Source of the DNA: Bigelowiella natans CCMP2755
Taxonomy: Eukaryota; Protista; Cercozoa
DNA length: 64,000 nucleotides
NCBI GenBank assembly: GCA_000320545.1
Contig: ADNK01000257.1
Span: 1 to 64,000 of the forward strand
Direction of reading: 5' to 3'
Shown: piece by piece, positions 1 to 64,000 of the stretch
Layout of the letters: each line of letters starts with the position of its first letter
Position numbering within the stretch: the first letter of the stretch is position 1
Translations under genes and position numbers: made by a program
Notes under the pieces: generated by a model
What the model was told of the DNA's origin: nothing
Database searches by the model: none
The model's input: the letters and a program-made list of their open reading frames with translations, nothing else

Positions 1-70
1 GATGCCGGGGGGGGGAGAGAGAATAATATCAATACATTTAACAATACATAGGCGGTGGAGAGGAAGAAAA

Positions 71-112
<42 letters not shown>

Positions 113-2644
113 GGGGGGGAGGTTGGGAGAGGGGAGAGAGAATAATATCAATACATTTAATTATACATAGTAGATCTACATGCTAGCTCAGTGGGTTTGC
201 TGCTCTTTCCTTCCTCTTTCTATCAACAAACATCGCGCACATGTGCGATACTACTTCAAGCTGCTACCTTCCTCCTCCTTTCTCTCCTGCCCCCCGTCGG
301 CGCCTTCTCATCGTGAAGTCATCATCATCGTTGTCTCCTTTTTGACGGCGACAACAGGAACAGGCCGCGGCGCAGCAGAAGCATGGATTCTGGGCGACAC
401 CGAACTCGCCTTGCCAGACATTTTCCATCCACCACGCACCCACCAGATATAGCTGTGGGTGATAGGATTGTTGAGAACTTAGTTAACGGCTCGATCCAGT
501 GGGTACTCTCAAGAAAGCAACATCTCGTATCACGTCTGGGCACTTACTTACCACAATGTCCGCCATCAGATAAAGGAGCGCGATGCCGAAGCCAAACCTG
601 TGTGACAGTTATGGATTAGACACTATCGTACCAACAGCATACATCATCAAGTATGCTTGGTAATGATGATGAGGGCGATAATGATGATTGATGAGGGGGG
701 TAGCAAGTGAGGAGACTACTTTGTGCTAGATCCGCCAATCCAGTTGTCAAATCCAACGGCTTTTTGCTCCGACTCCGCATCTGCCAAGGCCTCAAACGCT
801 GTAAAATTACAAGATTAGGATGAGAGGAGGAGGCACACTGGTAGGAACTCTAGCAGATATATACATGTATGTGCGTGTGTGTTTGTCTGTGTTTATTGCG
901 GCTTGAGCTGAGCAATAAGCAAGATGTGTAGTAGAAGTAGTGGTTGATTTGGGGTAATACACGAATCAGCACATCGCCATTTTTTGACTATCCGTGTCAT
1001 CTTCCAAACCCAAAAAAAGAGGGAGAGGGGGGGAGGGAAGGGGAGGAGGGGACCACTTTATATGCATTATTTCTAACATTGAACAGCGGATCATACCCTG
1101 TGAGAAGGCAATAGGAGAGGAGAGCGCCCCCATATGCCTGATGCATTTTAAGGCGATGATTATGATGGAAATGATGATGATACTGGTAATAATGATGATG
1201 ATGATGATAATGATGATGATCGGATCTACTACTACAACTACTACTACCACTTCTTCTACTACTACTACTATTACTACTACTACCCTTTTTCATTTCTACA
1301 AGACAAGCATTCGGAAAGAAGCAGCAGTGCACTATATCTCTGCTGCCCCGCATTTCGCTGTTTTCGCTGTTTGCTTCTTCCTCTTCTTCTTCTTCTTCTT
1401 CGTCATCGTCGTCGATGATCACCATCATCATTATTATCATCACCTGGTCCATTGTGGCGTTCCCGGTAACGCCAGCAGATACTTCGGGAGAAAGAGCACG
1501 AACAGGATGATCTGATCACAAGTGCAATCGACATGATGATGATGATGTTGATGATGATGATGACTATTTTTAATGGTGATTATGGTGATGGTGTGCAGAG
1601 TATGGAAATAATTATCAAAAGAGAGAAGGATGGGTTCAAAGGAAGATATATGATTTTTATCCGAAAACCGGCACACAACTTCTGGCAGGAAGATATGATA
1701 GAACGAGGGACTATCATGCTGTAAGATATGATAGAATGAACACTGCCATATCGCACCTGGCCTAGCTGTCCCGCAGTCCTCGAACGATCAAAGAAAGTAG
1801 AAGCCAGGAAGCAGAACGCCACAATTGATTGCAGGTACAACCACAACACGATAAAGAACCAGAACTAAGAAGAGAAGGACGAAGAGGGGAGAAGGAGAAG
1901 AAGAAGAAGAAGAAGAATAGAAGGAGGCAACATCAACCGCAACAACTAATCAACGAAGAGCAAATGGACACCGCAATACGAATGCTATGGTGACGATGGA
2001 TATGCTGTTGTTAGTTGCAATGAGCTGACACGTGTTTGGGCGTTTGCGCGTGATTGCAGATCATCACGTGTGGGTGGTGGCAACAACCGACCGAGCTCGT
2101 GTATTGGAAGAAGGCGACAGAACTGAGGCCGGAGATAAACGCAATGGCTCCACAGGGAATAGTAACGAGAATGCTGTACGTGAGATACCACGAGATGTAG
2201 TATGCGGACGTAGTTAGCCCCATCATCTTCATTCCTTCTTTGATCTTCTTCTCTTTCTCTTGGACGAGAGCCTGCAAGAACCTGACAAATAATGGCCAAC
2301 AGCTCAGGCTTTGAGTGATGGCGGTGTATTTGGCGCTGGTGCTAAGGCGTGTCTACTATATCGGGGTTGTGGCGTCGTTCGACTTGTGCGTGCATCTGTA
2401 AAGTAAGTATGATCGACTGTGCGTTTTATGCGTGTGTACTTTTGGCCAATAGCGAAGAAGCCGAGCACAAAGTAAAACGCACCAGACCTGCATAATTCGA
2501 TGTATTACATCGGAACAACAACCATCGTCATTGCCGTCTCTCCACGGCTCTGGCGACATTGTATAGATCTAGGATATGAGTATATGGCAACCCCTTTGCC
2601 CCCCTTCTTTCCTTACTTCCTTCTTGTTGTCTTTCAACAACAGC

Positions 2645-2697
<53 letters not shown>

Positions 2698-4567
2698 CGT
2701 GTGTGTGTGTGTGTGTGTATTACGAGGTCATCGTTTCGTGCATGGGGTCCAAGAAATATGCGCGCAAGGGCTCCACCTGATGGTATTATGCACGCTCGAT
2801 GATGGCGATGATGAGGGATAACTTTCGTAGGAAAAGCGACCACCGATCGATGATGGGGGTCTGACGGCATTTTACCGAAGTTTGAACAACATAATAGAAC
2901 GATTGTTCTGGTGCTGTCCATTCTCTGACCTGATAGATGAGCTGCGTCTTCATGGAGGCCAGTGACATTACCCCTCCCTGCTGTTGTAGTGCGAGCACTC
3001 CTTCGCTGAGTATCTCCTGAAGCTTTATAAAGCCGGAGTCGATGTAAGATGTGCGGGGGATAGGCGAGCGCCAATGGGTAAGTGGGTTAGGGTCGTCAGT
3101 ATATAGTTCTTCGTCGGGGAGGGGGAGGTAAGAGCCATTTATGCGGATTGATACGTTGACGGAAGGGCCTAGAGGAGGAGGAGGAGGAAGGATAGAACTC
3201 GTGGCTTAAATATATGATATCAATGTACTGAATAGATAAGGTCTTTTCAACTAGCACCATCAGCTAAGTGCACGATTTTTCATCCATTACAGAGAGACAC
3301 GCACATGTACACAGGAAAATTAAGTAGCGACGTGTTGGACAGTACCAATAGAGCGCGCCGAAGCGTCCGTGTGGAAGACTATAGCCGCCCAGATAGGCTT
3401 GTGCAGCACGTGGTGACACCTTCCCGCCGTGTAATTCGACAACAAGTCCGCCTCGGAGTCCAGCTGAGTTTACACCACGTATCGTCAAGGTGACGTATAT
3501 ATAAGGAAAAAACCATAGAGCTCATATGGCACACGAACGCGAACACACTCGATCTCAATCACGCAGAGTCAACACAAGCAGACAGCAACGACGACGACCA
3601 CGCCACGCCTTCCTGCACCTTGACGAGATATTCCGCCGTGGTGTCGTCTAAATTCCCTCGCACCATTTGCATGATCGTCTCCACCTCATGTCGAACAGTC
3701 GGGCTATGGATGCCACCGCGCTGCTCGGTGCTCGATTCAGCCTCTGCCCCACCATCCTGACTCAGTAGGTATGTGATGCAGCCGCTAGGAGAAAAATGCA
3801 GCAGGGAGGGGAAGGGTAGTTAGCTTACAAACATAGGCAATGCGTTCCAGTTCTAAGAAGTAAGTAAAAGCAGCCCAGCTAGCTACATAGAATAAATTAG
3901 CAACCAGCAGGTGGTGTCTGCGTGTTCTGTGCAATACGTGCACTTACTATTGATGGATGTAGAAGGGAAGGGACTGAACGGGGCTAGAGGGGAAAATTTG
4001 GCGCGGCTTTTCCGTTCTGAGATGGTTGTGTTGAGGGGAGATCGAAGACTCGTTATCAATTCATGACGTAATTTTTTTGGCGAACACACAATTATATTCG
4101 TGAAAATGGTAGTGCTTTTCTGCTCAAACCTTGGCTGGGCCACTCTAAATAGAACCAGAAGACTGAAGAAGATTAAAGGAAGCACCAGCTCTAGGATGGT
4201 TTCCTATGGAATGGACGGCGCGTCAAGAGACGTGGAATACAAAATGAGACTGTGCATCTTCGAGCACCACACCACACTGAGAAACAACGGAAGTACCCTT
4301 AAGGTGCGCGATTTGATGAGGTAATTCCGTCTAAGCATACACCATACTTGAGAGCACCATGATACCTGACCGCGAATAGTTAAGGTTACAAGCTCGACAA
4401 GGAAAGCCGACCTCATCCATCCCCCCCCCCCCTGGGATCCTTATAACATTCTGAAGGCAAACAACCAGCCACCCTGTTCCAACCCTAGGGCTAACCATGA
4501 TTCTCTTGTTCCCTAGCAGAGGCTGCTTTAAAGTGGCCTCGTCGTACGGCGGTTTGTGGGGGGGCAT
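1..4567 (-). CDS. ABC transporter subfamily A (ABCA), 5' part; multi-exon, continues beyond the window start
   Basis: Exon peptides QVWCMLRRNYLIKSR, LVLPLIFFSLLVLFR, ALVQEKEKKIKEGMKMMGL..SAYYISW (classic ABCA EKE..KE.M..MG motif, 2011-2277) and WWMENVWQGEFGVAQNPCFC (~370-450). Introns are long and microsatellite-rich. Start ATG at 4567 is inferred. Confidence 0.85.
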
Positions 4568-5056
4568 GAAGGGGTAGTTGCTACCTCCCCCCCGTTGGGT
4601 GTGTTTACTGCGCAACTGCTGCTGCTGCTCCTATGTGAGGAGAGTGGGCAGCGATTTGCCAATCTTTTTTCGCCGAACTGTGAATTTCTTAGATGTTTTC
4701 CGTATAGTAATTGGGCTCGTAGCTCAGTCTCCAGCCCATGGCCGCATCGATAACGTTGTCGCAGGACCAAGATCGTCTCTGAGAATTCTTTGAGCTGCTC
4801 GGAAACAGCTATAATAACTGCCGCTCTCAGTAAGTCTCTCAGTGGTCAACTCTGCGACGGATTTTAGGCAGATCCATCAATAAGACACAATTACGGCGAC
4901 CTCATTTCTCGAAAGTTTTGTTGTTATTTATTGTCGCACCGGCAATCCCGCCGAAGACTGTACCAGATCACGTGAGGTCGCCCATGACCTCAAAACCCAA
5001 ATTGTCAGACCTCTCCGGGGAGATTAACACCTAGAGGTGTAGGAGCAGCCGCAGCA

Positions 5057-7185
5057 GTGGCAGCATATTCCAAAGCAACTACCAGTAGGAAGAAGGAGAG
5101 ATATCCTGCCTGGGGTACATTCTGCACATACTTTGACCAACAGGACGAATTTAGGATCATGGAGACCGGATGGACTTCTACCCGACTATTCCTCACTGCG
5201 ATGTCTCTTTCGACATTGTTTCAAACTACAAGTTACATTACGGTATATATTACAGGATAGATTACATTTATTTGATTGAGGGAATACAGTTGAACGGTTG
5301 GAATGCCTTGTAGTCTCACGCATTGCATCTATCGTGCTACATGCAGATGGAGCATCCTCCGGTTTATTCGGCGACGACCATTTAATTTGGTGTGTATGTA
5401 ATCCTGTGTGTGTGTGTGATATGATAATATTCACAGAGTAACGACGTTGTCGTTTGTAAGACCATTCAACGGACCGAAGAACACATACGATGCATCCAAC
5501 ATCCTAGAGGTGCTTTCCTAATCATCCAGGCTGATTCTGATAACAAACATACCTAATACTAGAATGCTTCATGTTTATCTCCTTTCGATCTGCCATATTA
5601 GGTCATTTTTGCTATGGAAAAGGATGAAGATGACGGTCTTACTTATCATCGATACAGAGGTGAATGCTACGCTCATACAAATATATATACACTATGAATA
5701 TCACATTTACCATTCCAATCTTCCTAGGTCTTTCACTATACAAATACTCTATACTTTCCTTAACATTGGTTACCCATTGCTGTCATCGTTGCCATCCGTC
5801 GTTGCTCAGGTATCTCTCGAATTCACTTTGGTGATGGTTCTGATAATGTCATTCCGCTGTTCGTGCCAGATCCCCAGGTCCCCTTCCATATATAGATATG
5901 CTGCTGCATCTTGGCTACCGTTATTTCCACTGTATTAAATATCGCTAGCGTTGTAATCCTTTCACATCACATTCTTTATGTGCTTTTCCATAGATTGGAG
6001 GTGGAGAGGATGGTAAAGGAGATGATACTGCAACAGTAAGATGATAATTGCAAAGATTTACACGTGAGATCACATTGTTCACCCGAAAACTCTGACAACG
6101 ATGAAATATGCTACCCAGATTGCAGGTGCAGTGGTGGGTGGCCTCATCGGGGTCGTGATTATCGGTAGGTTTTTGAGACCAATCTTGTTGAACACATAGT
6201 GTCATTACGATAAATAATCTGTTATCGTCAGTCCTAGCGTTATGCTACTTCCATCGTTGGCGATTAGCGAAGGAAAGAATGAGGTCCACTTGTTCTCCAA
6301 TCAATTTTTAATTTCTCCCGATGCATTCGGCTGCTTTGTTGTTATCTCTCCTCAGAGATAATGAAGAATATGCAGCTAATAATACTAGAGGCAGGAGAGC
6401 GGTGAGTGTTCTGTGAAGCTATCATATCGTTATTGTATAGTTTTTGGATTTTTCTATGACTTTCTTTATGTTTGATTCCTCCTAGGACATCAGAATTGTG
6501 GCTTTTGCGAAAGGCCTGTGGCAGGTAGTGCCATTCCTTCAGCTCTTTCAGCTTTGGACAAGCACTCTTTTAGTTTATAGGTGTGTGTGTGTGTGTGTGT
6601 GTGTATAGTGTACCCTCAATGAGACCCCATTAACTTACCATATTGTATAGAGCGTGAGATCGCAAGAGCGTTTGACAGGAGGAGGAGGAGGAGGAGGAGG
6701 AGGAGGAGGACGAATGGGACAAGGGGAGAATAACAATCCTATCGCGTCTTCTTCAGGATTTAGAGATGTTTCAGGTAGTCCCCGAGCTACGTCAACTAAT
6801 ATTTTGGATAACATGTTAGCCAATCTCGGGACAGTTGACTGATGATATATCCTATATAGCTACTGATGAAGTGGGAAGCGGCAGAGCCACACCTATTTTG
6901 ACCTCAAAACCCTCCCTCCCTCCGAGAAAGACAACTGCTCTGAAGAAAGGTACTGGCTTTCAGAGAATAGTTGAGCTGAAAAAACACTAAAACGTATTCA
7001 ATTTGTAGCAAGAAGTTATAGGCCTTTATTTTTGTATTAAGAATGACATGTATTCATAAGGTGACGTGAAGACCCCTCCTATACCTGAGAGACGTAGAAG
7101 AACAGGCGGTACACCCAATGAAGCAGTAGCTGCTGCTGCTCATTTGCGTCCGAGCGTGAGCATTGGGCTTGAGGAGGAAGTGTGA
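5057..7185 (+). CDS. DOMON-domain single-pass membrane protein with Pro-rich cytoplasmic tail (multi-exon)
   Basis: Spliced exons read VTTLSFVRPFNGPKNTYD, then VIFAMEKDEDDGLTYHRYR|GISRIHFGDG (DOMON C-terminal strands with His), TM IAGAVVGGLIGVVII|VLALCYFHRWR, and tail motifs PSLPPR and PPIPERR. Stop TGA at 7183-7185. 5' end uncertain. Confidence 0.6.
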
Positions 7186-7229
7186 TAACCTTACGACCGA
7201 ATATATCACGTAAAATCTCTTAACTTTTA

Positions 7230-8200
7230 TATCTTTAAAACGCAATTCAATTTACTAAAACATATCAAGAACCAAAACAATTTTAGATGTACGCACATTT
7301 TCATGGCAACTGCCGAGGACCAACAAGTTGTTGTACGATGTGATAATTTCTTATTGCACTCGACTAGATATTGGAATTTTTTTGGTATCGTTTTGGTACC
7401 CAGCAGAGCGCCTTTGAAGAATATGTGCCCGATTAAATTCAATTATAACAACACATAACCTTGAGCACAATACTTTGATTAATTCATGGACATATTGGCG
7501 CATCAGATTTGCACGGGCCGCACAAAAATACTTATTGCTAAGTAATGCGCAATTATGCATGTGCGTGGGTAATGCAGTCATCATGGTCGTCATGGAAGGC
7601 ATTTAATAATAGCGTGCGGCTGCATGTGCAGGAGGTTGAGATTGGGAACAAAGCTAGACGGATGTTCGTGCATGCACCAAATCTCTCGACAAATTTTATT
7701 ATCCGTGTCAGCAGAGATCACGTTTCGACGATGTGTGTGTTCGCCGATTTGAAAAAGCTGTGATGGGTTTCAAAATTTTCCATGTACTCCGTCCGCAAGC
7801 AACAGTGCTTTTGTGGATTGAGAACCTCTTCCAACATATCAATTTTCTTAAGAACTAGCAATGCAGCGTCCCTTTGAAGCAGGTATTTTATCGAAAAGCG
7901 CACAACCCCCTACTGCTCACTTTCCCAATGCGCGCACGTCCCGTAAACATCCAATGAACCTATACCATTCTCAACCGATGGATTGTGAGCTCGGAAGCAG
8001 GAAGGTCCCGATTTGCTCCTGCGTCAACCCTTTACAGCATGACGCAGTGCAAAAACACCGGCACATTTCTTCTCCGGAAGTCCCATCCGTTGCGGGAGTT
8101 GTTGCAGGGGCGTTCAAAACATTGTTTTTGGTTGTGCGTCACGGTCAAATGCACGTCGCAGTACATAATTTACGCCGTTTTGCTCGTTTCAATTGAAAAT
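7230..8200 (-). pseudogene. Possible heavily degenerate DNA-transposon transposase remnant (Sola-like, GHTH-motif class)
   Basis: Frame-shifted fragments in the expected order: CRCFCTASCC, TWKILKP..SKRDLC (like W..P..SKCDxC), MTTMMTALP, LVLGSCHENV (like L.VGHTHEDV). Many stops; no TIR found. Confidence 0.3.
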
Positions 8201-8448
8201 ATTTTTCATTTTGTGTCTTGTTCGTTTATCGCTTGTCTGAGCCCAGTTTATTCAAAGGACGCAGATGTTCCAGCCACAATTATTTGTCCAACCAATGCCG
8301 CTAAACTTCTTCGGGCGATATTATTTCTCTGGGATACTCTATGTTCTAACAAGGTGGTTTATTTCCGCATTAATTCTTATCCAGAGGAAATTTAAAAAAA
8401 GAACGGAACAGGGCTCATCCAAATCCCTGCCTGTAATCGTACTCGTAG

Positions 8449-10858
8449 GTGCTCCCTCCCTCCTCATCTCTCCCGTGCCGAAGTCTCCTCCATGAGAGGC
8501 ATGAAGATTCAGCGGCAGAACTAATGCAGGCTTCCTTGTATTCATCCTGTCTGTCTCATAGTCCCAGAGCCACATCCATCTAACCAGTTAACTGCGTCCC
8601 TCACGAAGCACACGATCGCATCTTTGCTTCTGCCCCGAAAGTTCAAATGAAGCTTGCAGCTTAACCTTGAAAACGATGCTATCTATCCGCCATCCCCGAA
8701 TGGCACCGTTGATGCTGGTTTATGTCTTTCTGTTGTCGTACTTTATCCTGGCGACTCTGATGCCATCATCTGGGGGCGTTGTTTCAAATGGGTTTGATAG
8801 TTGGGAAGCTGCTGCTGCTTTCACGAAACATTTGGTAGTGGTGTAGTTGGTGATAGATGATCATAGCACTTTGGAGAGAGAGGTTGACTTAGCACTTTGG
8901 CCTAAGGAAAACACCTGCAAGAGAAGAGGGTGTGGGAAGGAGAGCAAGCAGTAAACGAGAAATGAGACTGTATAACGAGAATGATTTTATGACTTTGTTG
9001 CCAATATTACTGATTGATGACCTTAGGATTTGCCGAGACGCACGCAGCAAATTTCCAGAAGTAGCTCTAGTGAAAGCAGCTGGAGCTCAACGAGAGGCTG
9101 TAGGTGGAATGTGCTTAACTCTCGAGCTCTCTTCAACTTCTACACACTTCGAGGGGGGGGCATAGATAATAGTGATAACCATCACCATGAAGGCCAATCT
9201 CTGTCATCTTCATCGAATCAGACACATGCAGCTCGCAACGATGACAATATCAGTCTACCATGCAATACTACTGACGATTTGGGCAAGGAAGAGTTCAGCT
9301 CAGTTCATACAATTGCTGGTGATGGGTCTTCGGCGAAGGAGGGTGGAATACAGGCTGGTGGGGGAAAGGCACTGGAAGTGAGTCTAATGCATCCTTTCAG
9401 TTTAGCCGTCGGGCCGAATCAAGACGTTTTCTTTGTCGAGCCTGAACTTCACCAGGTATTGCAATTTTTAGTGACAGCATGTGATACGTGTACGGTGACT
9501 TCTCGCTTGAACCGGCAGACATTTTAGATGCGACTCACTCCTTTCTTTCTTTTATTGTTGTTTCCCCCCCCTCTCTCAGATCCGAAAAGTCACACCGGAA
9601 GGAAATGTCGTACATGTTGCAGGCACAGGAAATCCAGGATATCAGGTAATACGCGTATCTGCCCGCACCCCATCGTCTCCCATTTAGCACACATGGCTGA
9701 ATACTTTCTCCCTTATCCCCCCCTCCCCCTTACAGGATGGAGTTGGTTCGGTCTCGATGTTTGATTCTCCCCATGGCATCACAGTTGACAGGCTAGGGTC
9801 CATCTATGTTGCTGATACCGGTAACCACCGCATTCGAGTAATCCAGTACATGACGAAGAAACAGCGGATGCAGCATCAAGAGGGGGGAGGGGCAGGAGGA
9901 GGAGGAGATGGAAGAGGCAGCGACGACGGTGAGTATCTGATGTATGACTCGGAGGATTCTGGGGATGGAAACAACAGTGACCAAGAACTAAAGCCCGTTG
10001 TGCAAACATTTGCGGGGTGGCGGGCTCCTGGATATTTAGATGGTGAATCACATGATGATGAAGATGATGAAGAAGAAGATGATGATGATGATGATGATGA
10101 TGATATCAGATGATAGTGCTAGCAGTGAATGATGCAGTTGTAGCTTTTGTGAAGACTTCCCTTCAGTGTTCTTTCTTATTTTTTTTAGTTATTCACTCTA
10201 TAATTTTCTCTTTCTTTCTGTCTCTCCAGGCCTGGCTTTAGGCACTGAGTTCCAATGGGACTCTACGGCGCGTATGACGTATCCTTACGGTGTATGCATT
10301 GACAAGTGAGAATTCTATTCAATTTGGCAACAGCAGCACCAACAACACTAAAACCATCGCTGATATAGTCAAATGCTGTACATAATGTTCATCAGGACAG
10401 GCAATCTGTATATTGCAGACACGTTCAATAATTGTTTCCGTCGCGTGGCGTTGGGAGCTATGGTTAAGGAGGGGAAGGATATTGGTAGTGAGTGGTAGTA
10501 TTAGTAAGTAGTAGCAATATGATGATGATGATGATAGTGATGGTGATGATTATGATTATCACAACGAAGTATTGCTCTCTACTCATCTTTATGCTCTCTT
10601 CCCTTAATAATAGCCCTCCACCTCTCTCTTCCTTTACTGCACACTTCTGGCCTCAACGACACACCATTATCGTCATCATCATAATCATCATCATCATCGT
10701 CGTCGTCGCCATCGTCACTACCACCATCATTATCATCATCATTATCATCATCATTGTCATCATTGTCATCATTATCATCAGATTTCAACGGTTTCTACCC
10801 AATGGTGGCCGAAAGCAAAGACGGACGACCACTGTACAGAGTCACACTGCTACTACTG

Positions 10859-10889
<31 letters not shown>

Positions 10890-11743
10890 ATCCTTGCTAC
10901 CTTTGCTTATTTCGAGCAGTACTAATGAGAGTAGGTATCTGGTACTAGAAGAGATGAACATCGGTGTCATCCCGCTCCCCATGGTTAAGTCCAGTGTCAT
11001 TTTTCTCAGGTTCAAGAAGGAAGGGACGAACAAAACCGTCATCAAATTCGAAAAATACTGGTAAAATTTTCCATGTATCGAGAGCATCTTCCCATGCTCA
11101 TTTTCATCATATTAGTTAATTTTACGTGTAACGGTCATATTACTCAATAGTAATCTTCAATGAGTTTTGTTTTGCAGAGAGAGCCATAAATATTAGTGAA
11201 GCTGATCGGCCATTGCTTGAATAGTTAGAGTTGTATTTTTCTTGATGAATATCGTCGCTTATCACGTGGGGATTTCGTGAATACATTTGCTGATTATTTT
11301 GGTCAGGATGGTCAGTGAGCGCGGACTCCCTCATTATGTAGCAGCCGCTCGAGAAGATGACCAAGACCCTCCCTACACGGGATATCGGTGCATTCTATCC
11401 CCTCCCCCAGCTCCCAAAGGTGGTTGTTGTGCTGCAGTAGTGGCACGTACTTGATGGTGGAAATAGTACGATAGTAGCGCAATGATTATGGGGATGTTGC
11501 TGTGCCTCTCAATGCTCTTTTCTTTCTCCTTCCCCCCCCTTTGCCTGTGTTGTAACCACCATCTGATATTGCCGACTTGTTCGTTTGCTTCTCTCCCCGT
11601 CCCTAGTTGAGGTGGGCTGCTTCATGCATACATTGGCGGGGCGTGGTTCCCTTGCGGATAGCGACGGTGTTGCGTCAAAAGCGGAGTTCATGTGGCCGCA
11701 GACAGTTGCAACTGATAACGGCACCGGCATGTAATGGAAGGCG

Positions 11744-11783
<40 letters not shown>

Positions 11784-13080
11784 ACGCAGCGATGATCTGA
11801 TGATCATGATTATCATAGTGACAAAATTGTAGAAGTATACTCATTCTTATTGTTTATTTCTCTCTGTCGGGTCCGATAGAATACTGACTATTATTGTTTA
11901 TTTTTCTCTGTCGCGTCCGATCTTCTTCTCGCCCCTCTGATCGCCTGCATATTGATCTGTCGCAGCTACACGACAATCTACGAGATCCATCACAAGATCA
12001 AGCACATACTGCGCAACGGGACAACGACGACACTAGCTGGCTCCGAGGTGTTTGGGAAGGCGGACGGCTTTGGGTCGGCAGCAGAGTTCAACGCTCCCTA
12101 CAGCATCGCCACAGATCGATATGCCAACATGTCGCTAACCCCCTCTGTTCTTCCCCCCTCCTCTTTTGAGTGTTTGCATGATGTATGCGCATGTTTGAAT
12201 ACTCCGTCTTGAGAGGGTGAGCAACACAATAGGGAAAAGGGTGATGACATCATGAAAAGGGGATTGTAGGTTGATGATGAGCTATGCTGCTGCATCTTCT
12301 TCTTCTTCTTCGTTGACTTCTTTGTTCTTCTTCGTAGATTCGTCGCGGATACGCACAATGGAATGATACGTAAAGTCACCCCAGCTGGTTATAGCTCACC
12401 TACATTATCATTATCTAGTTGCCCAATAACAGCAACAGCGTTAGTAATAACAACTAGAAAATGAAGAAGAGAAAACCGATTTCTTGCTCCTGCTCGTGTC
12501 GTAGTACGACATCACCGTTTTCATTCTGTTTTCTGTCCCCATAACCGCTTATTGTCTCTCCCATGGTTCTACAACTTGATCACACAGGCAATGTTAGCAC
12601 TGTCGCGGGCCGTCGGACTATAGAAGAGGAAGAGGCGGAAACCGACGACACCGCTGATATAGAAGAAGCAGCCGATGTGGGGCGAGGCGGGGCGATTAAG
12701 AACTGGCGACATAGGGACGGGCCTTTGCACTCGTACTATCTTTGATGACGACGAGCATATATTCATGATATAACACGATGATGGTGCTGTACTGATATTT
12801 CTACAGGGCGCGGTTTTTCAGGCCATATGGAATCGCTCTGGACCAGTTCGGCAGCATCTACGTTGCAGACACCGTAATAATAATAATAGTAATACATGAG
12901 TTAGGAATACGAATCAGCCATACCATTGCCATCACCATCGCATTGCAATTGTCGTCGTTATCTTCAGCTGAACAACCGAATTCGCATGATCCGGAGACGG
13001 GTGCCGTACGCTCCGCAACCTCCGAAAATGAAGAGCTATAGTCAGGAATTAGGTCAGGTGTAAAAGTCGTCGTTATCATG

Positions 13081-13113
<33 letters not shown>

Positions 13114-13797
13114 GTTGTCGTCATCGTCGTCATTTGGTATCGTATCTGACCCCCCCCCTTATCATGATGGCGTTTGTTGTGCTACCTGCAAATATGCCAG
13201 ATTTCGTGACACTGTCCAACTCGACGGAGGGCACCGAGGGGAGCGTCCTGTGCACATCGTCCGAAGGGGGGGGGAGGGAGTGCATGGATGAGCAGGAGGA
13301 GGGGGAAGACTACGACGAAGATGCATCGAAGATCTTACTTAACTGTGACGATGAGGAAGATGATGATAGGACGAGCATCAAACACTCCACAGCTACTCAC
13401 AGAAGAGGCAAGAGTAAGGCGAAGCGATCAACATCTAATCCTACATTGCCGCGCCGCCGCCGCGGGCAATTTGGGCATAGCAAAAAGCGGGTGAAGGGCG
13501 CTCGTGATGATAGGGAGGAGGAGCCGGTTGGTTCTGCTGATGAAGCTTCTATAAATGAGGGAGTGAAGGAAAGAATCGATAACGATGATGTAGATGAAGA
13601 AGGTGATGAAGATGAAAACGTATCATCAGCTCCAGATGATCCTGTCGTTTCCTCGCATCTCCAGCGGCTGAAGGTGTTGAGCAATATAAAGCCATGCCGT
13701 GTTGTTGTGTTCTTGTATTGGTCCACGTAGTTGCTGTTACATACGTCGGAGCTGTACGAAACTTACTTAGTTCCTCTGATAGCGGGTGTTCCGACAG

Positions 13798-13841
<44 letters not shown>

Positions 13842-14334
13842 AACCTATCTTTTCTTTCTTTCTCACTTCATGTATGTGAATATGCTTTCGTTCCACGTGT
13901 ATGGTCAATCCACAAACAAGTTGTCTTGTTGGCAGAGCCCACGCATTTGGCACCCCAGAAAAGGCAATAATCTCACTCGTATGACATTGTTTGATGTACG
14001 CCATCACAGGATCGACTGAATGCTTTGCGGGGCAACGACGATAGGAATGTTGAGTTGTCTCAAAGACGGGCATTCGACAACAAGCCCCCCGGTGGAGAAA
14101 GGCCGATGGGAGAGATTACTCGCGACGACTACGTCTAACGTTGGCAGGAATGATAAAGATGGAAATCACCACATCCGAGAAGAACGAGAGATGTTTAGAC
14201 TTGCACGGAAAAACCCACACACGCATACACACCGAGAGATGGAGAAGCAGGGAGGAGAGCAAAAATGTATCCAAGCAAACGTTGACCTCACAGCCTGGGC
14301 CACTGCTGGGCCAGTTTCGATTAATTTGCCGTAG
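8449..14334 (+). CDS. NHL-repeat beta-propeller protein with acidic low-complexity inserts (multi-exon)
   Basis: Repeated NHL blades: HPFSLAVGPNQDVFFVE, IRKVTPEGNVVHVAGTG, FDSPHGITVDRLGSIYVADTGNHRIR, FNAPYSIATD, RPYGIALDQFGSIYVADT. Both ends approximate. Confidence 0.8.
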
Positions 14335-14399
14335 ATTGACAGGAGCAATAAAGCAGAAGATATTGCTATGCCTCTCTAATTGCGCCTATGTATATCAAT

Positions 14400-14439
<40 letters not shown>

Positions 14440-15513
14440 ACAGTCTAGATATATGCATGTACAATGTTGCATGTTTGGAAGCGCTGGTGCTTCACAAGCA
14501 CTACTTAAACACTAGCGAGCCTACATTCAATTATATAACATGTATCATATTACGTTGTCTATTATTACAACGTTAATAAATCTAGATAAAGCAGCTACGA
14601 ATAGAAATGCATCTGGCATATTATCCTTTGCTAATTTCTTGACATTTAATTACGTTCTTAACATGCCCAGTACTTGCGATACCGCGCGCCAAGTTAAAGT
14701 GCGCGAAATCAATTTCATGTTGTGGCCAAGCGAAGAGTCCTTGTTCAGCAGTGTTACTAAGATTGCATTGCAATTAATGTGACACATTGGATACATGCGA
14801 GACTGATGCAATAAAATGATCACATTCTTACGCTTTTGATGGTCATCCGCGATGTAGCTGTGCAAACATGAGATAGACAGGTGGCAATGAAATTGTTATG
14901 TCTTTTAAACAGTTATTCTAATGTATATAATCGTGCTAGTAAACTGCGGCTACATAGCTTGTATATGGATATGAAAGTGGCAAGACGGGTGTGATGAAGT
15001 GATTAAATCTTTTCAATGGTCATCCTGATGGACACGTGGAATGCACGCTTTGTATATTTGTCTGTTGTGTCGCCACGCAGCACATATGAGCGCGCACGCT
15101 ACATACACAGTAAGCACAGTAAGCACCTGCTGCATTTCTAAGGTACTCATATAATTAAATGCATGCTACTGCATAGCACGTGTACAATGATGCAGCCATC
15201 GTGCAACACGTAATTTAGCGACATCGCAAGTGTACGTTCCCAGGGCTTAACTGCGTACTAAATATTGCGAACAGAAAGTTTTATTCTCGTCGATCTCGTG
15301 CGTTGTCACATGGCAAATTATGAAACAATACATGAAGCCAGATCCCGTCGTGCGCTCAATCTGGACATACTCAGCTTAATTTCCATTATACTACACATGA
15401 CTAATCTAAAAAATGTACTTTTTGGGGGGGGGGGGGGGGGGGAGAGAGCTGGTACGCAGAGAGCGCACAGGGTGGCCGAGTGATACAGTAGCGATGGGAA
15501 GCGCTCTAAATCA

Positions 15514-17599
15514 CTACTCAATTTTAATTCTAGGTATCTCAGTGTAATTCTGGATAACAGCTTTGAACTCTTCCCACGATATCTGCCCGTCTCCATCCGG
15601 GTCCCCAGACTTTAGCATCTGGTCCACGTTTTGGGGTCCGAACGTGTGGTCCATGTTCACAAGGGAGTCGCTGAACACGCAAGCAACATTTACAATACAT
15701 GAGACCGTACTTTGCACATATGCGTTCAAAATCTGTAACATTAACGACCTTTCTTTTAAAGTTACAATAATATTACCGAATGTCCTTTCGCGATAAGAAG
15801 TTGTTTTTATCCCAATCCATCTTGTCGAACAATATTTTCATCTCACTCCAATCATACTCCCATCTGTCGACCGCTACAAGTGCACCTATTATACGATTGG
15901 AAGATGATAGACTCATAACCATGATAGATTTAGAGAAGAATAAACTGCAAAATACCTTCTGCCACCACTTCTGCTTCGGCATCTACAGAAAACAAAGCAA
16001 GTTAATAAAATAATGTTGCAATAAAATTACTTTCTGTCTTACTTTGTCCAGCTGCAAATAGCTTGCTCTTCTCTTCTGTATAATTAAAGCTAACGTGAGC
16101 TTCTTGTTTTGAATTCGAATCATAACGGCTAACATCACCTTCTTGCTGCTCAAACGGGGAGCCATGGGGCCAACCCAAGATATATTCTGCTATTTCGGGT
16201 ATTTTCGCCTTCTCAGGAGGTGTTTTCTTTCTGTTCGACTTAGCCGTTCTGTTTGTGTTCACCAACATATCAGATTGTTTTCTTTCTGTGACCAACATAT
16301 CAGATTGTTTACGAAAATGTTCCAAAAACTTCGTTTACTTGCTTGCTCCGTTACTCATGAGGATATCGATAACTTGCTTAACGTTTTCTTTGTGCCCTCG
16401 TTCCGCAGCAGAGTGAAGCGGCGTGAGGCCCTTAGCGTTTTTCAGCATGACATCCGCCTGGCCAACTTCGACCAGAGTTTTAACGCAGTCAACTTTCATG
16501 TACCATACACAAGCGTGCAACAAAGACGCCCCAGTTCTAGTTGTAGTCTGGTTTAAATTCAGATGACCCGACTTAATGATATCTCTGTTGTCACGAATAA
16601 TTTTGCAAAATTGATTCTCATCGAGATCTCCTTTCTGCAGCGCAAGAAGCTGGACCAACTCCTTGTACACACGCTCAGCTCGCTGTTTTTTCGTTTCTTT
16701 GGCTTCGACAGCTGATGAATCCGAGTCCGACAATAGCGACGAATCTCCAAGTTTATCCGAAATCTAGGATGTGACTTTTTCGTTAGCAATGAAGCTTCAA
16801 TGCGATCATTGTTAGAGTTACCTCGCTTATTTGTAGTGGTTCATCTTCCTCAACTTCAGAATCGTCATAATAATTCAGAATTTGTTTTCTCCATGCATCC
16901 CTTGCCCCACGAACGCGTTTTATCCCTGTCGTGCGCAAGCATTATGGCCTAGACAGTACGATGTTTCGAATACATAACTCACCTTTGAGATACTCCTTTG
17001 CTGTGCCTTCCATTTTCTTGGATTTAATTATATCCCATGAAGAGAGTCCTTGCTTATTTTTCAAATCCATATTCCCGCCCGCCTTGACAAGCATTCTCAG
17101 GCACGAGCTCACAGTGTCTCCTTTCCTAGCGATATTTTCTGCTAGAAAGTGCATCGGGGTTATCCTGAAATAATAAAAATAGTTATGATATCGAACTTCC
17201 AGTTCATTCTTTCACATAATTTCACCCTCTCAAGTTTTGCAAGTTTGGGTCTGCTTTCCAAGCTAGGAGCCATCTCGTCAGCTGTAAGAGAACAGAGGAA
17301 GAGAATCGAAAAACTGTGAGACAGATAAAAGTAGGTTCGCTTTATTTGCCTCACCTCGGTGTGCCTATACCAAATTGCTGTGTGGAGGAAAGAAGAGGAG
17401 TTCTTTGAAAATTGTCGGTTGAGATTCATCTTGTCTGCATATGGAGCTGCCTCGAGGAGGCATTCTCGAAAAGCAGTCATGTCCTGAAGTGGTCTCGTAT
17501 TAGATTGAATCTTTTCATCTAAACAAAACATACCATTTCTCGGACTTTCACCGAGAAAATCTTGGACAGTTTCTTGAAGGTAGCCTCCGGATCTCCCAT
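15514..17599 (-). CDS. Ankyrin-repeat protein (two duplicated ankyrin modules) with C-terminal EF-hands
   Basis: Short GT-AG introns join MGDPEATFKKL..LNRQFSKNSSSFLHTAIWY, LVKAGGNMDLKNKQG and LNQTTTRTGASLLHACVWY..KNAKGLTPLHSAAERGH. EF-hand loops DWDKNNFLSRKD and DPDGDGQISWEE follow. Confidence 0.85.
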
Positions 17600-18150
17600 G
17601 GTGGATAAGTTCCGACTTCAATTCCTACTTTTCACTCACCAAGACGGAAATAGTAATGGGATGGGGGAGGTTGTACTTCGTGTGGTGCTTTTGACGTTAC
17701 CGCCTCAATTTCATTTAGTATGCATGTGATTTAGGGGTTACGACAACACCAATTCAGTAAATATCACACAAAATGAGATTTAAAGGATGGCCAGACACAA
17801 CGACAGATAGTTTTCTTTGCCGCAGGATACGGTACGACAAGCATATGTCGGGAGTGGAACAGCACTTCGAAGACAACAACTCCGCAACACAACCGATCAC
17901 CGAGATCTCGAGCATGGCTACCAGGTTTCTTCCAAGCGCTTAGGGAGAAACTGGGTCCGTAGTAGAGTTTGAGGGTTTAGTAATACCATCACATAAATGC
18001 CTTGTTAAAGAAAATATCATTCCGCAAAACTATTCACAGAAATTATGGGGAAATTGATCGTCAGAACTTTCTGAATGCAACGTTTACCTTAATTTACAAC
18101 TCTATCTTCATGCTTGTTAATCCAGGAGGGAGAAAACGGAATAGATTCCT

Positions 18151-19231
18151 ATGAGCCATTCGGAGGATGGAAACGAGTCTAAACAGCTCGTCGGAGACTC
18201 TATTCAACTAGGATGTGTGGTGAGGAAAATCTAAAACTCTTGAAAAAATAGCTGAACTAATTAATATGCACCCAATACTAAAGGTCAGTCCACAGCTCGT
18301 ACAAGCTTTGCAGAACGATAGCGTGTTGCCAGGATTACTAGCCCACCTTACTACATCATTACGTGACCAATTTGGTACTATTATTTACTACACCATCCCT
18401 TCCAAAGTGCTAACTATCCGTTACATTAATCTGATAAGGAAATCCGATGTCTTCCGGAGAATTGAAGGGAAAATTAGTTGGTTTCTACTTTAGTGCAAGT
18501 GAGTTGCCATAATTTGTCCATATATGCACAATCTAGGACTGAAATTTTTCTTGGTACAGGTTGGTGTGGACCATGTCGAGCCTTCTCGCCAGTGCTGAGC
18601 AAAGTACCACCACAGAAAATTGTTACCCGTTTAACACTAATATTCCATCCCTCACTAAAGTTTCATGAAGAAAATATGGACGACTTCCGCGTCGTTCTTG
18701 TCAGCATGGACCGTACAGAGCAAGCGGTACGTTTAATCAGTTTTGAAACAATAATTCAGTGGCTGAAAAACAACTTAAAATAGATGCTGGAATACGCCAA
18801 GGGGAAAGGATTCCTTTGGGTACTATCACTGCATCCTTTAACTAACGGTAGTGGAGTATATTTTCGAATTGAATTATTATGATCAGATTGAGTATCGGAG
18901 CCAGCACAGAGACGACCTTATAAAGGAGCTCGGAATCAACTCCATTCCTTCACTTGTGGTTGTTGATACAGAAGGGAAAGTGAGTACCAAGATTTTCTTT
19001 TTAAATTCTTTTATCAATGGAATAATATGATACTCACATAATCTTCAACACAGGTTGTGACTAACTCAGGAAGGCTAGCAATACAATCGAATCCGGAGGG
19101 ATGTGTAGCAGATTGGAAAAAGGGTAACAAACGCTGATCGTCGCATTTTATTTTCGTCAATGTGATATCGTCTATTCGTAGGGTCAAGTGGATTCAAGCT
19201 TCTAAAGTTCCTTTCATCCTGCTGTTGCTGA
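18151..19231 (+). CDS. Nucleoredoxin/tryparedoxin-like thioredoxin
   Basis: Spliced exons give LKGKLVGFYFSA-S-WCGPCRAFSPVL, VVLVSMDRTE, LGINSIPSLVVVDTEGK|VVTNSGR and end SSCCC*. Start uncertain. Confidence 0.88.
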
Positions 19232-20474
19232 CACTCTTCTCAATACAGGATTGAGATTAGAAAAAATAGAAAATATTTAATTAACTACAAATTGTACGCA
19301 TAAGTTCGTATGCTACAATCAAAGTAATGGTAAAAGTAAAAATAGAAACATTTTAATGGGGGATAACATCAGCGTGTCATCGTGGTGGCTTTCTCTAATG
19401 CTTCTGGCATTAAGAGTAAGAGCCTGAGAAGTATTGCAGCATTTAAAGTTGTCCCCATCTACTAATAAAGTATACGAATCTCTATCAAAATTTCTATTCC
19501 CAGATTTCATTCCTAAAAATCTGCGCTGGCGCGTTTAGTTTACCGAGATAACTCGGACCAGCTGAATGTGTACCAAATTATATTTAAGCTAAGAAATCAG
19601 TCTCACGCAATTGCATATTTGCACTTACTGCATGAAGCTGATCAAAAGGGCACCGGCAGTGCTGACTTCAAAATAGCTGTTACGGACTACTCACATAGTT
19701 CCTCCAATGTTTTTCTTCGACAAGCTGTGCGAAGCGATTTGTCGTTAGATTTGATGTGCAAAGGACCATTGTTCTAGTAGTCATTGTTGTCTAGTTGTCA
19801 TTAGCGAATCAACACGTTTGCAAATGCAGCGTCCAAGTGTGCCAACCTAGCAACGCGCAACTTCGGGTGCAAAAGTGCTCACAACTTGCTGGCCGATGAT
19901 ATTTTTGGTTGATCAGGCTAGCAGGTGGGGCATCATGACACATGCGTGTGCGGAGCATCACATTGCAAACCACTAGCTAGACCATGATGCTCATCAGACA
20001 TGACAAATGTCATGTGTCAATTGCTGGATGGAGCCATGGAGAGTGTTGTGGTGGGTGTGAAGAGCACGTGATCTTTTGCATCGGATTGTTGTGGGGGCAC
20101 GGATCTCGACTTGTCAACGCTCAAACAACGAGCATCACCAGATCACACAAGCAACCAACGATGGTGCTGTGAGGCAACTTGCTAGCTTGAATGATGAGAT
20201 GATCCAATCAGGCTAGCAGGGTGCCATTCATTTGAGACCTGAAGGATCACTTCGCTTCACCGGCCTTGCTTTCATTTCGCGGTTGAATTGCCACAATGAT
20301 GAGGAACACAAACAATGACACCATGCGCGTTCCAGCGAACGAGCAAGTGCACGAACGAACGAAGTGGTGTCCTGACGGTGGAGTTGAAAGGGTCACTGGG
20401 TGTGTGGGTGGACCTGGAAGGATCACAGCACGCCTCAAATCGCGCACTCACATTTCATCCAAACGTGGGAGGCA

Positions 20475-21445
20475 ATGAACAATGAACAAGAACAAGAACA
20501 AGAACAAGAACAATGATGACGAACCACACTTCCAAAACGTTGCAAGACGTTTGCAGTGTGCAAAGTGCAGTGCCTCGAACTGGCTTCAGTGAGGACTGTG
20601 ACCAGCAAACCAACTGGCTGGTTTTTCAAAGTGGCACAATTCAGTCATTGTGAAGCAATGACACCAGCGGCAAAGTTCTGGCGGCGCAATAAAAGGCCTC
20701 CACTCTGAGCAAAAGCTTCCTGAAGGCCATGTCCACACAACGATCCACGTGTGGATCGTTTGAGGGGCCCCCCAGCAGAACTTTGGTTTTGAAAGAGTCT
20801 GGAGCGTCAAAGAATGAAGAGCAGAAGGAAGAAGCTGGGCCCAGAGCTGACCTCATGCGCGAGAGAAGTTTGTTTCTCTCTGCATTCAAGTGAGTGCAAT
20901 GATGGATGAGGTGGTTGACACTTTGAACAACTTCAGCATTGCAAAGAGGACAAACCGAGGAAGAGGGGGGCAAATTGCAAACTTCAGCCCTGTGTTCGTC
21001 AGTTTCGCAAGTCCCAGCGCGGAGCTGAAATTTGATCAACACTCCTGAATTGTCATGCCAATCATCGAGATGACACTCAAACAACCTGGAAGCTGGCCTT
21101 CCAATGTGGCTCTTCGCCCAGGCTCTGAGTTTGCAGATTGGGGCATCGGGTTTGACGCACGAACAAAAGCTGCGACACAAGTTGCCATTGGTGGACAGAT
21201 GAGCCCTGACTCTTCGATTGAGGTCAAGATCAACCAGTTTTGGACAGCAGGTCTGGTCCAAGTTGACTGGCGTGTCCAAGCCATGGGCAGAAGGCCACAG
21301 GCAGTGATGCGGTGAAGAACAGACCTGGTGTTGTGACCAACTTGAGCGCAGAGCATCAGCCTGATCCAGGGAAAGGTGCAAAAGATCCTTTGTCATGGAT
21401 TCATCAGGTTGCTGACGTGTCCTGCTCAGGAGGCTCATGAGAGAC
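20475..21445 (-). mobile_element. Non-LTR (LINE) retrotransposon 3' fragment with C-terminal CCHC zinc knuckle and simple-repeat tail
   Basis: ORF 20641-21684 contains KLRAW..HLDD..FQLRAGT..CPLCNAEVVQSVNHLIHHC..ER, the LINE ORF2 C-terminal signature. A short 3' UTR and an (AACAAG)n/AATGAAC tail follow at ~20475-20512. Confidence 0.7.
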
Positions 21446-21660
21446 TTGAACAATGAACAATGAACAACGATGAAGAACCACATTTCCAAAACGCAACAAG
21501 ACATTTGCAGTGCACGAAACGCAGTGCCTCGAACCAACTTCAGTGAGGACCATTTGGTGAAACCAAAAGGAATCAAGAATGGCATGAACAATGATGATGA
21601 ACTGCATTTCCAAAACGTCACGTGACGTTTGCAGTGTGCGAAACGCAGTGCCTCGAATTG
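20509..21660. repeat. Three diverged copies of a ~75-90-bp unit (LINE 3' end) at 20509-20598, 21463-21552 and 21587-21660
   Basis: Shared core ttccaaaacg..tttgcagtg..gcagtgcctcgaa. Copies differ repeatedly by TG versus CA at the same positions. Confidence 0.85.
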
Positions 21661-21891
21661 GCAAAAAGAGCTGTCACAGATCAAAAACCGCAGTGATTTG
21701 GAATGTCGTCTTTTGCTGAAGGAATTTGTTGCTCATTTCGTTTTTCGACTCATGCGTTCGTGGCGACTTAACGGGAAGCCTGACGTTTGTAAACAGCTTC
21801 GATTTTAGACTTACGACAAGTAATTCCCAACAATTTTACATGCAAGTAGCTCCAAGTTCGTGAGCCAGACGAAATAGAGCGTTATTGACGA

Positions 21892-22325
21892 ATGGGTTGC
21901 GGTGCCTCCCAAGGTGTGCTAATCGTGAAACCAGCTCAAGGACAAGACGAACAAGAGGCATCCACCCACGAACATAAAGAAACCACTTCTCCTCCACCAA
22001 CAAATTCTTCAATAATGTCCGCGAAAACGAAAATGGCTATTGACTTCGGAGGTTTGAAAGACAACATGTCGCAAATCTTCGCCAAGCATAGCCCTGCCAT
22101 GGTGCCCAAGATACCAGCAATGCTAGCACAGGTGAAGCAGATGGGCTTGGGGGCACTCCGAGGTTTGGTTCAGATGACAAAGCAGAGGATGAATGAGGAC
22201 TTGGAGGTGCCCTTTTTCGATCTGCTCGCTGTCCAGAAGGAAATGACGGATGTGTTCAACTCGAATGCTCCCGCTATGCTGCCCAAGGTCCCATTCTCCT
22301 CCTTTATTTCCACATCCCCCCCCCT

Positions 22326-22384
<59 letters not shown>

Positions 22385-22953
22385 CTCTCTCTCTCTTCCT
22401 TCACTCGATCGCTCAATCGTCGTCAACCCTCTGCTGTGCTGGACATCTCCAATCAGGTAAACGGCATGCTTGGATCCCTTTCTCGTGGAGATTTCACCCT
22501 TTCGCAGCTGTCCGTCATGCTCAAATCTAAGTATAACTACGACCTGAAAACAAAATCTGCGCCCCAGAACATCCTCTCCAATGGGTCCCAAAGCTCGGCT
22601 GCATCGAGTGGGGCGCCGAAAACGGAGTCGAAAACTGCAAATGCAGCTGCTGTCCGACAGTCAAGACCTACTGTAACAACGATAACGAAGGAGACCATTA
22701 CGCAGCAACCTTCTGGAGTACAGAGGGTCATCCAGAAAACTGTCATCGTTAAGGAACAGCAAAAGGATGGTAATGCGGCGCATTACATGCACGCCCTGAA
22801 TCGTTTCCACAACATGTTAAACATTGCGCGCGCTCATGATTGCATATTTATGGACATCCAATGCCATCGCAGGCAGTTTGGTATACACATGTATGAATGC
22901 GCATAGAATTGGATGCCTGCTAGCGATGGTGAACTTGCAAATAATAAAGTTTG

Positions 22954-22992
<39 letters not shown>

Positions 22993-24604
22993 TACATATT
23001 GAGTAGGGAAAATCCCCACCGCAAACGGTTGGAGCAAGGATAGCGATTTTGGAACTCCGAAGGAGTGTCGCGAATACTTGGAAAAATTCAACTTTGATTA
23101 CAGAGATCCCTACGAGTCCAAAAGAGGCCAGAAAATTCACGTGCGATCACATTCACGTTATCACATCGACTTACCTTGCTAAAACGCACATCCTGTATTT
23201 CTTAACATTTAGTTCTTTTGAAAGATCCTCACCAGTGTTAAAATCTCTTCAGTGATAACATGTGTTGCTGCGGTGGCGTTATCATCGTTACTAAAGGAGG
23301 GTCTGGGCGGTTCCATAAATCTTATGTGGGGCAAGAAGTATTATCCACAGGGTGGAAAGGAAATTAAGCTTAACGGGACATACGCTCTCACGTGGCTTAC
23401 TGCACGACTCAAGGAAAGCGCTGAGAAGAAGAATTGCGATTGGAAAGCGTCAGTGGATTTTTCAATTCAGCTTCCCCTATATTGTTTATCCTTTCACCCT
23501 GACCGACGCAGCTATTTGTTCCCTATCTCACCTCTCCTCCTCGCTTATATATCTTCCTCTTCCTTCCTTCTTCCATGTCATCCATCACCTTTTCAGTGTC
23601 CAAGATCTTGTCTTCGACAAGCAATACTGGGCTGAAAAGAAGTGGAAGAGCGATAAAGAATTCAAGAAGATCCTCATCAAATGCATGAGCTACAACTGCG
23701 AAAAGCAGCAGGCTCATACAAAGAAATTTGTCACCCCTGAACTGAGCGACGACCGTAAGGGTATTTATGTTAATAAATTAATAAACGCATATTTGATACC
23801 GTATCATGTCGTTATTTTTGTCCTGTGACAGGGGGAGCAGCCTATGTGAGCTGCATTGCACAATAAATTAATTGCCATTTTTTTGATTTCGGAACATAAT
23901 TAGATATTCACAGATACTCGTGGCGTGTAACGTTGATGGAATACTTTTTTCGCGTGTTATGTCCTTGCTTGAACGAAATAGGAAACGTTGTTCTCAAGGG
24001 AATCGTCGAAGGAGTTATCGAGCCAGACTATCTTGAGTGCGGGCTCCCAACAGTGATGATGTGGGAAAAAGGAGATCAATACGCGTTTGAAGATTTGCGT
24101 GCAAGCTCCTACGTCATGAAATGCCTACTCTTTGCAAAGCTAGGCAAAGCTCCAGGGATGTTTTCGGGCAGCAAAGGAAAAACATACAAAGCTTTGCTTA
24201 AAGCCGTGTTCAATGCCGACATAAAAGATCACAATGATGAGTACACAGGTGAACTCTTGGAAGAAATCAAATATGAGAAGCATGGGGATCAGCGCGACAA
24301 TCGCTTTGTCCATGCATACCTCTATCAATGTTCAAACTGCAATTTTAAATCTTTTTCAAATCTAAATGCTGGGGAGAGTCTTGCCCTGCCGCATTTCATC
24401 AAACGGAGGACGGAGATAAGCAGTCATGCCATGAAGCAGCAGAGTCGTTCTAGTGCAAATCAAAACTCATCAAGCCGTCTGAGAGAAAAACTTGCGTTTG
24501 AAAAGAACGCTCTGCAATCTCACACTAAAAATGGAATGCACCAATTGGCCGACTCTAGCAAAAGGAGAATCAGGGAACTTGAGAAGCAATTAGCGAAGGC
24601 CTAG
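21892..24604 (+). CDS. Uncharacterised protein with N-myristoylation/palmitoylation start (MGCGAS), duplicated N-terminal helical module and C-terminal coiled coil
   Basis: Coding-like exons across 21892-24604 with GT-AG junctions. The last exon is the long ORF 23933-24604. No family recognised. Confidence 0.7.
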
Positions 24605-24948
24605 GGGGAATAATTGAAACACAGAACAGAGAACGTTTGCAAAGTATGCATACGTAACGTTGTTGCACGTACGTACATCGTTCACGATTGCCGTGTCGTC
24701 TCAATCTTCCCGCTGCTACGTAATGAGCTGGTCGTAGTACTGAAATACAAGCACATAGGTGTAGCACGTACAAGCTTGTCGTTTTAACAACGTAACGGAA
24801 CACCCCGCCGCATAGCACCAGTCAGATATTAAAAATAAGCGCAACATCTAGAGCTCGCTCTAACTAACTAACATGTTGTTTCTCATGTAGAAGTGCTAGA
24901 GTGCTTGCGGTACTATTTGCGCGCAAGTCTCCACCATGCTAGCATAGT

Positions 24949-25389
24949 ATTCCTTTGATTGTTCAATGAATGCGCAATGATGCAATTGTTGCATGTCAAT
25001 TGGAGCGACCACAACGCACGGACCCCGTGTTGCGCATGCTCGGGCGTTGTCGGGACACGCACATTTGTGCGCTTGTGAGGCACAGCCATTGACTTGCGAA
25101 AAGCTGCTGCGCAGTTGTGAGAGGGAGGTGGGAAACTGCTGTGAGCCCCGCCAGCTGCAGTGCAGAATCAATCAAACTCAAAATTTGAGCTGCTTCATCC
25201 GCAAGCGACACGCTCATGATGCTGGAAGGAACTCAACATCTTAGTGCTCTGTAACAGTGGCATTTGTTGGTCTAGTGTCTCATTGCGCATGAAACTGATG
25301 TCGCAATGAGTCAGCGCCATGCCATCATGATCATTGCTCGCACTCTAGCGAATGGCGCGACCGTTTCACACATCATGGTCCGAAGTCGA
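24949..25389. other. TpA-depleted intergenic patch (probable eroded repeat)
   Basis: No TA from ~24950 to 25241. After that only ttag, gtaa and two CTAG occur up to 25389. Rich in TGCA/CATG. Confidence 0.7.
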
Positions 25390-25789
25390 TATCATAGACA
25401 CGTAATATCATGTACATACTATGCATGCTATTGCTATGTCTATCATGAGTATAGCTCTATTTTTAATCCAGGGTATACTTATTATAGACACGTAATATCA
25501 TGTACATGTACTACATGTGCTATTACTATGTCTATTATCGATCGTTCGGCCGTTTGCTTTGCAATGACAACCATGGACACGGTGTACATATAGTGACAAA
25601 AGAAAGAAACTCTCTAACCTTCTCACGTGCATGCATGCTCTGTGGTGCAACAATGCTGAACCTCTGTGTGCAGTTGCTTGCAAGGTTAATAAATTATGTG
25701 TACATGCAGCAAACCAAAGCGATTTGCACGTTCTCAATCGTTTTTTGAAAAACAAACTCGACATGCTACGGACTGCTCGTCAATGTCAA

Positions 25790-28700
25790 TCAAATAGCTT
25801 CTTCTTATGAGACGAAGCATCCGTCGCTTTGAGAGTTTTTCCTGTTTCCAGTGCATGATCCATACATTGTAGTTTGATTCCGAATATTTCTTTGAGACTC
25901 AAGTGTTACTGATTTTTCCTTCTTACGTCTAATCGCTTTAGGCTTATTGTGCACACCATTGATAGTTTCCTCATCGTTTACCTTGATATATTTTATTTGA
26001 TCAACTCACTCCTTCATATCATATGTTCAAGCCCACCTTTTCGCCGACAAAATCGTTAAACGTTTTCAACGCAGATCCCTCCTTATTTGTTAAAAACGGT
26101 ATGATTTTCAATAGAGAACGTAAATAAGCCCCAAAACCAAGTATATTCTCTGTCAAATAAAATACCGCAGTAGAGTAACTTTGATGATACTTTTCCTCTA
26201 GGAAAGGTTGCATATCTTCTGATATCTCATCATTGTTTGTCTCGGACAGATTTTCATTCATCGGTTTGATGTTGGTAGATTTCTCCACAAACCTTTACAA
26301 AAACTCTTTGAATATATGTGGTGATGCATACAGAATAGAGGCTTACAGAGTGCTTTTGATGCTGGAGAGATTCACCGATGCTATCTTTCCAAGTTCTAAA
26401 TATTTTAATATGGCTTTTTGATGCTGCCGGCGAAGAACAATACACCTATAGAACTTTGTCCCATTTTTGTACCTTGCCTGTAGATTATGTCGAGTATGTG
26501 CATGTCATAACCAGTAAATAAAAAATTATTTACCTTTACAAAGTCTCCAACAGAGCATTGAAAGAATTCTGAATAGTCTTCTATTTGCAACTTCGAGATC
26601 TCAGCGCTTTTTGTGATTATCGTTTTTGCGCGAATCTGAATCAGGGACAACTATATTTTAACCAATAGTGAACTTTGATACGAATTTACCGGAGTGATCT
26701 GCGGAGAAAGTTCCAGAAAAGGGAGATGGAAATCAGTGAAGTTACTCTTGCTTGTTGTCAATAGCTTCCTTGCCTTATGGTGCAAGCATAATTAGAAAAA
26801 AAAAAGATACATCATATTTCAAGATTACCTTCTCACTCTCTGAGATAAATTGCTGTTGAGATTGAACGTCAGGAACCGAGTACTTTCCTCGTGGCAATCC
26901 GGATACCTATGAAATATAAGTTCTAGCTCTAGATAATTGTAATTGGCCTGTTTTCACCTGATCCCACATCCACAGTCGAAAGGTTTCATCATGTCCTGCA
27001 CTACCAAGAAATCCAATCTTTGTGTTCGGATCTTCGTCCAATATCCTTGCAACCTGTATATTCATTTTACAAATTGTATTTCTTTATTTGCTGCATTTTT
27101 AAAAGAAATTGAGGTACACATGGAGGAAGAAATTCGACATCACAGATCCTTTTCCTATGTCCAGCAATAGCCTTAAATATGTTAGTTAAATTCAGCACAG
27201 TAGACATCAATTTTGATGTGTATCACGGTTGCATGAAGTAGTTTTCCAGTCTGGGACCAAAGTCGCACAGACTCTTTGATTTTAATCTGAAATGCATTTA
27301 GCATTATAATAACTCAAATTTCTCAAAGCATTCTTGACTGCGTTTTATTCAATTATTTCATACCCGAGATTTTGGATTTAAATTTGTAACGGATCCGGCA
27401 AAGTGTAAGCCATCATGACAAGCTGAAAGTGCGTGAATTTTCCCAGGAAAAATGTCTCGGGCAATTATGTGTGCTCCCTGTTTCCCATCGTCTTTCGAAT
27501 GTTGTACCTTATTGATTTGGTTCAACCTATATTATTACCGAGAGATATCATTGATTTCTACTTGAAATGTAGCCTTGTCATTTCCATTTCCATTCTTGAG
27601 ATCCATAGTTCTTGTCTTTAGATAGATACGAAATCTTTAACGTAATGGTTCTTAATAAAAGAAGGGTTTCAACTGCACCTGAAACATGCCTCTTCCTGGA
27701 TTCTGAGGTGAAACCACAATGCTTGACTTTTCATCAGTGTCCAATCTCATATCGCGCCCATTGATTTTGAATTTTTCTAAAATAAATCAGTTTGAAGCAT
27801 ATTGTCTGCCCATGCGGCTAAGAATAAATTGCGAGTAATTCCTAGCAATTATATTTGATAAAAGTCAAAATGATATTATCTACTGAAGCAGTCCAAAAGT
27901 ATCATAGTATTCTACGAAATCCATACATTATTTTGATACCATCTGAGTGGACATGGACATCGAAAAACTCAACCAACACTAAAGCGCCCCTGCGTCGGGC
28001 TTGAGATAAGTGTTCGATTCCAGATATTATGACCTTTAAACTTGATATATGAAAGAGGATCACATGATGACAACAAATTGATGAACCTTGTAATCTGAGT
28101 TAAGTTTTCGTGGTTTATTTGGATCAACAAACAAAGGGGCTCTTGAAGGAACAAATCGACAAATTGCTCCTCGAAAGTCTCCTAGTTGAAACTGGAAAAA
28201 TTGATTGTCTTAAGATATACAAATGTGGCTCGACTGACAATAGTACTTTCATTATTGGGATAGTGGTTGAATTTGGATAATCAATTTTCCATAAATGCAA
28301 AGCCCCTCCTTCCTCTTCGGCAGCACAAACTAGAAGTCCGTCCGATGATGTGGATGCAGATGTTATCTTTGAAATACTCATACTCAAAGTATACTTCTTA
28401 ATAAATGTTAAAACTAAATACCTTTATTTTGCTCTCAAAGTCACAATAAAAAACTTTGTCCTTTTAAAAATTCATTTCAGGTAGGTATAGGCAATTTCTT
28501 CTGCTAAATACCTTATTAATCTTTGATCCCCTATAATCCCAAAATCGAATTGTACTATCTCGTGAAGCGGACATTAGGAGCGAGCGAGTATTTATTTTTC
28601 GGTTCGGAGCGGTAAATCTGATGATCTCAATGCTTATTGCTCTTGACCCAAAATATTATTTTTTGTATTTTACCCCAGGGAAATTATAGAGTCTCCATGT

Positions 28701-29435
28701 TGCTTGAACTAGTAGTTATCCATCATGTTACTTCAAGTTACAAAAAGATAAATAACACTTTTTTAATTACATCCTGTTCCGTTTGGTCCTCCTAATAAAA
28801 AAATTGACGTGTCTGCATCCGGAAGTTGATTCGTGTAAAGTTGGGAGGACCTTTAAGAATTCAAACTTCTTACTTCCGTCGAAATGCCACAGCTCTACCT
28901 AAATGCAATTAAATATGATGTTGCTTACTTTACGCTATTCAACAAACCTTATTTTGGATCTTGCTCATGTTGTCATTATTGTTTGCTGTTGTGCTCACAG
29001 CAAGGAAGTTTCCGTTTGGAGTAGAGAATACTAAATTCTCTACGACTTCTTCCTGGACAATGCACATTTAAGGATTTTTAGAAGACCGAAAGCATCTAAC
29101 TCAAAGTACTTTTGGAAGCTTTTCGATGCAAAATTTCGCAGAGAGATCATATATCTGATAACATTATCTTAAAATTAGAACATTCTTCATCATCGTCTTC
29201 AGGGTTGAGTGCCTATCCATCCACCTTGATGGTTGGTATTTTCCCTGCAAGAGCAACCTTGTGTTAAATTTAGAGTTGTTCACCGAAGGGCGTTAACCGA
29301 TACAAATGAAGCGCGAGATTCTAAAATGTTTGTTGAAAATACGATAAACAACGTGCAAACCAGAGGTAGGGTGGGATGAAAAGCCACAGCCAAGATTACG
29401 CCCAGCTTTGGTCCATCATCGTAGTGGGTCGCCAT
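25790..29435 (-). CDS. AT-rich multi-exon hypothetical protein, possibly WD40/beta-propeller
   Basis: Fragments MATHYDDGPKLGVILAVAFHPTLPL, VELWHFDG and SDGLLVCAAEEEGGALHLWKI resemble WD40 blades. Many short introns; model not fully resolved. Confidence 0.45.
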
Positions 29436-29545
29436 GAGTTCCTGTCAATTTGCATTAAGAGCCTCAAATTTACACCCGCGACAAGAATTTATTGCTTGCT
29501 GCAATCATAATCATGAAGTGGAAATATTCTTTCCTCGCTTTGATT

Positions 29546-30447
29546 ACACTGATCAAGGATGTCCCTGAGGATTGTCCTGTTGAATTTTGCAGTTGCTCAA
29601 TGGGTTCCCAAAACAGTCCATGCCAGCAGCCTGTCCCTCACATCGCAAAACGACTACAACCAGGAATGCCTCAGGCAAAATCGCAAAACGATGAAACCAA
29701 ACAAAACTTGTCAGTCACATGGGTGCATCCAGATCTCAGCTCCAGAGTTCTGGAGCTGTCCAATTCTGGAATTGTCCAGGTGTGGAATGCACTGTCAAAC
29801 TGCATAGTGGTGCACCTGTCGATCTCTAGCTAGCTAGATCTGGACAATTGAACTTGAAAAGGCATGCTAGCATGCCAGCATGTGTGCAAAAGAGCTGGAT
29901 CGACTGGACGACCCGCTAGCCCGCACCCAGCGCACGTCCACTAGCTAGCTAGTCCAGACGTGTGAGTGATCGCAATGACGCTGCCCGCTGGTGCGATCGC
30001 CGCAAACACAAACAACTGGACAACACCGTGTTGGACAAACGAATTGCATCCAGCGATTGAGAAATCTGGAAATGGCGTCAGACTGGCCAGCTAACCATGC
30101 CTAGATGCAAACAGCATGCCAAGCTAGCTAGCTAGCCAGCTAGCTCAGCACGCGTGCGCTCATCTGTTTTGATCAGTGCTTGAAGAAAATCCACTGTGTC
30201 TAGTTTCAGAGTTGTTGTCAGCAGCAGAGCAGTGAAAGTCCGCTAGAAGTGTCACAGAGGAGATCAGATAGCATTGCATGACACTGAGATGTGGCATCAC
30301 GCACCTGAGCAGGCAATCTAGCAGTCTAGCAGTTCTAGAGCTACGTCTCTGGCTAGCTGGACCCAGCGCAAAGGAAGCACACAGAATGCCGTGCGTTGCG
30401 CAGGCATGCATGCACAGGGAAGAGGGGCAAATCTAGCACATGAGTTC
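29546..30447. other. TpA-depleted, CTAG-rich repeat domain
   Basis: In 29821-30440, about 20 of about 23 TA dinucleotides lie inside CTAG, including (CTAG)3 runs. CTGG and CCAG are also frequent. Confidence 0.85.
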
Positions 30448-30666
30448 TACAAACAGCAAGTAGGACAAATCAATTTGATGTGCTTCTATGAGTGACCCAT
30501 TTGATTAACAGAGAGTTCTTAAAATTAAAATTTACCTACATGGCAAATTTGCAAACATAAATTTATCTATTGTCCTGCTTTTGATTTGATCCATCAGCAC
30601 TAAGCAGACGAACATGTGTTTTGTGTACATGTGCACATTCAATGAGCACATGTGAGCATGTACCTC

Positions 30667-30778
30667 GTACATGCACACACACACACGTCTAGACGTATGA
30701 ACTACATACACACAAGTAATTAGTACATGCTCACACACACACGTCTAGACGTATGAACTACATACACACAAGTAATTA
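30667..30778. repeat. Tandem duplication of a 56-bp unit
   Basis: gtacatgc(ac)n gtctagacgtatgaactacatacacacaagtaatta occurs at 30667-30722 and 30723-30778. Confidence 0.9.
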
Positions 30779-30866
30779 CATAACATAAGTAGTTTATAGA
30801 TGAAATAAACTTCTCTATCCCCTCTCGCTCCATGTGTTATTTTCAGAATATATAGGTGTACATTTG

Positions 30867-30903
<37 letters not shown>

Positions 30904-30980
30904 ACTTACTTTGCATGTTTTTTAACACATTTGTAAGAGAAATATGTGTTATATGACTGTAAATACCCTTGCCATCATAC

Positions 30981-33900
30981 TTAAGGCGAACGAACATCCA
31001 ATGATCCACTGCCAACAGAATCAGCATGTATTTTTCGCAAAATTTTAATGTCGTCACTTTTCCTTCTGAACCTAATTAGATAAATATTTATCCAAACTTA
31101 AATTGCAATATTAGTAAATCCAGCTACTTTAAATTAGCTTACTGTGCAAAGCGTTTATCCTCCCCTTTTTTCTTGACGTAGTGCCTCAAGAAAAAGTACG
31201 TACCTTAAAGATATTAAAGACAATATTAGGATTGATGAAAGTTATATTTTGTTTTCTGATAGAAATGGCAGAATCACCTATGCCAATAGCTATAACCACG
31301 ATTGCAAGTATGCCAAATACTGCGCCGGCTGTTTCCATATCCATGCCTCCTACCATACCCTCACTTGCCTCACCCTCACCAACCACATTGTAAACGGTTG
31401 GGGAAGCTGTTGCTTGCCCACCGATGTCCTTAACTGAAGGAGGAATTGTCGGATCTGATGTAGGCTGCAATGATGGTGGCATGGATGGAGGTGACTGTGG
31501 AGTGGGCGGTTGTGAAGTTGGTAACAGGGCTAAGACTCCTCCGGTACTTCCATCGAAACTAATTCTTCTACTTCCTCTTCTTTGATGCTGTTCAATGTTG
31601 TCCACTAGTCCAATACCCCAAAGGACGCTTTGCCTAATGTAACAAATATTTAAGAATTTAGGCTCAATTTACTAAAAACTAAAGGAAACAGATGCAAAGG
31701 ATGCAAAAATACGTTTCCAAAGCATTAATTGGATTGCTTGTTTCCGAGAGTGATCGAACATATGAAACTCTTGTTTCATCCTGAGACTCGAAACAAGTCA
31801 CCGCTCGTAGAGTAACTCCTGCGTTCTCCTGAATAGCATTAGTTGACTGTCCGCCCAAATGGTAACTTCGAACAGTAGCTACGCCTGAGATTTAAAATTA
31901 AGATTTGTTCACAAAAATCTTGTGGAGCCCACAAATCACCATGTGAGCCTCGTGTCATATTAGTATCTATTTGAAGAAATTTTACCGTTTTCACACCACC
32001 CAATTTCAGCATCAGAACCGACCATAGCTCCATTTGGAGAATATCCTAGAGCCAACCAGCCCGATGTACCTCCCCTCATTTCAATTGCGATGTCAGCATC
32101 GTTGTAAGACCAAAAAACAGAAAAATCGGAGGTAAGATCTAATCTACATTTGTAAGCACTTAAAGACTCTGAATAACAACCTAAAAATATACAGAGATAA
32201 AAAGTAAATCTAAATAAGGGCATAAACCTAGTCAAGAAACAGTAAAATACAAATTTGCTAACTTAAGATGGGAGAGGTTGTCGGTGCCCCTGTCGTATCT
32301 TGCTGATTATTGGGTGAGGTTGTAGGCGCCCCAGTCATGTCTTCCTGAACATCGAGGTTGCTCTCTCCCCATACAGGCAAAGTATTAAAACAGTTGACAC
32401 AAGTTTCGGAAAGCTTCCACTGTGGAGTGGCCTCCAATGGCTCCTGGGTATTTTCAAAGAAACTTTCGCAACTCAGACAATGACCATCAAAATTCCATCG
32501 TGGACTTTGAACACTAGATTCAGCTATTGGGATCCAATCGATGACCGGGGAGCGGATGTAGCAGGTAGAATAAAAAATTGGATCAGTAGGATCATAAGAA
32601 ATTATTCGTTCAGGCGTTGTCGTGGTTGCCGTTCGCGCTTCGACCCCATAGCAAACCATGGGAATTGGGTCAGAGTCCGAAGGTACTGTATCTACCGGCG
32701 TGTCTGACTTATAAACTCTGACCTTTTTCATTGCCATGTATCTATTGGAGCCCCTTGCCCGTATTCGTACGTATTGGCCTTTTTTGCCCCCACAGTCAAC
32801 GAGAATAGGACAAAGCCTTGTGAACAAGTTACTCTGCGTTTGTTCGCATGAGGTGGTTTGCGTCACTACTTGGCATTGCTAAATATTGCATACAGATTTT
32901 TAATCAGGACAAATATTCAGAGTGCATTCTGTAACTATCATCTTTTATCCTAGTTTATTCTTCAGTGTATATAATAATATCGTGAAAACGAACATTCTCA
33001 TCTTCCTCCCTGCAGGTTTGGTCGTCGCATGCCACATCACTAATTGATACAACAACACCCTGATTTGCGTTATCAAACGTTCCCCACGGTACAGGTGGTT
33101 GGGTAAACACGGTTGTGTCGGCTTGTGGAGTTTCAAATGAGTCCTTGTATAGATCAGGGTAGCTGATGGTTTTATCCTCGTTGTAAAGCCTTCGTTCATC
33201 GACATAACACCTTTGAGGGCCCTTGAAAAACCACCAGTGGGTGCAGCTAGGGCGCATAGGTGAAGCTTCGCGAGGAAAGGACCCGGTTCTAAACCGAATA
33301 GTCCTCGTGAGTTCAATGTCTACAATTCCTACTCCCTGTTCCGGGTTATCAAGCTGAAGCTGCCACCAATCAGCCTTACTCGTACCAGAACTTGGTGCCC
33401 ATGCCTCTGGAAATTCGTTCATGAGTCGATCAATTTTTATGTACGAGATGTCGGGACAAATCATAGGCGTCGTCATCTCCGAGTTACGATCACGAACCCT
33501 TAAATAAATGCATATGCAATAAATCTTTGATTGTCTGATCGTCTAATTTTGTTATATGATATAATGAAAATATTACTCATTTACCTATGATCGAGGGATG
33601 TAATTGTAAGTCTTCCATCCATCACCTCAACTGTTACTGACTTAGTTGTATCTTGGAAAGTAAACATGTGATGGAAGTATTGAGTATTTTCAACCATGCA
33701 GCCCACCCCACGATTTGGCCCAAAGCCAGAATACATTGTAACCACATAAACTCCGTTCGGTACTTCAATTTCCCAAGCGTTCATTTCACCGTTGCACCTT
33801 TTGATAACCGTACAAACTGAGTAAGATAGTTACACAGTCTGATAAAATCTAAAAACCTTTGTCTCCAGATGGTATTTCTCACTTCTCCAGAGACCTCGTC

Positions 33901-36900
33901 ACCTCGGAGGTTCCTCACGCGCGGTACCTGGTTGATACTTGGTTGCACTGTGCATTTCCATCCATAGTTTAACCCGCTTGTTGCATGTCTTCTATATGTC
34001 TGGCCTACATCAATTTCCCATCCACTTCCGAGGGTGATATTAACAGGTCTGCCATTAATTCGCGGATTTTCTGGTTGGAAACTGATTTTGAAGTTGACGT
34101 GATTATTGTCGGTCCATGTGGCAGGATTGGTCCACCCTGGCGGATTTCCCACCAAATCTGCAGGCTTGCGGTATCTGCCATGATTATTCGTATGTGAAAA
34201 TCTGTAGAGGAAAGTGAATGAAACGAGGTGATTTCGTTTTGTTTATCAGACTTTGATATTTACAGCATTTCAATGTTAGATAAGGTTACAAATTCCAATC
34301 AGCGTCTGTAATCTCGTTGAGGCTAAGCGTTAGGCAGGCTCGAACTCTTTGTCTCCCTTTCGATAATGACGTAATTGGTTCTCCGCTTTGCTGGTGCCTC
34401 CACGCGATGCCCCAGCAATCATCCCCCTCATTGATGCACTCATCAAGAGCTTCGATAAAGCTGTCGAAGACTCGCCCTCTTCCACATCTTATACCTTCCC
34501 TCACACCACTTGATCTACTTAGGAAAGATGTCCAATCGAGCGATGCCCAACTTTCAGTACCTTTGATGTAAAACAGCTCACTTTATATTTCATCAATTCG
34601 TACTAAATTTTAAACAATTAGGGACCGGTGTGCCTCATGTATGAAGTGTCAAGAGCTAGCCCAAGATAATCTTTGTTCCATCTAAGTCCATCAGTGTTAT
34701 CATCAGTCTGATAAGTCAATGGAATGTTTCGAATTTCAACGATGGCCGCATTCGGATTCACAGCTGGAACTACGTTGAGTCCCAATGTCTGCACGGATAT
34801 CTGTGTTCGTGCAGTAGCTGCTACAGATAACTGAGAGAGGCATTCGCTAACGTCTGTTGTTGCGTCCATAATCCCAACCTAAAGGGAATAGATAAAGAAA
34901 AACTTCAAAATACCTGATTGTGATACAATATACATATTGTAATGACCGCTATCGCTGCAGGTCTGGTGAATTGACAGTGATCAATTTTATTAATCTCAAA
35001 TTCTCCAGTATCATTGCCATAGATAAGATTTTGTGGCACCGGGGTATCATGTGTATGAACGTCAATTGCGTCGTAGTAACCGTTCCAGAACCAATGCACA
35101 ATCGTATGCCTGCTTTTGCCTTGGCGTTGTGGGACTGGAGTGCAGAAAATGTCAAAATCCTGGGGCTGGTGGACAATTGTCCTATACCGCATAGCTCCAA
35201 CTATCCACGGATACTTTGTGAATTTTTAGAATTAGTCATGATGTTCTAGCTTTATATTCAACGTAAGCATGTCCTAATAGTTATTGTTCTAAAGAATAAA
35301 ATTATGATTCCATATACCTTCTGGGAGTTGTAAAAATAATATCGGTCATCTTCAAGGAGTTCTGGCCTCCAACGATACAGAGTCCCTGAAGGTTCAGTCG
35401 TATGGTCGCAATAATCTGCTTCAGATTCCGCAACAGGTCCAAGGTAAAGGTCACTATTCTGACAATTCTGATCATTTCTGCAATGATGGAACCTAAAAGT
35501 ACACGCAGACAAAGGTACATTTTTACCATAACAGAAAAACGATGGAACCCAAGGAAAGAAATTTCACCTGTAATGACCTTACCTTGGCTTTGAGCTTGAC
35601 TGGTCGACGACACCAGCGATTGAATCGGCACTGTTGACATAGTCACGTACCCATTCTTGGTAGTTGTTTTGGAAGATCCAATCTTGGTCGTCTCCATTAA
35701 TGATAACGAAGTAATGATCGCGTGAATGTCCAGTCGCAAACTAATATGAAGGATGAAAAAAATGAGAAAAAAATAATTTACAGCTGCAAAGCAGAATGCA
35801 TAGTAAAGTTTCCACTTGCCATATCAATAAATATTCTCTACTGTGGTTAGACTTGAGAATACCTTCACAGCCATTTCCTGCCCTGGTCCTAGCTGTGCAT
35901 GAATATCAGTCGGGTTCCTTTGACGAAATGGATTTGTAGTCGAAGCTTCTAACTGAGCTCGACCCCGACTGTGTAACCAATTATGAGCTTTCACAGGCTG
36001 CATACCGACGAAAGTCATAAGAACTAACAAGCTTGAACCTCCTAAAGAAATAGAAGAAGATATCACTGTTGAGCTGTTGAGCATATGTATGCGGATCTAG
36101 GAACTTGGTGGGAAAAGGAAAAACCACACCGTTGTGTCGAAAAGCTCTAAGACTTGAAGCTGCAGCAGCAAGACAACCAGCAAGGAGGACAACTGGCATC
36201 GCGATTCCACTTGTTAACAGGTCCGGATCAGACAACTTATGTCTTCGGGTGCGTAAAATAGGAATCAAACCTTAGAATAATTTTTCAAGAGATCAAAATT
36301 TATTTAGAATCCTATTTAGTCGGAGTATTTCAACACCGGATTCTTTGAAGCTTAGAGTCTGAACCGAATTATTGCTTCTACAAGGACAGAATCTAGTTGC
36401 ACTTGGGTGTCTTGAAAGACAGCTGGACTGCAAAGACGGCGATGGCATTACGTTTTGACAAAGATTTGTGGCAATTGCATCTGCGCCACTGTTCGCCAAA
36501 ACCAAAGACATGTAGAGAACATAAAATCATTAATTCAGATTCGATAGTACCTACAATTTGATAGAAATACTTTACCTGTAATAACAGGCACCGTTGTCAT
36601 CCCTCGCAGGAACAACTGAAGAGCACGACGGCGTATACGGAAGGGGACAACCCGAAATTGGAGTTATGGTACTCTCCATTCCTATTGGACTTGCTAACGC
36701 TGCGGATCGCAATTCTGCTTGATCACATCGGAGCCCTTGGGATGCACAATGTTGCACGCAGGATAGACCAGTTGCGGCAACTGACCAAATCGAGGCTGAT
36801 TGTTGAGGGGACTCAGTGAGCACAAGATCTGTTCCAGTTCCAGGGAAGCCACCATTAGGGATGGCATTTCGAATATGAGCTCTGTTGCCATTAGGAAAGA

Positions 36901-37662
36901 AAAAGTATCCGGTGTTTGCAGGGCCAATTTTTATGAGAGCATGGAAAGTTATTGATCCTGTTCCAGCGGGCGGTGCTTTGTAACGAAACTCAGTGAGAAG
37001 GGGTTTCAGATCAGCTTGTGCGTGCATGATGCACTCTTTTGATGCTGTTGGCGTCCAGAATAGACGGTTCTCAGCATCGTTACCAGCAAGACGCCATTCA
37101 CCAACAAAGGAACTTTGCTCATTGGAAGCATGAAGCACTAGACCTCGGTACTTGAATGGGTATCTGTTCACCTAAAATTCGAGAAACATCTCAGTAATTC
37201 TAAAAAAAAAAACTACTTGTCGATACCCTCAGCACAATTGTGATCCATTCACCAGGGATGTAGGATGATTTGCCTGGCTCCTTCACGGTTAGACTATACA
37301 TGTTGGAATACTTCGGAATTCCAGCCTATTCATCCCGTCATGTTGTCAGATAGTAAGACAACCGTTTGTCGAGTTTGCAGTTCTAAATGGTTCTAAACAC
37401 AAACCCAGTTCATTGGGAAGATGACGTCTTGTGTGCAGTCCAAAGGATCGCCATTATTCCAATCGCGTGGATCGCACCCGATAGGATCCTTCGACATTGA
37501 TAAATCATCTCGTCGCTGTCTATGAAATATACTAAATGGTACCCTTGTATCAAAGCAGAACGGCGAACCATCTCCAAGATCTCCATTCGAATTTGCGTTT
37601 GCGAGTTTCCCGAATGAAAATATCAACAGGAGCCAGTGCTGAATCAGGAAAGCCCTAGCCAT
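30981..37662 (-). CDS. Large cell-surface multidomain protein: signal peptide, Reeler, Cys-rich, hydrophobic/internal signal, His-brace LPMO-like, carbohydrate-binding-like beta-sandwiches, DOMON, PT repeats, TM
   Basis: SP MARAFLIQHWLLLIFSFG. Reeler YRGLVLHA..VGEW..YKAPPAGTGSITFHA. His-brace-like VKA-HNW..FATGHSRDHYF..VHWFWNGYYDAIDV. Beta-sandwich KISFQP..DVGQTY..YGW..WEIEVPNGVYVV, then GQYVRIR. DOMON GWLALGYSPNGAMVGSDAEIGW..QHQRRG. TM AGAVFGILAIVVIAIGIG. Confidence 0.8.
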
Positions 37663-38427
37663 GGTTGAACCCTTTCGATTTCTATGCTGACCGTGACTGC
37701 TTGGACAGAGCGTAAAGCTTTTTCAACTCAGAAACGGACAAAGAACCCGCTCTGTTCAACTCCACTCAATTCAATGCCTTGATGTGCGTCACGGCCGATG
37801 GTCTGTCGCTCACTGGCTTTCCCTTTGGCATGCGAGAGCATTGTGCACAGGTAACAGGTAGGGATCATCAAAGCTGCGTTTCTGTACGTTTTAGAGCAAG
37901 CGTGCTGATGCAGCACAAAAAGGAGAGCCTGTGTGTACACGCGCAGCACAAAAAACGTGGGGAAAAAAAACGCAGACAGTACGCCACGATGCCGAAAAAC
38001 GGACATTGCGACGAACCAACAACATCGGATGAGAACGATCCAAATATTAGATCTAGTGATGTTCAGATCCAGCCTAATTCCGCAACGTACGAACAAGAAC
38101 GTTATCTTATCCCAATAAAAAACTGAACAAATTCATGTCGCCACGTTCACGCGCTCGGATGTCTTCTGGAATTGGTGGCCTCGCCTGGCCTTATTATTGG
38201 AAATAAAATCCTAAGAAATGCAGGGGGTTTTACGGGAATTTTTTGCTAATAAGATTTCCAATCTACAATCATGAACACCGGGCACCGAAAATAACACCCA
38301 ATTATTCTCTTTTATGCTTGTCATATGTCATAAGTCACAAAATATCCTATTTTAATGGATTTTCGCAAGGAAATTTGTCTAAAATTGGTCTGAATTAATC
38401 GATTCAGAACGGTATGCTCCTGGAATA

Positions 38428-39001
38428 ATGATGGCAGCGGACCACACGAGCTATCGTCGCCTGAAAAAGCGATTCCACTTTCTCGTCACCTCATACCTCA
38501 ACTACTTTCGTCAAGGACCAGGTTGACTTAGAATGAATATTTTCGATGGAATGTTCGCAAAATTGAGTACAAGTAAGCTCACCATCATTGCCTTTGTCGT
38601 CTCTCTGTGCCGTATCCAGGAAATCGGTCTGGCACGAGTAGGTGTATGCTTGGGTTCCTCTTCGGAGCATTAGCCTTGTTTGTCACTGCTGCACTCGCCT
38701 GGTCAATCGTCACACATATTAAGGTGTTTGGGCGTTCAATTTAGCTGGAATTTGGGTCTTCAGGGAACCTGTTACGTGAAAATTTCGGCTCTGCATGATT
38801 TGATTATTACCAAATGCAGGATGGTAGCGAATTGGATGGCTCAAGAAATTTTCGGGATCCAAGCGTAAGAGTTGATGCTTGGAACAATTTCTTAAAGTCC
38901 CGGGATTTGAGAATAGTGCAGATTGTAGCTGATCAAGACAGCTCCTCGTCGCACCCTCGTTGTGTTGACATACGACTGAAGGTATCCTATATTGTGTTTT
39001 G

Positions 39002-39049
<48 letters not shown>

Positions 39050-39915
39050 CTCAGGGACGCATTTAGTCAAGTAATTAAACTAACCTACCAAAAAATTATC
39101 TGAAAATAAATAGATGTGCTCAAAATTCTTTTCATTCCTCTGCATGCTTGGTCAGGATTCGGAACCCATGGAGAGTCTATCTATACAGCTCTACAAATGC
39201 AATAACAAGAAGAATCAAATGTGAGAGCAATATCTTCAATCACATTAATGTAAATCTCACTCCATCACCATCTCATACAGGTGGGTGTTGCACAACGATA
39301 ATTCGATTCGAAGGTATCATCTGTTCCTATTGCCATCGTTTGCTTTGGTGCATCTGCTTCTTGTGGGCAGGGCCACAACTACTCGTCATTGAAATTTCAT
39401 TTTTGATCATGCAGTCAACTTGAAAATATGAGCTATTGCTTGGACTATGCTATGATGGAGGTAATGTACTCAAAACTCCATTTTCAGATCGAGATTAAAA
39501 CCTTGTTTTTCATTTCCCAGGAACGGTTAAAGATGACCAAATGCTCAGAGGATATAGCGAAATGGAGGTTGATATGCGTTTGCATGACATATTTCCATCG
39601 TCACAATAATATTCCTACGTATCCAATATGATAAGAGCTGAGTGCTTCGAACTTGTTTCGTTCCTAATCCATGTTCCACCACTTCTTACTTCAAAGCACC
39701 ACAAATAGCTTCAACACTCATCCCGAAATCTTAAGGATCATCATCCCCTTGTCAGGTATATTAAAAACACGGGCGAGATACAGTTACTAGCAGATGAATC
39801 TGTGCTTCCCAAGTGCCTCACTACGTACAAACATGGCAACCACGAATTCCTAAAAATGAAACCTTGCCGAACTGGATCATCTGACTCGTCAACACAAAAA
39901 TTTGACCTGCTGTGA
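38428..39915 (+). CDS. Hypothetical multi-exon protein; last exon weakly ricin-B-lectin-like
   Basis: Short coding-like exons with GT-AG ends. Last exon reads GEIQLLADESVLPKCLT..MKPC..STQKFDLL*. Confidence 0.4.
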
Positions 39916-40799
39916 GGATGGCGACGACGGCATGTAATGATAATAAATGTGAGAATGATAAAAATTTAATGATTATTCACATGTGAAACTAAACGCAATG
40001 CAAGGCAAGGAGATAGACTGACCTTTGCACGTAGTGTTTGATGCAAGCTTCGTGTGTGTGATCACATCGTAAACATTGTAGCTGGTCATTGGTAGACGCG
40101 CATAGATTGCGCTGTGCTGAACAATCCATGACCAGTGAAAATTTCGAAAAATCTTATGTCAGTTACTAGCTAGCTAGGTTAGCCGCTAGCTAGCTAGATT
40201 TTACAGGGAAATTGGCGTGCCGTGTGGACCTGCACGCTTTCTCTGGCTCAAACAATGCACGTCCCTAAATGCAACAAGCCGCGCCTTTAGCTAGGACATC
40301 TCTTGATATATTGATGAACAAGGCAAAGCAGTGTAAATTCAGCTTGTCGTTGACGCATTCTAGCATAGGATACATCCATCTTATCATGTTGTAGCTACCG
40401 CTGTAGTTTGTGCCATGCCCAAGCTAGCAAGGAATGTTCAGAACCAATATGTATGCACGTGTGCAGTACGTAGATGTACGCGCAATTACGAGAACCCGGT
40501 CTTGGCTGAAATAACTAAAGAAATATTTTCTGTTCTTATATCGAGCTAGTTATTTAATCGTAGCTAAAGCATGCATTATACATAGCTTTTGGTAGTCTCT
40601 TTGGTTAGATGTTACACATGATTCCTCCTGCTAGCTACAGACACCTATGAACATATTCGCGTCTGGATCTGTACAAATGTTCAGCTGTACACCCTGTTCT
40701 CTATAACGTTCACATTATTTATGTGTAAGTTTACACACGAAAGTGTTTTCTGTCATTTCCAAAATTGAAGATTTCCCAGATCGAATGAATTCCTAAATA

Positions 40800-42074
40800 C
40801 TACCAATGATTTTCGTTCCAGTTCTTATCCTGTTCTACATTCCACCGTGTTCCAATAGTACCATATTCCAGCCCTCCCATTCTTGCAACTGTTTCGAGAC
40901 TCAGATCATGTATAGTCACCGAACCATCTGCGTGTTCATTGACGAGGCTGTCCTGTAAATGTGTTATGAGAATCTTCCCAATTACAACGGTAGAACTGCC
41001 GTATTTTGTTGAATCCCCAACTGGGATGAGATTCAGCAGCTTGCATTCTAACTGAATCGGCGATTCCATTATTCGTGGCGCAGCGACTTGATCCGAGGGC
41101 ATTGGTGTAAGCTTGGCCACACTAAACTCATCAATCTCAGGATCAAACTCTTTTGAAGTTTCATACATTTGTGCGAAAGCACCAGTAGTCACGTGGTTGA
41201 CGACAAATTCTCTCGTGCAGATTATATTCCTTAGTGTATCCTTCCACTGCCCAGGGCCACAATAGTAAGAGTAAACGAGTGAAGGATAATGTGAAGGAAG
41301 AATGGTCGCGTACTATCTCATACATCTCTCACACATTCTCTCTCTCTCTCTCTGCCTTCTTTGTGTATGTATTAGGAGTGTTAATGATGATGCACATCAA
41401 ATTCACAAGATATTAGGTCACAAATAGCAATCTTCAACATTTTCACGCGAATTTCCACTCTCAAACACAGACACACACACACACACACACACATACACAC
41501 ACGAGCCTACGTATGCACAGTGCACAACATTATACTCACCCGTCCAGACTTTTTGGTGGTAAGGGATAGGGCAAGTGTTGGGGGATCTGAAGTCACCGGC
41601 CTTCATTGTTACAAGAGTGGATAAATAATAAATGGAATTAAACTTGGATCTTCAGAGAAAAGGCCACTAACAACACCACCTACATGAAGAAGCTTAAGGG
41701 AGCGACATTGTTTATCCCGTCCTCATCAACAGTACTGATCCACGCGATCGGACGTGGTGTTATTGCACTGCATAATATCCTAAACAATAATGATATCATT
41801 CAAATAATACATACGGGATGAGTGTGTACAAGCTACAGTTTAGATCATTTGTGAAACTCTTTGATTTATGTCCGAGACGAGCCGATTTTGTAGACCTGTA
41901 TCGTGTTCGGAGGTCAAGCGCGTCGAAATTATAGCTTCGAAATTTAGATTCGCCGGCATCATGACAAATTCCGTCTTTGAACGTCGTCTTTGGTGCATCA
42001 ATTCTCCGATTGCATGTGGAGAGGAGGGCCAAGGAACGGTGGAAGGTCCGGGGAGGAGGGACTCTTCGGAGCAT
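40800..42074 (-). CDS. Flavin reductase-like FMN-binding protein (flavoredoxin family), probable mitochondrial presequence
   Basis: ITPRPIAWISTVDEDGINNVAPLSFF, DTLRNI..TREFVVN, APRIMESPIQLECKL, ARMGGLEYG. Arg-rich N-terminus MLRRVPPPRTFHR. Confidence 0.9.
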
Positions 42075-42293
42075 CTTTCGTTGGCAAAAAAATACTTTTT
42101 CGACATAGAATTCGCTGACGCAGAACGGATTTTTAGGGGATTTTATCCTCGGTGTATGAGTACTTGAAGCTTCATTGGTAGTAGTGGGCAGCAGCAGTTC
42201 TGGCATCTACTATTTGGAGATTCCTTCGAGTCTCTCCTCCAGGAGAAAGGTGCACTTCGTAGCTTTTGTTCCGGAAAAGCGCGCGAAAGGGTG

Positions 42294-44252
42294 ATGTCCA
42301 AAATCCTCGAGATCGAGTACCGGTAGATCTACGCGATGAATGATCATAAATTGATTATTGTTTATGTCTCTATGTAAAAATGTCCTTGAATCTACCACGG
42401 GGTGAAGGCCCATCTACCGTACAGGCTCTAATTCGAAAGAGGGGAAGGGGACGCTGGTCCTGGCTGGCAAGAACAGGCCTGTCTCAGGTACATGGGAGCC
42501 TTCAGATCCCCATGGGTTCCTGTTTGCTCAGCTAATAGTGATCATGCGCGAACGATTGCAAGTCCAATGGCTCTAGTTGTGAAATGATACACGTAGTCAT
42601 AATTCTTCTTCCAGGATGAATCCTTCTCTAAGCCAAAGCATTGGCATCGTTGAAGCCACTGATGAAGGTGGTCGTAGCCCTTCTAAGGAAAATGAGAAAG
42701 AAGTCCCCAATGTGCCCAACTTCACCAAAGACGTTGATAAGAAGGAAAATGTCGACACTTCGGCATCCATCGATGATATTGTGAGTCAAATCACCAAACT
42801 CTCGATCAAAAAGTCCGACACAGAAGAAGATTCCAAAGGTCATAAAACTTCTGGAGAGGGTTAACTATTTGATTTAGTGTTTCTCATATGCAACAGTGAA
42901 AACGGCTTTTACATGGGATAGTCGGTGCCTGAAACACGAGGCGAACCGTGACCATCTAGAGAAACCGGAAAGAGTGCGTAAATAAGCTATCGTATTCACT
43001 ATTATTTCTCTCACATTTTACATATTGCCTAGGTAGTGGAGATTTTAAATGAAATAAAGCACCAGGGCCTTTTCTCGAAGTTACAGATGGTGGAGGGGCG
43101 TCTGGCAAGTAAGGAGGAGTTGTGTAGAGAGGAGGGTGGATATGGTCCTCACACGAAAGACCATGTCAAAACAGTTGATGATTCCGTACACCTCACCTTC
43201 AAGCCTAGAGTAAAAAGCGAGGACGATCCGGAAGACTCCAAACTGTATCCTCCTTGTCACTACATAGATTCCGACACATACGTAAATGAATACTCCAACA
43301 TTGCTGCGAGGACAGCTGTTGGTTGTGTGCTGAACGTAACAAAATCTGTTCTAGAAGGGAGCGCTACAAATGGGTTTGCAGCCATACGCCCCCCTGGCCA
43401 TCATGCCGGGTTCCACAACTTCAGTGGATTCTGCCTTTACAATAATGTTGCTGCAGCTGCAAAATATGCGAAGGAAAAATTTCCTGAGATCTGCAAGAAG
43501 ATTCTGATACTTGATTGGGATGTTCACCACGGAGATGGAACTCAACAGATATTTTATGAAGATCCCAGTGTGCTATTTATTTCTATCCATCGATTCACGA
43601 AAGATTTTTTCCCCTGCACAGGACGAGCGAGCGAAGTTGGTAAGGGTCGTGGAAAGGGCTATAACATCAATATACCGTTAGAACAGGCTGGGCTTGGAAA
43701 TCAGCATTATGCTGCAGTTTTCAAGCACATCGTTATTCCAGTGGCCCAAAGATTTTCGCCCGACCTCATCCTCATTAGTGCAGGGTTCGATAAACTATTT
43801 ATTTTCTCATTTCTTTAATTAACTGAAACTCTCTTTAGATTCGACTGCGTCGTAGGTGACCCTGTTGGAGGAATGAATGTACCAAATAAAAAATACAATG
43901 ATTATAAGCTTCTTTCCTAATTATGATACTTTTCAATGGCTAGGTCACTCCTGAGGGTTTGAAAGCACTTACTGAAATGCTAATGGCCCCGGAAATACAG
44001 AAAGATGGCCGAATTGTAATGGTCTTAGAAGGGGGCTACAATACTAAGATGGTCGCTAAAGCTGCGACTCGTTGTCTAGAGGCTCTGATGGGACACCACG
44101 GACCTCAACTGGATCCCATAAGTATTGATCGAGAAAATACAACGGATGGCAAATTTTCGACTACAATACAGAATTGTCTCCGAGTTCACTCCCGATATTG
44201 GCCTTTGAAGTATGAAATTCGAAGATCTTCGAGGAGACCCAAAAAGGCTTAG
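42294..44252 (+). CDS. Class II histone deacetylase (HDA1/HDAC6-like, single catalytic domain)
   Basis: HLEKPERV, RPPGHHA, GFCLYNNVA, ILDWDVHHGDGTQ, SAGFD, GDPVGG, VLEGGY. 5' exons uncertain. Confidence 0.93.
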
Positions 44253-45095
44253 GATGAAGATGTAATATATAGGTTTGCCGCCTGTGCTCACAGTGCATAT
44301 CCTAGTATCCGATAATTTTTACTGCCTTGTACTCTATACTGCTTTCATACATTCTAGTTTCGAGACATAAGAAATAGTGAAAGTATAGTAAATTGTGCGA
44401 GAGGTTCGAGAGTGAGGCATGAATCAGATCAAAAAGAGTAAAGGCTTGAAAATTGTGTGAAGAGAACAGCAGGCGCAATGCTCCTTTGAGCGATGTCTCG
44501 TACTTTACACGCTGACGAATATGTACGTAGATTGTTCATAAAATTGAAGTAGATGGACACCAACAAGAAGCCTCACTGTTGGTCGTTTATATGTCGCGCA
44601 CAAGCGATTTATCACATTACGTCAAAGCCTTGCACAGCTATTATATGCGGTGTATGTGATATCTATGTGATCACAGCTCAAGCTTTTTAAGAGCGCACCT
44701 ACCTACATGCATATGTACGATGTACACGACAGGTAAAGCACCAAAGCAGCTGCCTAGTATGCATGTTGCACGCATTATACGCATGTATGTACATAGGCGC
44801 TACGACATAAAAATCATGCACACATGTAGTAAAAAGCACTGCTAGACTATCGTAGCCACAACGTGTGCAGCCACAAATGTTATTATTATACTTAATCGCA
44901 TCCGCTTCGTTATCATCACACAGCAGCATCGTGGCATCTAGGCATGAGAACATGATCATTATTATACTTGTTCATTGGTTTCGCACCATATCACCTTTGT
45001 TGAATAGGTACCGAGACTACTTACTTGACCACGAGCGAACAACATGCAGAACTAGCAAATGAACATCATCAGGCTACACATTCGTATAGCATGAA

Positions 45096-45421
45096 TGTAG
45101 CGCGTACCACTACGCGGGCACAAGTCACGTGCGACAACAAAGGGGTTGTCGCGGATATAGAATATAGATAACGTAGATATTAATACAGCATAGGCACGTG
45201 GGTTCCGGCGGGACTCATGGCAGCACACCGGAAGTGTGCTGCCCCACGTGCGGCGGCATTCGCGAAAGCTTCGCGAATGATTACGCAGTGCACGATTTAA
45301 TAAAAATATAATCTTTAATAAAAATAAACACAACTCTTCAAAAGGAAGCAAACGTGCCTTTCCCCCCCCCTGCCTACTTGTGCACGTAGCGCCTCGGCCT
45401 GTGAACACCTTACGCGCAACA
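45096..45421 (+). repeat. 5' LTR
   Basis: tgtagcgcgt...gcgcaaca, identical to 50486-50811. Confidence 0.97.
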
Positions 45422-45426
45422 ACCTT

Positions 45427-45444
45427 TGGCTTCCACACACGGGA
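45427..45444 (+). promoter_or_regulatory. Primer-binding site (tRNA 3'-end complement)
   Basis: TGGCTTCCACACACGGGA begins 5 nt after the LTR end. TGG complements the tRNA CCA. Cognate tRNA not identified. Confidence 0.7.
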
Positions 45445-45460
45445 AACGATTTGACTAACA

Positions 45461-48400
45461 ATGTCACAGCAGCTAGAAGAACAGCAGGACTTTGGCTCGC
45501 AGGCCGTGCAAGGGCACGAGCAGAAACAGGAAAGGAAGGGCGATACGGACGCTAAGGAAGGAGGAGGAACACCTCCACAGGCACCGCCGGGACCAGCACC
45601 CGGGATTAAGAAAGCAGATGCAGCAGCAGAGGCACTGGAGAACTTCTACGAGGCGGACGACGAGGACGTGGCCGCCGAAAGCAAGAAGGTCGTAATGGCA
45701 TTACGAGCCTTGCGACCCAGGGCGAGCAACTACGCCAAACTGAAAGTATCGATAGAATACAAGTATCAGACACATGATGTTTGGGCAGCTATCATGCAGG
45801 ACATCATGGATTACGAAGCAGACTTACCTCCAGAGTGGGCAGCTTTGTTTAGGAACGACGGGGGTCTGGGCGCCTCGCGGGGGACGACCCAGAGCACCGT
45901 CAAGCAGCAGCAGCCGGTACAGCGGAACACCCAGTTCATGTCTGTTAAAACAGCACCGGTTATGATAACGAAATACAACGGGAAAAGAGGTGAGGCAAGG
46001 AGGTGGTGGAAGAACGCTAGGAGTATACTCTGCGACTTTACCCCTAACCCCACCGAAAACGACAAGCTCAAATGGCTAGCTATAATAAAGCAAGCCATGG
46101 ACCTTTACGAGACAGGCAGGACCCGGATCAGGCAGCTAGAGAAAATACACACTACAGTTAGTGGGCTACGAGACGTTGAGGCGATAATGAAGGCTTTTGT
46201 AAATGAACAGGATGCTAACTCCCTACCCCAGGCTATTAGAAAATACAGAGCAATGATGCAGCATGAGAGAGAACCTGTTAGAGACTTTGCCACGCGCTTC
46301 CAGGATATGATCGACGAACTACATGATTTTAATTACAACACAGGTGATGATCAGGCAAGGTTTGAAGAGTTCAAGTTAAAGATAAAGGAATCCACTTACG
46401 TTACGGAGAAAGGCTACACCACGATGGAGGCAGCAGTGCAGGCTATATCCCTACGCGAGCAGGAGCAGGACCGCAAGTTTACCAGCCCTAAGGTACCTGG
46501 CATAGGAAACATTAACGCTATTAAGCCGCAGCGAGACTGGTACAAGGACAGGGAAGGTAACCGACGTTGCGGATACTGCTCACGTAAAGGGAAACACACC
46601 GCTAAAGACTGCAGAGACAGGAAAGAAGGACGACCCAGGATGACGATCAGGCAGCTCAACGAACACTACGAGAAGTTAAAGAGAAAGAAAGGCAGAGGAC
46701 AAGGATATAACAACAGCAAATGGCAAGGCAGCAACAACGGGAAGAACAATAAATATAAGAACAAAAAGCAGAACAGTATCAATGCTATACAGCAGCAGAT
46801 AAACGGAATATTAGATCACCTTAAGCAGGCGCCGACGAAGACAGCAGTACCAGCAACGCAGGACCAAGACAAGCCCATGACCCTAGACGACATAAAGAAC
46901 TTAGGAGTATGCAACATTAATGACGAAGACGCTAACAGGACTATCAAAGTTGCTATGACCAAGGTTAAAGTTAAAGACAGCTACGGAGACTACAAGAAAC
47001 TACCTGCCCTTTGGGATAGTGGCAGCATGCCGAAGTCCTTCATAAGCCTAAGCACAGTAAGAAGGTTAGGACTATTGGATCAAGTGACTAAGAAAGAACG
47101 TAAATATGCTCAAGCAGACGGAAGCTCTTCCATGAAGACCGTCGGTGAGCTAATGCTAAAGCTACAGATACCTGGCAGCGACGCGGAGACCCAAATCAAG
47201 ACCCGAGTAGCCATGACTTTATCCATGGAACTACTCCTCGGACAGGATGCCCTAGAAAAATTAGGGGGGATCATATCATTCTACAATCACAAGATATACT
47301 TTGCTAAGTTGCCAAAGAAGTCAGGCAGGACCATCAGCCAGAACATGATACGGCTTGACGAGTGGACCTCTGAGTCAAGCGTTAATGCGTTAGAGTTTAT
47401 GGACCTAGCGGACAACAAGCTACCTACACCTACCGAGCTACGGAAGAAGAACCCCGGCAAGACCATCCGACAGATAACGGAGCTACTGGACAAGACCCCC
47501 CCAGCTGATGATTGGGATATCGACAAAGGCAAAAAGTACATTAATAAAATATTAAACGAGAAGTACTCTGACATCACCAAGCCGACGACGAAGCCCTCCA
47601 GCAAGCTTACCCCAGTAAAGATCGAGCTAAAGAAGGGATACGAAGAGTGCATCATCAATGACCCAGAACATAGGCGACCGGAAGCGGACTGGGAAAAGAT
47701 AGAGTGGCAGATCAATGAATGGGCAAAGGAAGGGAAGATAGAGCCAAGCAACTCACCATGGAACGTGAGACATGTGCTAGCTAAGAAACCTACTTACCCT
47801 TTCTTCCGCCTGGCGCACAACTTCATCCGCCACAACCGAGTAATAAAGAGGATCCAGACACCTACACCAAGGATAGATGACGTTATTGAACACGTCATAG
47901 GATACAAATACTACTCTTCCCTAGATAAAAATGAATCATACATGCAGACACCCATCCACAAAACCTCCCGCCCCATTACCGCGTTCTCCAGCAGGCACAG
48001 GAAGTGGCACTTCGTCGTATTCCCTTACGGCCTAAGCATATCAGGGGATGCGTTCAGTAGTCAGAACTACAGGGCATACACACATGATGGGATGGCGTCT
48101 GTGTTGTGGGTGTTTGTGTTTGTGTATGTGGATGATGACATAATATGTACCAACACAGTCGTCGCTCAGATCTTCCTCCTGGAAAATATATTTATTAGGT
48201 TTGCACACTTCGGTTTTACTATTAGACTGCAGAAGTGTACATTCCTAGCTACAAGAATCAAGTGGTGTGGATATTACCTGGAGCAAGGCCGCATCACCCC
48301 AAACCCCGAGAAAGTAGCAGCACTACAGCAAGCCCCTAAACCTAAGAATGCAAAGGAGTTAAAGTCATTCTTGCAGACTGCAGCTTGGATACTACGTAGG

Positions 48401-50434
48401 TTCTCCCCTACCTACGCTAGGACTGCAGCTGCTTTTACTACTGCTTACCGGAAGGAGAACTCTGTAGGCCTCAGCTTCGCTAAGGTGTGGGCCAAGGCTG
48501 GCCTTGATGCCCACTTCGATAACCTAATAAAGTTATGCAGCAACACCCTATTGAATGCTAAGCTAGACACTACTAGACCAGCTACCCTATGGACAGACTG
48601 GTCTAAGCTAGGTATGGCTGCTGTACTTACCCAAGACCAGCAGATCATACGGGTGTGGGGCAGGGCCTGCACAGCAGCTGAGGCCAAGTACAGCCCTACA
48701 AAAGGAGAGTATAAAGCCATGACTGAGGCGCAGAGGAAACTAAGATACTACCTGCTGTCGGTGCCCAGCTTCACCTTAATGACTGACCACAAGCCCCTCC
48801 TAGGCATCGACCGCAAGCTCGAAGCGCCTAACGATGAGTATGCAGCTATGAGGGCGGACACGGAAGAGTTTAGGGACAAGAGGACAGTGGTCTACGCACC
48901 AGGAGACAAGCAGCTTGCTGACTATTTCAGCAGGCTGTTCGAAAAGAAAGTCCCTACCCAGGTCACCCCTATGGTTAACGCGATTACCTTCGAGGACGGC
49001 GACTTCCTGCCTGAGCCAGAGGAGCTCCAGCACCTTCAAGAACACCTGGATAAATACAAACACAAGCATGAGGTACTTAGTGATAGGATATATGTATACA
49101 CTAATAATGTTAGGCGTACCTACGTGCCACGGCGGACCAGGGGAGCCCTTCTCTTTACCGCCCATGGACCTGCACACGTAGGAGAAAACCATATCACTGC
49201 TCTACTCTACCATTACTACTGGCCCTACAAGCTAAAAGAGATAAGGACATACCTGCGTGGCTGCAGGTGCTCCAGCTTGAAGGCGGCAGGCGTCGCCACC
49301 AAGGAGTCCAGCAAGAGCCGTGCATCTAAGAAAATCAAAGCAAGGAACTTCTTAGATATCGTGCAAATTGATGTTTATAAGTACGATGGCTATCACTACC
49401 TTACCTTCGTTGATGTGGCCACTGGAAAGTGCTGGGTTAAAAAGATTATCAAGGTCAACGTTGCTAAGAAGAACAAAGGCTTATATAAGCAGAGGCTTAC
49501 TAACTGCTACCGTACCTGGGAGTCTGAGCTCCAGGCTATCCCTGATGAAGTTAGCATAAACAAGATACCAAAGAAGTTACATGTGGATAATGAGACCTCT
49601 CTTCTACAGCTACCACACCCTAATATTGATGCCTCACCTGTATACTATGCCCAGTCCAACTCCAAGGTAGAGCGACTCCACCGCACCTTGGCCAACCTAA
49701 GCAGGATAAATAGCACCACACCAGACAAGATACAAGGGTTAGTAAACGACACCTTCACGTCTGGGGGAGGTATCAAGGATAAGGAGAGGGAAGAAGGCGA
49801 CGACAACGACGACGATACCGAGAGCGAAGACGAGAAGGTCCCGTACGATGGCCGAGTTCTAAAGGAAGGACAGTATGTTAGGGCCAAGGTAAATCTGAGA
49901 TCGAGAAATAAACAAGACCCCTTCTGGGGTGGCGTTGCAAAGGTTACCGAGAGGAAGGGGAGGAAGCAGTACTACATCTATGATGGGAACAGGGTCACCT
50001 TGCGCCACATCAGTCACCTAAAGAATTATGATATCGGTGAGAAGCTCCTAGAGGATGTTAAAGTAAACCCTACTGTGTGGGAGCGAGCAATGCCTTGTTT
50101 AGGACCCCGACCTAAGTTCGATGTGGAATATGGAAACAATAAGGTCAGGGTGAACGACGATTGGCGCATGAAGATTGTCTATCTAGGCTACCCTGGATTA
50201 CGAAATATGGAGAGGGTAGCTATGAAAATAAAGGACGGAAAATATCAGCTACTCTACCTAGCTGTTCCCGACTTACCCTTTGAGCACTGGTATAAGGTCC
50301 TGGGGGACCTTGATGCAGAGGGCTGGTATGGACACGAACCTAAGGACGAAGGTGAGTTCTGGGTAAGCGACAAAGGAGATAAGGTTAGAGAGGAATCTAT
50401 TACCTGGTGGTTGGTGAAGTTCCGAAAGCGATGA
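45461..50434 (+). CDS. Gag-Pol polyprotein (Gag, zinc knuckle, aspartic protease, RT, RNase H, integrase, extra C-terminal MTase-like domain)
   Basis: 1657 aa, uninterrupted. Motifs: CGYCSRKGKHTAKDC, LWDSGS, YVDD, TDWS and TDHKPL, HGPAH..CRC, IVQID..HVDNE..SKVER, SH3-like GQYV..RHISHLK. Confidence 0.96.
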   Translation: MSQQLEEQQDFGSQAVQGHEQKQERKGDTDAKEGGGTPPQAPPGPAPGIKKADAAAEALENFYEADDEDVAAESKKVVMALRALRPRASNYAKLKVSIEYKYQTHDVWAAIMQDIMDYEADLPPEWAALFRNDGGLGASRGTTQSTVKQQQPVQRNTQFMSVKTAPVMITKYNGKRGEARRWWKNARSILCDFTPNPTENDKLKWLAIIKQAMDLYETGRTRIRQLEKIHTTVSGLRDVEAIMKAFVNEQDANSLPQAIRKYRAMMQHEREPVRDFATRFQDMIDELHDFNYNTGDDQARFEEFKLKIKESTYVTEKGYTTMEAAVQAISLREQEQDRKFTSPKVPGIGNINAIKPQRDWYKDREGNRRCGYCSRKGKHTAKDCRDRKEGRPRMTIRQLNEHYEKLKRKKGRGQGYNNSKWQGSNNGKNNKYKNKKQNSINAIQQQINGILDHLKQAPTKTAVPATQDQDKPMTLDDIKNLGVCNINDEDANRTIKVAMTKVKVKDSYGDYKKLPALWDSGSMPKSFISLSTVRRLGLLDQVTKKERKYAQADGSSSMKTVGELMLKLQIPGSDAETQIKTRVAMTLSMELLLGQDALEKLGGIISFYNHKIYFAKLPKKSGRTISQNMIRLDEWTSESSVNALEFMDLADNKLPTPTELRKKNPGKTIRQITELLDKTPPADDWDIDKGKKYINKILNEKYSDITKPTTKPSSKLTPVKIELKKGYEECIINDPEHRRPEADWEKIEWQINEWAKEGKIEPSNSPWNVRHVLAKKPTYPFFRLAHNFIRHNRVIKRIQTPTPRIDDVIEHVIGYKYYSSLDKNESYMQTPIHKTSRPITAFSSRHRKWHFVVFPYGLSISGDAFSSQNYRAYTHDGMASVLWVFVFVYVDDDIICTNTVVAQIFLLENIFIRFAHFGFTIRLQKCTFLATRIKWCGYYLEQGRITPNPEKVAALQQAPKPKNAKELKSFLQTAAWILRRFSPTYARTAAAFTTAYRKENSVGLSFAKVWAKAGLDAHFDNLIKLCSNTLLNAKLDTTRPATLWTDWSKLGMAAVLTQDQQIIRVWGRACTAAEAKYSPTKGEYKAMTEAQRKLRYYLLSVPSFTLMTDHKPLLGIDRKLEAPNDEYAAMRADTEEFRDKRTVVYAPGDKQLADYFSRLFEKKVPTQVTPMVNAITFEDGDFLPEPEELQHLQEHLDKYKHKHEVLSDRIYVYTNNVRRTYVPRRTRGALLFTAHGPAHVGENHITALLYHYYWPYKLKEIRTYLRGCRCSSLKAAGVATKESSKSRASKKIKARNFLDIVQIDVYKYDGYHYLTFVDVATGKCWVKKIIKVNVAKKNKGLYKQRLTNCYRTWESELQAIPDEVSINKIPKKLHVDNETSLLQLPHPNIDASPVYYAQSNSKVERLHRTLANLSRINSTTPDKIQGLVNDTFTSGGGIKDKEREEGDDNDDDTESEDEKVPYDGRVLKEGQYVRAKVNLRSRNKQDPFWGGVAKVTERKGRKQYYIYDGNRVTLRHISHLKNYDIGEKLLEDVKVNPTVWERAMPCLGPRPKFDVEYGNNKVRVNDDWRMKIVYLGYPGLRNMERVAMKIKDGKYQLLYLAVPDLPFEHWYKVLGDLDAEGWYGHEPKDEGEFWVSDKGDKVREESITWWLVKFRKR

Positions 50435-50477
50435 AGGTCTAAGGGAATAAGGAAGGAAGGAAGGAGCAACGTGACTT

Positions 50478-50485
50478 GGGGGAGG
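50478..50485 (+). promoter_or_regulatory. Polypurine tract
   Basis: GGGGGAGG directly abuts the TG of the 3' LTR. Confidence 0.8.
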
Positions 50486-50811
50486 TGTAGCGCGTACCAC
50501 TACGCGGGCACAAGTCACGTGCGACAACAAAGGGGTTGTCGCGGATATAGAATATAGATAACGTAGATATTAATACAGCATAGGCACGTGGGTTCCGGCG
50601 GGACTCATGGCAGCACACCGGAAGTGTGCTGCCCCACGTGCGGCGGCATTCGCGAAAGCTTCGCGAATGATTACGCAGTGCACGATTTAATAAAAATATA
50701 ATCTTTAATAAAAATAAACACAACTCTTCAAAAGGAAGCAAACGTGCCTTTCCCCCCCCCTGCCTACTTGTGCACGTAGCGCCTCGGCCTGTGAACACCT
50801 TACGCGCAACA
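50486..50811 (+). repeat. 3' LTR
   Basis: Identical to the 5' LTR. Confidence 0.97.
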
Positions 50812-51105
50812 TGAAGGCAAACATCATCGGTCGGTGAATTGGGCTCTACGCACAAGCTAGCGCACAGGAGCATGTGTATTTTACCCTCATGGGCTTTGAG
50901 AAGACAGTGCTAACGTGGGATTCCGGCATGCGTGAAAATGTGACGGCGGGCAACGTAGTTGGCCGCGGTGGGACGGCAATAGATGGTTTTCGCAAAAGTT
51001 TTTACAACAACTATTGGAGTAACGGAATTGCCAACTTGTAGAAATTTGTAAACTCATACGCTTTCGCAAGTTTCGACAAGTTTTTCCAATATAATTTCGG
51101 GGAAG

Positions 51106-51705
51106 GTGGTTTATTTTTCGGTGACAGATTTGAACTGCCTTCTCTCGAGGGAACGCCTGATGGGAAGGAAAAGGCGGCGGCAGATGGTGATGTTGGCAGT
51201 GGTTGCGGTGGCGGTGGCCAACAAGAGACAGCGACTAGACCCTATTCCCATTCCTGCTCTGCGCATCGAATCAGATCTCGAACGCAAAGGATGGAACGAT
51301 GACCATTTGGTTCGGTGGTGTCGCTTCACAAGGAGTGAGATGCTCCGCATTGCACGAGCATGTCGCATTGGTCAGTGGAACTGGACCTCATCACGTGATG
51401 AACACTCGTGGCTCGAGGGCATGGTCCTCTTTTTACGTCGTCTTGCATGCCCTTGTGAGTGGGACGAACTTGTTGAGACTTTCGGTAGAAGTCCTGGATC
51501 CACATCCCGGATTTTCAAAGACGTGCTCCTTCGCATGTTTCCATCGTGTGAGGACCAGATGTGCTTGCACAGAGATCATTTGATGAACAATCTGGAACGT
51601 TTTGCAGACGCAACCCGCCGCAAAGGTGGTGAATTCTCTCAGAGAGACACCGTTGGACACATCGACGGCACAATCAGAAAGTGTTGCAGACCGACAATTA
51701 CAATT
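51106..51705 (+). pseudogene. DDE_Tnp_4 (Harbinger/HARBI1-type) transposase, N-terminal part, hypermutated
   Basis: RFTRSEM..LEGMVLFLRRLACPC.W..L..FGRS..SRIF..RKGG..VGHIDGTIRKCCRP (family pattern LRRLAYP...G[FY]IDGT...RP). Later catalytic motifs not found. Confidence 0.85.
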
Positions 51706-52800
51706 GGTGCACATGCGCATGTGTGGCATGGCGCGCGCAGTGTGTCGCACGCAGCGTGTGCCTCAACCGACGTGCACGTGCGCAGTGCATGTGCACATGC
51801 GCATGCGATGCATGCAATCACAAGCTGGCGCGCGCCACGCGATGCCGTTGCAATGCACGTCGTCGCATCGCAATTCTCATGCACAACAATTGCAGCTAGA
51901 GCCAGAATTGCAGATTCAATTGGGGCCAGAATTGTGGCCAGAATTGTGGCCAGAATCATCGCTAGAATCATGGCCGTGATTGTTGAAACATCCCACATTG
52001 CCATGTGCATGCACGGCAATCTAGCAATGCAGCCGATGCAATGGACACAGTGACAGCATGCTCAACGTGTGCATGCATGCACATGCACATGCAAAAGGTT
52101 GCTCACAAGAACAAGGAAGGTCGCCCGAGTGGATGCAGTCTTGGCATCGGCATGGTGACAGCATGCACAGTGCGCACATGACACATGACATTGCATGTCC
52201 ATGATGAGGAGGATCATGAGGACAAAAACATGTGCAGAAACAAGCAAGCCAAGGCAATTGAGGAATCCAAGGAGTCCAACTTGCACGTTGTCTGCAATTG
52301 ATTCGGGTTCAGTCCACATCACTCTCGGTTCATCATCAATCCTAGCTTCACGATGCTTTCCATCATCGTCTTCATTGCAGTGAGCATGTTTTGCTGCATG
52401 TCGAGCTGTTGGGGTTGGGGTGACATGCACAACAAAGAAATGTCAAATCCAGAAATGAAAATAGAAGACACAGAAAAATGGGACATTCATAAAAAAGAAA
52501 CATCATGTGGAATTCATAATATTTTCATAATTTTATTGGAATCGAATTGCTATTCTATAACTTTTCCATACTATGAATGTAAATCTAGATCATCTACGAA
52601 TACAAACAAAATCAAATATCATTCTGAAAATTTGAGGATTGCATTGTTATCTACAAAAAATATGAATATGAATAAACATGAAATTATTTGTATAGCATAT
52701 GTCATTCCAACTATTAGTTTATTACATAATCATTTTCATAACAAAAAAATAAATATACAACATTTAATGACAAAACAATAAAAAAATTTAACACAGATGA

Positions 52801-53424
52801 TCAAAGCATGTTAGAAGTTTTAGAAGATATATTTGAGTGCACTCTGTCTGTAGTCCATGCATGCACAAGGTCAGGGTGAGGGGGGTTGACCTGCAACTTG
52901 GCTTCATGCTCCCTGCGTTCCCGATCACGCACCGCATCAGCTGCAGCCTTTTTTTCCTCAAGCTTTGCCTTTTCATTGAATTCCCATCGTCTGTAATCAT
53001 ATTCTGCAGTCTTGTCAGTGAGAGAGAGCAACACTCTCTCTAGGAATCCCCGTTGTTTCTCTTGTTCTTCACGCTGGAATTCTCGTTCCGATGTGCGATT
53101 TTCCCGTTCGAACTCAGCTTCGTTTTTCATTGCATCTGCTATGGCACTGAGTCCTGCACCGAGCGAGCTCCTGCCCCCCCTGCCAATGGAAACCCTCCGA
53201 ACCAAATGGTCATCGTTCCATCCTTTGCGTTCGAGATCTGATTCGATGCGCAGAGCAGGAATGGGAATAGGGTCTAGTCGCTGTCTCTTGTTGGCCACCG
53301 CCACCGCAGCCACTGCCATCATCAGCATCTGCCGCCGCCTTTTCCTTCCCATCAGGCGTGTGGTCACCCCCCAATCTTCCCGGGGGAGAAGGCAGTTCAA
53401 ATCTGTCACCGAAAAATAAACCAC
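52801..53424 (-). CDS. Transposon accessory ORF: transposase-derived N-terminus fused to a charged coiled coil
   Basis: N-terminus through ..GWNDDHLVR is nearly the same as the transposase ORF. It then continues EAEFERENRTSEREFQREEQEKQR.. Confidence 0.55.
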   Translation of the reverse strand: MVYFSVTDLNCLLPREDWGVTTRLMGRKRRRQMLMMAVAAVAVANKRQRLDPIPIPALRIESDLERKGWNDDHLVRRVSIGRGGRSSLGAGLSAIADAMKNEAEFERENRTSEREFQREEQEKQRGFLERVLLSLTDKTAEYDYRRWEFNEKAKLEEKKAAADAVRDRERREHEAKLQVNPPHPDLVHAWTTDRVHSNISSKTSNML

Positions 53425-54107
53425 CTTCCCCGAAATTATGTTGGAAAAACTTGTCGAAACTTGCGAAAGCGTATGAGTTTACAAATTTCTACAAGTTGGC
53501 AATTCCGTTACTCCAATAGTTGTTGTAAAAACTTTTGCGAAAACCGTCTAATGTTCTTCATGTCACTATCTCAGCCGTTGGTAAAACCGTAGGAATACAC
53601 GTGTGTGTTTGAATGTAACCTTAGTACACGTGCCAATGCGTAGTTGCACACTTTGCTCCTTGTAACAGATAACAAGCCCGTTTTTCAGGCGTCGGAATCC
53701 TTTAGAGTTTGTCGAATTCCTTTTGGATTTCCAATAATTCCTCGTTGTCGCAGGTAGAAAATGGGACCAGTGTTGGACACTAGGAGAGTTTTTTTGCTGG
53801 AAACGTTCAGTTGTGCAGAGCTAAGGTAGAAACCGCTGATCTTAGCTTTGGCTCGATGTACTTGATAGGTTTTGTTGTCGCAGGCTAAAATACCCCCCAT
53901 TACTAAACTTGAACGAAGATCATGTTCTATTCTGTGTTCTGGATTACCGCGCAGCAATGGGTGCTCACATATACGCCCTGGTTGATACAGAAGCCGAGGA
54001 GAAAAGAGGAAGAGGCCTTGGCACACAATTGTGTGATTCGTACAAATCCCAAACAACTCTTTCTATATTGTATTCGATATTTTGGGTGGTTTCCATCTTT
54101 GTGAAAA

Positions 54108-55443
54108 ATGTCCGCAGCAAATCCTGTGGAACTCTCAGACAGGAAGCTTCCTGACAGGTCACGGACTGGAGACCGTCAATCCTGGCACTTGGAAGATAAC
54201 GCTAGGGTAGAGCCTGTTGTAGCCGGACTTACTATCACAAAAACATCCATCAATGGCGTGAACGAGCTGCTCAATCGACCATCTGTGAGTAAAATATCTG
54301 GCAGCAACACTCCGGTCCCAAGCTCCCCACAGCCATTCGTGAATAAAGGACGCTCTATCGAAACCGTGTACAGAAGGGACTCGTGCGACACAAGCAAACA
54401 ACAAAGCATTTTCAGCCTCCTTGGAAGAGGGTTAAGTCGTATAAATAGCTTCAAGTTGTCAAATCGAAAGTGGAAGTACATCGCCATTTGCTCTGTACTT
54501 GTTTCCGTCCTTGCTATCCTCGTGGCGACTTATGTCGTTTCGACTGATACTACTTCGGAAGTGGGTTACGACAACTCAGAAACAGACGCAAATGAAAACA
54601 ATCCGCTACAAGCGTCGCTAGTGAAGGTTAAGCTCTCATTCTCAAATATTGTGGAAATCTGTTCATATTCTTGTTTTCGGACCAGAATGCCAAGCTCACA
54701 TACACGTTTCCATCCGCCACTTACGAGGACCTTGACGATGCTGAAAAGGTCTGCAAATTCGATTAAACTAACTTCTTAAAAAGTAAACATATAGGTACAA
54801 AAGCGTTGCAACATGTTCCCACTTTGAGTGCAAACCTTTCGAATATATATATTTTCCAGACCCAGATAAGCTTAAAAATGAGAGACCTCGTAAGTTTTTA
54901 ACCGTTTCGCTTTGACCTTTGATTTCTAGCAAACGATAAGGAGGACATCGTAATGAGGTGTTATGAACATTAAATAAGGTGAAAAAGGATACAGGCCTAT
55001 CTGAAGACAATATTATCTCTCTTTCCATAATATCTGGATCTGTTATTGTGGAGGTAAATGTTCAATCTTAATTAAGAAACTGTCAAAATTTCTTGCTTAT
55101 TTCTACTTTCATGCAGATTCTATTGAAGGAGATCCCCGGAAGGACATCTCTTGAGGAGTAAGAACGAATGTCGAATCTGCGTTGCAATTATAACATAATA
55201 GTGAAATTTTAACAGGGCCGTTGTAGCGCTTTGGAACTCATTCGAACAAGAACCACCATCAATTTCCGTTGGGGGTCAGGAAGTATCTGCTGAAGGAGGT
55301 GAGAAATGGTTGTTCACACGAAGATAGTATATATGCTGAAGGAGGTGGGAAATGGTTCACACGAAGATAGAGTATATAAGATTTCAATTATTCTCATGTT
55401 GGTATTACTACAGCAATATTTTTAAATTATATGTGTATATATA

Positions 55444-55499
<56 letters not shown>

Positions 55500-55502
55500 G
55501 TA

Positions 55503-55548
<46 letters not shown>

Positions 55549-58500
55549 TGCGTGTGTGTGTGTGTGTGTGTGTTTGATTAGATTTAGTTTAAAAAATATC
55601 ACCCGAACATTAGCTACTCATTAAATTGGCACCTGCACTCATTGGTAAAATCTCTGCGCCCTGTTGTGCATCTAAATGCCATAGGTTTGGGAGTTGATTT
55701 TCTTGGACCTACTGCCTCTCCAACGGTAACTCCGCCCAGCCACTCTCCCACAGGACCACCGACGTTTTACCCATCGCCTTATCCAACTCACGACCCCACG
55801 AAAGAGCCAACGCCATATCCGACAATGGCAGTTCCTACGACGGCCTCTCCTAGTAATTCTGGAGCGACTTTGTCACCCACCAGCTCTCCGATCATAGTCA
55901 CAGATGGCCCGACTATGCGTCCTACACACTATCCTACTCCGTATAGAACACCGTATCCTTCAGAGTCTCCGGTCAATGCACCAACGCCCGATCCCACCTG
56001 GTTTCCTACCGTCTATCCTTCCCCAGATCCAACAGCATACCCGTCTGCCTCACCGACTCCCCCCCCCTCAGATTTCCCAACAAAGAGCCCTACCGAGTAC
56101 CCATCGGCCGCGCCAACACACAACGTTGTTTTGCTTAATGCTGATGATAAGGCGCTGCAACAAAATGACACAAACGTTTTCAGAGACTCTTCCTCATCCT
56201 CCTCCTCCTCCTCCTCCTCCTCCTCCTCCTTTTCTCACTCTTCTCCTGTATACTTGCAATCTTGCCGCCGCGACACCTGGGAGAGCATGCCCAGCTGGGC
56301 AAGAATTCCGAAATATAAGACCGACAAGAGTTTGAACACAACTTCGCTTATTCAAAATATGAATGGCTATAGAGCTCAGATCCCAAGAATGGGTATTATT
56401 TGGACGTACAACAAACAGGTGGATTGTCCCTACAAAGAGAGTGGCTTGAAGGTGCATCGAATTTCATTTTGCTGTCATGAGAGTGGAACCTCAACGTCTT
56501 TTGATTCTCAGAATTGGCACAATAGGAAAACATGGGGGGGGGAACTCCCAGCAAGAAACGAGGATGTGACGATCCCAAGAAAAACAAAGGTTATATTGAA
56601 GGTTCCCTTGTTCATATATATGTTGATATTGTTAAGTATTCACTTCGGAACTCGTATTTGCCAACATGATATAGATACAGATTCTCAGTGCTTCCAGTTG
56701 TCAAAGCCTTGCTGATACTCTGGATATATTACTATTCATTTCCTCTACAGGTTCTAATCAGCTCTTGCTCTTTATTGGATAGCTATGGGAAGATTATCAT
56801 CCCAGAGGATTCTGAGCTCATATTCAGTGACGCGCCAATCAATTTGCGAACAAAAGGCATTGATGTACATGGAAAGCTGAGAATCGGTGGAGAGAATTGT
56901 CGCATTCGGAACAAGATAACCATCACCCTGTACGGGTCTCGCTCCGGTAGAGACGAAAAGGGCATTATTGCTTTCAACGGATCAACACTAGACATGCATG
57001 GGATGATGTATCAGCCTAGCTGGGCGGCTCTGGCAAAGACCGCAAACAAAGGCCAAAAGGTTGTGTGGCTTCAACGCTGCGTTGGATGGAAGAAGGGCAC
57101 CGAAGTCGTACTTACTACCACCGAGTTTAAAGACTTCCGAGGCCACAACTTCAACGAGAAGGCTGTGATTGCAAAGAACCAATGCAAGGGCGAAAGGGTG
57201 AATGGAAAGCTGCTCAAATTCGGAAGGATCGTTTTGAAAACTAAACTCAAATACGGACACTACGCGGCGAAGGACGAGTATCAAGCTGAAATGGCCGTTC
57301 TCTCCAGGCAGATTCTGATCCAAGGGGACTCCGAGGACTCCCTACCCACTGACACAGAAAAGCCTGTTTGTAACAAGGGCGATTTCGGACAGCGAATGCA
57401 CAACGAGTTTCCGTGTAAATCAACACACCTTACAGGTTACGGTGGACATGTGCGGGTCGAAGGTAACGCTGTCGGGCGCATTTCTTCAGTTGAATTCTTC
57501 CGTATGGGACAGACCAATATCAAGGCGAAGTACCCGCTACACTTCCATAGGATGAGAGACGCTGGAAGGTCGTCGTATGCAACGGATAATGCAATTCACC
57601 AGTCGTTCTACCGCTGCATAGTCATCCACGGAACCAACTATCTCACGGTGTCGCGCAATGTAGCATTCGATGCCATCGGGCAGTGTTTCTACATGGAGGG
57701 CGGTAATGAGGAGTACAACACTATCTCCTACAATCTCGCCGCGCATATCCATCCAATTGGCCTTCCTCCGATGTTCAACAAGCAGGAGTTTGAGGACGTG
57801 TTTGAGACGAGCTCCCTGAGGCAACCTGCCGATATATCCGCCTCTCCCTTCTACATCACAAACCTGCAAAACGAGATCGTTGGCAATTCTGCGGTGGGAG
57901 GCTGGTCCTCCTATGCCGTTCCAACGCTCCCAAACGTGATTGGGCAAGATCGTGTGAGAGACAAGAATGTCAAGCCGTACAAGCGAGCCACCTTATTGTT
58001 TGACGGGAATATGGGCCGATCTAGCGGATATTGGAGTAAGTTAGGAGGCTGTATGTATATCGGTGGGTTCCTAGAGGAGAGGGAGAGTGACAGGAAGCTA
58101 GTGTACAATGGAGGGAGGAATATGATACCGAAGAGCATCAATGGAGGGAAGCGCGCTTCTCGTGATCCTGAGGACGAGAACGGTAAAAATATCTTCAACT
58201 ACTACTCCAATATAAAACTCGCACTATGCAGTGTTGGGGCTACTGATTGGAATTTGCGTGGTCATTGGAGCAACATCGATATCTACGATCAGTTGGATCG
58301 ATCCTTCAACGTATTTGGCGAGGTGAGCTTTACTTCTACATCCGTAACGTGCCGCACCCAAAATGGTAATAGCCTCCAGAACGTGTCGGCACAGGGACTG
58401 ACAAACTTTGAGAAGCGGTGGGGCTCCAAGGACTACATGGCCTTTCGCATGTACGACACTAACCAGAAACATCTTATCGACGATATGCAAATCAGGAATT

Positions 58501-59630
58501 GCAACCCCAAAAGCAATCCAATCAAAAAGAAAAAAGCTCGCATCTGGGCAATTCCGCTCGGTTCCAGCATCCAGCAGTTCCAAACCATCATTACGAACAT
58601 CACCTACGTGGATCCGGTTTGGCCAAATGCCCTCGTTGCGTGGACAGTTGCTAAAAAGTCTCGGTTCGGCATCTACTTCCTCAATTTTCTCGATGCCGAT
58701 GGCTCAGCGACACTCCGCGGAAGTCCAACGATAGTAGGCCCCACAGGCCAGGTAGAGCCGAATAAACTGGGGGTTGTGAACAAAGACCCGAACCTGTGGT
58801 GGAAAACAACGCGGAGCAATACGAAGGGCTGCGACTGGAGACCCAACTACTACCTGCCTGTTTATCTGTGCGATATGAACGACCACTTCATTGCTTCAGT
58901 CGAGCTCTTTGTCGGAAAGAAGAACCTGCACGCAGAATCAATGTGGGATGATCATATTGGCTACGCTGCGCATTGGGGGGACAATGACCTCCTAAAGGAT
59001 GGAGTTCCACTAAGTGGCGATCCGCAGATTGTCGGGCCTTTCGAGCACACCCAAGAGGGAGGGTGGTTCGTGCAGTACAACGGGGGAGCGCCGAAGGTAC
59101 TGGAGATTATGAACATCCAAGTTCCGCATGATAAGACCCTAATGCTGGCGATTTCCTATCCTAAAAGCACCACATTCACAGTGATTGGATGCAGGGGCAG
59201 AAACAATAAATGTGAGGAGAATACGCGGACTACTGGGAAGAAGAAGAAGTTGACACGGGTCGGCAGCATCGCTAAAGTAAGAAAAGGACGAGGGTGCAAC
59301 TACTACTTCGACAGCGAAACAGGGTATCTTTACATTCGGCTCGTGGCAGTGAATCAACGAACAGTAAATGCGCTGTGGGATAAGATGTCAGGAGAAGATT
59401 TCAATTACCATTATGACAAGAACACGGGGGAGTATGGGCCGGAAAAGACGACAACCTTCAATGTAAATGGAGGGAAATATGGCATTCCTCACAGAAGTGG
59501 TATGAACTACTTTATATCAATTCAAGCAAGCTGCTCTTCAAAGGATGGAAACTTCTGCAGCGCTGATCCTATGACGAGAATCCCACCAAAGATGGCGTGC
59601 GGAGAGGCCAAGACAATCTCCGGTTGTTAA
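54108..59630 (+). CDS. Type II membrane G8-domain / parallel beta-helix protein (TMEM2/CEMIP/fibrocystin-like)
   Basis: TM YIAICSVLVSVLAILVATYVV. PT repeats (55642-56130). G8 domain WGGELP..DVTIP..LRTKGIDVHGKLRIG..ITITLYG. Beta-helix motifs MGQTNIKAKYPLHFH and SFYRCIVIHGTN. 980-aa terminal ORF. Confidence 0.9.
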
Positions 59631-60662
59631 ACCGATTCTAGACACCTCTGATAAATATTTGTTTGAATTCTCATCAAATTGGTGACAGATAAGCTCCAAA
59701 ATTGGCAAATATATATAAAGCATTTGACATTCTAACCTACGATAGTTTTGTTGCTGTGGAACATAGTTTCTTCGACGGAGTGACAGTTGAGCCACATGTT
59801 CATATTTTTTCAAATATCTAAAACACATGTAGTGCGTTATTTCTATTAATAATACAATCCTAATGTGGCCAATATATGAAGAGTAACCATACCTAACCCC
59901 ATTTCATAATAAATAGTAATAATGGCTTGGAATTATTACGAATTACTCTTTTGAACAATATGTGCGCTGTGTTCACATATGCACACACTAGCCACCCTTC
60001 ATGCCGATACGCAGCGCTTTAATGGCTTAGCACGCAGTCATAACAAAAGTAGCATTGTGTGGTGCAGTGCATCCATGGCGTGAAATCAACAAGCACGTTC
60101 ATATGCTCCAGCTGCATGCATGTTACACATATAAACATGGAAACAATATGCAAGTGTGACCACATGCAAATATAGATCAAAGCTCTTCAGTATATTATAA
60201 ATAGATAAACTGGTATACGATACATGCAACATCGATGTGTGTGTGTGTGTGTGTGTGCGCGGTGTTGCGTGTAGTTTCAGCATTTGGTACAGCAAGCGTG
60301 GACGCGTGGCTCTGGAGGTCCGTATTTACTAGATATAGCCCCAGCAGTTTTACAACGAATTTTGGTTTGGTGCTTTACCATACTGATAATAACAAGATGT
60401 CGTATCGTACGACCTCCTACCCATGTCGTATGATGCGCTGCAGCTCCTCCTTTGTTACGACTGCATATACCCTCTTTTAACACATTACTATTCACAATAA
60501 CATACTATATACAATTTTAGAAATTCGTTGCAGAATAAGCTCAATGGCCAAGCTGTTGTTCAGTCAATCGTATCTGCTATACCGCGTGGCTTTTATCACC
60601 CAAAACTACCTATCATGTTTGATAAGAAGTTGCTGGTTCATTCAGTAGAAGTTGTAGTAGTA

Positions 60663-60788
60663 TCAGTAGCTGACGGAGTTGAGATAGTGAAGTCGCACCT
60701 GGATTACGAGTAGCAATAAGGCATGATGATGCATGAGAGCATGCTCCTTTTCTCTCAAATCTTTATGCAAATACTATGTGCGTGTGTT

Positions 60789-60827
<39 letters not shown>

Positions 60828-60898
60828 TAAAAAAACAATTACCCGCACGCAATCGTCATCATCCTCTTCAACAGGACTCACTAGTATGATGATGGCAT

Positions 60899-60932
<34 letters not shown>

Positions 60933-61690
60933 ACATAAGGATTGTATCCCGACAAAAAAGTAGAACAAAAGGCAAGGTATATACCCGCACCAAGAAATAT
61001 GAAATGATAAGATGTCATATTTGGCAGCTGCAGCAGCAGCACCTTGGATATCGATGCAGGATATTGAAGTATTTAACAGAGCGAAGGAGCAGTTGGCCTA
61101 AGTGTGTTATAGTGCGTGAGTGTGTGAGCGAGTGTGTTCAATGTAGTAGCACACAATAAGAGGACTATTAGTATTGATGGTTATGGTTGGCATCAAAAAA
61201 GGGAGATCAATAGCACCTGCGTCAGAGATCGGATTAAAGCAGAGAGAAAGCTTCCATGCGAAATCACCGCTATCGTTGTGTCTTCTTCTATCTGACCAGC
61301 CATGTAAAACAGCCTTTTTTTGCTTGAAATGGCACGCTCAATCTGGTGAGAATATCCGGGATAAAAAGACAAATCAAGGCTTTAGTCACTTCTTTTCAGA
61401 ATCTTCATCATCTTCTTCTTATATACTCATTGATGTGTCAGTTGGTATTGCCGTGTTCTGTTGTCCATCACTGCTATCTCACGAAGAAGAGATACGACGA
61501 CATCATAACTCATCAAGTGATAACAATAATCAACACGCACGTGCTCACTGACAAAGAAGCACTACTACCATCTGATCGTAGGTCTCCACGCCTCCCCTCC
61601 ACCATCCATTGGTGCTCACACCAGACTTCTCAGCGACGTTATAACCAGAGAATTCCACCAATATCTGGTCTCGGGTCAGCCCGCGCTGAG

Positions 61691-61724
<34 letters not shown>

Positions 61725-62390
61725 TATTTATAAGTTTTCGGAGCAACATTCCTACTTTGTGCGCCCTGCCGACATCGATCGAAAACCCACAAAAAACGCT
61801 GCACAGATCCCCATTGAATGGGCGCGCACCACTGATTTCTGTTAGCACGCAATAATCGCAGCTGCTACTGCTGCGTCCAAATACGTGTAGAGCGTAGTAT
61901 CCGAAGAGCAGTTGATACTACGCTATACAGCGTATGGAGGGCCTCCTTCTTCTTCTTCTTCTTCTTCTTCTTCTTCTTCTTCTTTTTGGTTGGTTAGTAG
62001 CTGCTGCAGACAGTTATCATTCGGCTAAAGAAAGAGGTGGTGATGAGCTACGTACCAGAACGCCCTTGTTCATATGAAACACGCCGCCAGTCTCATGGAT
62101 GCTTGGCCACACCTAGCAGTTGAGTACTGTTTGGTGGAATGATCTCAACGATGATGCTGTCCGCAATCATGGTATAGTATCTAGCACCTACTACTGCTAC
62201 CTCAGTTGGGATCTTCATTCGTCTATGAATAGGAGAGGCAGTTTGCAGAGCCCTATCAGAGGATGATAATGATAGTGTGAGGCCATATTTGCGTGTTGTA
62301 GGCGCTGTCGTCACTTCTTCAGACATCATTGTATTTTGTGCAGCTATCGACAGTAGTTCAAATGGGGAAGGGAGCACACCGAGCCATAAC

Positions 62391-62428
<38 letters not shown>

Positions 62429-63011
62429 TCACCGGTACATGGCTGAGGTGTACACACGCTTGATCCCGGTCTTTCTACCCGCGAAATCATACAATTGGGG
62501 GTTTTGCCTGTTGTCATTGGGATCGAAGGGAAAGTAAAGGAGGAGGCCGCTACTGTATATCGCATTATCTACTACTGTAAACTGTGTGATGTGAAGTGCA
62601 AGTTCTAGTAAAGACATTTGTACTACTTACTCCAGGCGTGTAGCAAGATCTTCGGCTTGGATCCAGCCCTCCTCTGCATACATTACACCATTATCTCAGT
62701 ACAGCGACGACTCAAAGAAGCAGGATCTTCGGAACATTTGACATTTCCAGGGCATTGCACGATTCTTAGGCGAAGCATGCTCTCGAGTTGTTTACCTGTG
62801 AGAGGGGGGTCAGGGTACCGATCATAGTCCCAGAAATCCTGTCTGTCCGAGCTGCAGAGCTACAATAATAACGATGATCATCGGGCAGTAAAGATATCAC
62901 CAAAAAGAGTGAGGTCATCAATAACGCTTTATTCGCATGCTCACATGACCATTCTGTCTGAGTCCACTAAACATTAGCACCATGAGAGATTCAGTGCGCT
63001 ACAACACGCTC

Positions 63012-63045
<34 letters not shown>

Positions 63046-63508
63046 CGATGAGGTAATCTACCTCTCGATACAGCCTATTGTTCTCTGATTCTGCATGCCT
63101 GATAAACAGTACTCGCAATATTCCACCGTCTTTCTCTCCCTTCATGCCCGAGTGTTTATATCCACGTCTTCCACCCTCAACAGTTCTTTGGGAAGAGAGC
63201 ATTCTAGTCTTCCCAAGAAGGGGGGCCCGAGTGCTTTTAAGGTGATGCTGGCAACTTACCTTCGCTTGTTGGTATAAGAACCGGTGCTCTGTAGATGTAC
63301 CTGAATGACGGGAGAAATACATAAGATATAGACAGGTGTCATATGTATCGCATGGATCTTTTCTCTTACCTAGTCTACATGAGGCAGTGAGACCTCTCGT
63401 CGTTCGTCTCAAAGATTGCCGCTCCCCGCTTGCCCTGCCCCGCAAAAGGGAGGCACTGCACTTCAACGTTCGCGTTGTTTTTGCGGACAAACAACTTAGC
63501 TTCATCAA
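60663..63508 (-). CDS. Histidine phosphatase / phosphoglycerate-mutase family protein (multi-exon)
   Basis: VLFIRHAESENN, PDPPLT, RALQTA, IHETGG, GWWRGGVET, IAVISHG, LNTSISCIDI, LHYLNSVS. 5' end uncertain. Confidence 0.85.
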
Positions 63509-64000
63509 CTATGTCTATACAATGTAGTTATAGGAGGATATATTAGACGAGAACTCCTCTGATAGGGATCCAACTCGCCACCACAAATCATCACGTAGCA
63601 CTCGACGGCTAGATTTCAGACGGTAGAAAGGCGACCTAGCCCGCCAATTGGAATGGCCATTCAGCAAATATTCTCGGGTATAAAACCAATGGTGAAAGCA
63701 TAGGTGTTACCTTTCGCTTCGAACTAGTTTGGTCTGAGTATAGGTGGTGTGGGGCGCCTACGTGGCGACACCATTCGGAATGTTAGAGCAGCAGCAGCGC
63801 CTAATTATTGGAATTTTTATTTTTATTTTTACAAAAACGCAGGGGATTTTATGCTATCTCATCCATATTTGCTACGGTTGGGCTTGATCTAGATATTTTT
63901 AAAAGTCACATCCTTGGATGATATTCCATTTACGATAAAGTAGGCATAAAATGTTGACACATAAAAACGCATGATATTTAATCTCTACGACATGGAATAT

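What the first reader, a model, noticed from the sequence alone, without database searches (positions are those of the whole stretch)
20509..21660. Three sibling repeats differ by reciprocal TG/CA pairs, pointing to an ancestral TA
Seen: gaacCAc (copies A and B) vs gaacTGc (C); cagtgTGc (A and C) vs cagtgCAc (B); ggacTGt (A) vs ggacCAt (B); acgtTGc (A) vs acgtCAc (C). Inference: TG/CA pairs arise when a symmetric dinucleotide is hit on either strand independently in each copy. The ancestor is either CG or TA. Neighbouring CpGs (aaaacg, cctcgaa) are intact in all three copies while TA is absent, which favours TA and shows mutation happened after duplication. The copies also look like stacked LINE 3' ends.
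Basis: partly seen in the sequence, partly recalled or inferred. Interest (0 to 1): 0.72.

Follow-up and report, generated by a model that had tools for sequence, protein, structure and literature searches.

The report
LINE tails with TA dinucleotides erased
Three stacked ends of a jumping gene in the alga Bigelowiella natans have lost almost every TA letter pair to TG or CA, likely through the TA-targeting mutation process already described in this alga in a 2026 preprint; here the surviving TAs are mostly in CTAG, a likely new clue to the unknown enzyme.

Summary
The window is Bigelowiella natans (host HDAC 100% identical to a Bigna1 protein). The repeats are 3' ends of one high-copy LINE family on the minus strand; copy A carries about 760 bp of ORF2. 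Other copies still read TA at cited sites 1 and 3, likely at site 2, and only weakly at site 4. Tyr (TAY) columns of the least-mutated ORF2 are Cys/His/Arg in 98 of 103 cells of other copies; Arg columns are Cys/His in 16 of 236. The stack holds 1 TA where 74 are expected. A 2026 preprint measured TpA>TpG/CpA hypermutation in this species and found RT genes among TpA-depleted sequences. Corrections: the copies are dispersed insertions, not local duplicates, and 'aaaacg' is TG in most copies. Extras not found in the preprint's main text: surviving TAs are enriched in CTAG (12 of 43 versus 172 of 3798), loss reaches about 690 bp into single-copy flank, and an intact young Gypsy is untouched.

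The parts
20473..20516 (-). Simple-repeat 3' tail of LINE copy A (GAACAA/ATGAACA units on +)
   Evidence: TRF; depth rises from single-copy level at 20470
20517..20690 (-). 3' terminal region of copy A shared with B and C; holds cited sites 1-4 (20525-6, 20541-2, 20559-60, 20597-8) and a fifth (20581-2)
20691..21446 (-). 5'-truncated ORF2 C-terminal remnant of copy A with C-x2-C...H-x4-C zinc knuckle; 7 of 7 aligned Tyr columns are TGY (4) or CAY (3)
   Evidence: relatives carry RVT_1, distant full-length relatives carry RVT_1 and endonuclease
21447..21570 (-). Copy B: short 3' end with its own tail, joined directly to A's 5' truncation; upstream part shared with other copies to at least 21562; right end approximate
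21583..21662 (-). Copy C: about 80-bp 3' end with its own short tail
19780..20472 (.). TA-depleted left flank, single-copy at >=80% likeness in two DNA runs; 9 TA versus 42 expected, 7 of the 9 in CTAG
   Evidence: no Pfam family at cutoff in 9 short ORFs
21663..21768 (.). TA-free right flank, single-copy; 0 TA versus 8.5 expected

Best explanation
These are three 5'-truncated 3' ends of a high-copy LINE family in Bigelowiella natans whose TA dinucleotides have been replaced by TG or CA on both strands, likely by the host's TpA-specific A:T>G:C hypermutation acting on the inserted DNA, with adenine deamination the proposed but untested chemistry. Shown: the anatomy, the species, near-total TA loss, TA surviving in other copies, both product types within one copy. 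Inferred: an A in TpA is converted (A>I, read as G) on either strand, so top-strand hits give TG and bottom-strand hits give CA, and sister copies end up with reciprocal letters. Inferred: it acts on chromosomal double-stranded DNA after insertion, because one copy has both products and single-copy flanks are also depleted. Inferred: silenced chromatin guides it and it lags behind insertion. Inferred: the stack arose by reverse-transcriptase template jumping or repeated insertion at the family's own ends. About 0.9 for TA ancestry, 0.8 for the same process as in the preprint, 0.5 for a deaminase.
For: Species: HDAC ORF 100% identical over 90% to jgi/Bigna1/46431; 10 of 16 ORF2 hits are Bigna1 models; Bigna1 is the B. 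natans assembly; window TA frequency 3842 of 64000 = 6.0% equals the preprint's genome figure. Depletion: 1 TA versus 74 expected in 20473-21660, rho(CA+TG) 1.61. TA in other copies at sites 1, 2, 3 and three more sites of B and at 20616, 20642, 20665, 20746 in A (rows read). Tyr columns: Cys 39, His 51, Arg 8, Tyr 3, other 2 of 103 cells; Arg columns Cys/His 16 of 236. Outgroups: column 125 is Tyr in 21 of 23 distant LINEs and CAT in the window; column 94 is Tyr in 15 of 18; L001 has TAT at three codons where the window has TGC, CAC, TGC. Both strands in copy A: 6 T>C and 5-7 A>G TA-loss changes on the sense strand. Process: 230 of 231 mutations in two viral regions were A>G/T>C, all at TpA, and RT, endonuclease-RT and DDE domains are enriched among TpA-depleted CDS. 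B. natans TEs carry an H3K9me3/H3K27me3 state. Stacking is common in the family: many joints from a truncation point to another tail in contigs.
Against: Site 4 is unresolved (TA lower bound 0-6%) and site 2 is mostly TG (66-82% G) with little TA in contigs. Non-TA changes are common: of 43 residue differences between the window and P0022, only 11-13 are explained by TA loss, 4 by CG loss, 11 by transversions only, so subfamily divergence is mixed in. Some reciprocal Cys/His columns have Arg in the least-mutated copies (e.g. column 236), so a few TG/CA pairs may come from CG. Copies are related, so cells are not independent events. Contig depth is not a copy count and X21 may be another strain (tool caveats). 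No target-site duplication was found. No enzyme was tested.
Confidence: 0.8

Rival explanations
1. Methyl-CpG decay: the ancestor was CG and TG/CA arose by cytosine deamination on either strand.
For: rho(CG) 0.56 in the stack versus 0.83 in the window; 16 of 236 Arg cells are Cys/His and 4 window residue changes fit CG loss; at 20738-9 other copies are mostly CG or TG.
Against: Does not explain 1 TA versus 74 expected; TA seen in other copies; Tyr conserved in outgroups; cctCGaa shows no decay at >=4% in 4 of 4 runs. It is at most a minor second process.
Confidence: 0.04
2. Same TA>TG/CA outcome, but made by an error-prone polymerase during repeated patch repair of silenced DNA (Pol eta-like WA hotspot; recalled from own knowledge), or via a methylated or otherwise modified adenine, not by a direct deaminase.
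For: Some window-derived A:T>G:C changes lie outside TA, e.g. 20565, 20675, 20715 follow an A (rows read); Tyr>Arg double changes (8 of 103 versus 0 of 117 in Cys/His columns) suggest patch-wise fixation.
Against: In the preprint all such de novo mutations were at TpA, none at ApA; candidate ADAT2/3 homologues exist. Most non-TA changes here cannot be polarised.
Confidence: 0.25
3. The changes were mostly fixed in partly mutated master elements and copied by retrotransposition, so the three copies inherited rather than acquired their TG/CA states.
For: Site 2 is TG in about two thirds of laid copies; column 130 is His even in Tyr-rich P0009/P0012; subfamily variants exist at 21494-6.
Against: Single-copy flanks are depleted too; Tyr conserved in 21 of 23 outgroups is lost, and Bigna1 models have 0 Tyr in 768 and 473 residues, unlikely in a working ORF2. 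Non-autonomous masters could still pass changes on, so this is a partial contributor.
Confidence: 0.15
4. Editing of the LINE RNA or cDNA during retrotransposition (ADAR- or APOBEC-like).
For: ADAR favours a U before the edited A (preprint).
Against: One copy has both TG and CA products in similar number; flanks and a probable DNA transposon (51243-52460) are also depleted; RNA-stage editing would be strand-restricted.
Confidence: 0.03

Closest known systems
TpA hypermutation of foreign DNA in Bigelowiella natans (bioRxiv 10.64898/2026.01.13.699255; parts 1-4 of 5 of the main text read, figures and supplements not seen)
   Same: Same species, same TpA>TpG/CpA change on both strands, same TpA-low/CpA+TpG-high signature, RT-bearing sequences named as enriched targets.
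   Different: The preprint measured de novo mutation in an NCLDV and a virophage region and inferred TE targeting from Pfam enrichment. Here a single LINE family is polarised copy against copy. Its main text has 0 hits for CTAG, flank, spread or retrotranspos.
Repeat-induced point mutation (RIP) of fungi (own knowledge; compared in the preprint)
   Same: Dinucleotide-specific transitions on both strands of repeats after insertion; possible leakage into flanks.
   Different: RIP is C>T and creates TpA; this destroys TpA and raises GC. The preprint's main target is single-copy, so homology pairing is not required.
APE-type non-LTR retrotransposons (LINEs) with simple-repeat tails
   Same: RT and endonuclease in relatives, C-terminal CCHC knuckle, 5' truncation, repeat tail, excess of 3' ends.
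   Different: Clade not assigned; no target-site duplication found; B and C could be SINE-like elements sharing the LINE tail.

Membership tests
B. natans TpA hypermutation | Host is B. natans | tested here: met
B. natans TpA hypermutation | [quoted passage not shown] | tested here: met
   20509-21660: 0.01 and 1.60; 20001-21000: 0.05 and 1.63 (my formula for the combined rho may differ slightly from the preprint's)
B. natans TpA hypermutation | Cluster of three consecutive 1-kb windows passing both cut-offs | tested here: not met
   On this grid only 20001-21000 passes; 21001-22000 is 0.17/1.47, 19001-20000 is 0.78/1.26. The island is about 2 kb; this is the preprint's search rule, not a property of the process.
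B. natans TpA hypermutation | Direction TA>TG and TA>CA, both strands | tested here: met
B. natans TpA hypermutation | Target is foreign or mobile DNA | tested here: met
   LINE ORF2 remnant; nature of the left flank unknown
B. natans TpA hypermutation | Raised de novo mutation rate; caused by an A-deaminase | not testable with these tools
   Needs line-resolved reads on TA-retaining copies and genetics; the preprint itself only proposes the enzyme
APE-type non-LTR retrotransposon (LINE) | ORF2 with RT and apurinic-type endonuclease | tested here: met
   Indirect: 77-79% identical relatives carry RVT_1 above cutoff; 4 of 6 distant relatives over 1100 aa pass the Exo_endo_phos_2 cutoff, a fifth is just under. 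These domains are truncated away in the window.
APE-type non-LTR retrotransposon (LINE) | C-terminal CCHC knuckle, simple-repeat 3' tail, 5' truncation | tested here: met
   Three Cys invariant in 23 of 23 outgroups; zf-RVT only below cutoff; tails; truncations
APE-type non-LTR retrotransposon (LINE) | Target-site duplication | tested here: not met
   No exact match over 6 nt outside the tail motif; mutation or blunt insertion could hide one
APE-type non-LTR retrotransposon (LINE) | Clade assignment by RT phylogeny | not tested
   No tree built
Fungal RIP | C>T transitions that raise TpA | tested here: not met
   TpA is depleted
5mCpG decay | CG ancestor, general CpG loss | tested here: not met
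   a minor CG-derived component remains possible

The most novel reading that the evidence does not exclude
B. natans runs a reverse-RIP genome defence: a chromatin-guided adenine-editing system that erases TpA from LINEs and DNA transposons on both strands after insertion, spreads several hundred bases into single-copy flanks, lags behind fresh insertions, and spares the palindrome CTAG, a sequence rule that could identify the enzyme and argues against an ADAR-like UAG preference.
Probability: 0.4. Interest if true: 0.62.

Novelty: new member of a known kind. Interest (0 to 1): 0.35.

Why it matters
The process is striking but already reported for this species, so the finding mainly confirms it. 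It adds copy-against-copy proof that retrotransposons are hit, which the preprint inferred only from domain enrichment. The CTAG sparing, the flank depletion and the untouched young Gypsy give testable constraints on the unknown enzyme and its targeting. Practically, TA content can rank copies of the family by how far they have been mutated.

Tried and rejected
Degenerate 3'-end patterns found 0 matches in viral contigs and 0 in metagenome contigs; a protein scan gave 1 locus from 115 candidates. Pfam found no family in the window's own ORF2 frame and none at cutoff in 9 short flank ORFs. Folding the 3' ends as RNA gave z -0.74, 0.23 and -2.24: no conserved stem-loop shown; C's score is likely due to its palindrome. 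No target-site duplication. A strand-aware test of product context showed TGC excess but is confounded by mutated TATA runs, so no 5'/3' preference is claimed. A possible second A:T>G:C signature at ApT (e.g. 20565, 20610, 20851, 21085, 21468, 21492) was noted but cannot be polarised from truncated tables. Three look-ups of earlier findings returned nothing. PMC12730881 (Amorphochlora genome; term search only) has 0 hits for TpA or dinucleotide.

Full report
Observation. The three copies exist at 20508, 21462 and 21586 with 74-83% identity to A. All four cited TG/CA swaps are real and a fifth lies at 20581-2 / 21535-6 / 21659-60. Reciprocal pairs exceed random placement of the same number of transitions (3 versus 0.50, 2 versus 0.34, 3 versus 0.30; the comparisons share sites). 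The copies sit in the window's longest TA-free gaps (20690-21769 and 20214-20690). 20473-21660 has 1 TA versus 74 expected and rho(CA+TG) 1.61.

Organism. The HDAC ORF at 43033-43815 is 100% identical over 90% of its length to jgi/Bigna1/46431; the next hit is Amorphochlora at 57%. Ten of the 16 proteins hit by the repeat's ORF are Bigna1 models (3 of 3, 7 of 13). Bigna1 is the Bigelowiella natans assembly (passage in 10.1101/2025.03.17.643675).

Anatomy. On the minus strand each copy ends in a simple-repeat tail. Copy A continues for about 760 bp into an ORF2 C-terminus with a CCHC knuckle. Its relatives at 77-79% identity carry RVT_1, and distant full-length relatives carry RT, most also an endonuclease. 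Laid at 80% likeness, 903 and 941 contig pieces of two DNA runs fell on the stretch; summed depth was 53,884 at the 3' end against 66 in the flank for X3. The tool warns this is no copy number, but the family is clearly large and 3'-biased. Joints from a truncation point to another tail recur in many contigs, so stacking is a family habit. Template jumping by non-LTR RTs is described (search listing and abstract starts only: PMC8594491, PMC8857657); insertion into its own ends is the alternative. No target-site duplication was found.

Ancestral state at the cited sites. laid four runs on copy B with all 39 rows at >=4% shown; one search turned single-letter shares into lower bounds for TA. Site 1: >=0.31, 0.29, 0.30 in X3, X11, X15 and >=0.59 in raw RNA reads (X21). 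Site 3: T at 21551 in 13-55% with no A>G row at 21552, on thin coverage (21 reads in X21). Site 2: >=0.02-0.06 in contigs and >=0.16 in X21, where C is only 0.13, so TA exceeds CG. Site 4: >=0.05, 0.06, 0.00, 0.03, unresolved. Uncited sites: 21535-6 >=0.23-0.60, 21494-5 >=0.11-0.19, 21541-2 >=0.07-0.18. Controls: cctCGaa has no C>T or G>A row in any run. aaaaCG is T at 21492 in 82%, 87%, 70% and 89%, with G>A absent in three runs and 7% in X15, so it is a TG/CG subfamily variant and a poor 'intact CpG' argument.

Independent polarity from ORF2. With P0022 as the least-mutated reference, 14 other sequences (the window plus 13 proteins; P0003, P0009, P0012 and P0017-P0021 were left out as near-duplicates of the reference or of P0006, or as mostly non-homologous) give at 9 Tyr columns His 51, Cys 39, Arg 8, Tyr 3, other 2 of 103 cells. 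At 23 Arg columns only 16 of 236 cells are Cys or His. In the window 7 of 7 aligned Tyr columns are TGY or CAY; 2 columns failed the alignment filter. I picked 24 of the 150 listed distant relatives; 23 aligned. Column 125 is Tyr in 21 of 23 and column 94 in 15 of 18; other columns are not conserved that far. L001 has TAT at three codons where the window has TGC, CAC and TGC. Cells are related, not independent events. Against a pure story: only 11-13 of 43 residue differences fit TA loss, 4 fit CG loss, and column 236 looks CG-derived.

What is known. bioRxiv 10.64898/2026.01.13.699255 (parts 1-4 of 5 read; figures and supplements not visible) reports mutation-accumulation lines of B. natans with about 1000-fold raised A>G/T>C rates in two integrated viral regions, all at TpA. 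It finds RT, endonuclease-RT and DDE domains enriched among TpA-depleted CDS, compares the process to RIP and proposes ADAT2/3-like deaminases.

Mechanism. Shown: TA>TG and TA>CA occur together in copy A (5-7 and 6 on the sense strand), which argues against RNA- or cDNA-stage editing. Inferred: A in TpA is changed on either strand of chromosomal DNA. The chemistry is open: deamination about 0.5, error-prone synthesis or a modified adenine about 0.25. B. natans TEs lie in an H3K9me3/H3K27me3 state (passage), a plausible guide. A Gypsy element at 45096-50811 with 100% identical 326-bp LTRs and a 1659-aa open frame has rho(TA) 1.12, so fresh insertions are not yet hit, or that family escapes.

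Extras. (1) CTAG sparing. With islands defined only by rho(TA) and rho(CA+TG), 12 of 43 surviving TAs are CTAG versus 172 of 3798 outside (p 4e-7); with looser limits 24 of 85 versus 160 of 3756. The looser set includes CTAG tandem runs near 29900-30150 that are not independent, and this is one 64-kb window. The preprint's main text has 0 hits for CTAG, and one search for 4 of CTAG, TpA, Bigelowiella, adenine deaminase, transposon found 0 papers; its Fig. 2B and tables may still show it. (2) Flanks. 19780-20470 has 9 TA versus 42 expected and 21661-21769 has 0 versus 8.5, though both are single-copy at 80% likeness. This is either spreading or an old unrecognised repeat; unresolved. (3) Tyr>Arg (TA>CG) occurs in 8 of 103 cells versus 0 of 117 at Cys/His columns (p 0.002; about 6 independent events by eye, and selection on Cys/His is a confounder).

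Verdict. Real feature, interpretation essentially right, process already described. New member of a known kind, interest 0.35.

Noticed in passing
window 45096-50811: Intact-looking Gypsy LTR retrotransposon with 100% identical 326-bp LTRs, a 1659-aa open frame and no TA depletion (rho 1.12): an internal control for a young insertion.
   Followed up: partly
window 50977-53553: Inverted pair of about 350-bp segments (92% identical) opening two ORFs. 51243-52460 is TA-depleted (8 versus 73). The left ORF looks like a Harbinger-type DDE transposase remnant by recalled motif only; Pfam found nothing.
   Followed up: partly
window 24900-25400 and 29300-30150: Two further TA-low, CA/TG-high islands of unknown origin; the second contains CTAG tandem runs.
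   Followed up: partly
window 21613-21630: Copy C has a perfect 18-bp palindrome; other copies read AA at 21622-3 (82%), so a two-base change completed it, likely hairpin-templated.
   Followed up: partly
window 20565, 20610, 20675, 20758, 20851, 21085, 21468, 21492, 21627: Many non-TA sites where the window has G/C and other copies A/T lie in ApT context; a possible second signature, unpolarised.
   Followed up: no
window 21447-21562: The last ~100 bp are about ten times deeper than the LINE body, and RNA reads continue upstream into different sequence (108 reads at 21550), hinting at a SINE or second family sharing the tail.
   Followed up: no
window 56670-59630: 986-aa uninterrupted ORF with G8 and CEMIP beta-helix domains.
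   Followed up: no
L001 1082-1180: Short ORF2 C-terminal fragment of a related LINE in a metagenome contig, with TA retained.
   Followed up: yes

What the first reader, a model, noticed from the sequence alone, without database searches (positions are those of the whole stretch)
35050..36270. Internal signal peptide would expose an N-terminal His-brace (LPMO-like) domain in mid-polyprotein
Seen: a phase-1 GT-AG intron joins ..IAMPVVLLAGCLAAAASSLRAFRHNG|GSSLLVLMTFVGMQPVKA-HNWLHSRGRA.. in frame (His codon 35983-35985). This is followed by FATGHSRDHYF and later TIVHWFWNGYYDAIDV. Established: LPMOs (AA9/10/11/15 and others) need His1 freed by signal peptidase, a second His and a late aromatic residue, and AA10/AA15-type enzymes end in a W.W....[FY]..C.D[VI] motif. 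Inference: a membrane anchor plus a V-K-A signal-peptidase site splits one gene product into an anchored Reeler protein and a copper-dependent LPMO-like protein. This may be an uncharacterised family and processing route.
Basis: partly seen in the sequence, partly recalled or inferred. Interest (0 to 1): 0.75.

Follow-up and report, generated by a model that had tools for sequence, protein, structure and literature searches.

The report
Polyprotein unmasking a copper-enzyme domain
One spliced gene, likely from a single-celled alga, encodes a long surface protein with a second, signal-like stretch ending exactly before a histidine, and cutting there would likely free a predicted copper-binding domain, probably a sugar-polymer-oxidising enzyme of a kind described so far only at the very start of proteins.

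Summary
A 20-exon minus-strand gene (37662-31139, 1644 aa) is spliced across the junction in transcript contigs of four runs. Single contigs of two runs join the Reeler exons to the His417 exon in one open frame.

A profile search found 484 relatives. Of 128 distinct hits covering the domain start, 73 carry the His internally. All 73 have signal-peptidase-type -1/-3 residues; 69 of 73 pass a full rule, against 10 of 1845 other histidines. 72 of 73 share the upstream Reeler module.

Likely an undescribed LPMO-like family released by IGSF1-type internal cleavage; the first hydrophobic stretch may be a GPI signal. The scan noted this layout twice before, on other genomes.

The parts
31139..37662 (-). 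Whole gene, 20 exons, 1644-aa model: signal peptide - Reeler - Cys-rich - hydrophobic 1 - basic loop - internal signal peptide - His-brace (LPMO-like) domain - further domains - DOMON - Pro/Ser linker - C-terminal TM
   Evidence: Introns from contig joints and pieces, resolved to GT-AG and translated without a stop
37594..37662 (-). N-terminal signal peptide, aa 1-23 (predicted)
   Evidence: Hydropathy peak; aligns with the N-termini of relatives
36890..37593 (-). Reeler domain, about aa 24-195 (contains introns 37542-37489, 37404-37326, 37226-37172)
   Evidence: Model of paralogue fragment P0010 matches the F-spondin reeler domain, Foldseek E 2.6e-10. Pfam Reeler is over cut-off in 15 of 73 internal homologues. 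The window's own exon has no Pfam hit
36380..36790 (-). Cys-rich small domain, about aa 229-336
   Evidence: Invariant Cys in alignments A3 and A4; weak likeness to a part of MGAT5 (E 2.5e-4)
36271..36336 (-). 66-nt GT-AG intron in the linker; retention gives a 364-aa product ending before the hydrophobic stretch
   Evidence: Joint in X1, X2, X3, X6; retention translated
36158..36205 (-). First hydrophobic segment, aa 373-388: stop-transfer anchor or GPI-attachment signal of the Reeler half (inferred)
   Evidence: KD peak; present in 71 of 74 sequences, median 14 aa. This gene has no omega-like triplet by my rule
36042..36129 (-).
   Evidence: Spliced in X1, X2, X3, X6; partly retained in X6
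35986..36036 (-). Internal signal peptide, h- and c-regions, aa 400-416, ending Val-Lys-Ala (cleavage predicted)
   Evidence: Rule met here; -1 Ala/Gly/Ser and small or aliphatic -3 in 73 of 73 internal homologues
35983..35985 (-). His417, predicted mature N-terminus and first brace His
   Evidence: His in 109 of 110 domain sequences; mean identity to the window 0.155 over the 20 residues before it, 0.57 over the first 10 from it
35726..35728 (-). His462 (domain position 46), predicted second brace His
   Evidence: 110 of 110; aligned by hhalign on the AA10 second His
35076..35078 (-). Tyr614 (domain position 198), predicted axial aromatic
   Evidence: Tyr 99, Phe 6 of 110; aligned on the AA10 Phe of the C-terminal motif
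35050..35985 (-). LPMO-like beta-sandwich domain, about aa 417-622, over four exons
33593..34101 (-). Galactose-binding-domain-like / malectin-like module, about aa 857-1006 (lead)
   Evidence: Atlas 0.92-0.93 to PF21254 clusters for the matching part of paralogue P0002; no Pfam hit on P0001-P0004
32711..33368 (-). Possible F5/8 type C (sugar-binding) module, about aa 1053-1233 (weak lead; boundaries from recalled motif)
   Evidence: Only sub-threshold Pfam hits in two relatives, E 0.0036 and 0.021
31549..32127 (-). DOMON domain, about aa 1401-1533, with a Met and a His at the recalled haem-ligand motifs
   Evidence: Pfam DOMON 35.6 bits, cut-off 32.7, on exon 32178-31987; ligand assignment recalled, not tested
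31180..31326 (-). C-terminal transmembrane segment, from about aa 1608, followed by a short basic tail
   Evidence: Sequence of the model

Best explanation
This spliced gene encodes a two-part precursor that ER signal peptidase likely cuts after Ala416, which would free His417 as the N-terminus of a predicted copper His-brace (LPMO-like) domain that probably oxidises a polysaccharide at the cell surface. Steps: (1, shown) one mRNA and one frame carry both halves. (2, inferred) The first signal peptide exports the Reeler and Cys-rich half; hydrophobic segment 1 stops transfer and anchors it, as a short TM or a GPI signal; the basic loop stays cytosolic; hydrophobic segment 2 restarts translocation. 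(3, inferred, about 0.85) Signal peptidase cuts at the -3/-1 site. (4, predicted, about 0.8) His417 amine and ring, His462 and Tyr614 bind copper. (5, inferred, about 0.55-0.6) The C-terminal product is a type I membrane enzyme with sugar-binding modules and, in this gene, a DOMON domain that could supply electrons. Co-encoding would give 1:1 co-expression of the two surface proteins.
For: Single spliced contigs across the junction. Same layout in 73 of 128 hits, from chlorarachniophytes, other Rhizaria and an amoebozoan by source labels. -1 in Ala/Gly/Ser and -3 in Ala/Val/Thr/Ser/Cys/Gly in 73 of 73; full rule 69 of 73 against 10 of 1845. Loop net positive in 66 of 74. Conservation steps up at His1. 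29 hits carry the His 14-40 residues from a start Met with the same -1/-3 pattern. His1 109/110, His46 110/110, Tyr198 99/110. hhalign against 17 AA10 domains places His46 and Tyr198 on the AA10 second His and Phe, in order; shuffles reaching the score 0 of 55 and 1 of 60. 9 of the top 50 VIA rows are His-brace proteins, aligned from model residue 1, with the highest identities in the list, up to 16%. Atlas leads LPMO_10 and SCE4755 family at 0.88. Redox domains nearby: DOMON here and in P0149, cupredoxin in P0022 and P0039. Precedent for the route: IGSF1 (PMC5841168, passages). A free N-terminal amine is needed for copper binding (PMC10952591, passages).
Confidence: 0.6

Rival explanations
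1. Cleaved as proposed and copper-binding through a His brace, but not a polysaccharide-cleaving enzyme: a copper carrier, sensor or oxidase like X325/Bim1 or AA16, for example in surface metal uptake together with the Reeler and DOMON domains.
Against: A conserved Tyr/Phe sits at the AA10 axial position. Identity in structural alignments is higher to AA15/AA10 (12-16%) than to X325 (11-12%), a small difference. Downstream modules look carbohydrate-binding.
Confidence: 0.27
2. The His domain is made from a shorter mRNA or an internal start codon (Met375 here) with its own signal peptide; the long fused frame is a by-product.
For: Met375 lies at the start of hydrophobic segment 1. Contig depth rises towards the 3' end. 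Stand-alone forms probably exist in the family. Contigs cannot show transcript starts.
Against: The fused frame is kept in 73 diverse proteins, 72 with the same upstream module. 39 of 73 have no Met at -35 to -15 and 23 of 73 none at -60 to -15. Unbranched contigs cross the junction.
Confidence: 0.07
3. An uncleaved polytopic protein: the two hydrophobic segments form a membrane hairpin, His417 stays internal, and no brace forms.
For: No direct proof of cleavage. 4 of 73 fail the full rule (P0002, P0004, P0025, P0141).
Against: Residue-type conservation at -1/-3 in 73 of 73 inside an otherwise unconserved linker; h-region median 12 aa followed by a Pro/Gly-rich c-region; a near-invariant His at +1.
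Confidence: 0.05

Closest known systems
AA10/AA15 lytic polysaccharide monooxygenases (Pfam LPMO_10 PF03067; TdAA15A, PDB 5msz)
   Different: No PF03067 match. The second His comes at position 46 rather than about 100, with a short first loop and an insertion of about 100 residues after it. Tyr rather than Phe. The signal peptide is internal, whereas PMC10952591 states that all known LPMOs have N-terminal ones. No activity shown.
X325/Bim1 LPMO-like copper proteins of fungi (LaX325, PDB 6ibh)
   Different: 11% identity; larger domain with an AA10-type C-terminal motif; multi-domain type I product from a polyprotein; an Asp ligand was not identified here.
IGSF1 (mammalian Ig protein with an internal signal peptide)
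   Same: [quoted passage not shown] Viral glycoprotein polyproteins use the same route (search listings).
   Different: Unrelated domains. Here the cut would create the catalytic metal site itself, and the layout is spread over distant protist lineages.
Reeler-domain proteins (F-spondin, PDB 2zot; Pfam PF02014)
   Same: The N-terminal module has the reeler fold (E 2.6e-10).
   Different: Followed by a Cys-rich domain and the two-segment linker. Two paper searches found no reeler plus LPMO report.

Membership tests
LPMO (AA10/AA15, PF03067) | His as first residue after a signal-peptidase site | tested here: met
   Sequence level only: rule met in the window and 69 of 73 homologues, -1/-3 in 73 of 73; His 109 of 110. 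My own rule; SignalP was not available
LPMO (AA10/AA15, PF03067) | [quoted passage not shown] | tested here: not met
   His is aa 417 of one spliced frame
LPMO (AA10/AA15, PF03067) | Second conserved His equivalent to the brace His | tested here: met
   110 of 110; aligned on the AA10 His, 0 of 55 shuffles as high; low absolute probability
LPMO (AA10/AA15, PF03067) | Axial Tyr/Phe near the C-terminus of the domain | tested here: met
   Tyr 99 and Phe 6 of 110; aligned on the AA10 Phe, 1 of 60 shuffles as high
LPMO (AA10/AA15, PF03067) | Match to the family profile over its cut-off | tested here: not met
   No LPMO_10 hit in any protein scanned; no PDB sequence match
LPMO (AA10/AA15, PF03067) | LPMO beta-sandwich fold | tested here: inconclusive
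LPMO (AA10/AA15, PF03067) | Histidines converge in T-shaped geometry on a flat surface | not testable with these tools
   Model coordinates are not delivered
LPMO (AA10/AA15, PF03067) | Copper binding and oxidative cleavage of polysaccharide | not testable with these tools
   Needs experiment
X325/Bim1 | Fold and His brace like LaX325 | tested here: inconclusive
X325/Bim1 | Asp as fourth copper ligand | not testable with these tools
   Conserved Asp residues exist but their position at the site could not be measured
IGSF1-type internally cleaved precursor | Two hydrophobic segments with a short basic loop between two ectodomains, the second ending in a -3/-1 site | tested here: met
   First segment in 71 of 74, loop median 8.5 aa and net positive in 66 of 74; site in 73 of 73
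IGSF1-type internally cleaved precursor | Co-translational cleavage shown on the protein | not testable with these tools
   Needs experiment
GPI-anchored protein (Reeler half) | Omega-site triplet of small residues about 7-13 aa before a short hydrophobic tail | tested here: inconclusive
   56 of 71 against 35.0 +/- 3.8 in shuffles, but 9 of 16 before C-terminal TMs; peak at 6-13 aa, 43-45 against 17-29 further up. The window's own gene has no candidate
Reeler domain (PF02014) | Profile or fold match | tested here: met
   Fold match of the paralogue model; Pfam over cut-off in 15 of 73 homologues, none on the window exon

The most novel reading that the evidence does not exclude
A new LPMO family, spread over Rhizaria, Amoebozoa and other protists, is made from a cellular polyprotein that is cut twice in the ER: GPI transamidase takes the first hydrophobic segment as an internal GPI signal and anchors the Reeler half, and signal peptidase cuts the second and so creates the copper His brace of a membrane-bound polysaccharide oxidase, which in this gene carries its own DOMON haem electron donor.
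Probability: 0.25. Interest if true: 0.92.

Novelty: new variant of a known kind. Interest (0 to 1): 0.78.

Why it matters
[quoted passage not shown] A family of at least 484 clusters hides this site about 400 residues inside a precursor and matches no LPMO profile, so such searches would miss it. If active, it adds an LPMO family from little-studied protists, with possible new substrates such as algal or prey walls. It would also be a widespread cellular case of virus-style polyprotein processing, in which the cut builds an active site. The key tests are simple.

Tried and rejected
No whole genome is held for the window. No RNA holder was on record as RNA; the runs are labelled 'RNA?', and the GT-AG joints are what show splicing. 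Raw-read run X22 (about 6% read, 60-nt reads) gave almost no cover, and X19 and X20 cover only small parts: no evidence either way.

Word-index search for shorter relatives found none among 87 candidates; the full profile search did. PDB sequence searches gave nothing real. NCBIfam gave no LPMO or SCE4755 match in 43 members. Foldseek on PDB and on viral models gave nothing at E<=1e-3; a fusolin-like row at rank 49 is noise level. No relative was found in prokaryotic genomes or viral contigs with two peptide patterns each, which is weak evidence of absence. Global hhalign failed. Some shuffles crashed and may have re-read old output, so the control was redone. The tree is the quick version and only shows that N-terminal and internal forms are mixed.

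[quoted passage not shown] None of 20 listed of 195 (29), or 15 listed of 79 (99), joined LPMO with an internal signal. Subscription journals and supplements were not searched. The original IGSF1 paper was not held. Earlier findings by sequence: none (27).

Full report
1. Observation. The region lies on the minus strand of an intron-rich eukaryotic gene. No whole genome was held. Public runs labelled 'RNA?' hold up to 75% of the words of the stretch. X1 has one 1501-nt contig and X3 one 2134-nt contig whose lengths equal the summed exons from the Reeler part to 35318, so each crosses the junction unbranched. Resolving 19 introns gives one open frame of 1644 aa from 37662 to the stop at 31141-31139, with His417 at 35985-35983.

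Splicing is leaky. The intron at 37404-37326 is spliced in X1 but unspliced in the listed contigs of X2, X3 and X6, and retaining it stops the frame at aa 71. The key intron is partly retained in X6, which would give a 446-aa protein without the His domain. Contigs cannot show transcript starts. Raw reads of X22 barely cover the gene.

2. Relatives. The closest proteins are from chlorarachniophytes: Lotharella globosa, Bigelowiella natans and Amorphochlora amoebiformis, 58-66% identical over the domain. A loose end in the same runs reads like the B. natans paralogue P0002, so the window is likely from this group (inference). A profile of four domains found 484 clusters at E<=0.001, 150 listed. 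After dropping five duplicates, 128 matches cover the domain start: 73 have the His at aa 190 or later, 29 have it 14-40 residues from a start Met, and 26 fall between or lack a start. Named internal cases include Lapot gusevi and Mataza sp. (Rhizaria), Flabellula baltica (Amoebozoa) and one labelled Euplotes focardii, which may be prey or contamination; most have no name.

72 of 73 match a profile of the N-terminal module, 10 of whose rows (the window and nine of the 73) built it. That module is a Reeler domain plus a Cys-rich domain: Pfam Reeler over cut-off in 15 of 73, and a model of paralogue fragment P0010 matches F-spondin reeler at E 2.6e-10.

3. The linker. In 73 of 73 the residue before the His is Ala (61), Gly (7) or Ser (5), and position -3 is Ala, Val, Thr, Ser, Cys or Gly; Pro is common at -4/-5, and mean hydropathy is high from -17 to -6. 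A rule combining these is met by the window and 69 of 73, against 10 of 1845 other His. SignalP was not available; the rule is mine. Identity to the window is 0.13-0.16 in the 40 residues before the His and 0.57 in the first ten from it: the linker keeps its character, not its sequence. An earlier hydrophobic segment is present in 71 of 74 and is separated by a loop of median 8.5 aa that is net positive in 66 of 74. [quoted passage not shown] An internal start cannot explain most cases: 39 of 73 have no Met at -35 to -15.

The 29 N-terminal cases have the same -1/-3 pattern, but they are mixed with internal ones on a quick tree of 93 rows and some are likely 5'-cut fragments, so they are a soft control.

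4. A GPI signal? The first segment is short (median 14 aa, against 22 for the 16 clear C-terminal TMs), although the uncharged run around it has median 21 aa. An omega-like triplet precedes it in 56 of 71, against 35.0 +/- 3.8 in 1000 shuffles, peaking 6-13 residues upstream, and acidic residues are depleted in the spacer. But 9 of 16 C-terminal TMs also pass, and the window's gene does not. An internal GPI signal can work in a chimera (PMC2288913, abstract). I rate this possible, not shown.

Against 17 AA10 domains fetched here, hhalign gives two collinear local matches that put His46 on the second brace His and Tyr198 on the Phe of the C-terminal motif; which AA10 residues play these roles is recalled. 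Shuffles reached these scores in 0 of 55 and 1 of 60 runs, and 11 Reeler-module tiles scored 9-16 against 20.6-23.1. Probabilities are low, and the rest does not align. No LPMO model of Pfam or NCBIfam matches; the Atlas gives LPMO_10 and SCE4755 clusters at 0.88, a lead only. Coordinates were not delivered, so the brace geometry is unmeasured.

6. Downstream. The paralogue's middle part resembles galactose-binding/malectin modules (0.90-0.93). The window has a DOMON domain over cut-off before a C-terminal TM; one homologue has a sub-threshold DOMON and two have cupredoxin domains in the N-terminal half. These point to carbohydrate and redox chemistry but are not family-wide.

7. Mechanism and odds. 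One mRNA (shown); re-initiated translocation and signal-peptidase cleavage (about 0.85); copper His brace (about 0.8); polysaccharide oxidation rather than copper carriage (about 2:1). A brace needs the free amine, and the review states that all known LPMOs have N-terminal signal peptides (PMC10952591, passages).

8. Novelty. Nine paper searches found no report of this family or route (listings partly cut, open literature only, no supplements read). [quoted passage not shown] Two earlier notes of this scan describe the same layout on other genomes; I saw them after my tests and do not count them as support. Verdict: real, a new variant of known kinds: an LPMO-like domain outside the described families, released by an IGSF1-type route; not filed as AA10, AA15 or X325.

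Noticed in passing
window 36247-36384, + strand: One contig of run X6 (depth 5.7) skips 136 nt with GT..AG on the + strand: a spliced antisense transcript over the linker region.
   Followed up: no
window 37542-37489 and 37404-37326: The first two introns are often retained; the 54-nt one keeps the frame (18 extra aa), the 79-nt one stops it at aa 71.
   Followed up: partly
window 35068-35099: Loose ends in X1 and X6 show a transcribed paralogue in the same organism that reads like P0002.
   Followed up: partly
window 37542-38300 and beyond: An X1 contig runs unspliced at least 640 nt upstream of the start codon and past 38300: long leader or upstream transcription.
   Followed up: no
P0022 aa 13-39, P0039 aa 366-441, P0149 aa 512-558: Cupredoxin or DOMON domains inserted in the N-terminal half of some homologues.
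   Followed up: no
P0002, P0025, P0030, P0140 C-termini: WW domains at the end of the presumed cytosolic tail, hinting at signalling or trafficking.
   Followed up: no
P0035, P0045, L098-L100: A subgroup with Thr as second residue appears to have the signal peptide near the protein start; may be true stand-alone forms.
   Followed up: partly
window 45455-50434, +: Open 1659-aa frame with reverse transcriptase and RNase H, flanked by repeated sequence near 45050-45650 and 50440-50910: an LTR retrotransposon that looks intact.
   Followed up: partly
window 56670-59630, +: G8 / CEMIP beta-helix protein, another likely polysaccharide-acting surface protein.
   Followed up: partly
window 40800-41312 (-), 43033-43818 (+), 16335-16763 (-), 9688-10113 (+): Flavin reductase-like, histone deacetylase, ankyrin and NHL-repeat exons.
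   Followed up: partly
window 51052-52053 and 52801-53478, +: Two near-identical frame starts that look like transposase remnants (recalled likeness; no Pfam hit on the first).
   Followed up: no

Follow-up and report, generated by a model that had tools for sequence, protein, structure and literature searches.

Retrotransposons that carry Dam domains, termed DAM-LTRs, are described in a May 2026 preprint by Fernandez-Moreno et al., the main text of which distinguishes five lineages, Chlorophyta, Chloro-Ochrophyta, Ichthyosporea, Pyropia, and Euglena (bioRxiv 10.64898/2026.05.21.726589). The lineages come from an hmmsearch screen of EukProt at E <= 1e-5, and their domains are derived, according to the preprint, from those of DIRS elements. 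The same source states that the Asn-Pro-Pro triplet is conserved in almost all DAMs and that NPP-bearing eukaryotic DAMs expressed in E. coli gave no 6mA; it proposes that the domains methylate cDNA or an RNA:DNA intermediate, and its discussion treats chromodomains as targeting modules in gypsy lineages (bioRxiv 10.64898/2026.05.21.726589). Bigelowiella, Rhizaria, Cercozoa, and chlorarachniophytes go unmentioned in its main text.

Here we compare with these systems an element found in a 64,000-nucleotide stretch of DNA (the window). Like the DAM-LTRs as they are presented in the preprint main text, it is a Ty3/gypsy-like LTR element (LTRs, PR-RT-RNH-IN) whose pol includes a predicted prokaryote-type Dam-fold domain, and like the ichthyosporean lineage it has no chromodomain. 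It differs from them in that Asn-Pro-Pro is absent from the window copy and from all 33 relatives aligned, and in that its domain fails the E <= 1e-5 hmmsearch cut-off. Judging from the members sampled, it stands for a lineage in which NPP is replaced throughout.

A complete and young gypsy-like element

The element is bounded by two LTRs of 326 nt with TG...CA ends, one at 45096..45421 and the other at 50486..50811 (both on the plus strand), whose limits were fixed by repeat search, alignment, and the raw sequence. The pair is 100% identical at a spacing of 5390 nt in the repeat search of the window, and it is flanked by a 4-bp target-site duplication, TGAA, read from the sequence at 45092..45095 and again after the 3' LTR at 50812..50815. 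A stretch with the sequence GGGGGAGG (50478..50485, plus strand) abuts the 3' LTR and, from its position, would be the polypurine tract. Between the LTRs lies a single intact gag-pol ORF of 1657 aa (45461..50434, plus strand), on which Pfam matches follow the gypsy order of protease, RVT_1, RT_RNaseH, and Integrase_H2C2. The aspartyl protease (residues 513-599; 46997..47257) is a weak match to PF13975 that falls short of the Pfam cut-off (E 0.0022), followed on the same strand by the reverse transcriptase (residues 798-939; 47852..48277; PF00078, E 2.4e-8, scoring 34.4 bits where the cut-off is 29.6) and RNase H (residues 1018-1118; 48512..48814; PF17917, E 2.1e-14; PF17919, E 2e-10). The H2C2 zinc finger of the integrase (residues 1222-1269; 49124..49267, plus strand; PF17921, E 0.0022) is followed by a divergent catalytic core, for which Pfam gave no rve-family match at E <= 1; the PFV integrase in the PDB was matched at E 0.004 across residues 23-128 of the subquery. 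Next comes the C-terminal segment of the integrase (residues 1460-1524; 49838..50032, plus strand), which matches no family, shares 42-52% identity with the relatives P0050, P0064, and P0021, and is here given the putative label SH3-like.

Because the LTRs are identical, the target duplication is present, and the 1657-aa ORF is open, we conclude that this is a complete, young, and recently inserted LTR retrotransposon. Among database proteins, gene models of Bigelowiella natans are the closest to it, and the searches turned up 17 or more near-identical Bigna1 models; in each of four DNA-like sequencing runs the element forms a collapsed, cyclic contig of 5420 nt with 0 differences. The element is apparently multicopy and active.

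Sharing a retroelement-borne Dam-like domain with the DIRS1 group raises the question of whether the element belongs there. DIRS elements have a tyrosine recombinase instead of a DDE integrase, carry inverted or split repeats, and leave no target duplication. We rejected that identity: the LTRs are direct and identical, there is a 4-bp target-site duplication, the integrase is of the zinc-finger, DDE type, as the Integrase_H2C2 and PFV integrase matches indicate, and no tyrosine recombinase family is among the Pfam matches of the polyprotein at E <= 1.

The first-pass annotation of this DNA had also spoken of a genome that appears to mutate adenines in repeats. We could not reproduce this, and the window, with its 100% identical LTRs, offers no support for it. 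One 285-bp inverted repeat pair has no adenine bias, and the few differences between RNA-library contigs and the element are A>G or T>A at 2 places and C>T or G>A at 5. Our literature search found no link of Bigelowiella with 6mA or AMT1.

The C-terminal tail is a conserved pol domain

Translation of 50054-50434 (plus strand) gives DVKVNPTVWERAMPCLGPRPKFDVEY...DWRMKIVYLGYPGLRNMERVAMKIK...LYLAVPDLPFEHWYKVLGDL...WWLVKFRKR and then a stop. This is residue for residue the tail of some 125 aa with which the integrase had been said to end, and it is indeed the C terminus of an ORF of gypsy order, making up the last 126 of its 1657 residues (residues 1532-1657; 50054..50431, plus strand). Searches among 1.84 billion representatives returned 47 relatives of the tail at E <= 1e-3, and where the available protein extends beyond the tail, the match falls at its C-terminal end or close to it. 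Our family alignment has 34 members, the window copy and 33 relatives, and includes two further, diverged B. natans subfamilies. The tail is a conserved pol domain that ends gypsy-like polyproteins in three or more diverged subfamilies of B. natans as well as in environmental eukaryotic contigs. Between full-length relatives the Dam-like domain is 30-39% identical, compared with 24-26% for gag, 28-33% for PR, and 35-50% for RT/RNH/IN. P79, W86, W98, and W125 are kept in all 34 members, P54 and G55 of the loop discussed below in 33 and 30 of them, respectively, and D30, at a motif-I-like position, in 25; altogether the domain has five near-invariant tryptophans.

Predicted methyltransferase fold and distant homology with phage Dam

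The earlier proposal that the tail is a captured methyltransferase fold called for structure prediction and a structural search, and these recovered such a fold. An AlphaFold2 (AF2) model of the tail built on a 20-sequence alignment had a pLDDT of 95.9 and a pTM of 0.89. Against BFVD, Foldseek gave 12 matches at E <= 1e-3 (TMq 0.60-0.67, probability 1.00), the best of them phage DNA N-6-adenine-methyltransferases at E 1.5e-5 to 9e-4. Six of the 12 carry a name; five of these are phage methyltransferases, four being N-6-adenine-methyltransferases, and the sixth is an uncharacterized protein. Foldseek against the PDB gave 0 matches at E <= 1e-3, and its top 1000 PDB chains were re-scored with VIA-align, a tool that grades Z values of 5-8 as middling. 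The best PDB match was PCIF1/CAPAM (Z 8.1, rmsd 3.5, 121 of 133 residues), with KsgA/Erm/Dim1 next at a Z of about 6 and E. coli Dam at 5.3, and the 50 best VIA-align matches listed are all SAM-dependent methyltransferases. For T1 Dam itself, AF2 with a shallow 16-sequence alignment reached a pLDDT of only 47.3. A chromodomain at this site was considered and rejected, as Pfam gave no chromo-family match at E <= 1 anywhere in the polyprotein and the AF2 model of the tail is that of a methyltransferase.

Sequence libraries do not reveal the domain. Pfam matches no family on the tail, and neither the polyprotein nor the tail matches PF05869 at E <= 1 (Pfam gathering score, 28.1 bits), whereas T1 Dam, the positive control, scores 236.5 bits. 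At E <= 0.1 none of 31 relatives matches this family, and in alignment A2 one of 20 members does so weakly (E 0.032). PHROGs and NCBIfam gave 0 families for the tail at E <= 10, ESM Atlas gave no usable match, both the single sequence and a profile drew nothing but chance matches from the PDB (collagenase, SEM1), and none of the longer proteins matched by the family alignment in a word-indexed search has a precomputed PF05869 domain. The DAM-LTR screen, with its cut-off at E <= 1e-5 as given in the preprint, cannot detect the window domain, which lies out of reach of that threshold.

Profile-profile comparison nevertheless recovered the similarity. Aligned by hhalign with 28 diverse PF05869 proteins, which came from a genome search with a match in 26 of 401 genomes, the 34-sequence family alignment scored 28.9 (P 4.8e-4; hhalign probability 32%). 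This is about 8 SD above 200 column shuffles (11.7 +/- 2.1, maximum 18.4), and the reversed control scored 15.5. Because none of the 200 shuffles reached the real score, the colinearity with Dam exceeds chance. Between 77 and 131 columns are colinear (131 with mact 0.01), and the register sets NP on TP, GYPG on NPPY, VPEL..WY on LvP..t.WF, and FWvD on GRi.F, so that the colinear match to Dam reported in the first-pass annotation, with GYPG in the place of the catalytic motif, is borne out. Against T1-like Dam the comparison gave P 0.013; against the single T1 Dam sequence it was not significant (P 0.1), with the register already right. Scans of genome contigs for T1 Dam relatives yielded 0 loci and then 1 locus.

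In predicted fold and in the order and register of its conserved blocks the tail thus resembles the Dam proteins of PF05869. It differs from them in being shorter (about 125 aa, where the model has 169 positions), in having GYPG for NPPY, NP for TP, and FWvD for GRi.F, in being fused to a retroelement integrase, and in falling below every sequence-library threshold. The middling VIA Z values, the empty Foldseek search of the PDB, and the invisibility of the domain to Pfam might instead point to a generic Rossmann-like alpha/beta fold without descent from a Dam methyltransferase. That reading is, in our view, highly improbable, given the distance of the hhalign score from its shuffles in the predicted motif register, the fact that the best BFVD matches are PF05869-type phage Dam rather than generic Rossmann proteins, and a ranking of PDB neighbors that places N6-adenine enzymes first. 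The model, itself very confident, gives the tail a class I methyltransferase fold, most like that of phage T1-type Dam (PF05869). The idea of a captured methyltransferase fold is therefore largely supported, by the AF2/Foldseek fold and the PF05869 profile match together.

A conserved GYPG loop replaces catalytic motif IV

In enzymes with a (D/N/S)PP(Y/F/W) motif, the Asn or Asp of motif IV holds the target N6 amino group. At the corresponding position the window copy has GYPG (pol residues 1576-1579; 50186..50197, plus strand), placed there by the hhalign register and forming, in the AF2 model, the loop between a strand at model residues 48-51 and a helix at model residues 56-68. Relatives with an intact NPPF/Y were looked for, and none was found: NPP at this loop occurs in 0 of the 34 members, whereas all 28 PF05869 proteins sampled have NPP[YF]. 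Seventeen members have GYPG, and the other loops are AYPG, GHPG, GRPG, GFPG, GCPG, GWPG, WYPG, GYPT, NYVG, SFPL, and SFPF, so that the pattern kept across the family is G-[YF]-P-G. The first position is Gly in 27 of the 34 and something other than Asn, Asp, or Ser in 30; the fourth, aromatic in Dam, is Gly in 30; and the GR that Dam proteins conserve in their GRi.F motif is missing. Since the residue that would hold the target amino group is absent, methyl transfer has presumably been lost. The domain is likely noncatalytic, a prediction from a single motif, because GYPG stands in place of NPP[YF] and NPP is absent from every relative aligned, and the first-pass judgment that it is probably noncatalytic is consistent with these counts.

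That annotation had also called the domain degenerate. The word is slightly misleading, because the loop has been exchanged for another conserved motif and has not simply decayed. Retention of G-[YF]-P-G points to a stable pseudoenzyme, and in view of the conserved positions we rejected the reading of the tail as a decayed pseudogene. A familiar parallel is METTL14, a pseudomethyltransferase with EPPL where DPPW is expected. Both keep an N6-adenine methyltransferase fold, have motif IV replaced, and are presumed to act in binding or as scaffolds; METTL14, however, is a host gene of the MT-A70 family, whereas the window domain belongs to a transposable element and has no evident catalytic partner.

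Some features of the family would suit an adenine methyltransferase that is still active, with an unorthodox motif IV, and that methylates the cDNA or RNA:DNA intermediate of the element. The domain retains the fold along with the colinear motifs, D30 persists in most members, the loop shows conservation instead of decay, and the S-F-P-[FL] loop of three divergent relatives resembles active S/N-x-P-[YF] variants. Erm/KsgA enzymes, moreover, work with N-[IL]-P-Y, and together with D30 and the S-F-P-[FL] relatives this suggests that SAM binding may survive. An active enzyme would also agree with the view, taken in the preprint, that Dam domains in transposable elements are retained for a 6mA-related advantage (bioRxiv 10.64898/2026.05.21.726589). 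We regard continued catalysis as unlikely, however, in view of the nearly uniform loss of Asn, Asp, and Ser from the first loop position, the Gly in place of an aromatic residue at the fourth, the missing GR, and the invariance of NPP[YF] in the PF05869 sample.

Proposed role at the integrase C terminus

The explanation that we consider probable is that the tail is a distant homologue of phage T1-type N6-adenine methyltransferases that keeps their fold, is likely noncatalytic, and would anchor the integrase on DNA or chromatin. Such a tail would help the integrase to bind or choose DNA; the first-pass annotation had likewise suggested targeting, or the reading or shielding of adenines, as possible uses of the fold. 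We infer a role in binding or targeting, perhaps through the reading of adenine or 6mA, because the tail sits at the C terminus of the integrase, the site of the chromodomain in chromoviruses, and because the loop and the five near-invariant tryptophans are strongly conserved. Chromodomains of chromoviruses have an established targeting role. The window element resembles chromoviruses in that its integrase has, beyond the conserved C-terminal segment, one more module related to chromatin or DNA at its very end; the folds are unrelated, and targeting, established for the chromodomain, would be a function of the window domain by analogy.

The tail might instead be an appendage of the integrase with structural or regulatory duties and no nucleic-acid role, serving multimerization, polyprotein processing, or particle packaging. 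Its conservation as a pol domain would suit such an appendage as well, DNA binding by the tail is itself a proposal, and pseudoenzymes are often scaffolds, as METTL14 is in METTL3-METTL14. We give this alternative little credence, since the best structural neighbors of the tail are all nucleic-acid adenine methyltransferases and since the C-terminal additions to the integrases of other gypsy lineages, the chromodomains, are treated in the preprint discussion as targeting modules.

Antisense introns in RNA-library contigs

RNA-library contigs along the element contain no fewer than 26 joints. Of the 15 that were listed, 14 correspond to GT-AG introns on the antisense strand. Three such GT..AG introns, supported by RNA-contig joints and a splice-site check, cross the Dam-like coding part within 50018..50403 (minus strand). 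Those at 50018-50073 and 50112-50276 are common to runs X15 and X16, and the one at 50340-50403 occurs in X15 only. None of the four DNA-like runs contains an antisense-intron joint. The spliced antisense segment has no long ORF, with 99 open codons followed by many stops. RNA-library contigs of three runs start at 45335-45347 in the 5' LTR, downstream of an AT-rich, TATA-like stretch, and positions 45096-45286 and 50444-50811 are uncovered by RNA contigs.

A broader and more speculative picture, which we hold to be rather doubtful, would join these introns to the proposed role of the tail. A rhizarian and uncultured marine clade of gypsy-like elements would carry on its integrase a captured, catalytically dead, Trp-rich Dam "reader" of adenine, 6mA, or AT-rich DNA that steers integration, as an adenine-based counterpart of the chromodomain, and dozens of antisense introns would allow antisense RNA to be cut by the spliceosome.

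Conclusions

Screens based on HMM thresholds undercount the Dam domains borne by transposable elements. If the host is the one to which the nearest matches point, the element adds the supergroup Rhizaria, which is not named in the main text of the DAM-LTR preprint. It is young, apparently active, and multicopy, and it resides in an alga for which cultures and ChIP data have been reported (bioRxiv 10.1101/2025.03.17.643675). A fold that stays under constraint although all sampled members have lost the catalytic loop to another motif is a natural separation-of-function case, binding versus catalysis. That the Dam fold has been kept while the loop was replaced suggests that at least part of the selective value of Dam domains in transposable elements needs no methyl transfer.

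A complete gypsy-type element carries the tail

The gag-pol gene of interest belongs to a Ty3/gypsy-type LTR retrotransposon that is complete and very young. Its LTRs, direct repeats of 326 nt at 45096-45421 and 50486-50811, are 100% identical to each other, with TG at the start and CA at the end, and are bracketed by the same four bases, TGAA (45092-45095 and 50812-50815), and a purine run, GGGGGAGG, adjoins the 3' repeat. Between the repeats lies a single forward-strand ORF of 1657 aa (45461-50434), and the peptide quoted in the first-pass annotation proved to be the exact translation of its C-terminal end (50054-50434, plus strand), including the stop. Pfam places on this ORF a weak gag-type aspartyl protease match (residues 513-599, E 0.0022), RVT_1 (798-939, E 2.4e-8), RT_RNaseH (1036-1118, E 2.1e-14), and Integrase_H2C2 (1222-1269, E 0.0022). 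The integrase core is divergent, since no rve-family match was found in the ORF at E ≤ 1 in Pfam; the integrase region does match the PFV integrase in the PDB (E 0.004). The closest database proteins are JGI Bigna1 gene models with 99 to 100% identity, and the element was therefore taken to be multicopy in B. natans nuclear DNA. In all four DNA-like public runs, it was recovered as a single cyclic contig of 5420 nt that holds one LTR and the internal part, shows no differences, and is circularly permuted differently in each run; its length is the 5390-nt period with an overlap of 30 nt. A collapsed multicopy LTR element leaves this signature in an assembly graph, and one-LTR circles would look alike. 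Three of the JGI models (P0008, P0009, and P0010) fuse the C-terminal part of the element to host domains (PF10520; a WW domain, PF00397; and PF25427 plus PF18384), which suggests either insertions near or within genes or chimeric models. About 840 bp separate the insertion from the end of an upstream ORF (43959-44252, plus strand) that by eye encodes a putative histone deacetylase C-terminal part (…MVLEGGYN…).

The tail is a conserved pol domain

The last ~130 residues of pol have no Pfam match. Nevertheless, when the tail (133 residues) was searched with phmmer against 1.84 billion representatives, 47 proteins were returned at E ≤ 1e-3. According to the phmmer listing, identity to the tail is 29 to 39% for the 18 more distant relatives that were retrieved and reaches about 40% for several others listed. 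In every relative for which more protein is present, the match lies at or near the C-terminal end, and the longer relatives bear RT, RNase H, and integrase zinc-finger domains. Two relatives are further B. natans gene models (38% and 36% identity); the remainder were found in assemblies of metagenomes or runs, and for one of them the label, Nitrospirales MAG, presumably reflects a binning error. In comparisons with full-length relatives, the tail (30 to 39% identity) is better conserved than gag (24 to 26%), about as well conserved as the protease (28 to 33%), and less conserved than RT, RNase H, and integrase (35 to 50%). In an alignment of the tail with 33 relatives, P79, W86, W98, and W125 are invariant, and P54 (33/34), W110 (33/34), G55 (30/34), and G100 (30/34) are nearly so. 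From these identities and invariant residues we conclude that purifying selection maintains the tail as a domain of pol and that it is not a decaying remnant.

The predicted fold and alignment of the tail relate it to Dam

AlphaFold2, run with a 20-sequence alignment of the family, predicted an alpha/beta domain of seven strands and four helices with high confidence (pLDDT 95.9, pTM 0.89). When this model was compared with BFVD using Foldseek, 12 matches were obtained at E ≤ 1e-3 (TMq 0.60 to 0.67, probability 1.00). Six of these carry names, five of them those of phage methyltransferases, including four called "DNA N-6-adenine-methyltransferase" or "Phage N-6-adenine-methyltransferase"; lower in the list are giant-virus proteins resembling PCIF1. 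Foldseek gave no PDB match at E ≤ 1e-3, and its top rows were SAM methyltransferases. Re-scoring of its top 1000 PDB chains with VIA-align ranked first PCIF1/CAPAM, the cap-specific adenosine N6-methyltransferase (Z 8.1, rmsd 3.5 Å over 121 of 133 residues), followed by the adenine-N6 rRNA dimethyltransferases KsgA/Erm/Dim1 (Z ~6), E. coli Dam (Z 5.3), and CamA (Z 5.1). By the tool's own warning, values of Z under 8 are middling; the assignment is carried by the BFVD matches and by the uniformity of the VIA-align list, in which all 50 of the best rows are SAM-dependent methyltransferases. The methyltransferase fold that had been proposed for the tail was thus recovered in the model.

Profile comparison relates the tail to the Dam family PF05869. 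Phage T1 Dam (236.5 bits on PF05869) served as the reference and was joined by 24 diverse PF05869 proteins taken from bacterial genomes, of which 26 among 401 searched had a match; the final Dam alignment had 28 sequences. hhalign against T1 Dam alone gave P 0.1 and against 16 T1-like sequences P 0.013; the 34-sequence family alignment compared with the 28-sequence alignment gave a score of 28.9 (P 4.8e-4, 77 columns). Column-shuffled Dam controls scored 11.7 ± 2.1 (maximum 18.4), none of 200 reaching 28.9, and a reversed-alignment control scored 15.5. The greedy setting extended the colinear match to 131 columns, and the register was identical in all runs: l-N-P of the family aligns with W-x-T-P of Dam, V-W-[IL]-G-Y-P-G with V-W-[LM]-N-P-P-Y, V-P-E-L-x-C-E-x-W-Y with L-v-P-x-x-t-x-W-F, and F-W-v-D with G-R-i-x-F. 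The earlier reading of a colinear Dam match with GYPG on NPPY is therefore borne out. In the AlphaFold2 model, GYPG forms the loop that links strand 48-51 to helix 56-68, the place that motif IV occupies, after strand 4, in class I methyltransferases. Sequence libraries by themselves missed this relationship: the window's copy had no PF05869 match at E ≤ 1, one of the 20 members of the smaller alignment had a weak match (E 0.032), and none of 31 further relatives matched at E ≤ 0.1; PHROGs, NCBIfam, PDB sequence searches, and the ESM Atlas gave no usable match to the tail. Such faint sequence similarity is what a convergent fold might also show, and, given the shuffled controls and constant register, we regard convergence as highly improbable. 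The fold, the homology to Dam, and the replaced motif are all supported.

A different conserved motif stands in place of the catalytic loop

N-P-P-[YF] is present in all 28 PF05869 proteins (26 NPPY, 2 NPPF), and N-P-P in none of the 34 family members. Seventeen have GYPG; the other variants are AYPG, GHPG, GRPG, GFPG, GCPG, GWPG, WYPG, GYPT, and NYVG, with SFPL or SFPF in the three most divergent. Position 1 is Gly in 27/34, position 3 Pro in 33/34, and position 4 Gly in 30/34, so the NPP loop has been exchanged for a different motif that is itself conserved. Enzymes of the (D/N/S)PP(Y/F/W) type use the polar residue at position 1 to hold the target amino group, and their aromatic residue stacks against the flipped base. 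Since both residues are missing here, methyl transfer by the tail is probably lost, in agreement with the first-pass description of the domain as probably noncatalytic. We do not put this more strongly because N-[IL]-P-Y enzymes exist, because 25/34 members keep an Asp at the motif-I-like position, and because S-F-P-[FL] proteins could be intermediates between NPPY and GYPG. The latter are P0053, P0056, and P0067, environmental relatives that also have an insertion of about 15 residues before the FW motif. An active methyltransferase with an unorthodox motif, which the Asp would suit and the lost motif IV residues would not, is unlikely.

Sequence variation and antisense splicing

The suggestion that this genome mutates adenines in repeats found no support in the window, as the LTRs are identical and the copies in public runs lack differences. 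Among seven listed places at which RNA contigs differ from the element, five are C>T or G>A, one is A>G, and one is T>A. Two copies of about 285 bp, arranged head to head to the right of the element (51050-51335, plus strand; 53200-53480, minus strand), differ at a few positions and show no adenine bias; they share an ORF start (MVYFSVTDLNCLL...RKGWNDDHLVR) and then diverge. The longer ORF (51106-52053) looks by eye like the N-terminal part of a putative Harbinger/PIF-type transposase.

Contigs from four marine metatranscriptome runs cover 45335-50440 at 95 to 100% identity. In three RNA runs they start at 45335-45347. This position, which follows an AT-rich, TATA-like stretch of the 5' LTR by some 30 to 45 nt, is a candidate U3/R border at which sense transcription would start. 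The RNA contigs contain at least 26 joints. Each of the 15 listed skips 56 to 165 nt, and 14 of these, after shifting of the tool's cuts, are GT..AG on the minus strand, antisense to gag-pol, with donors mostly GTA[AT]G-like and acceptors with pyrimidine tracts. Of the 15, nine were seen in two or three runs, each run belonging to another study, and three joints lie at or within the Dam-like coding part. No such joints were seen in the four DNA-like runs, and a rebuilt 609-nt spliced antisense stretch had no long ORF. Relative to 500 synonymous-codon shuffles of the gag-pol ORF, the antisense strand is enriched in GTAAGT (5 versus 1.3 ± 1.1), YAGGT (26 versus 15.2 ± 2.9), and GTA (120 versus 102.6 ± 5.1), whereas splice motifs on the sense strand did not differ from the shuffles; the antisense enrichment was absent from nine other window ORFs of at least 220 aa. 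Antisense introns are reportedly known from Drosophila TART. Selection may have favored those found here, or an antisense RNA may be spliced promiscuously.

A possible targeting module and its relation to DAM-LTRs

In chromoviruses, chromodomains hold the same position on the integrase as the tail, and by this analogy we propose a role in targeting. A Dam-derived pseudo-enzyme fused at the integrase C terminus would bind nucleic acid or chromatin and so tether the preintegration complex or bias target choice. The invariant tryptophans and conserved loop suggest a preserved pocket, for which SAM, a flipped adenine, 6mA, or another ligand would be candidates. We consider it unlikely that the tail is an integrase appendage with a structural or regulatory role only. 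B. natans transposable elements are in an H3K9me3/H3K27me3 state, according to a chromatin preprint (10.1101/2025.03.17.643675), and a literature search found no paper linking B. natans with 6mA or AMT1.

To our knowledge, DIRS elements were long the sole known carriers of Dam-like domains. The main text of a May 2026 preprint (10.64898/2026.05.21.726589) describes Dam-bearing LTR retrotransposons ("DAM-LTRs") in five lineages (Chlorophyta, Chloro-Ochrophyta, Ichthyosporea, Pyropia, and Euglena), with domains derived from DIRS and Asn-Pro-Pro retained in almost all DAMs, and reports that eukaryotic DAMs expressed in E. coli gave no 6mA. Bigelowiella, Rhizaria, Cercozoa, and chlorarachniophytes do not appear in that main text and may be listed in its supplement. 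The B. natans element is like the DAM-LTRs in architecture but differs in two operational respects, HMM detection and the NPP triplet: the screen used hmmsearch at E ≤ 1e-5 on EukProt (10.64898/2026.05.21.726589), a cutoff below which the tail falls. With Dam domains on LTR elements only newly in print, the B. natans lineage represents a hidden and probably catalytically altered counterpart from another supergroup, and it would offer a natural test case for the role that Dam domains of transposable elements may play without catalysis.
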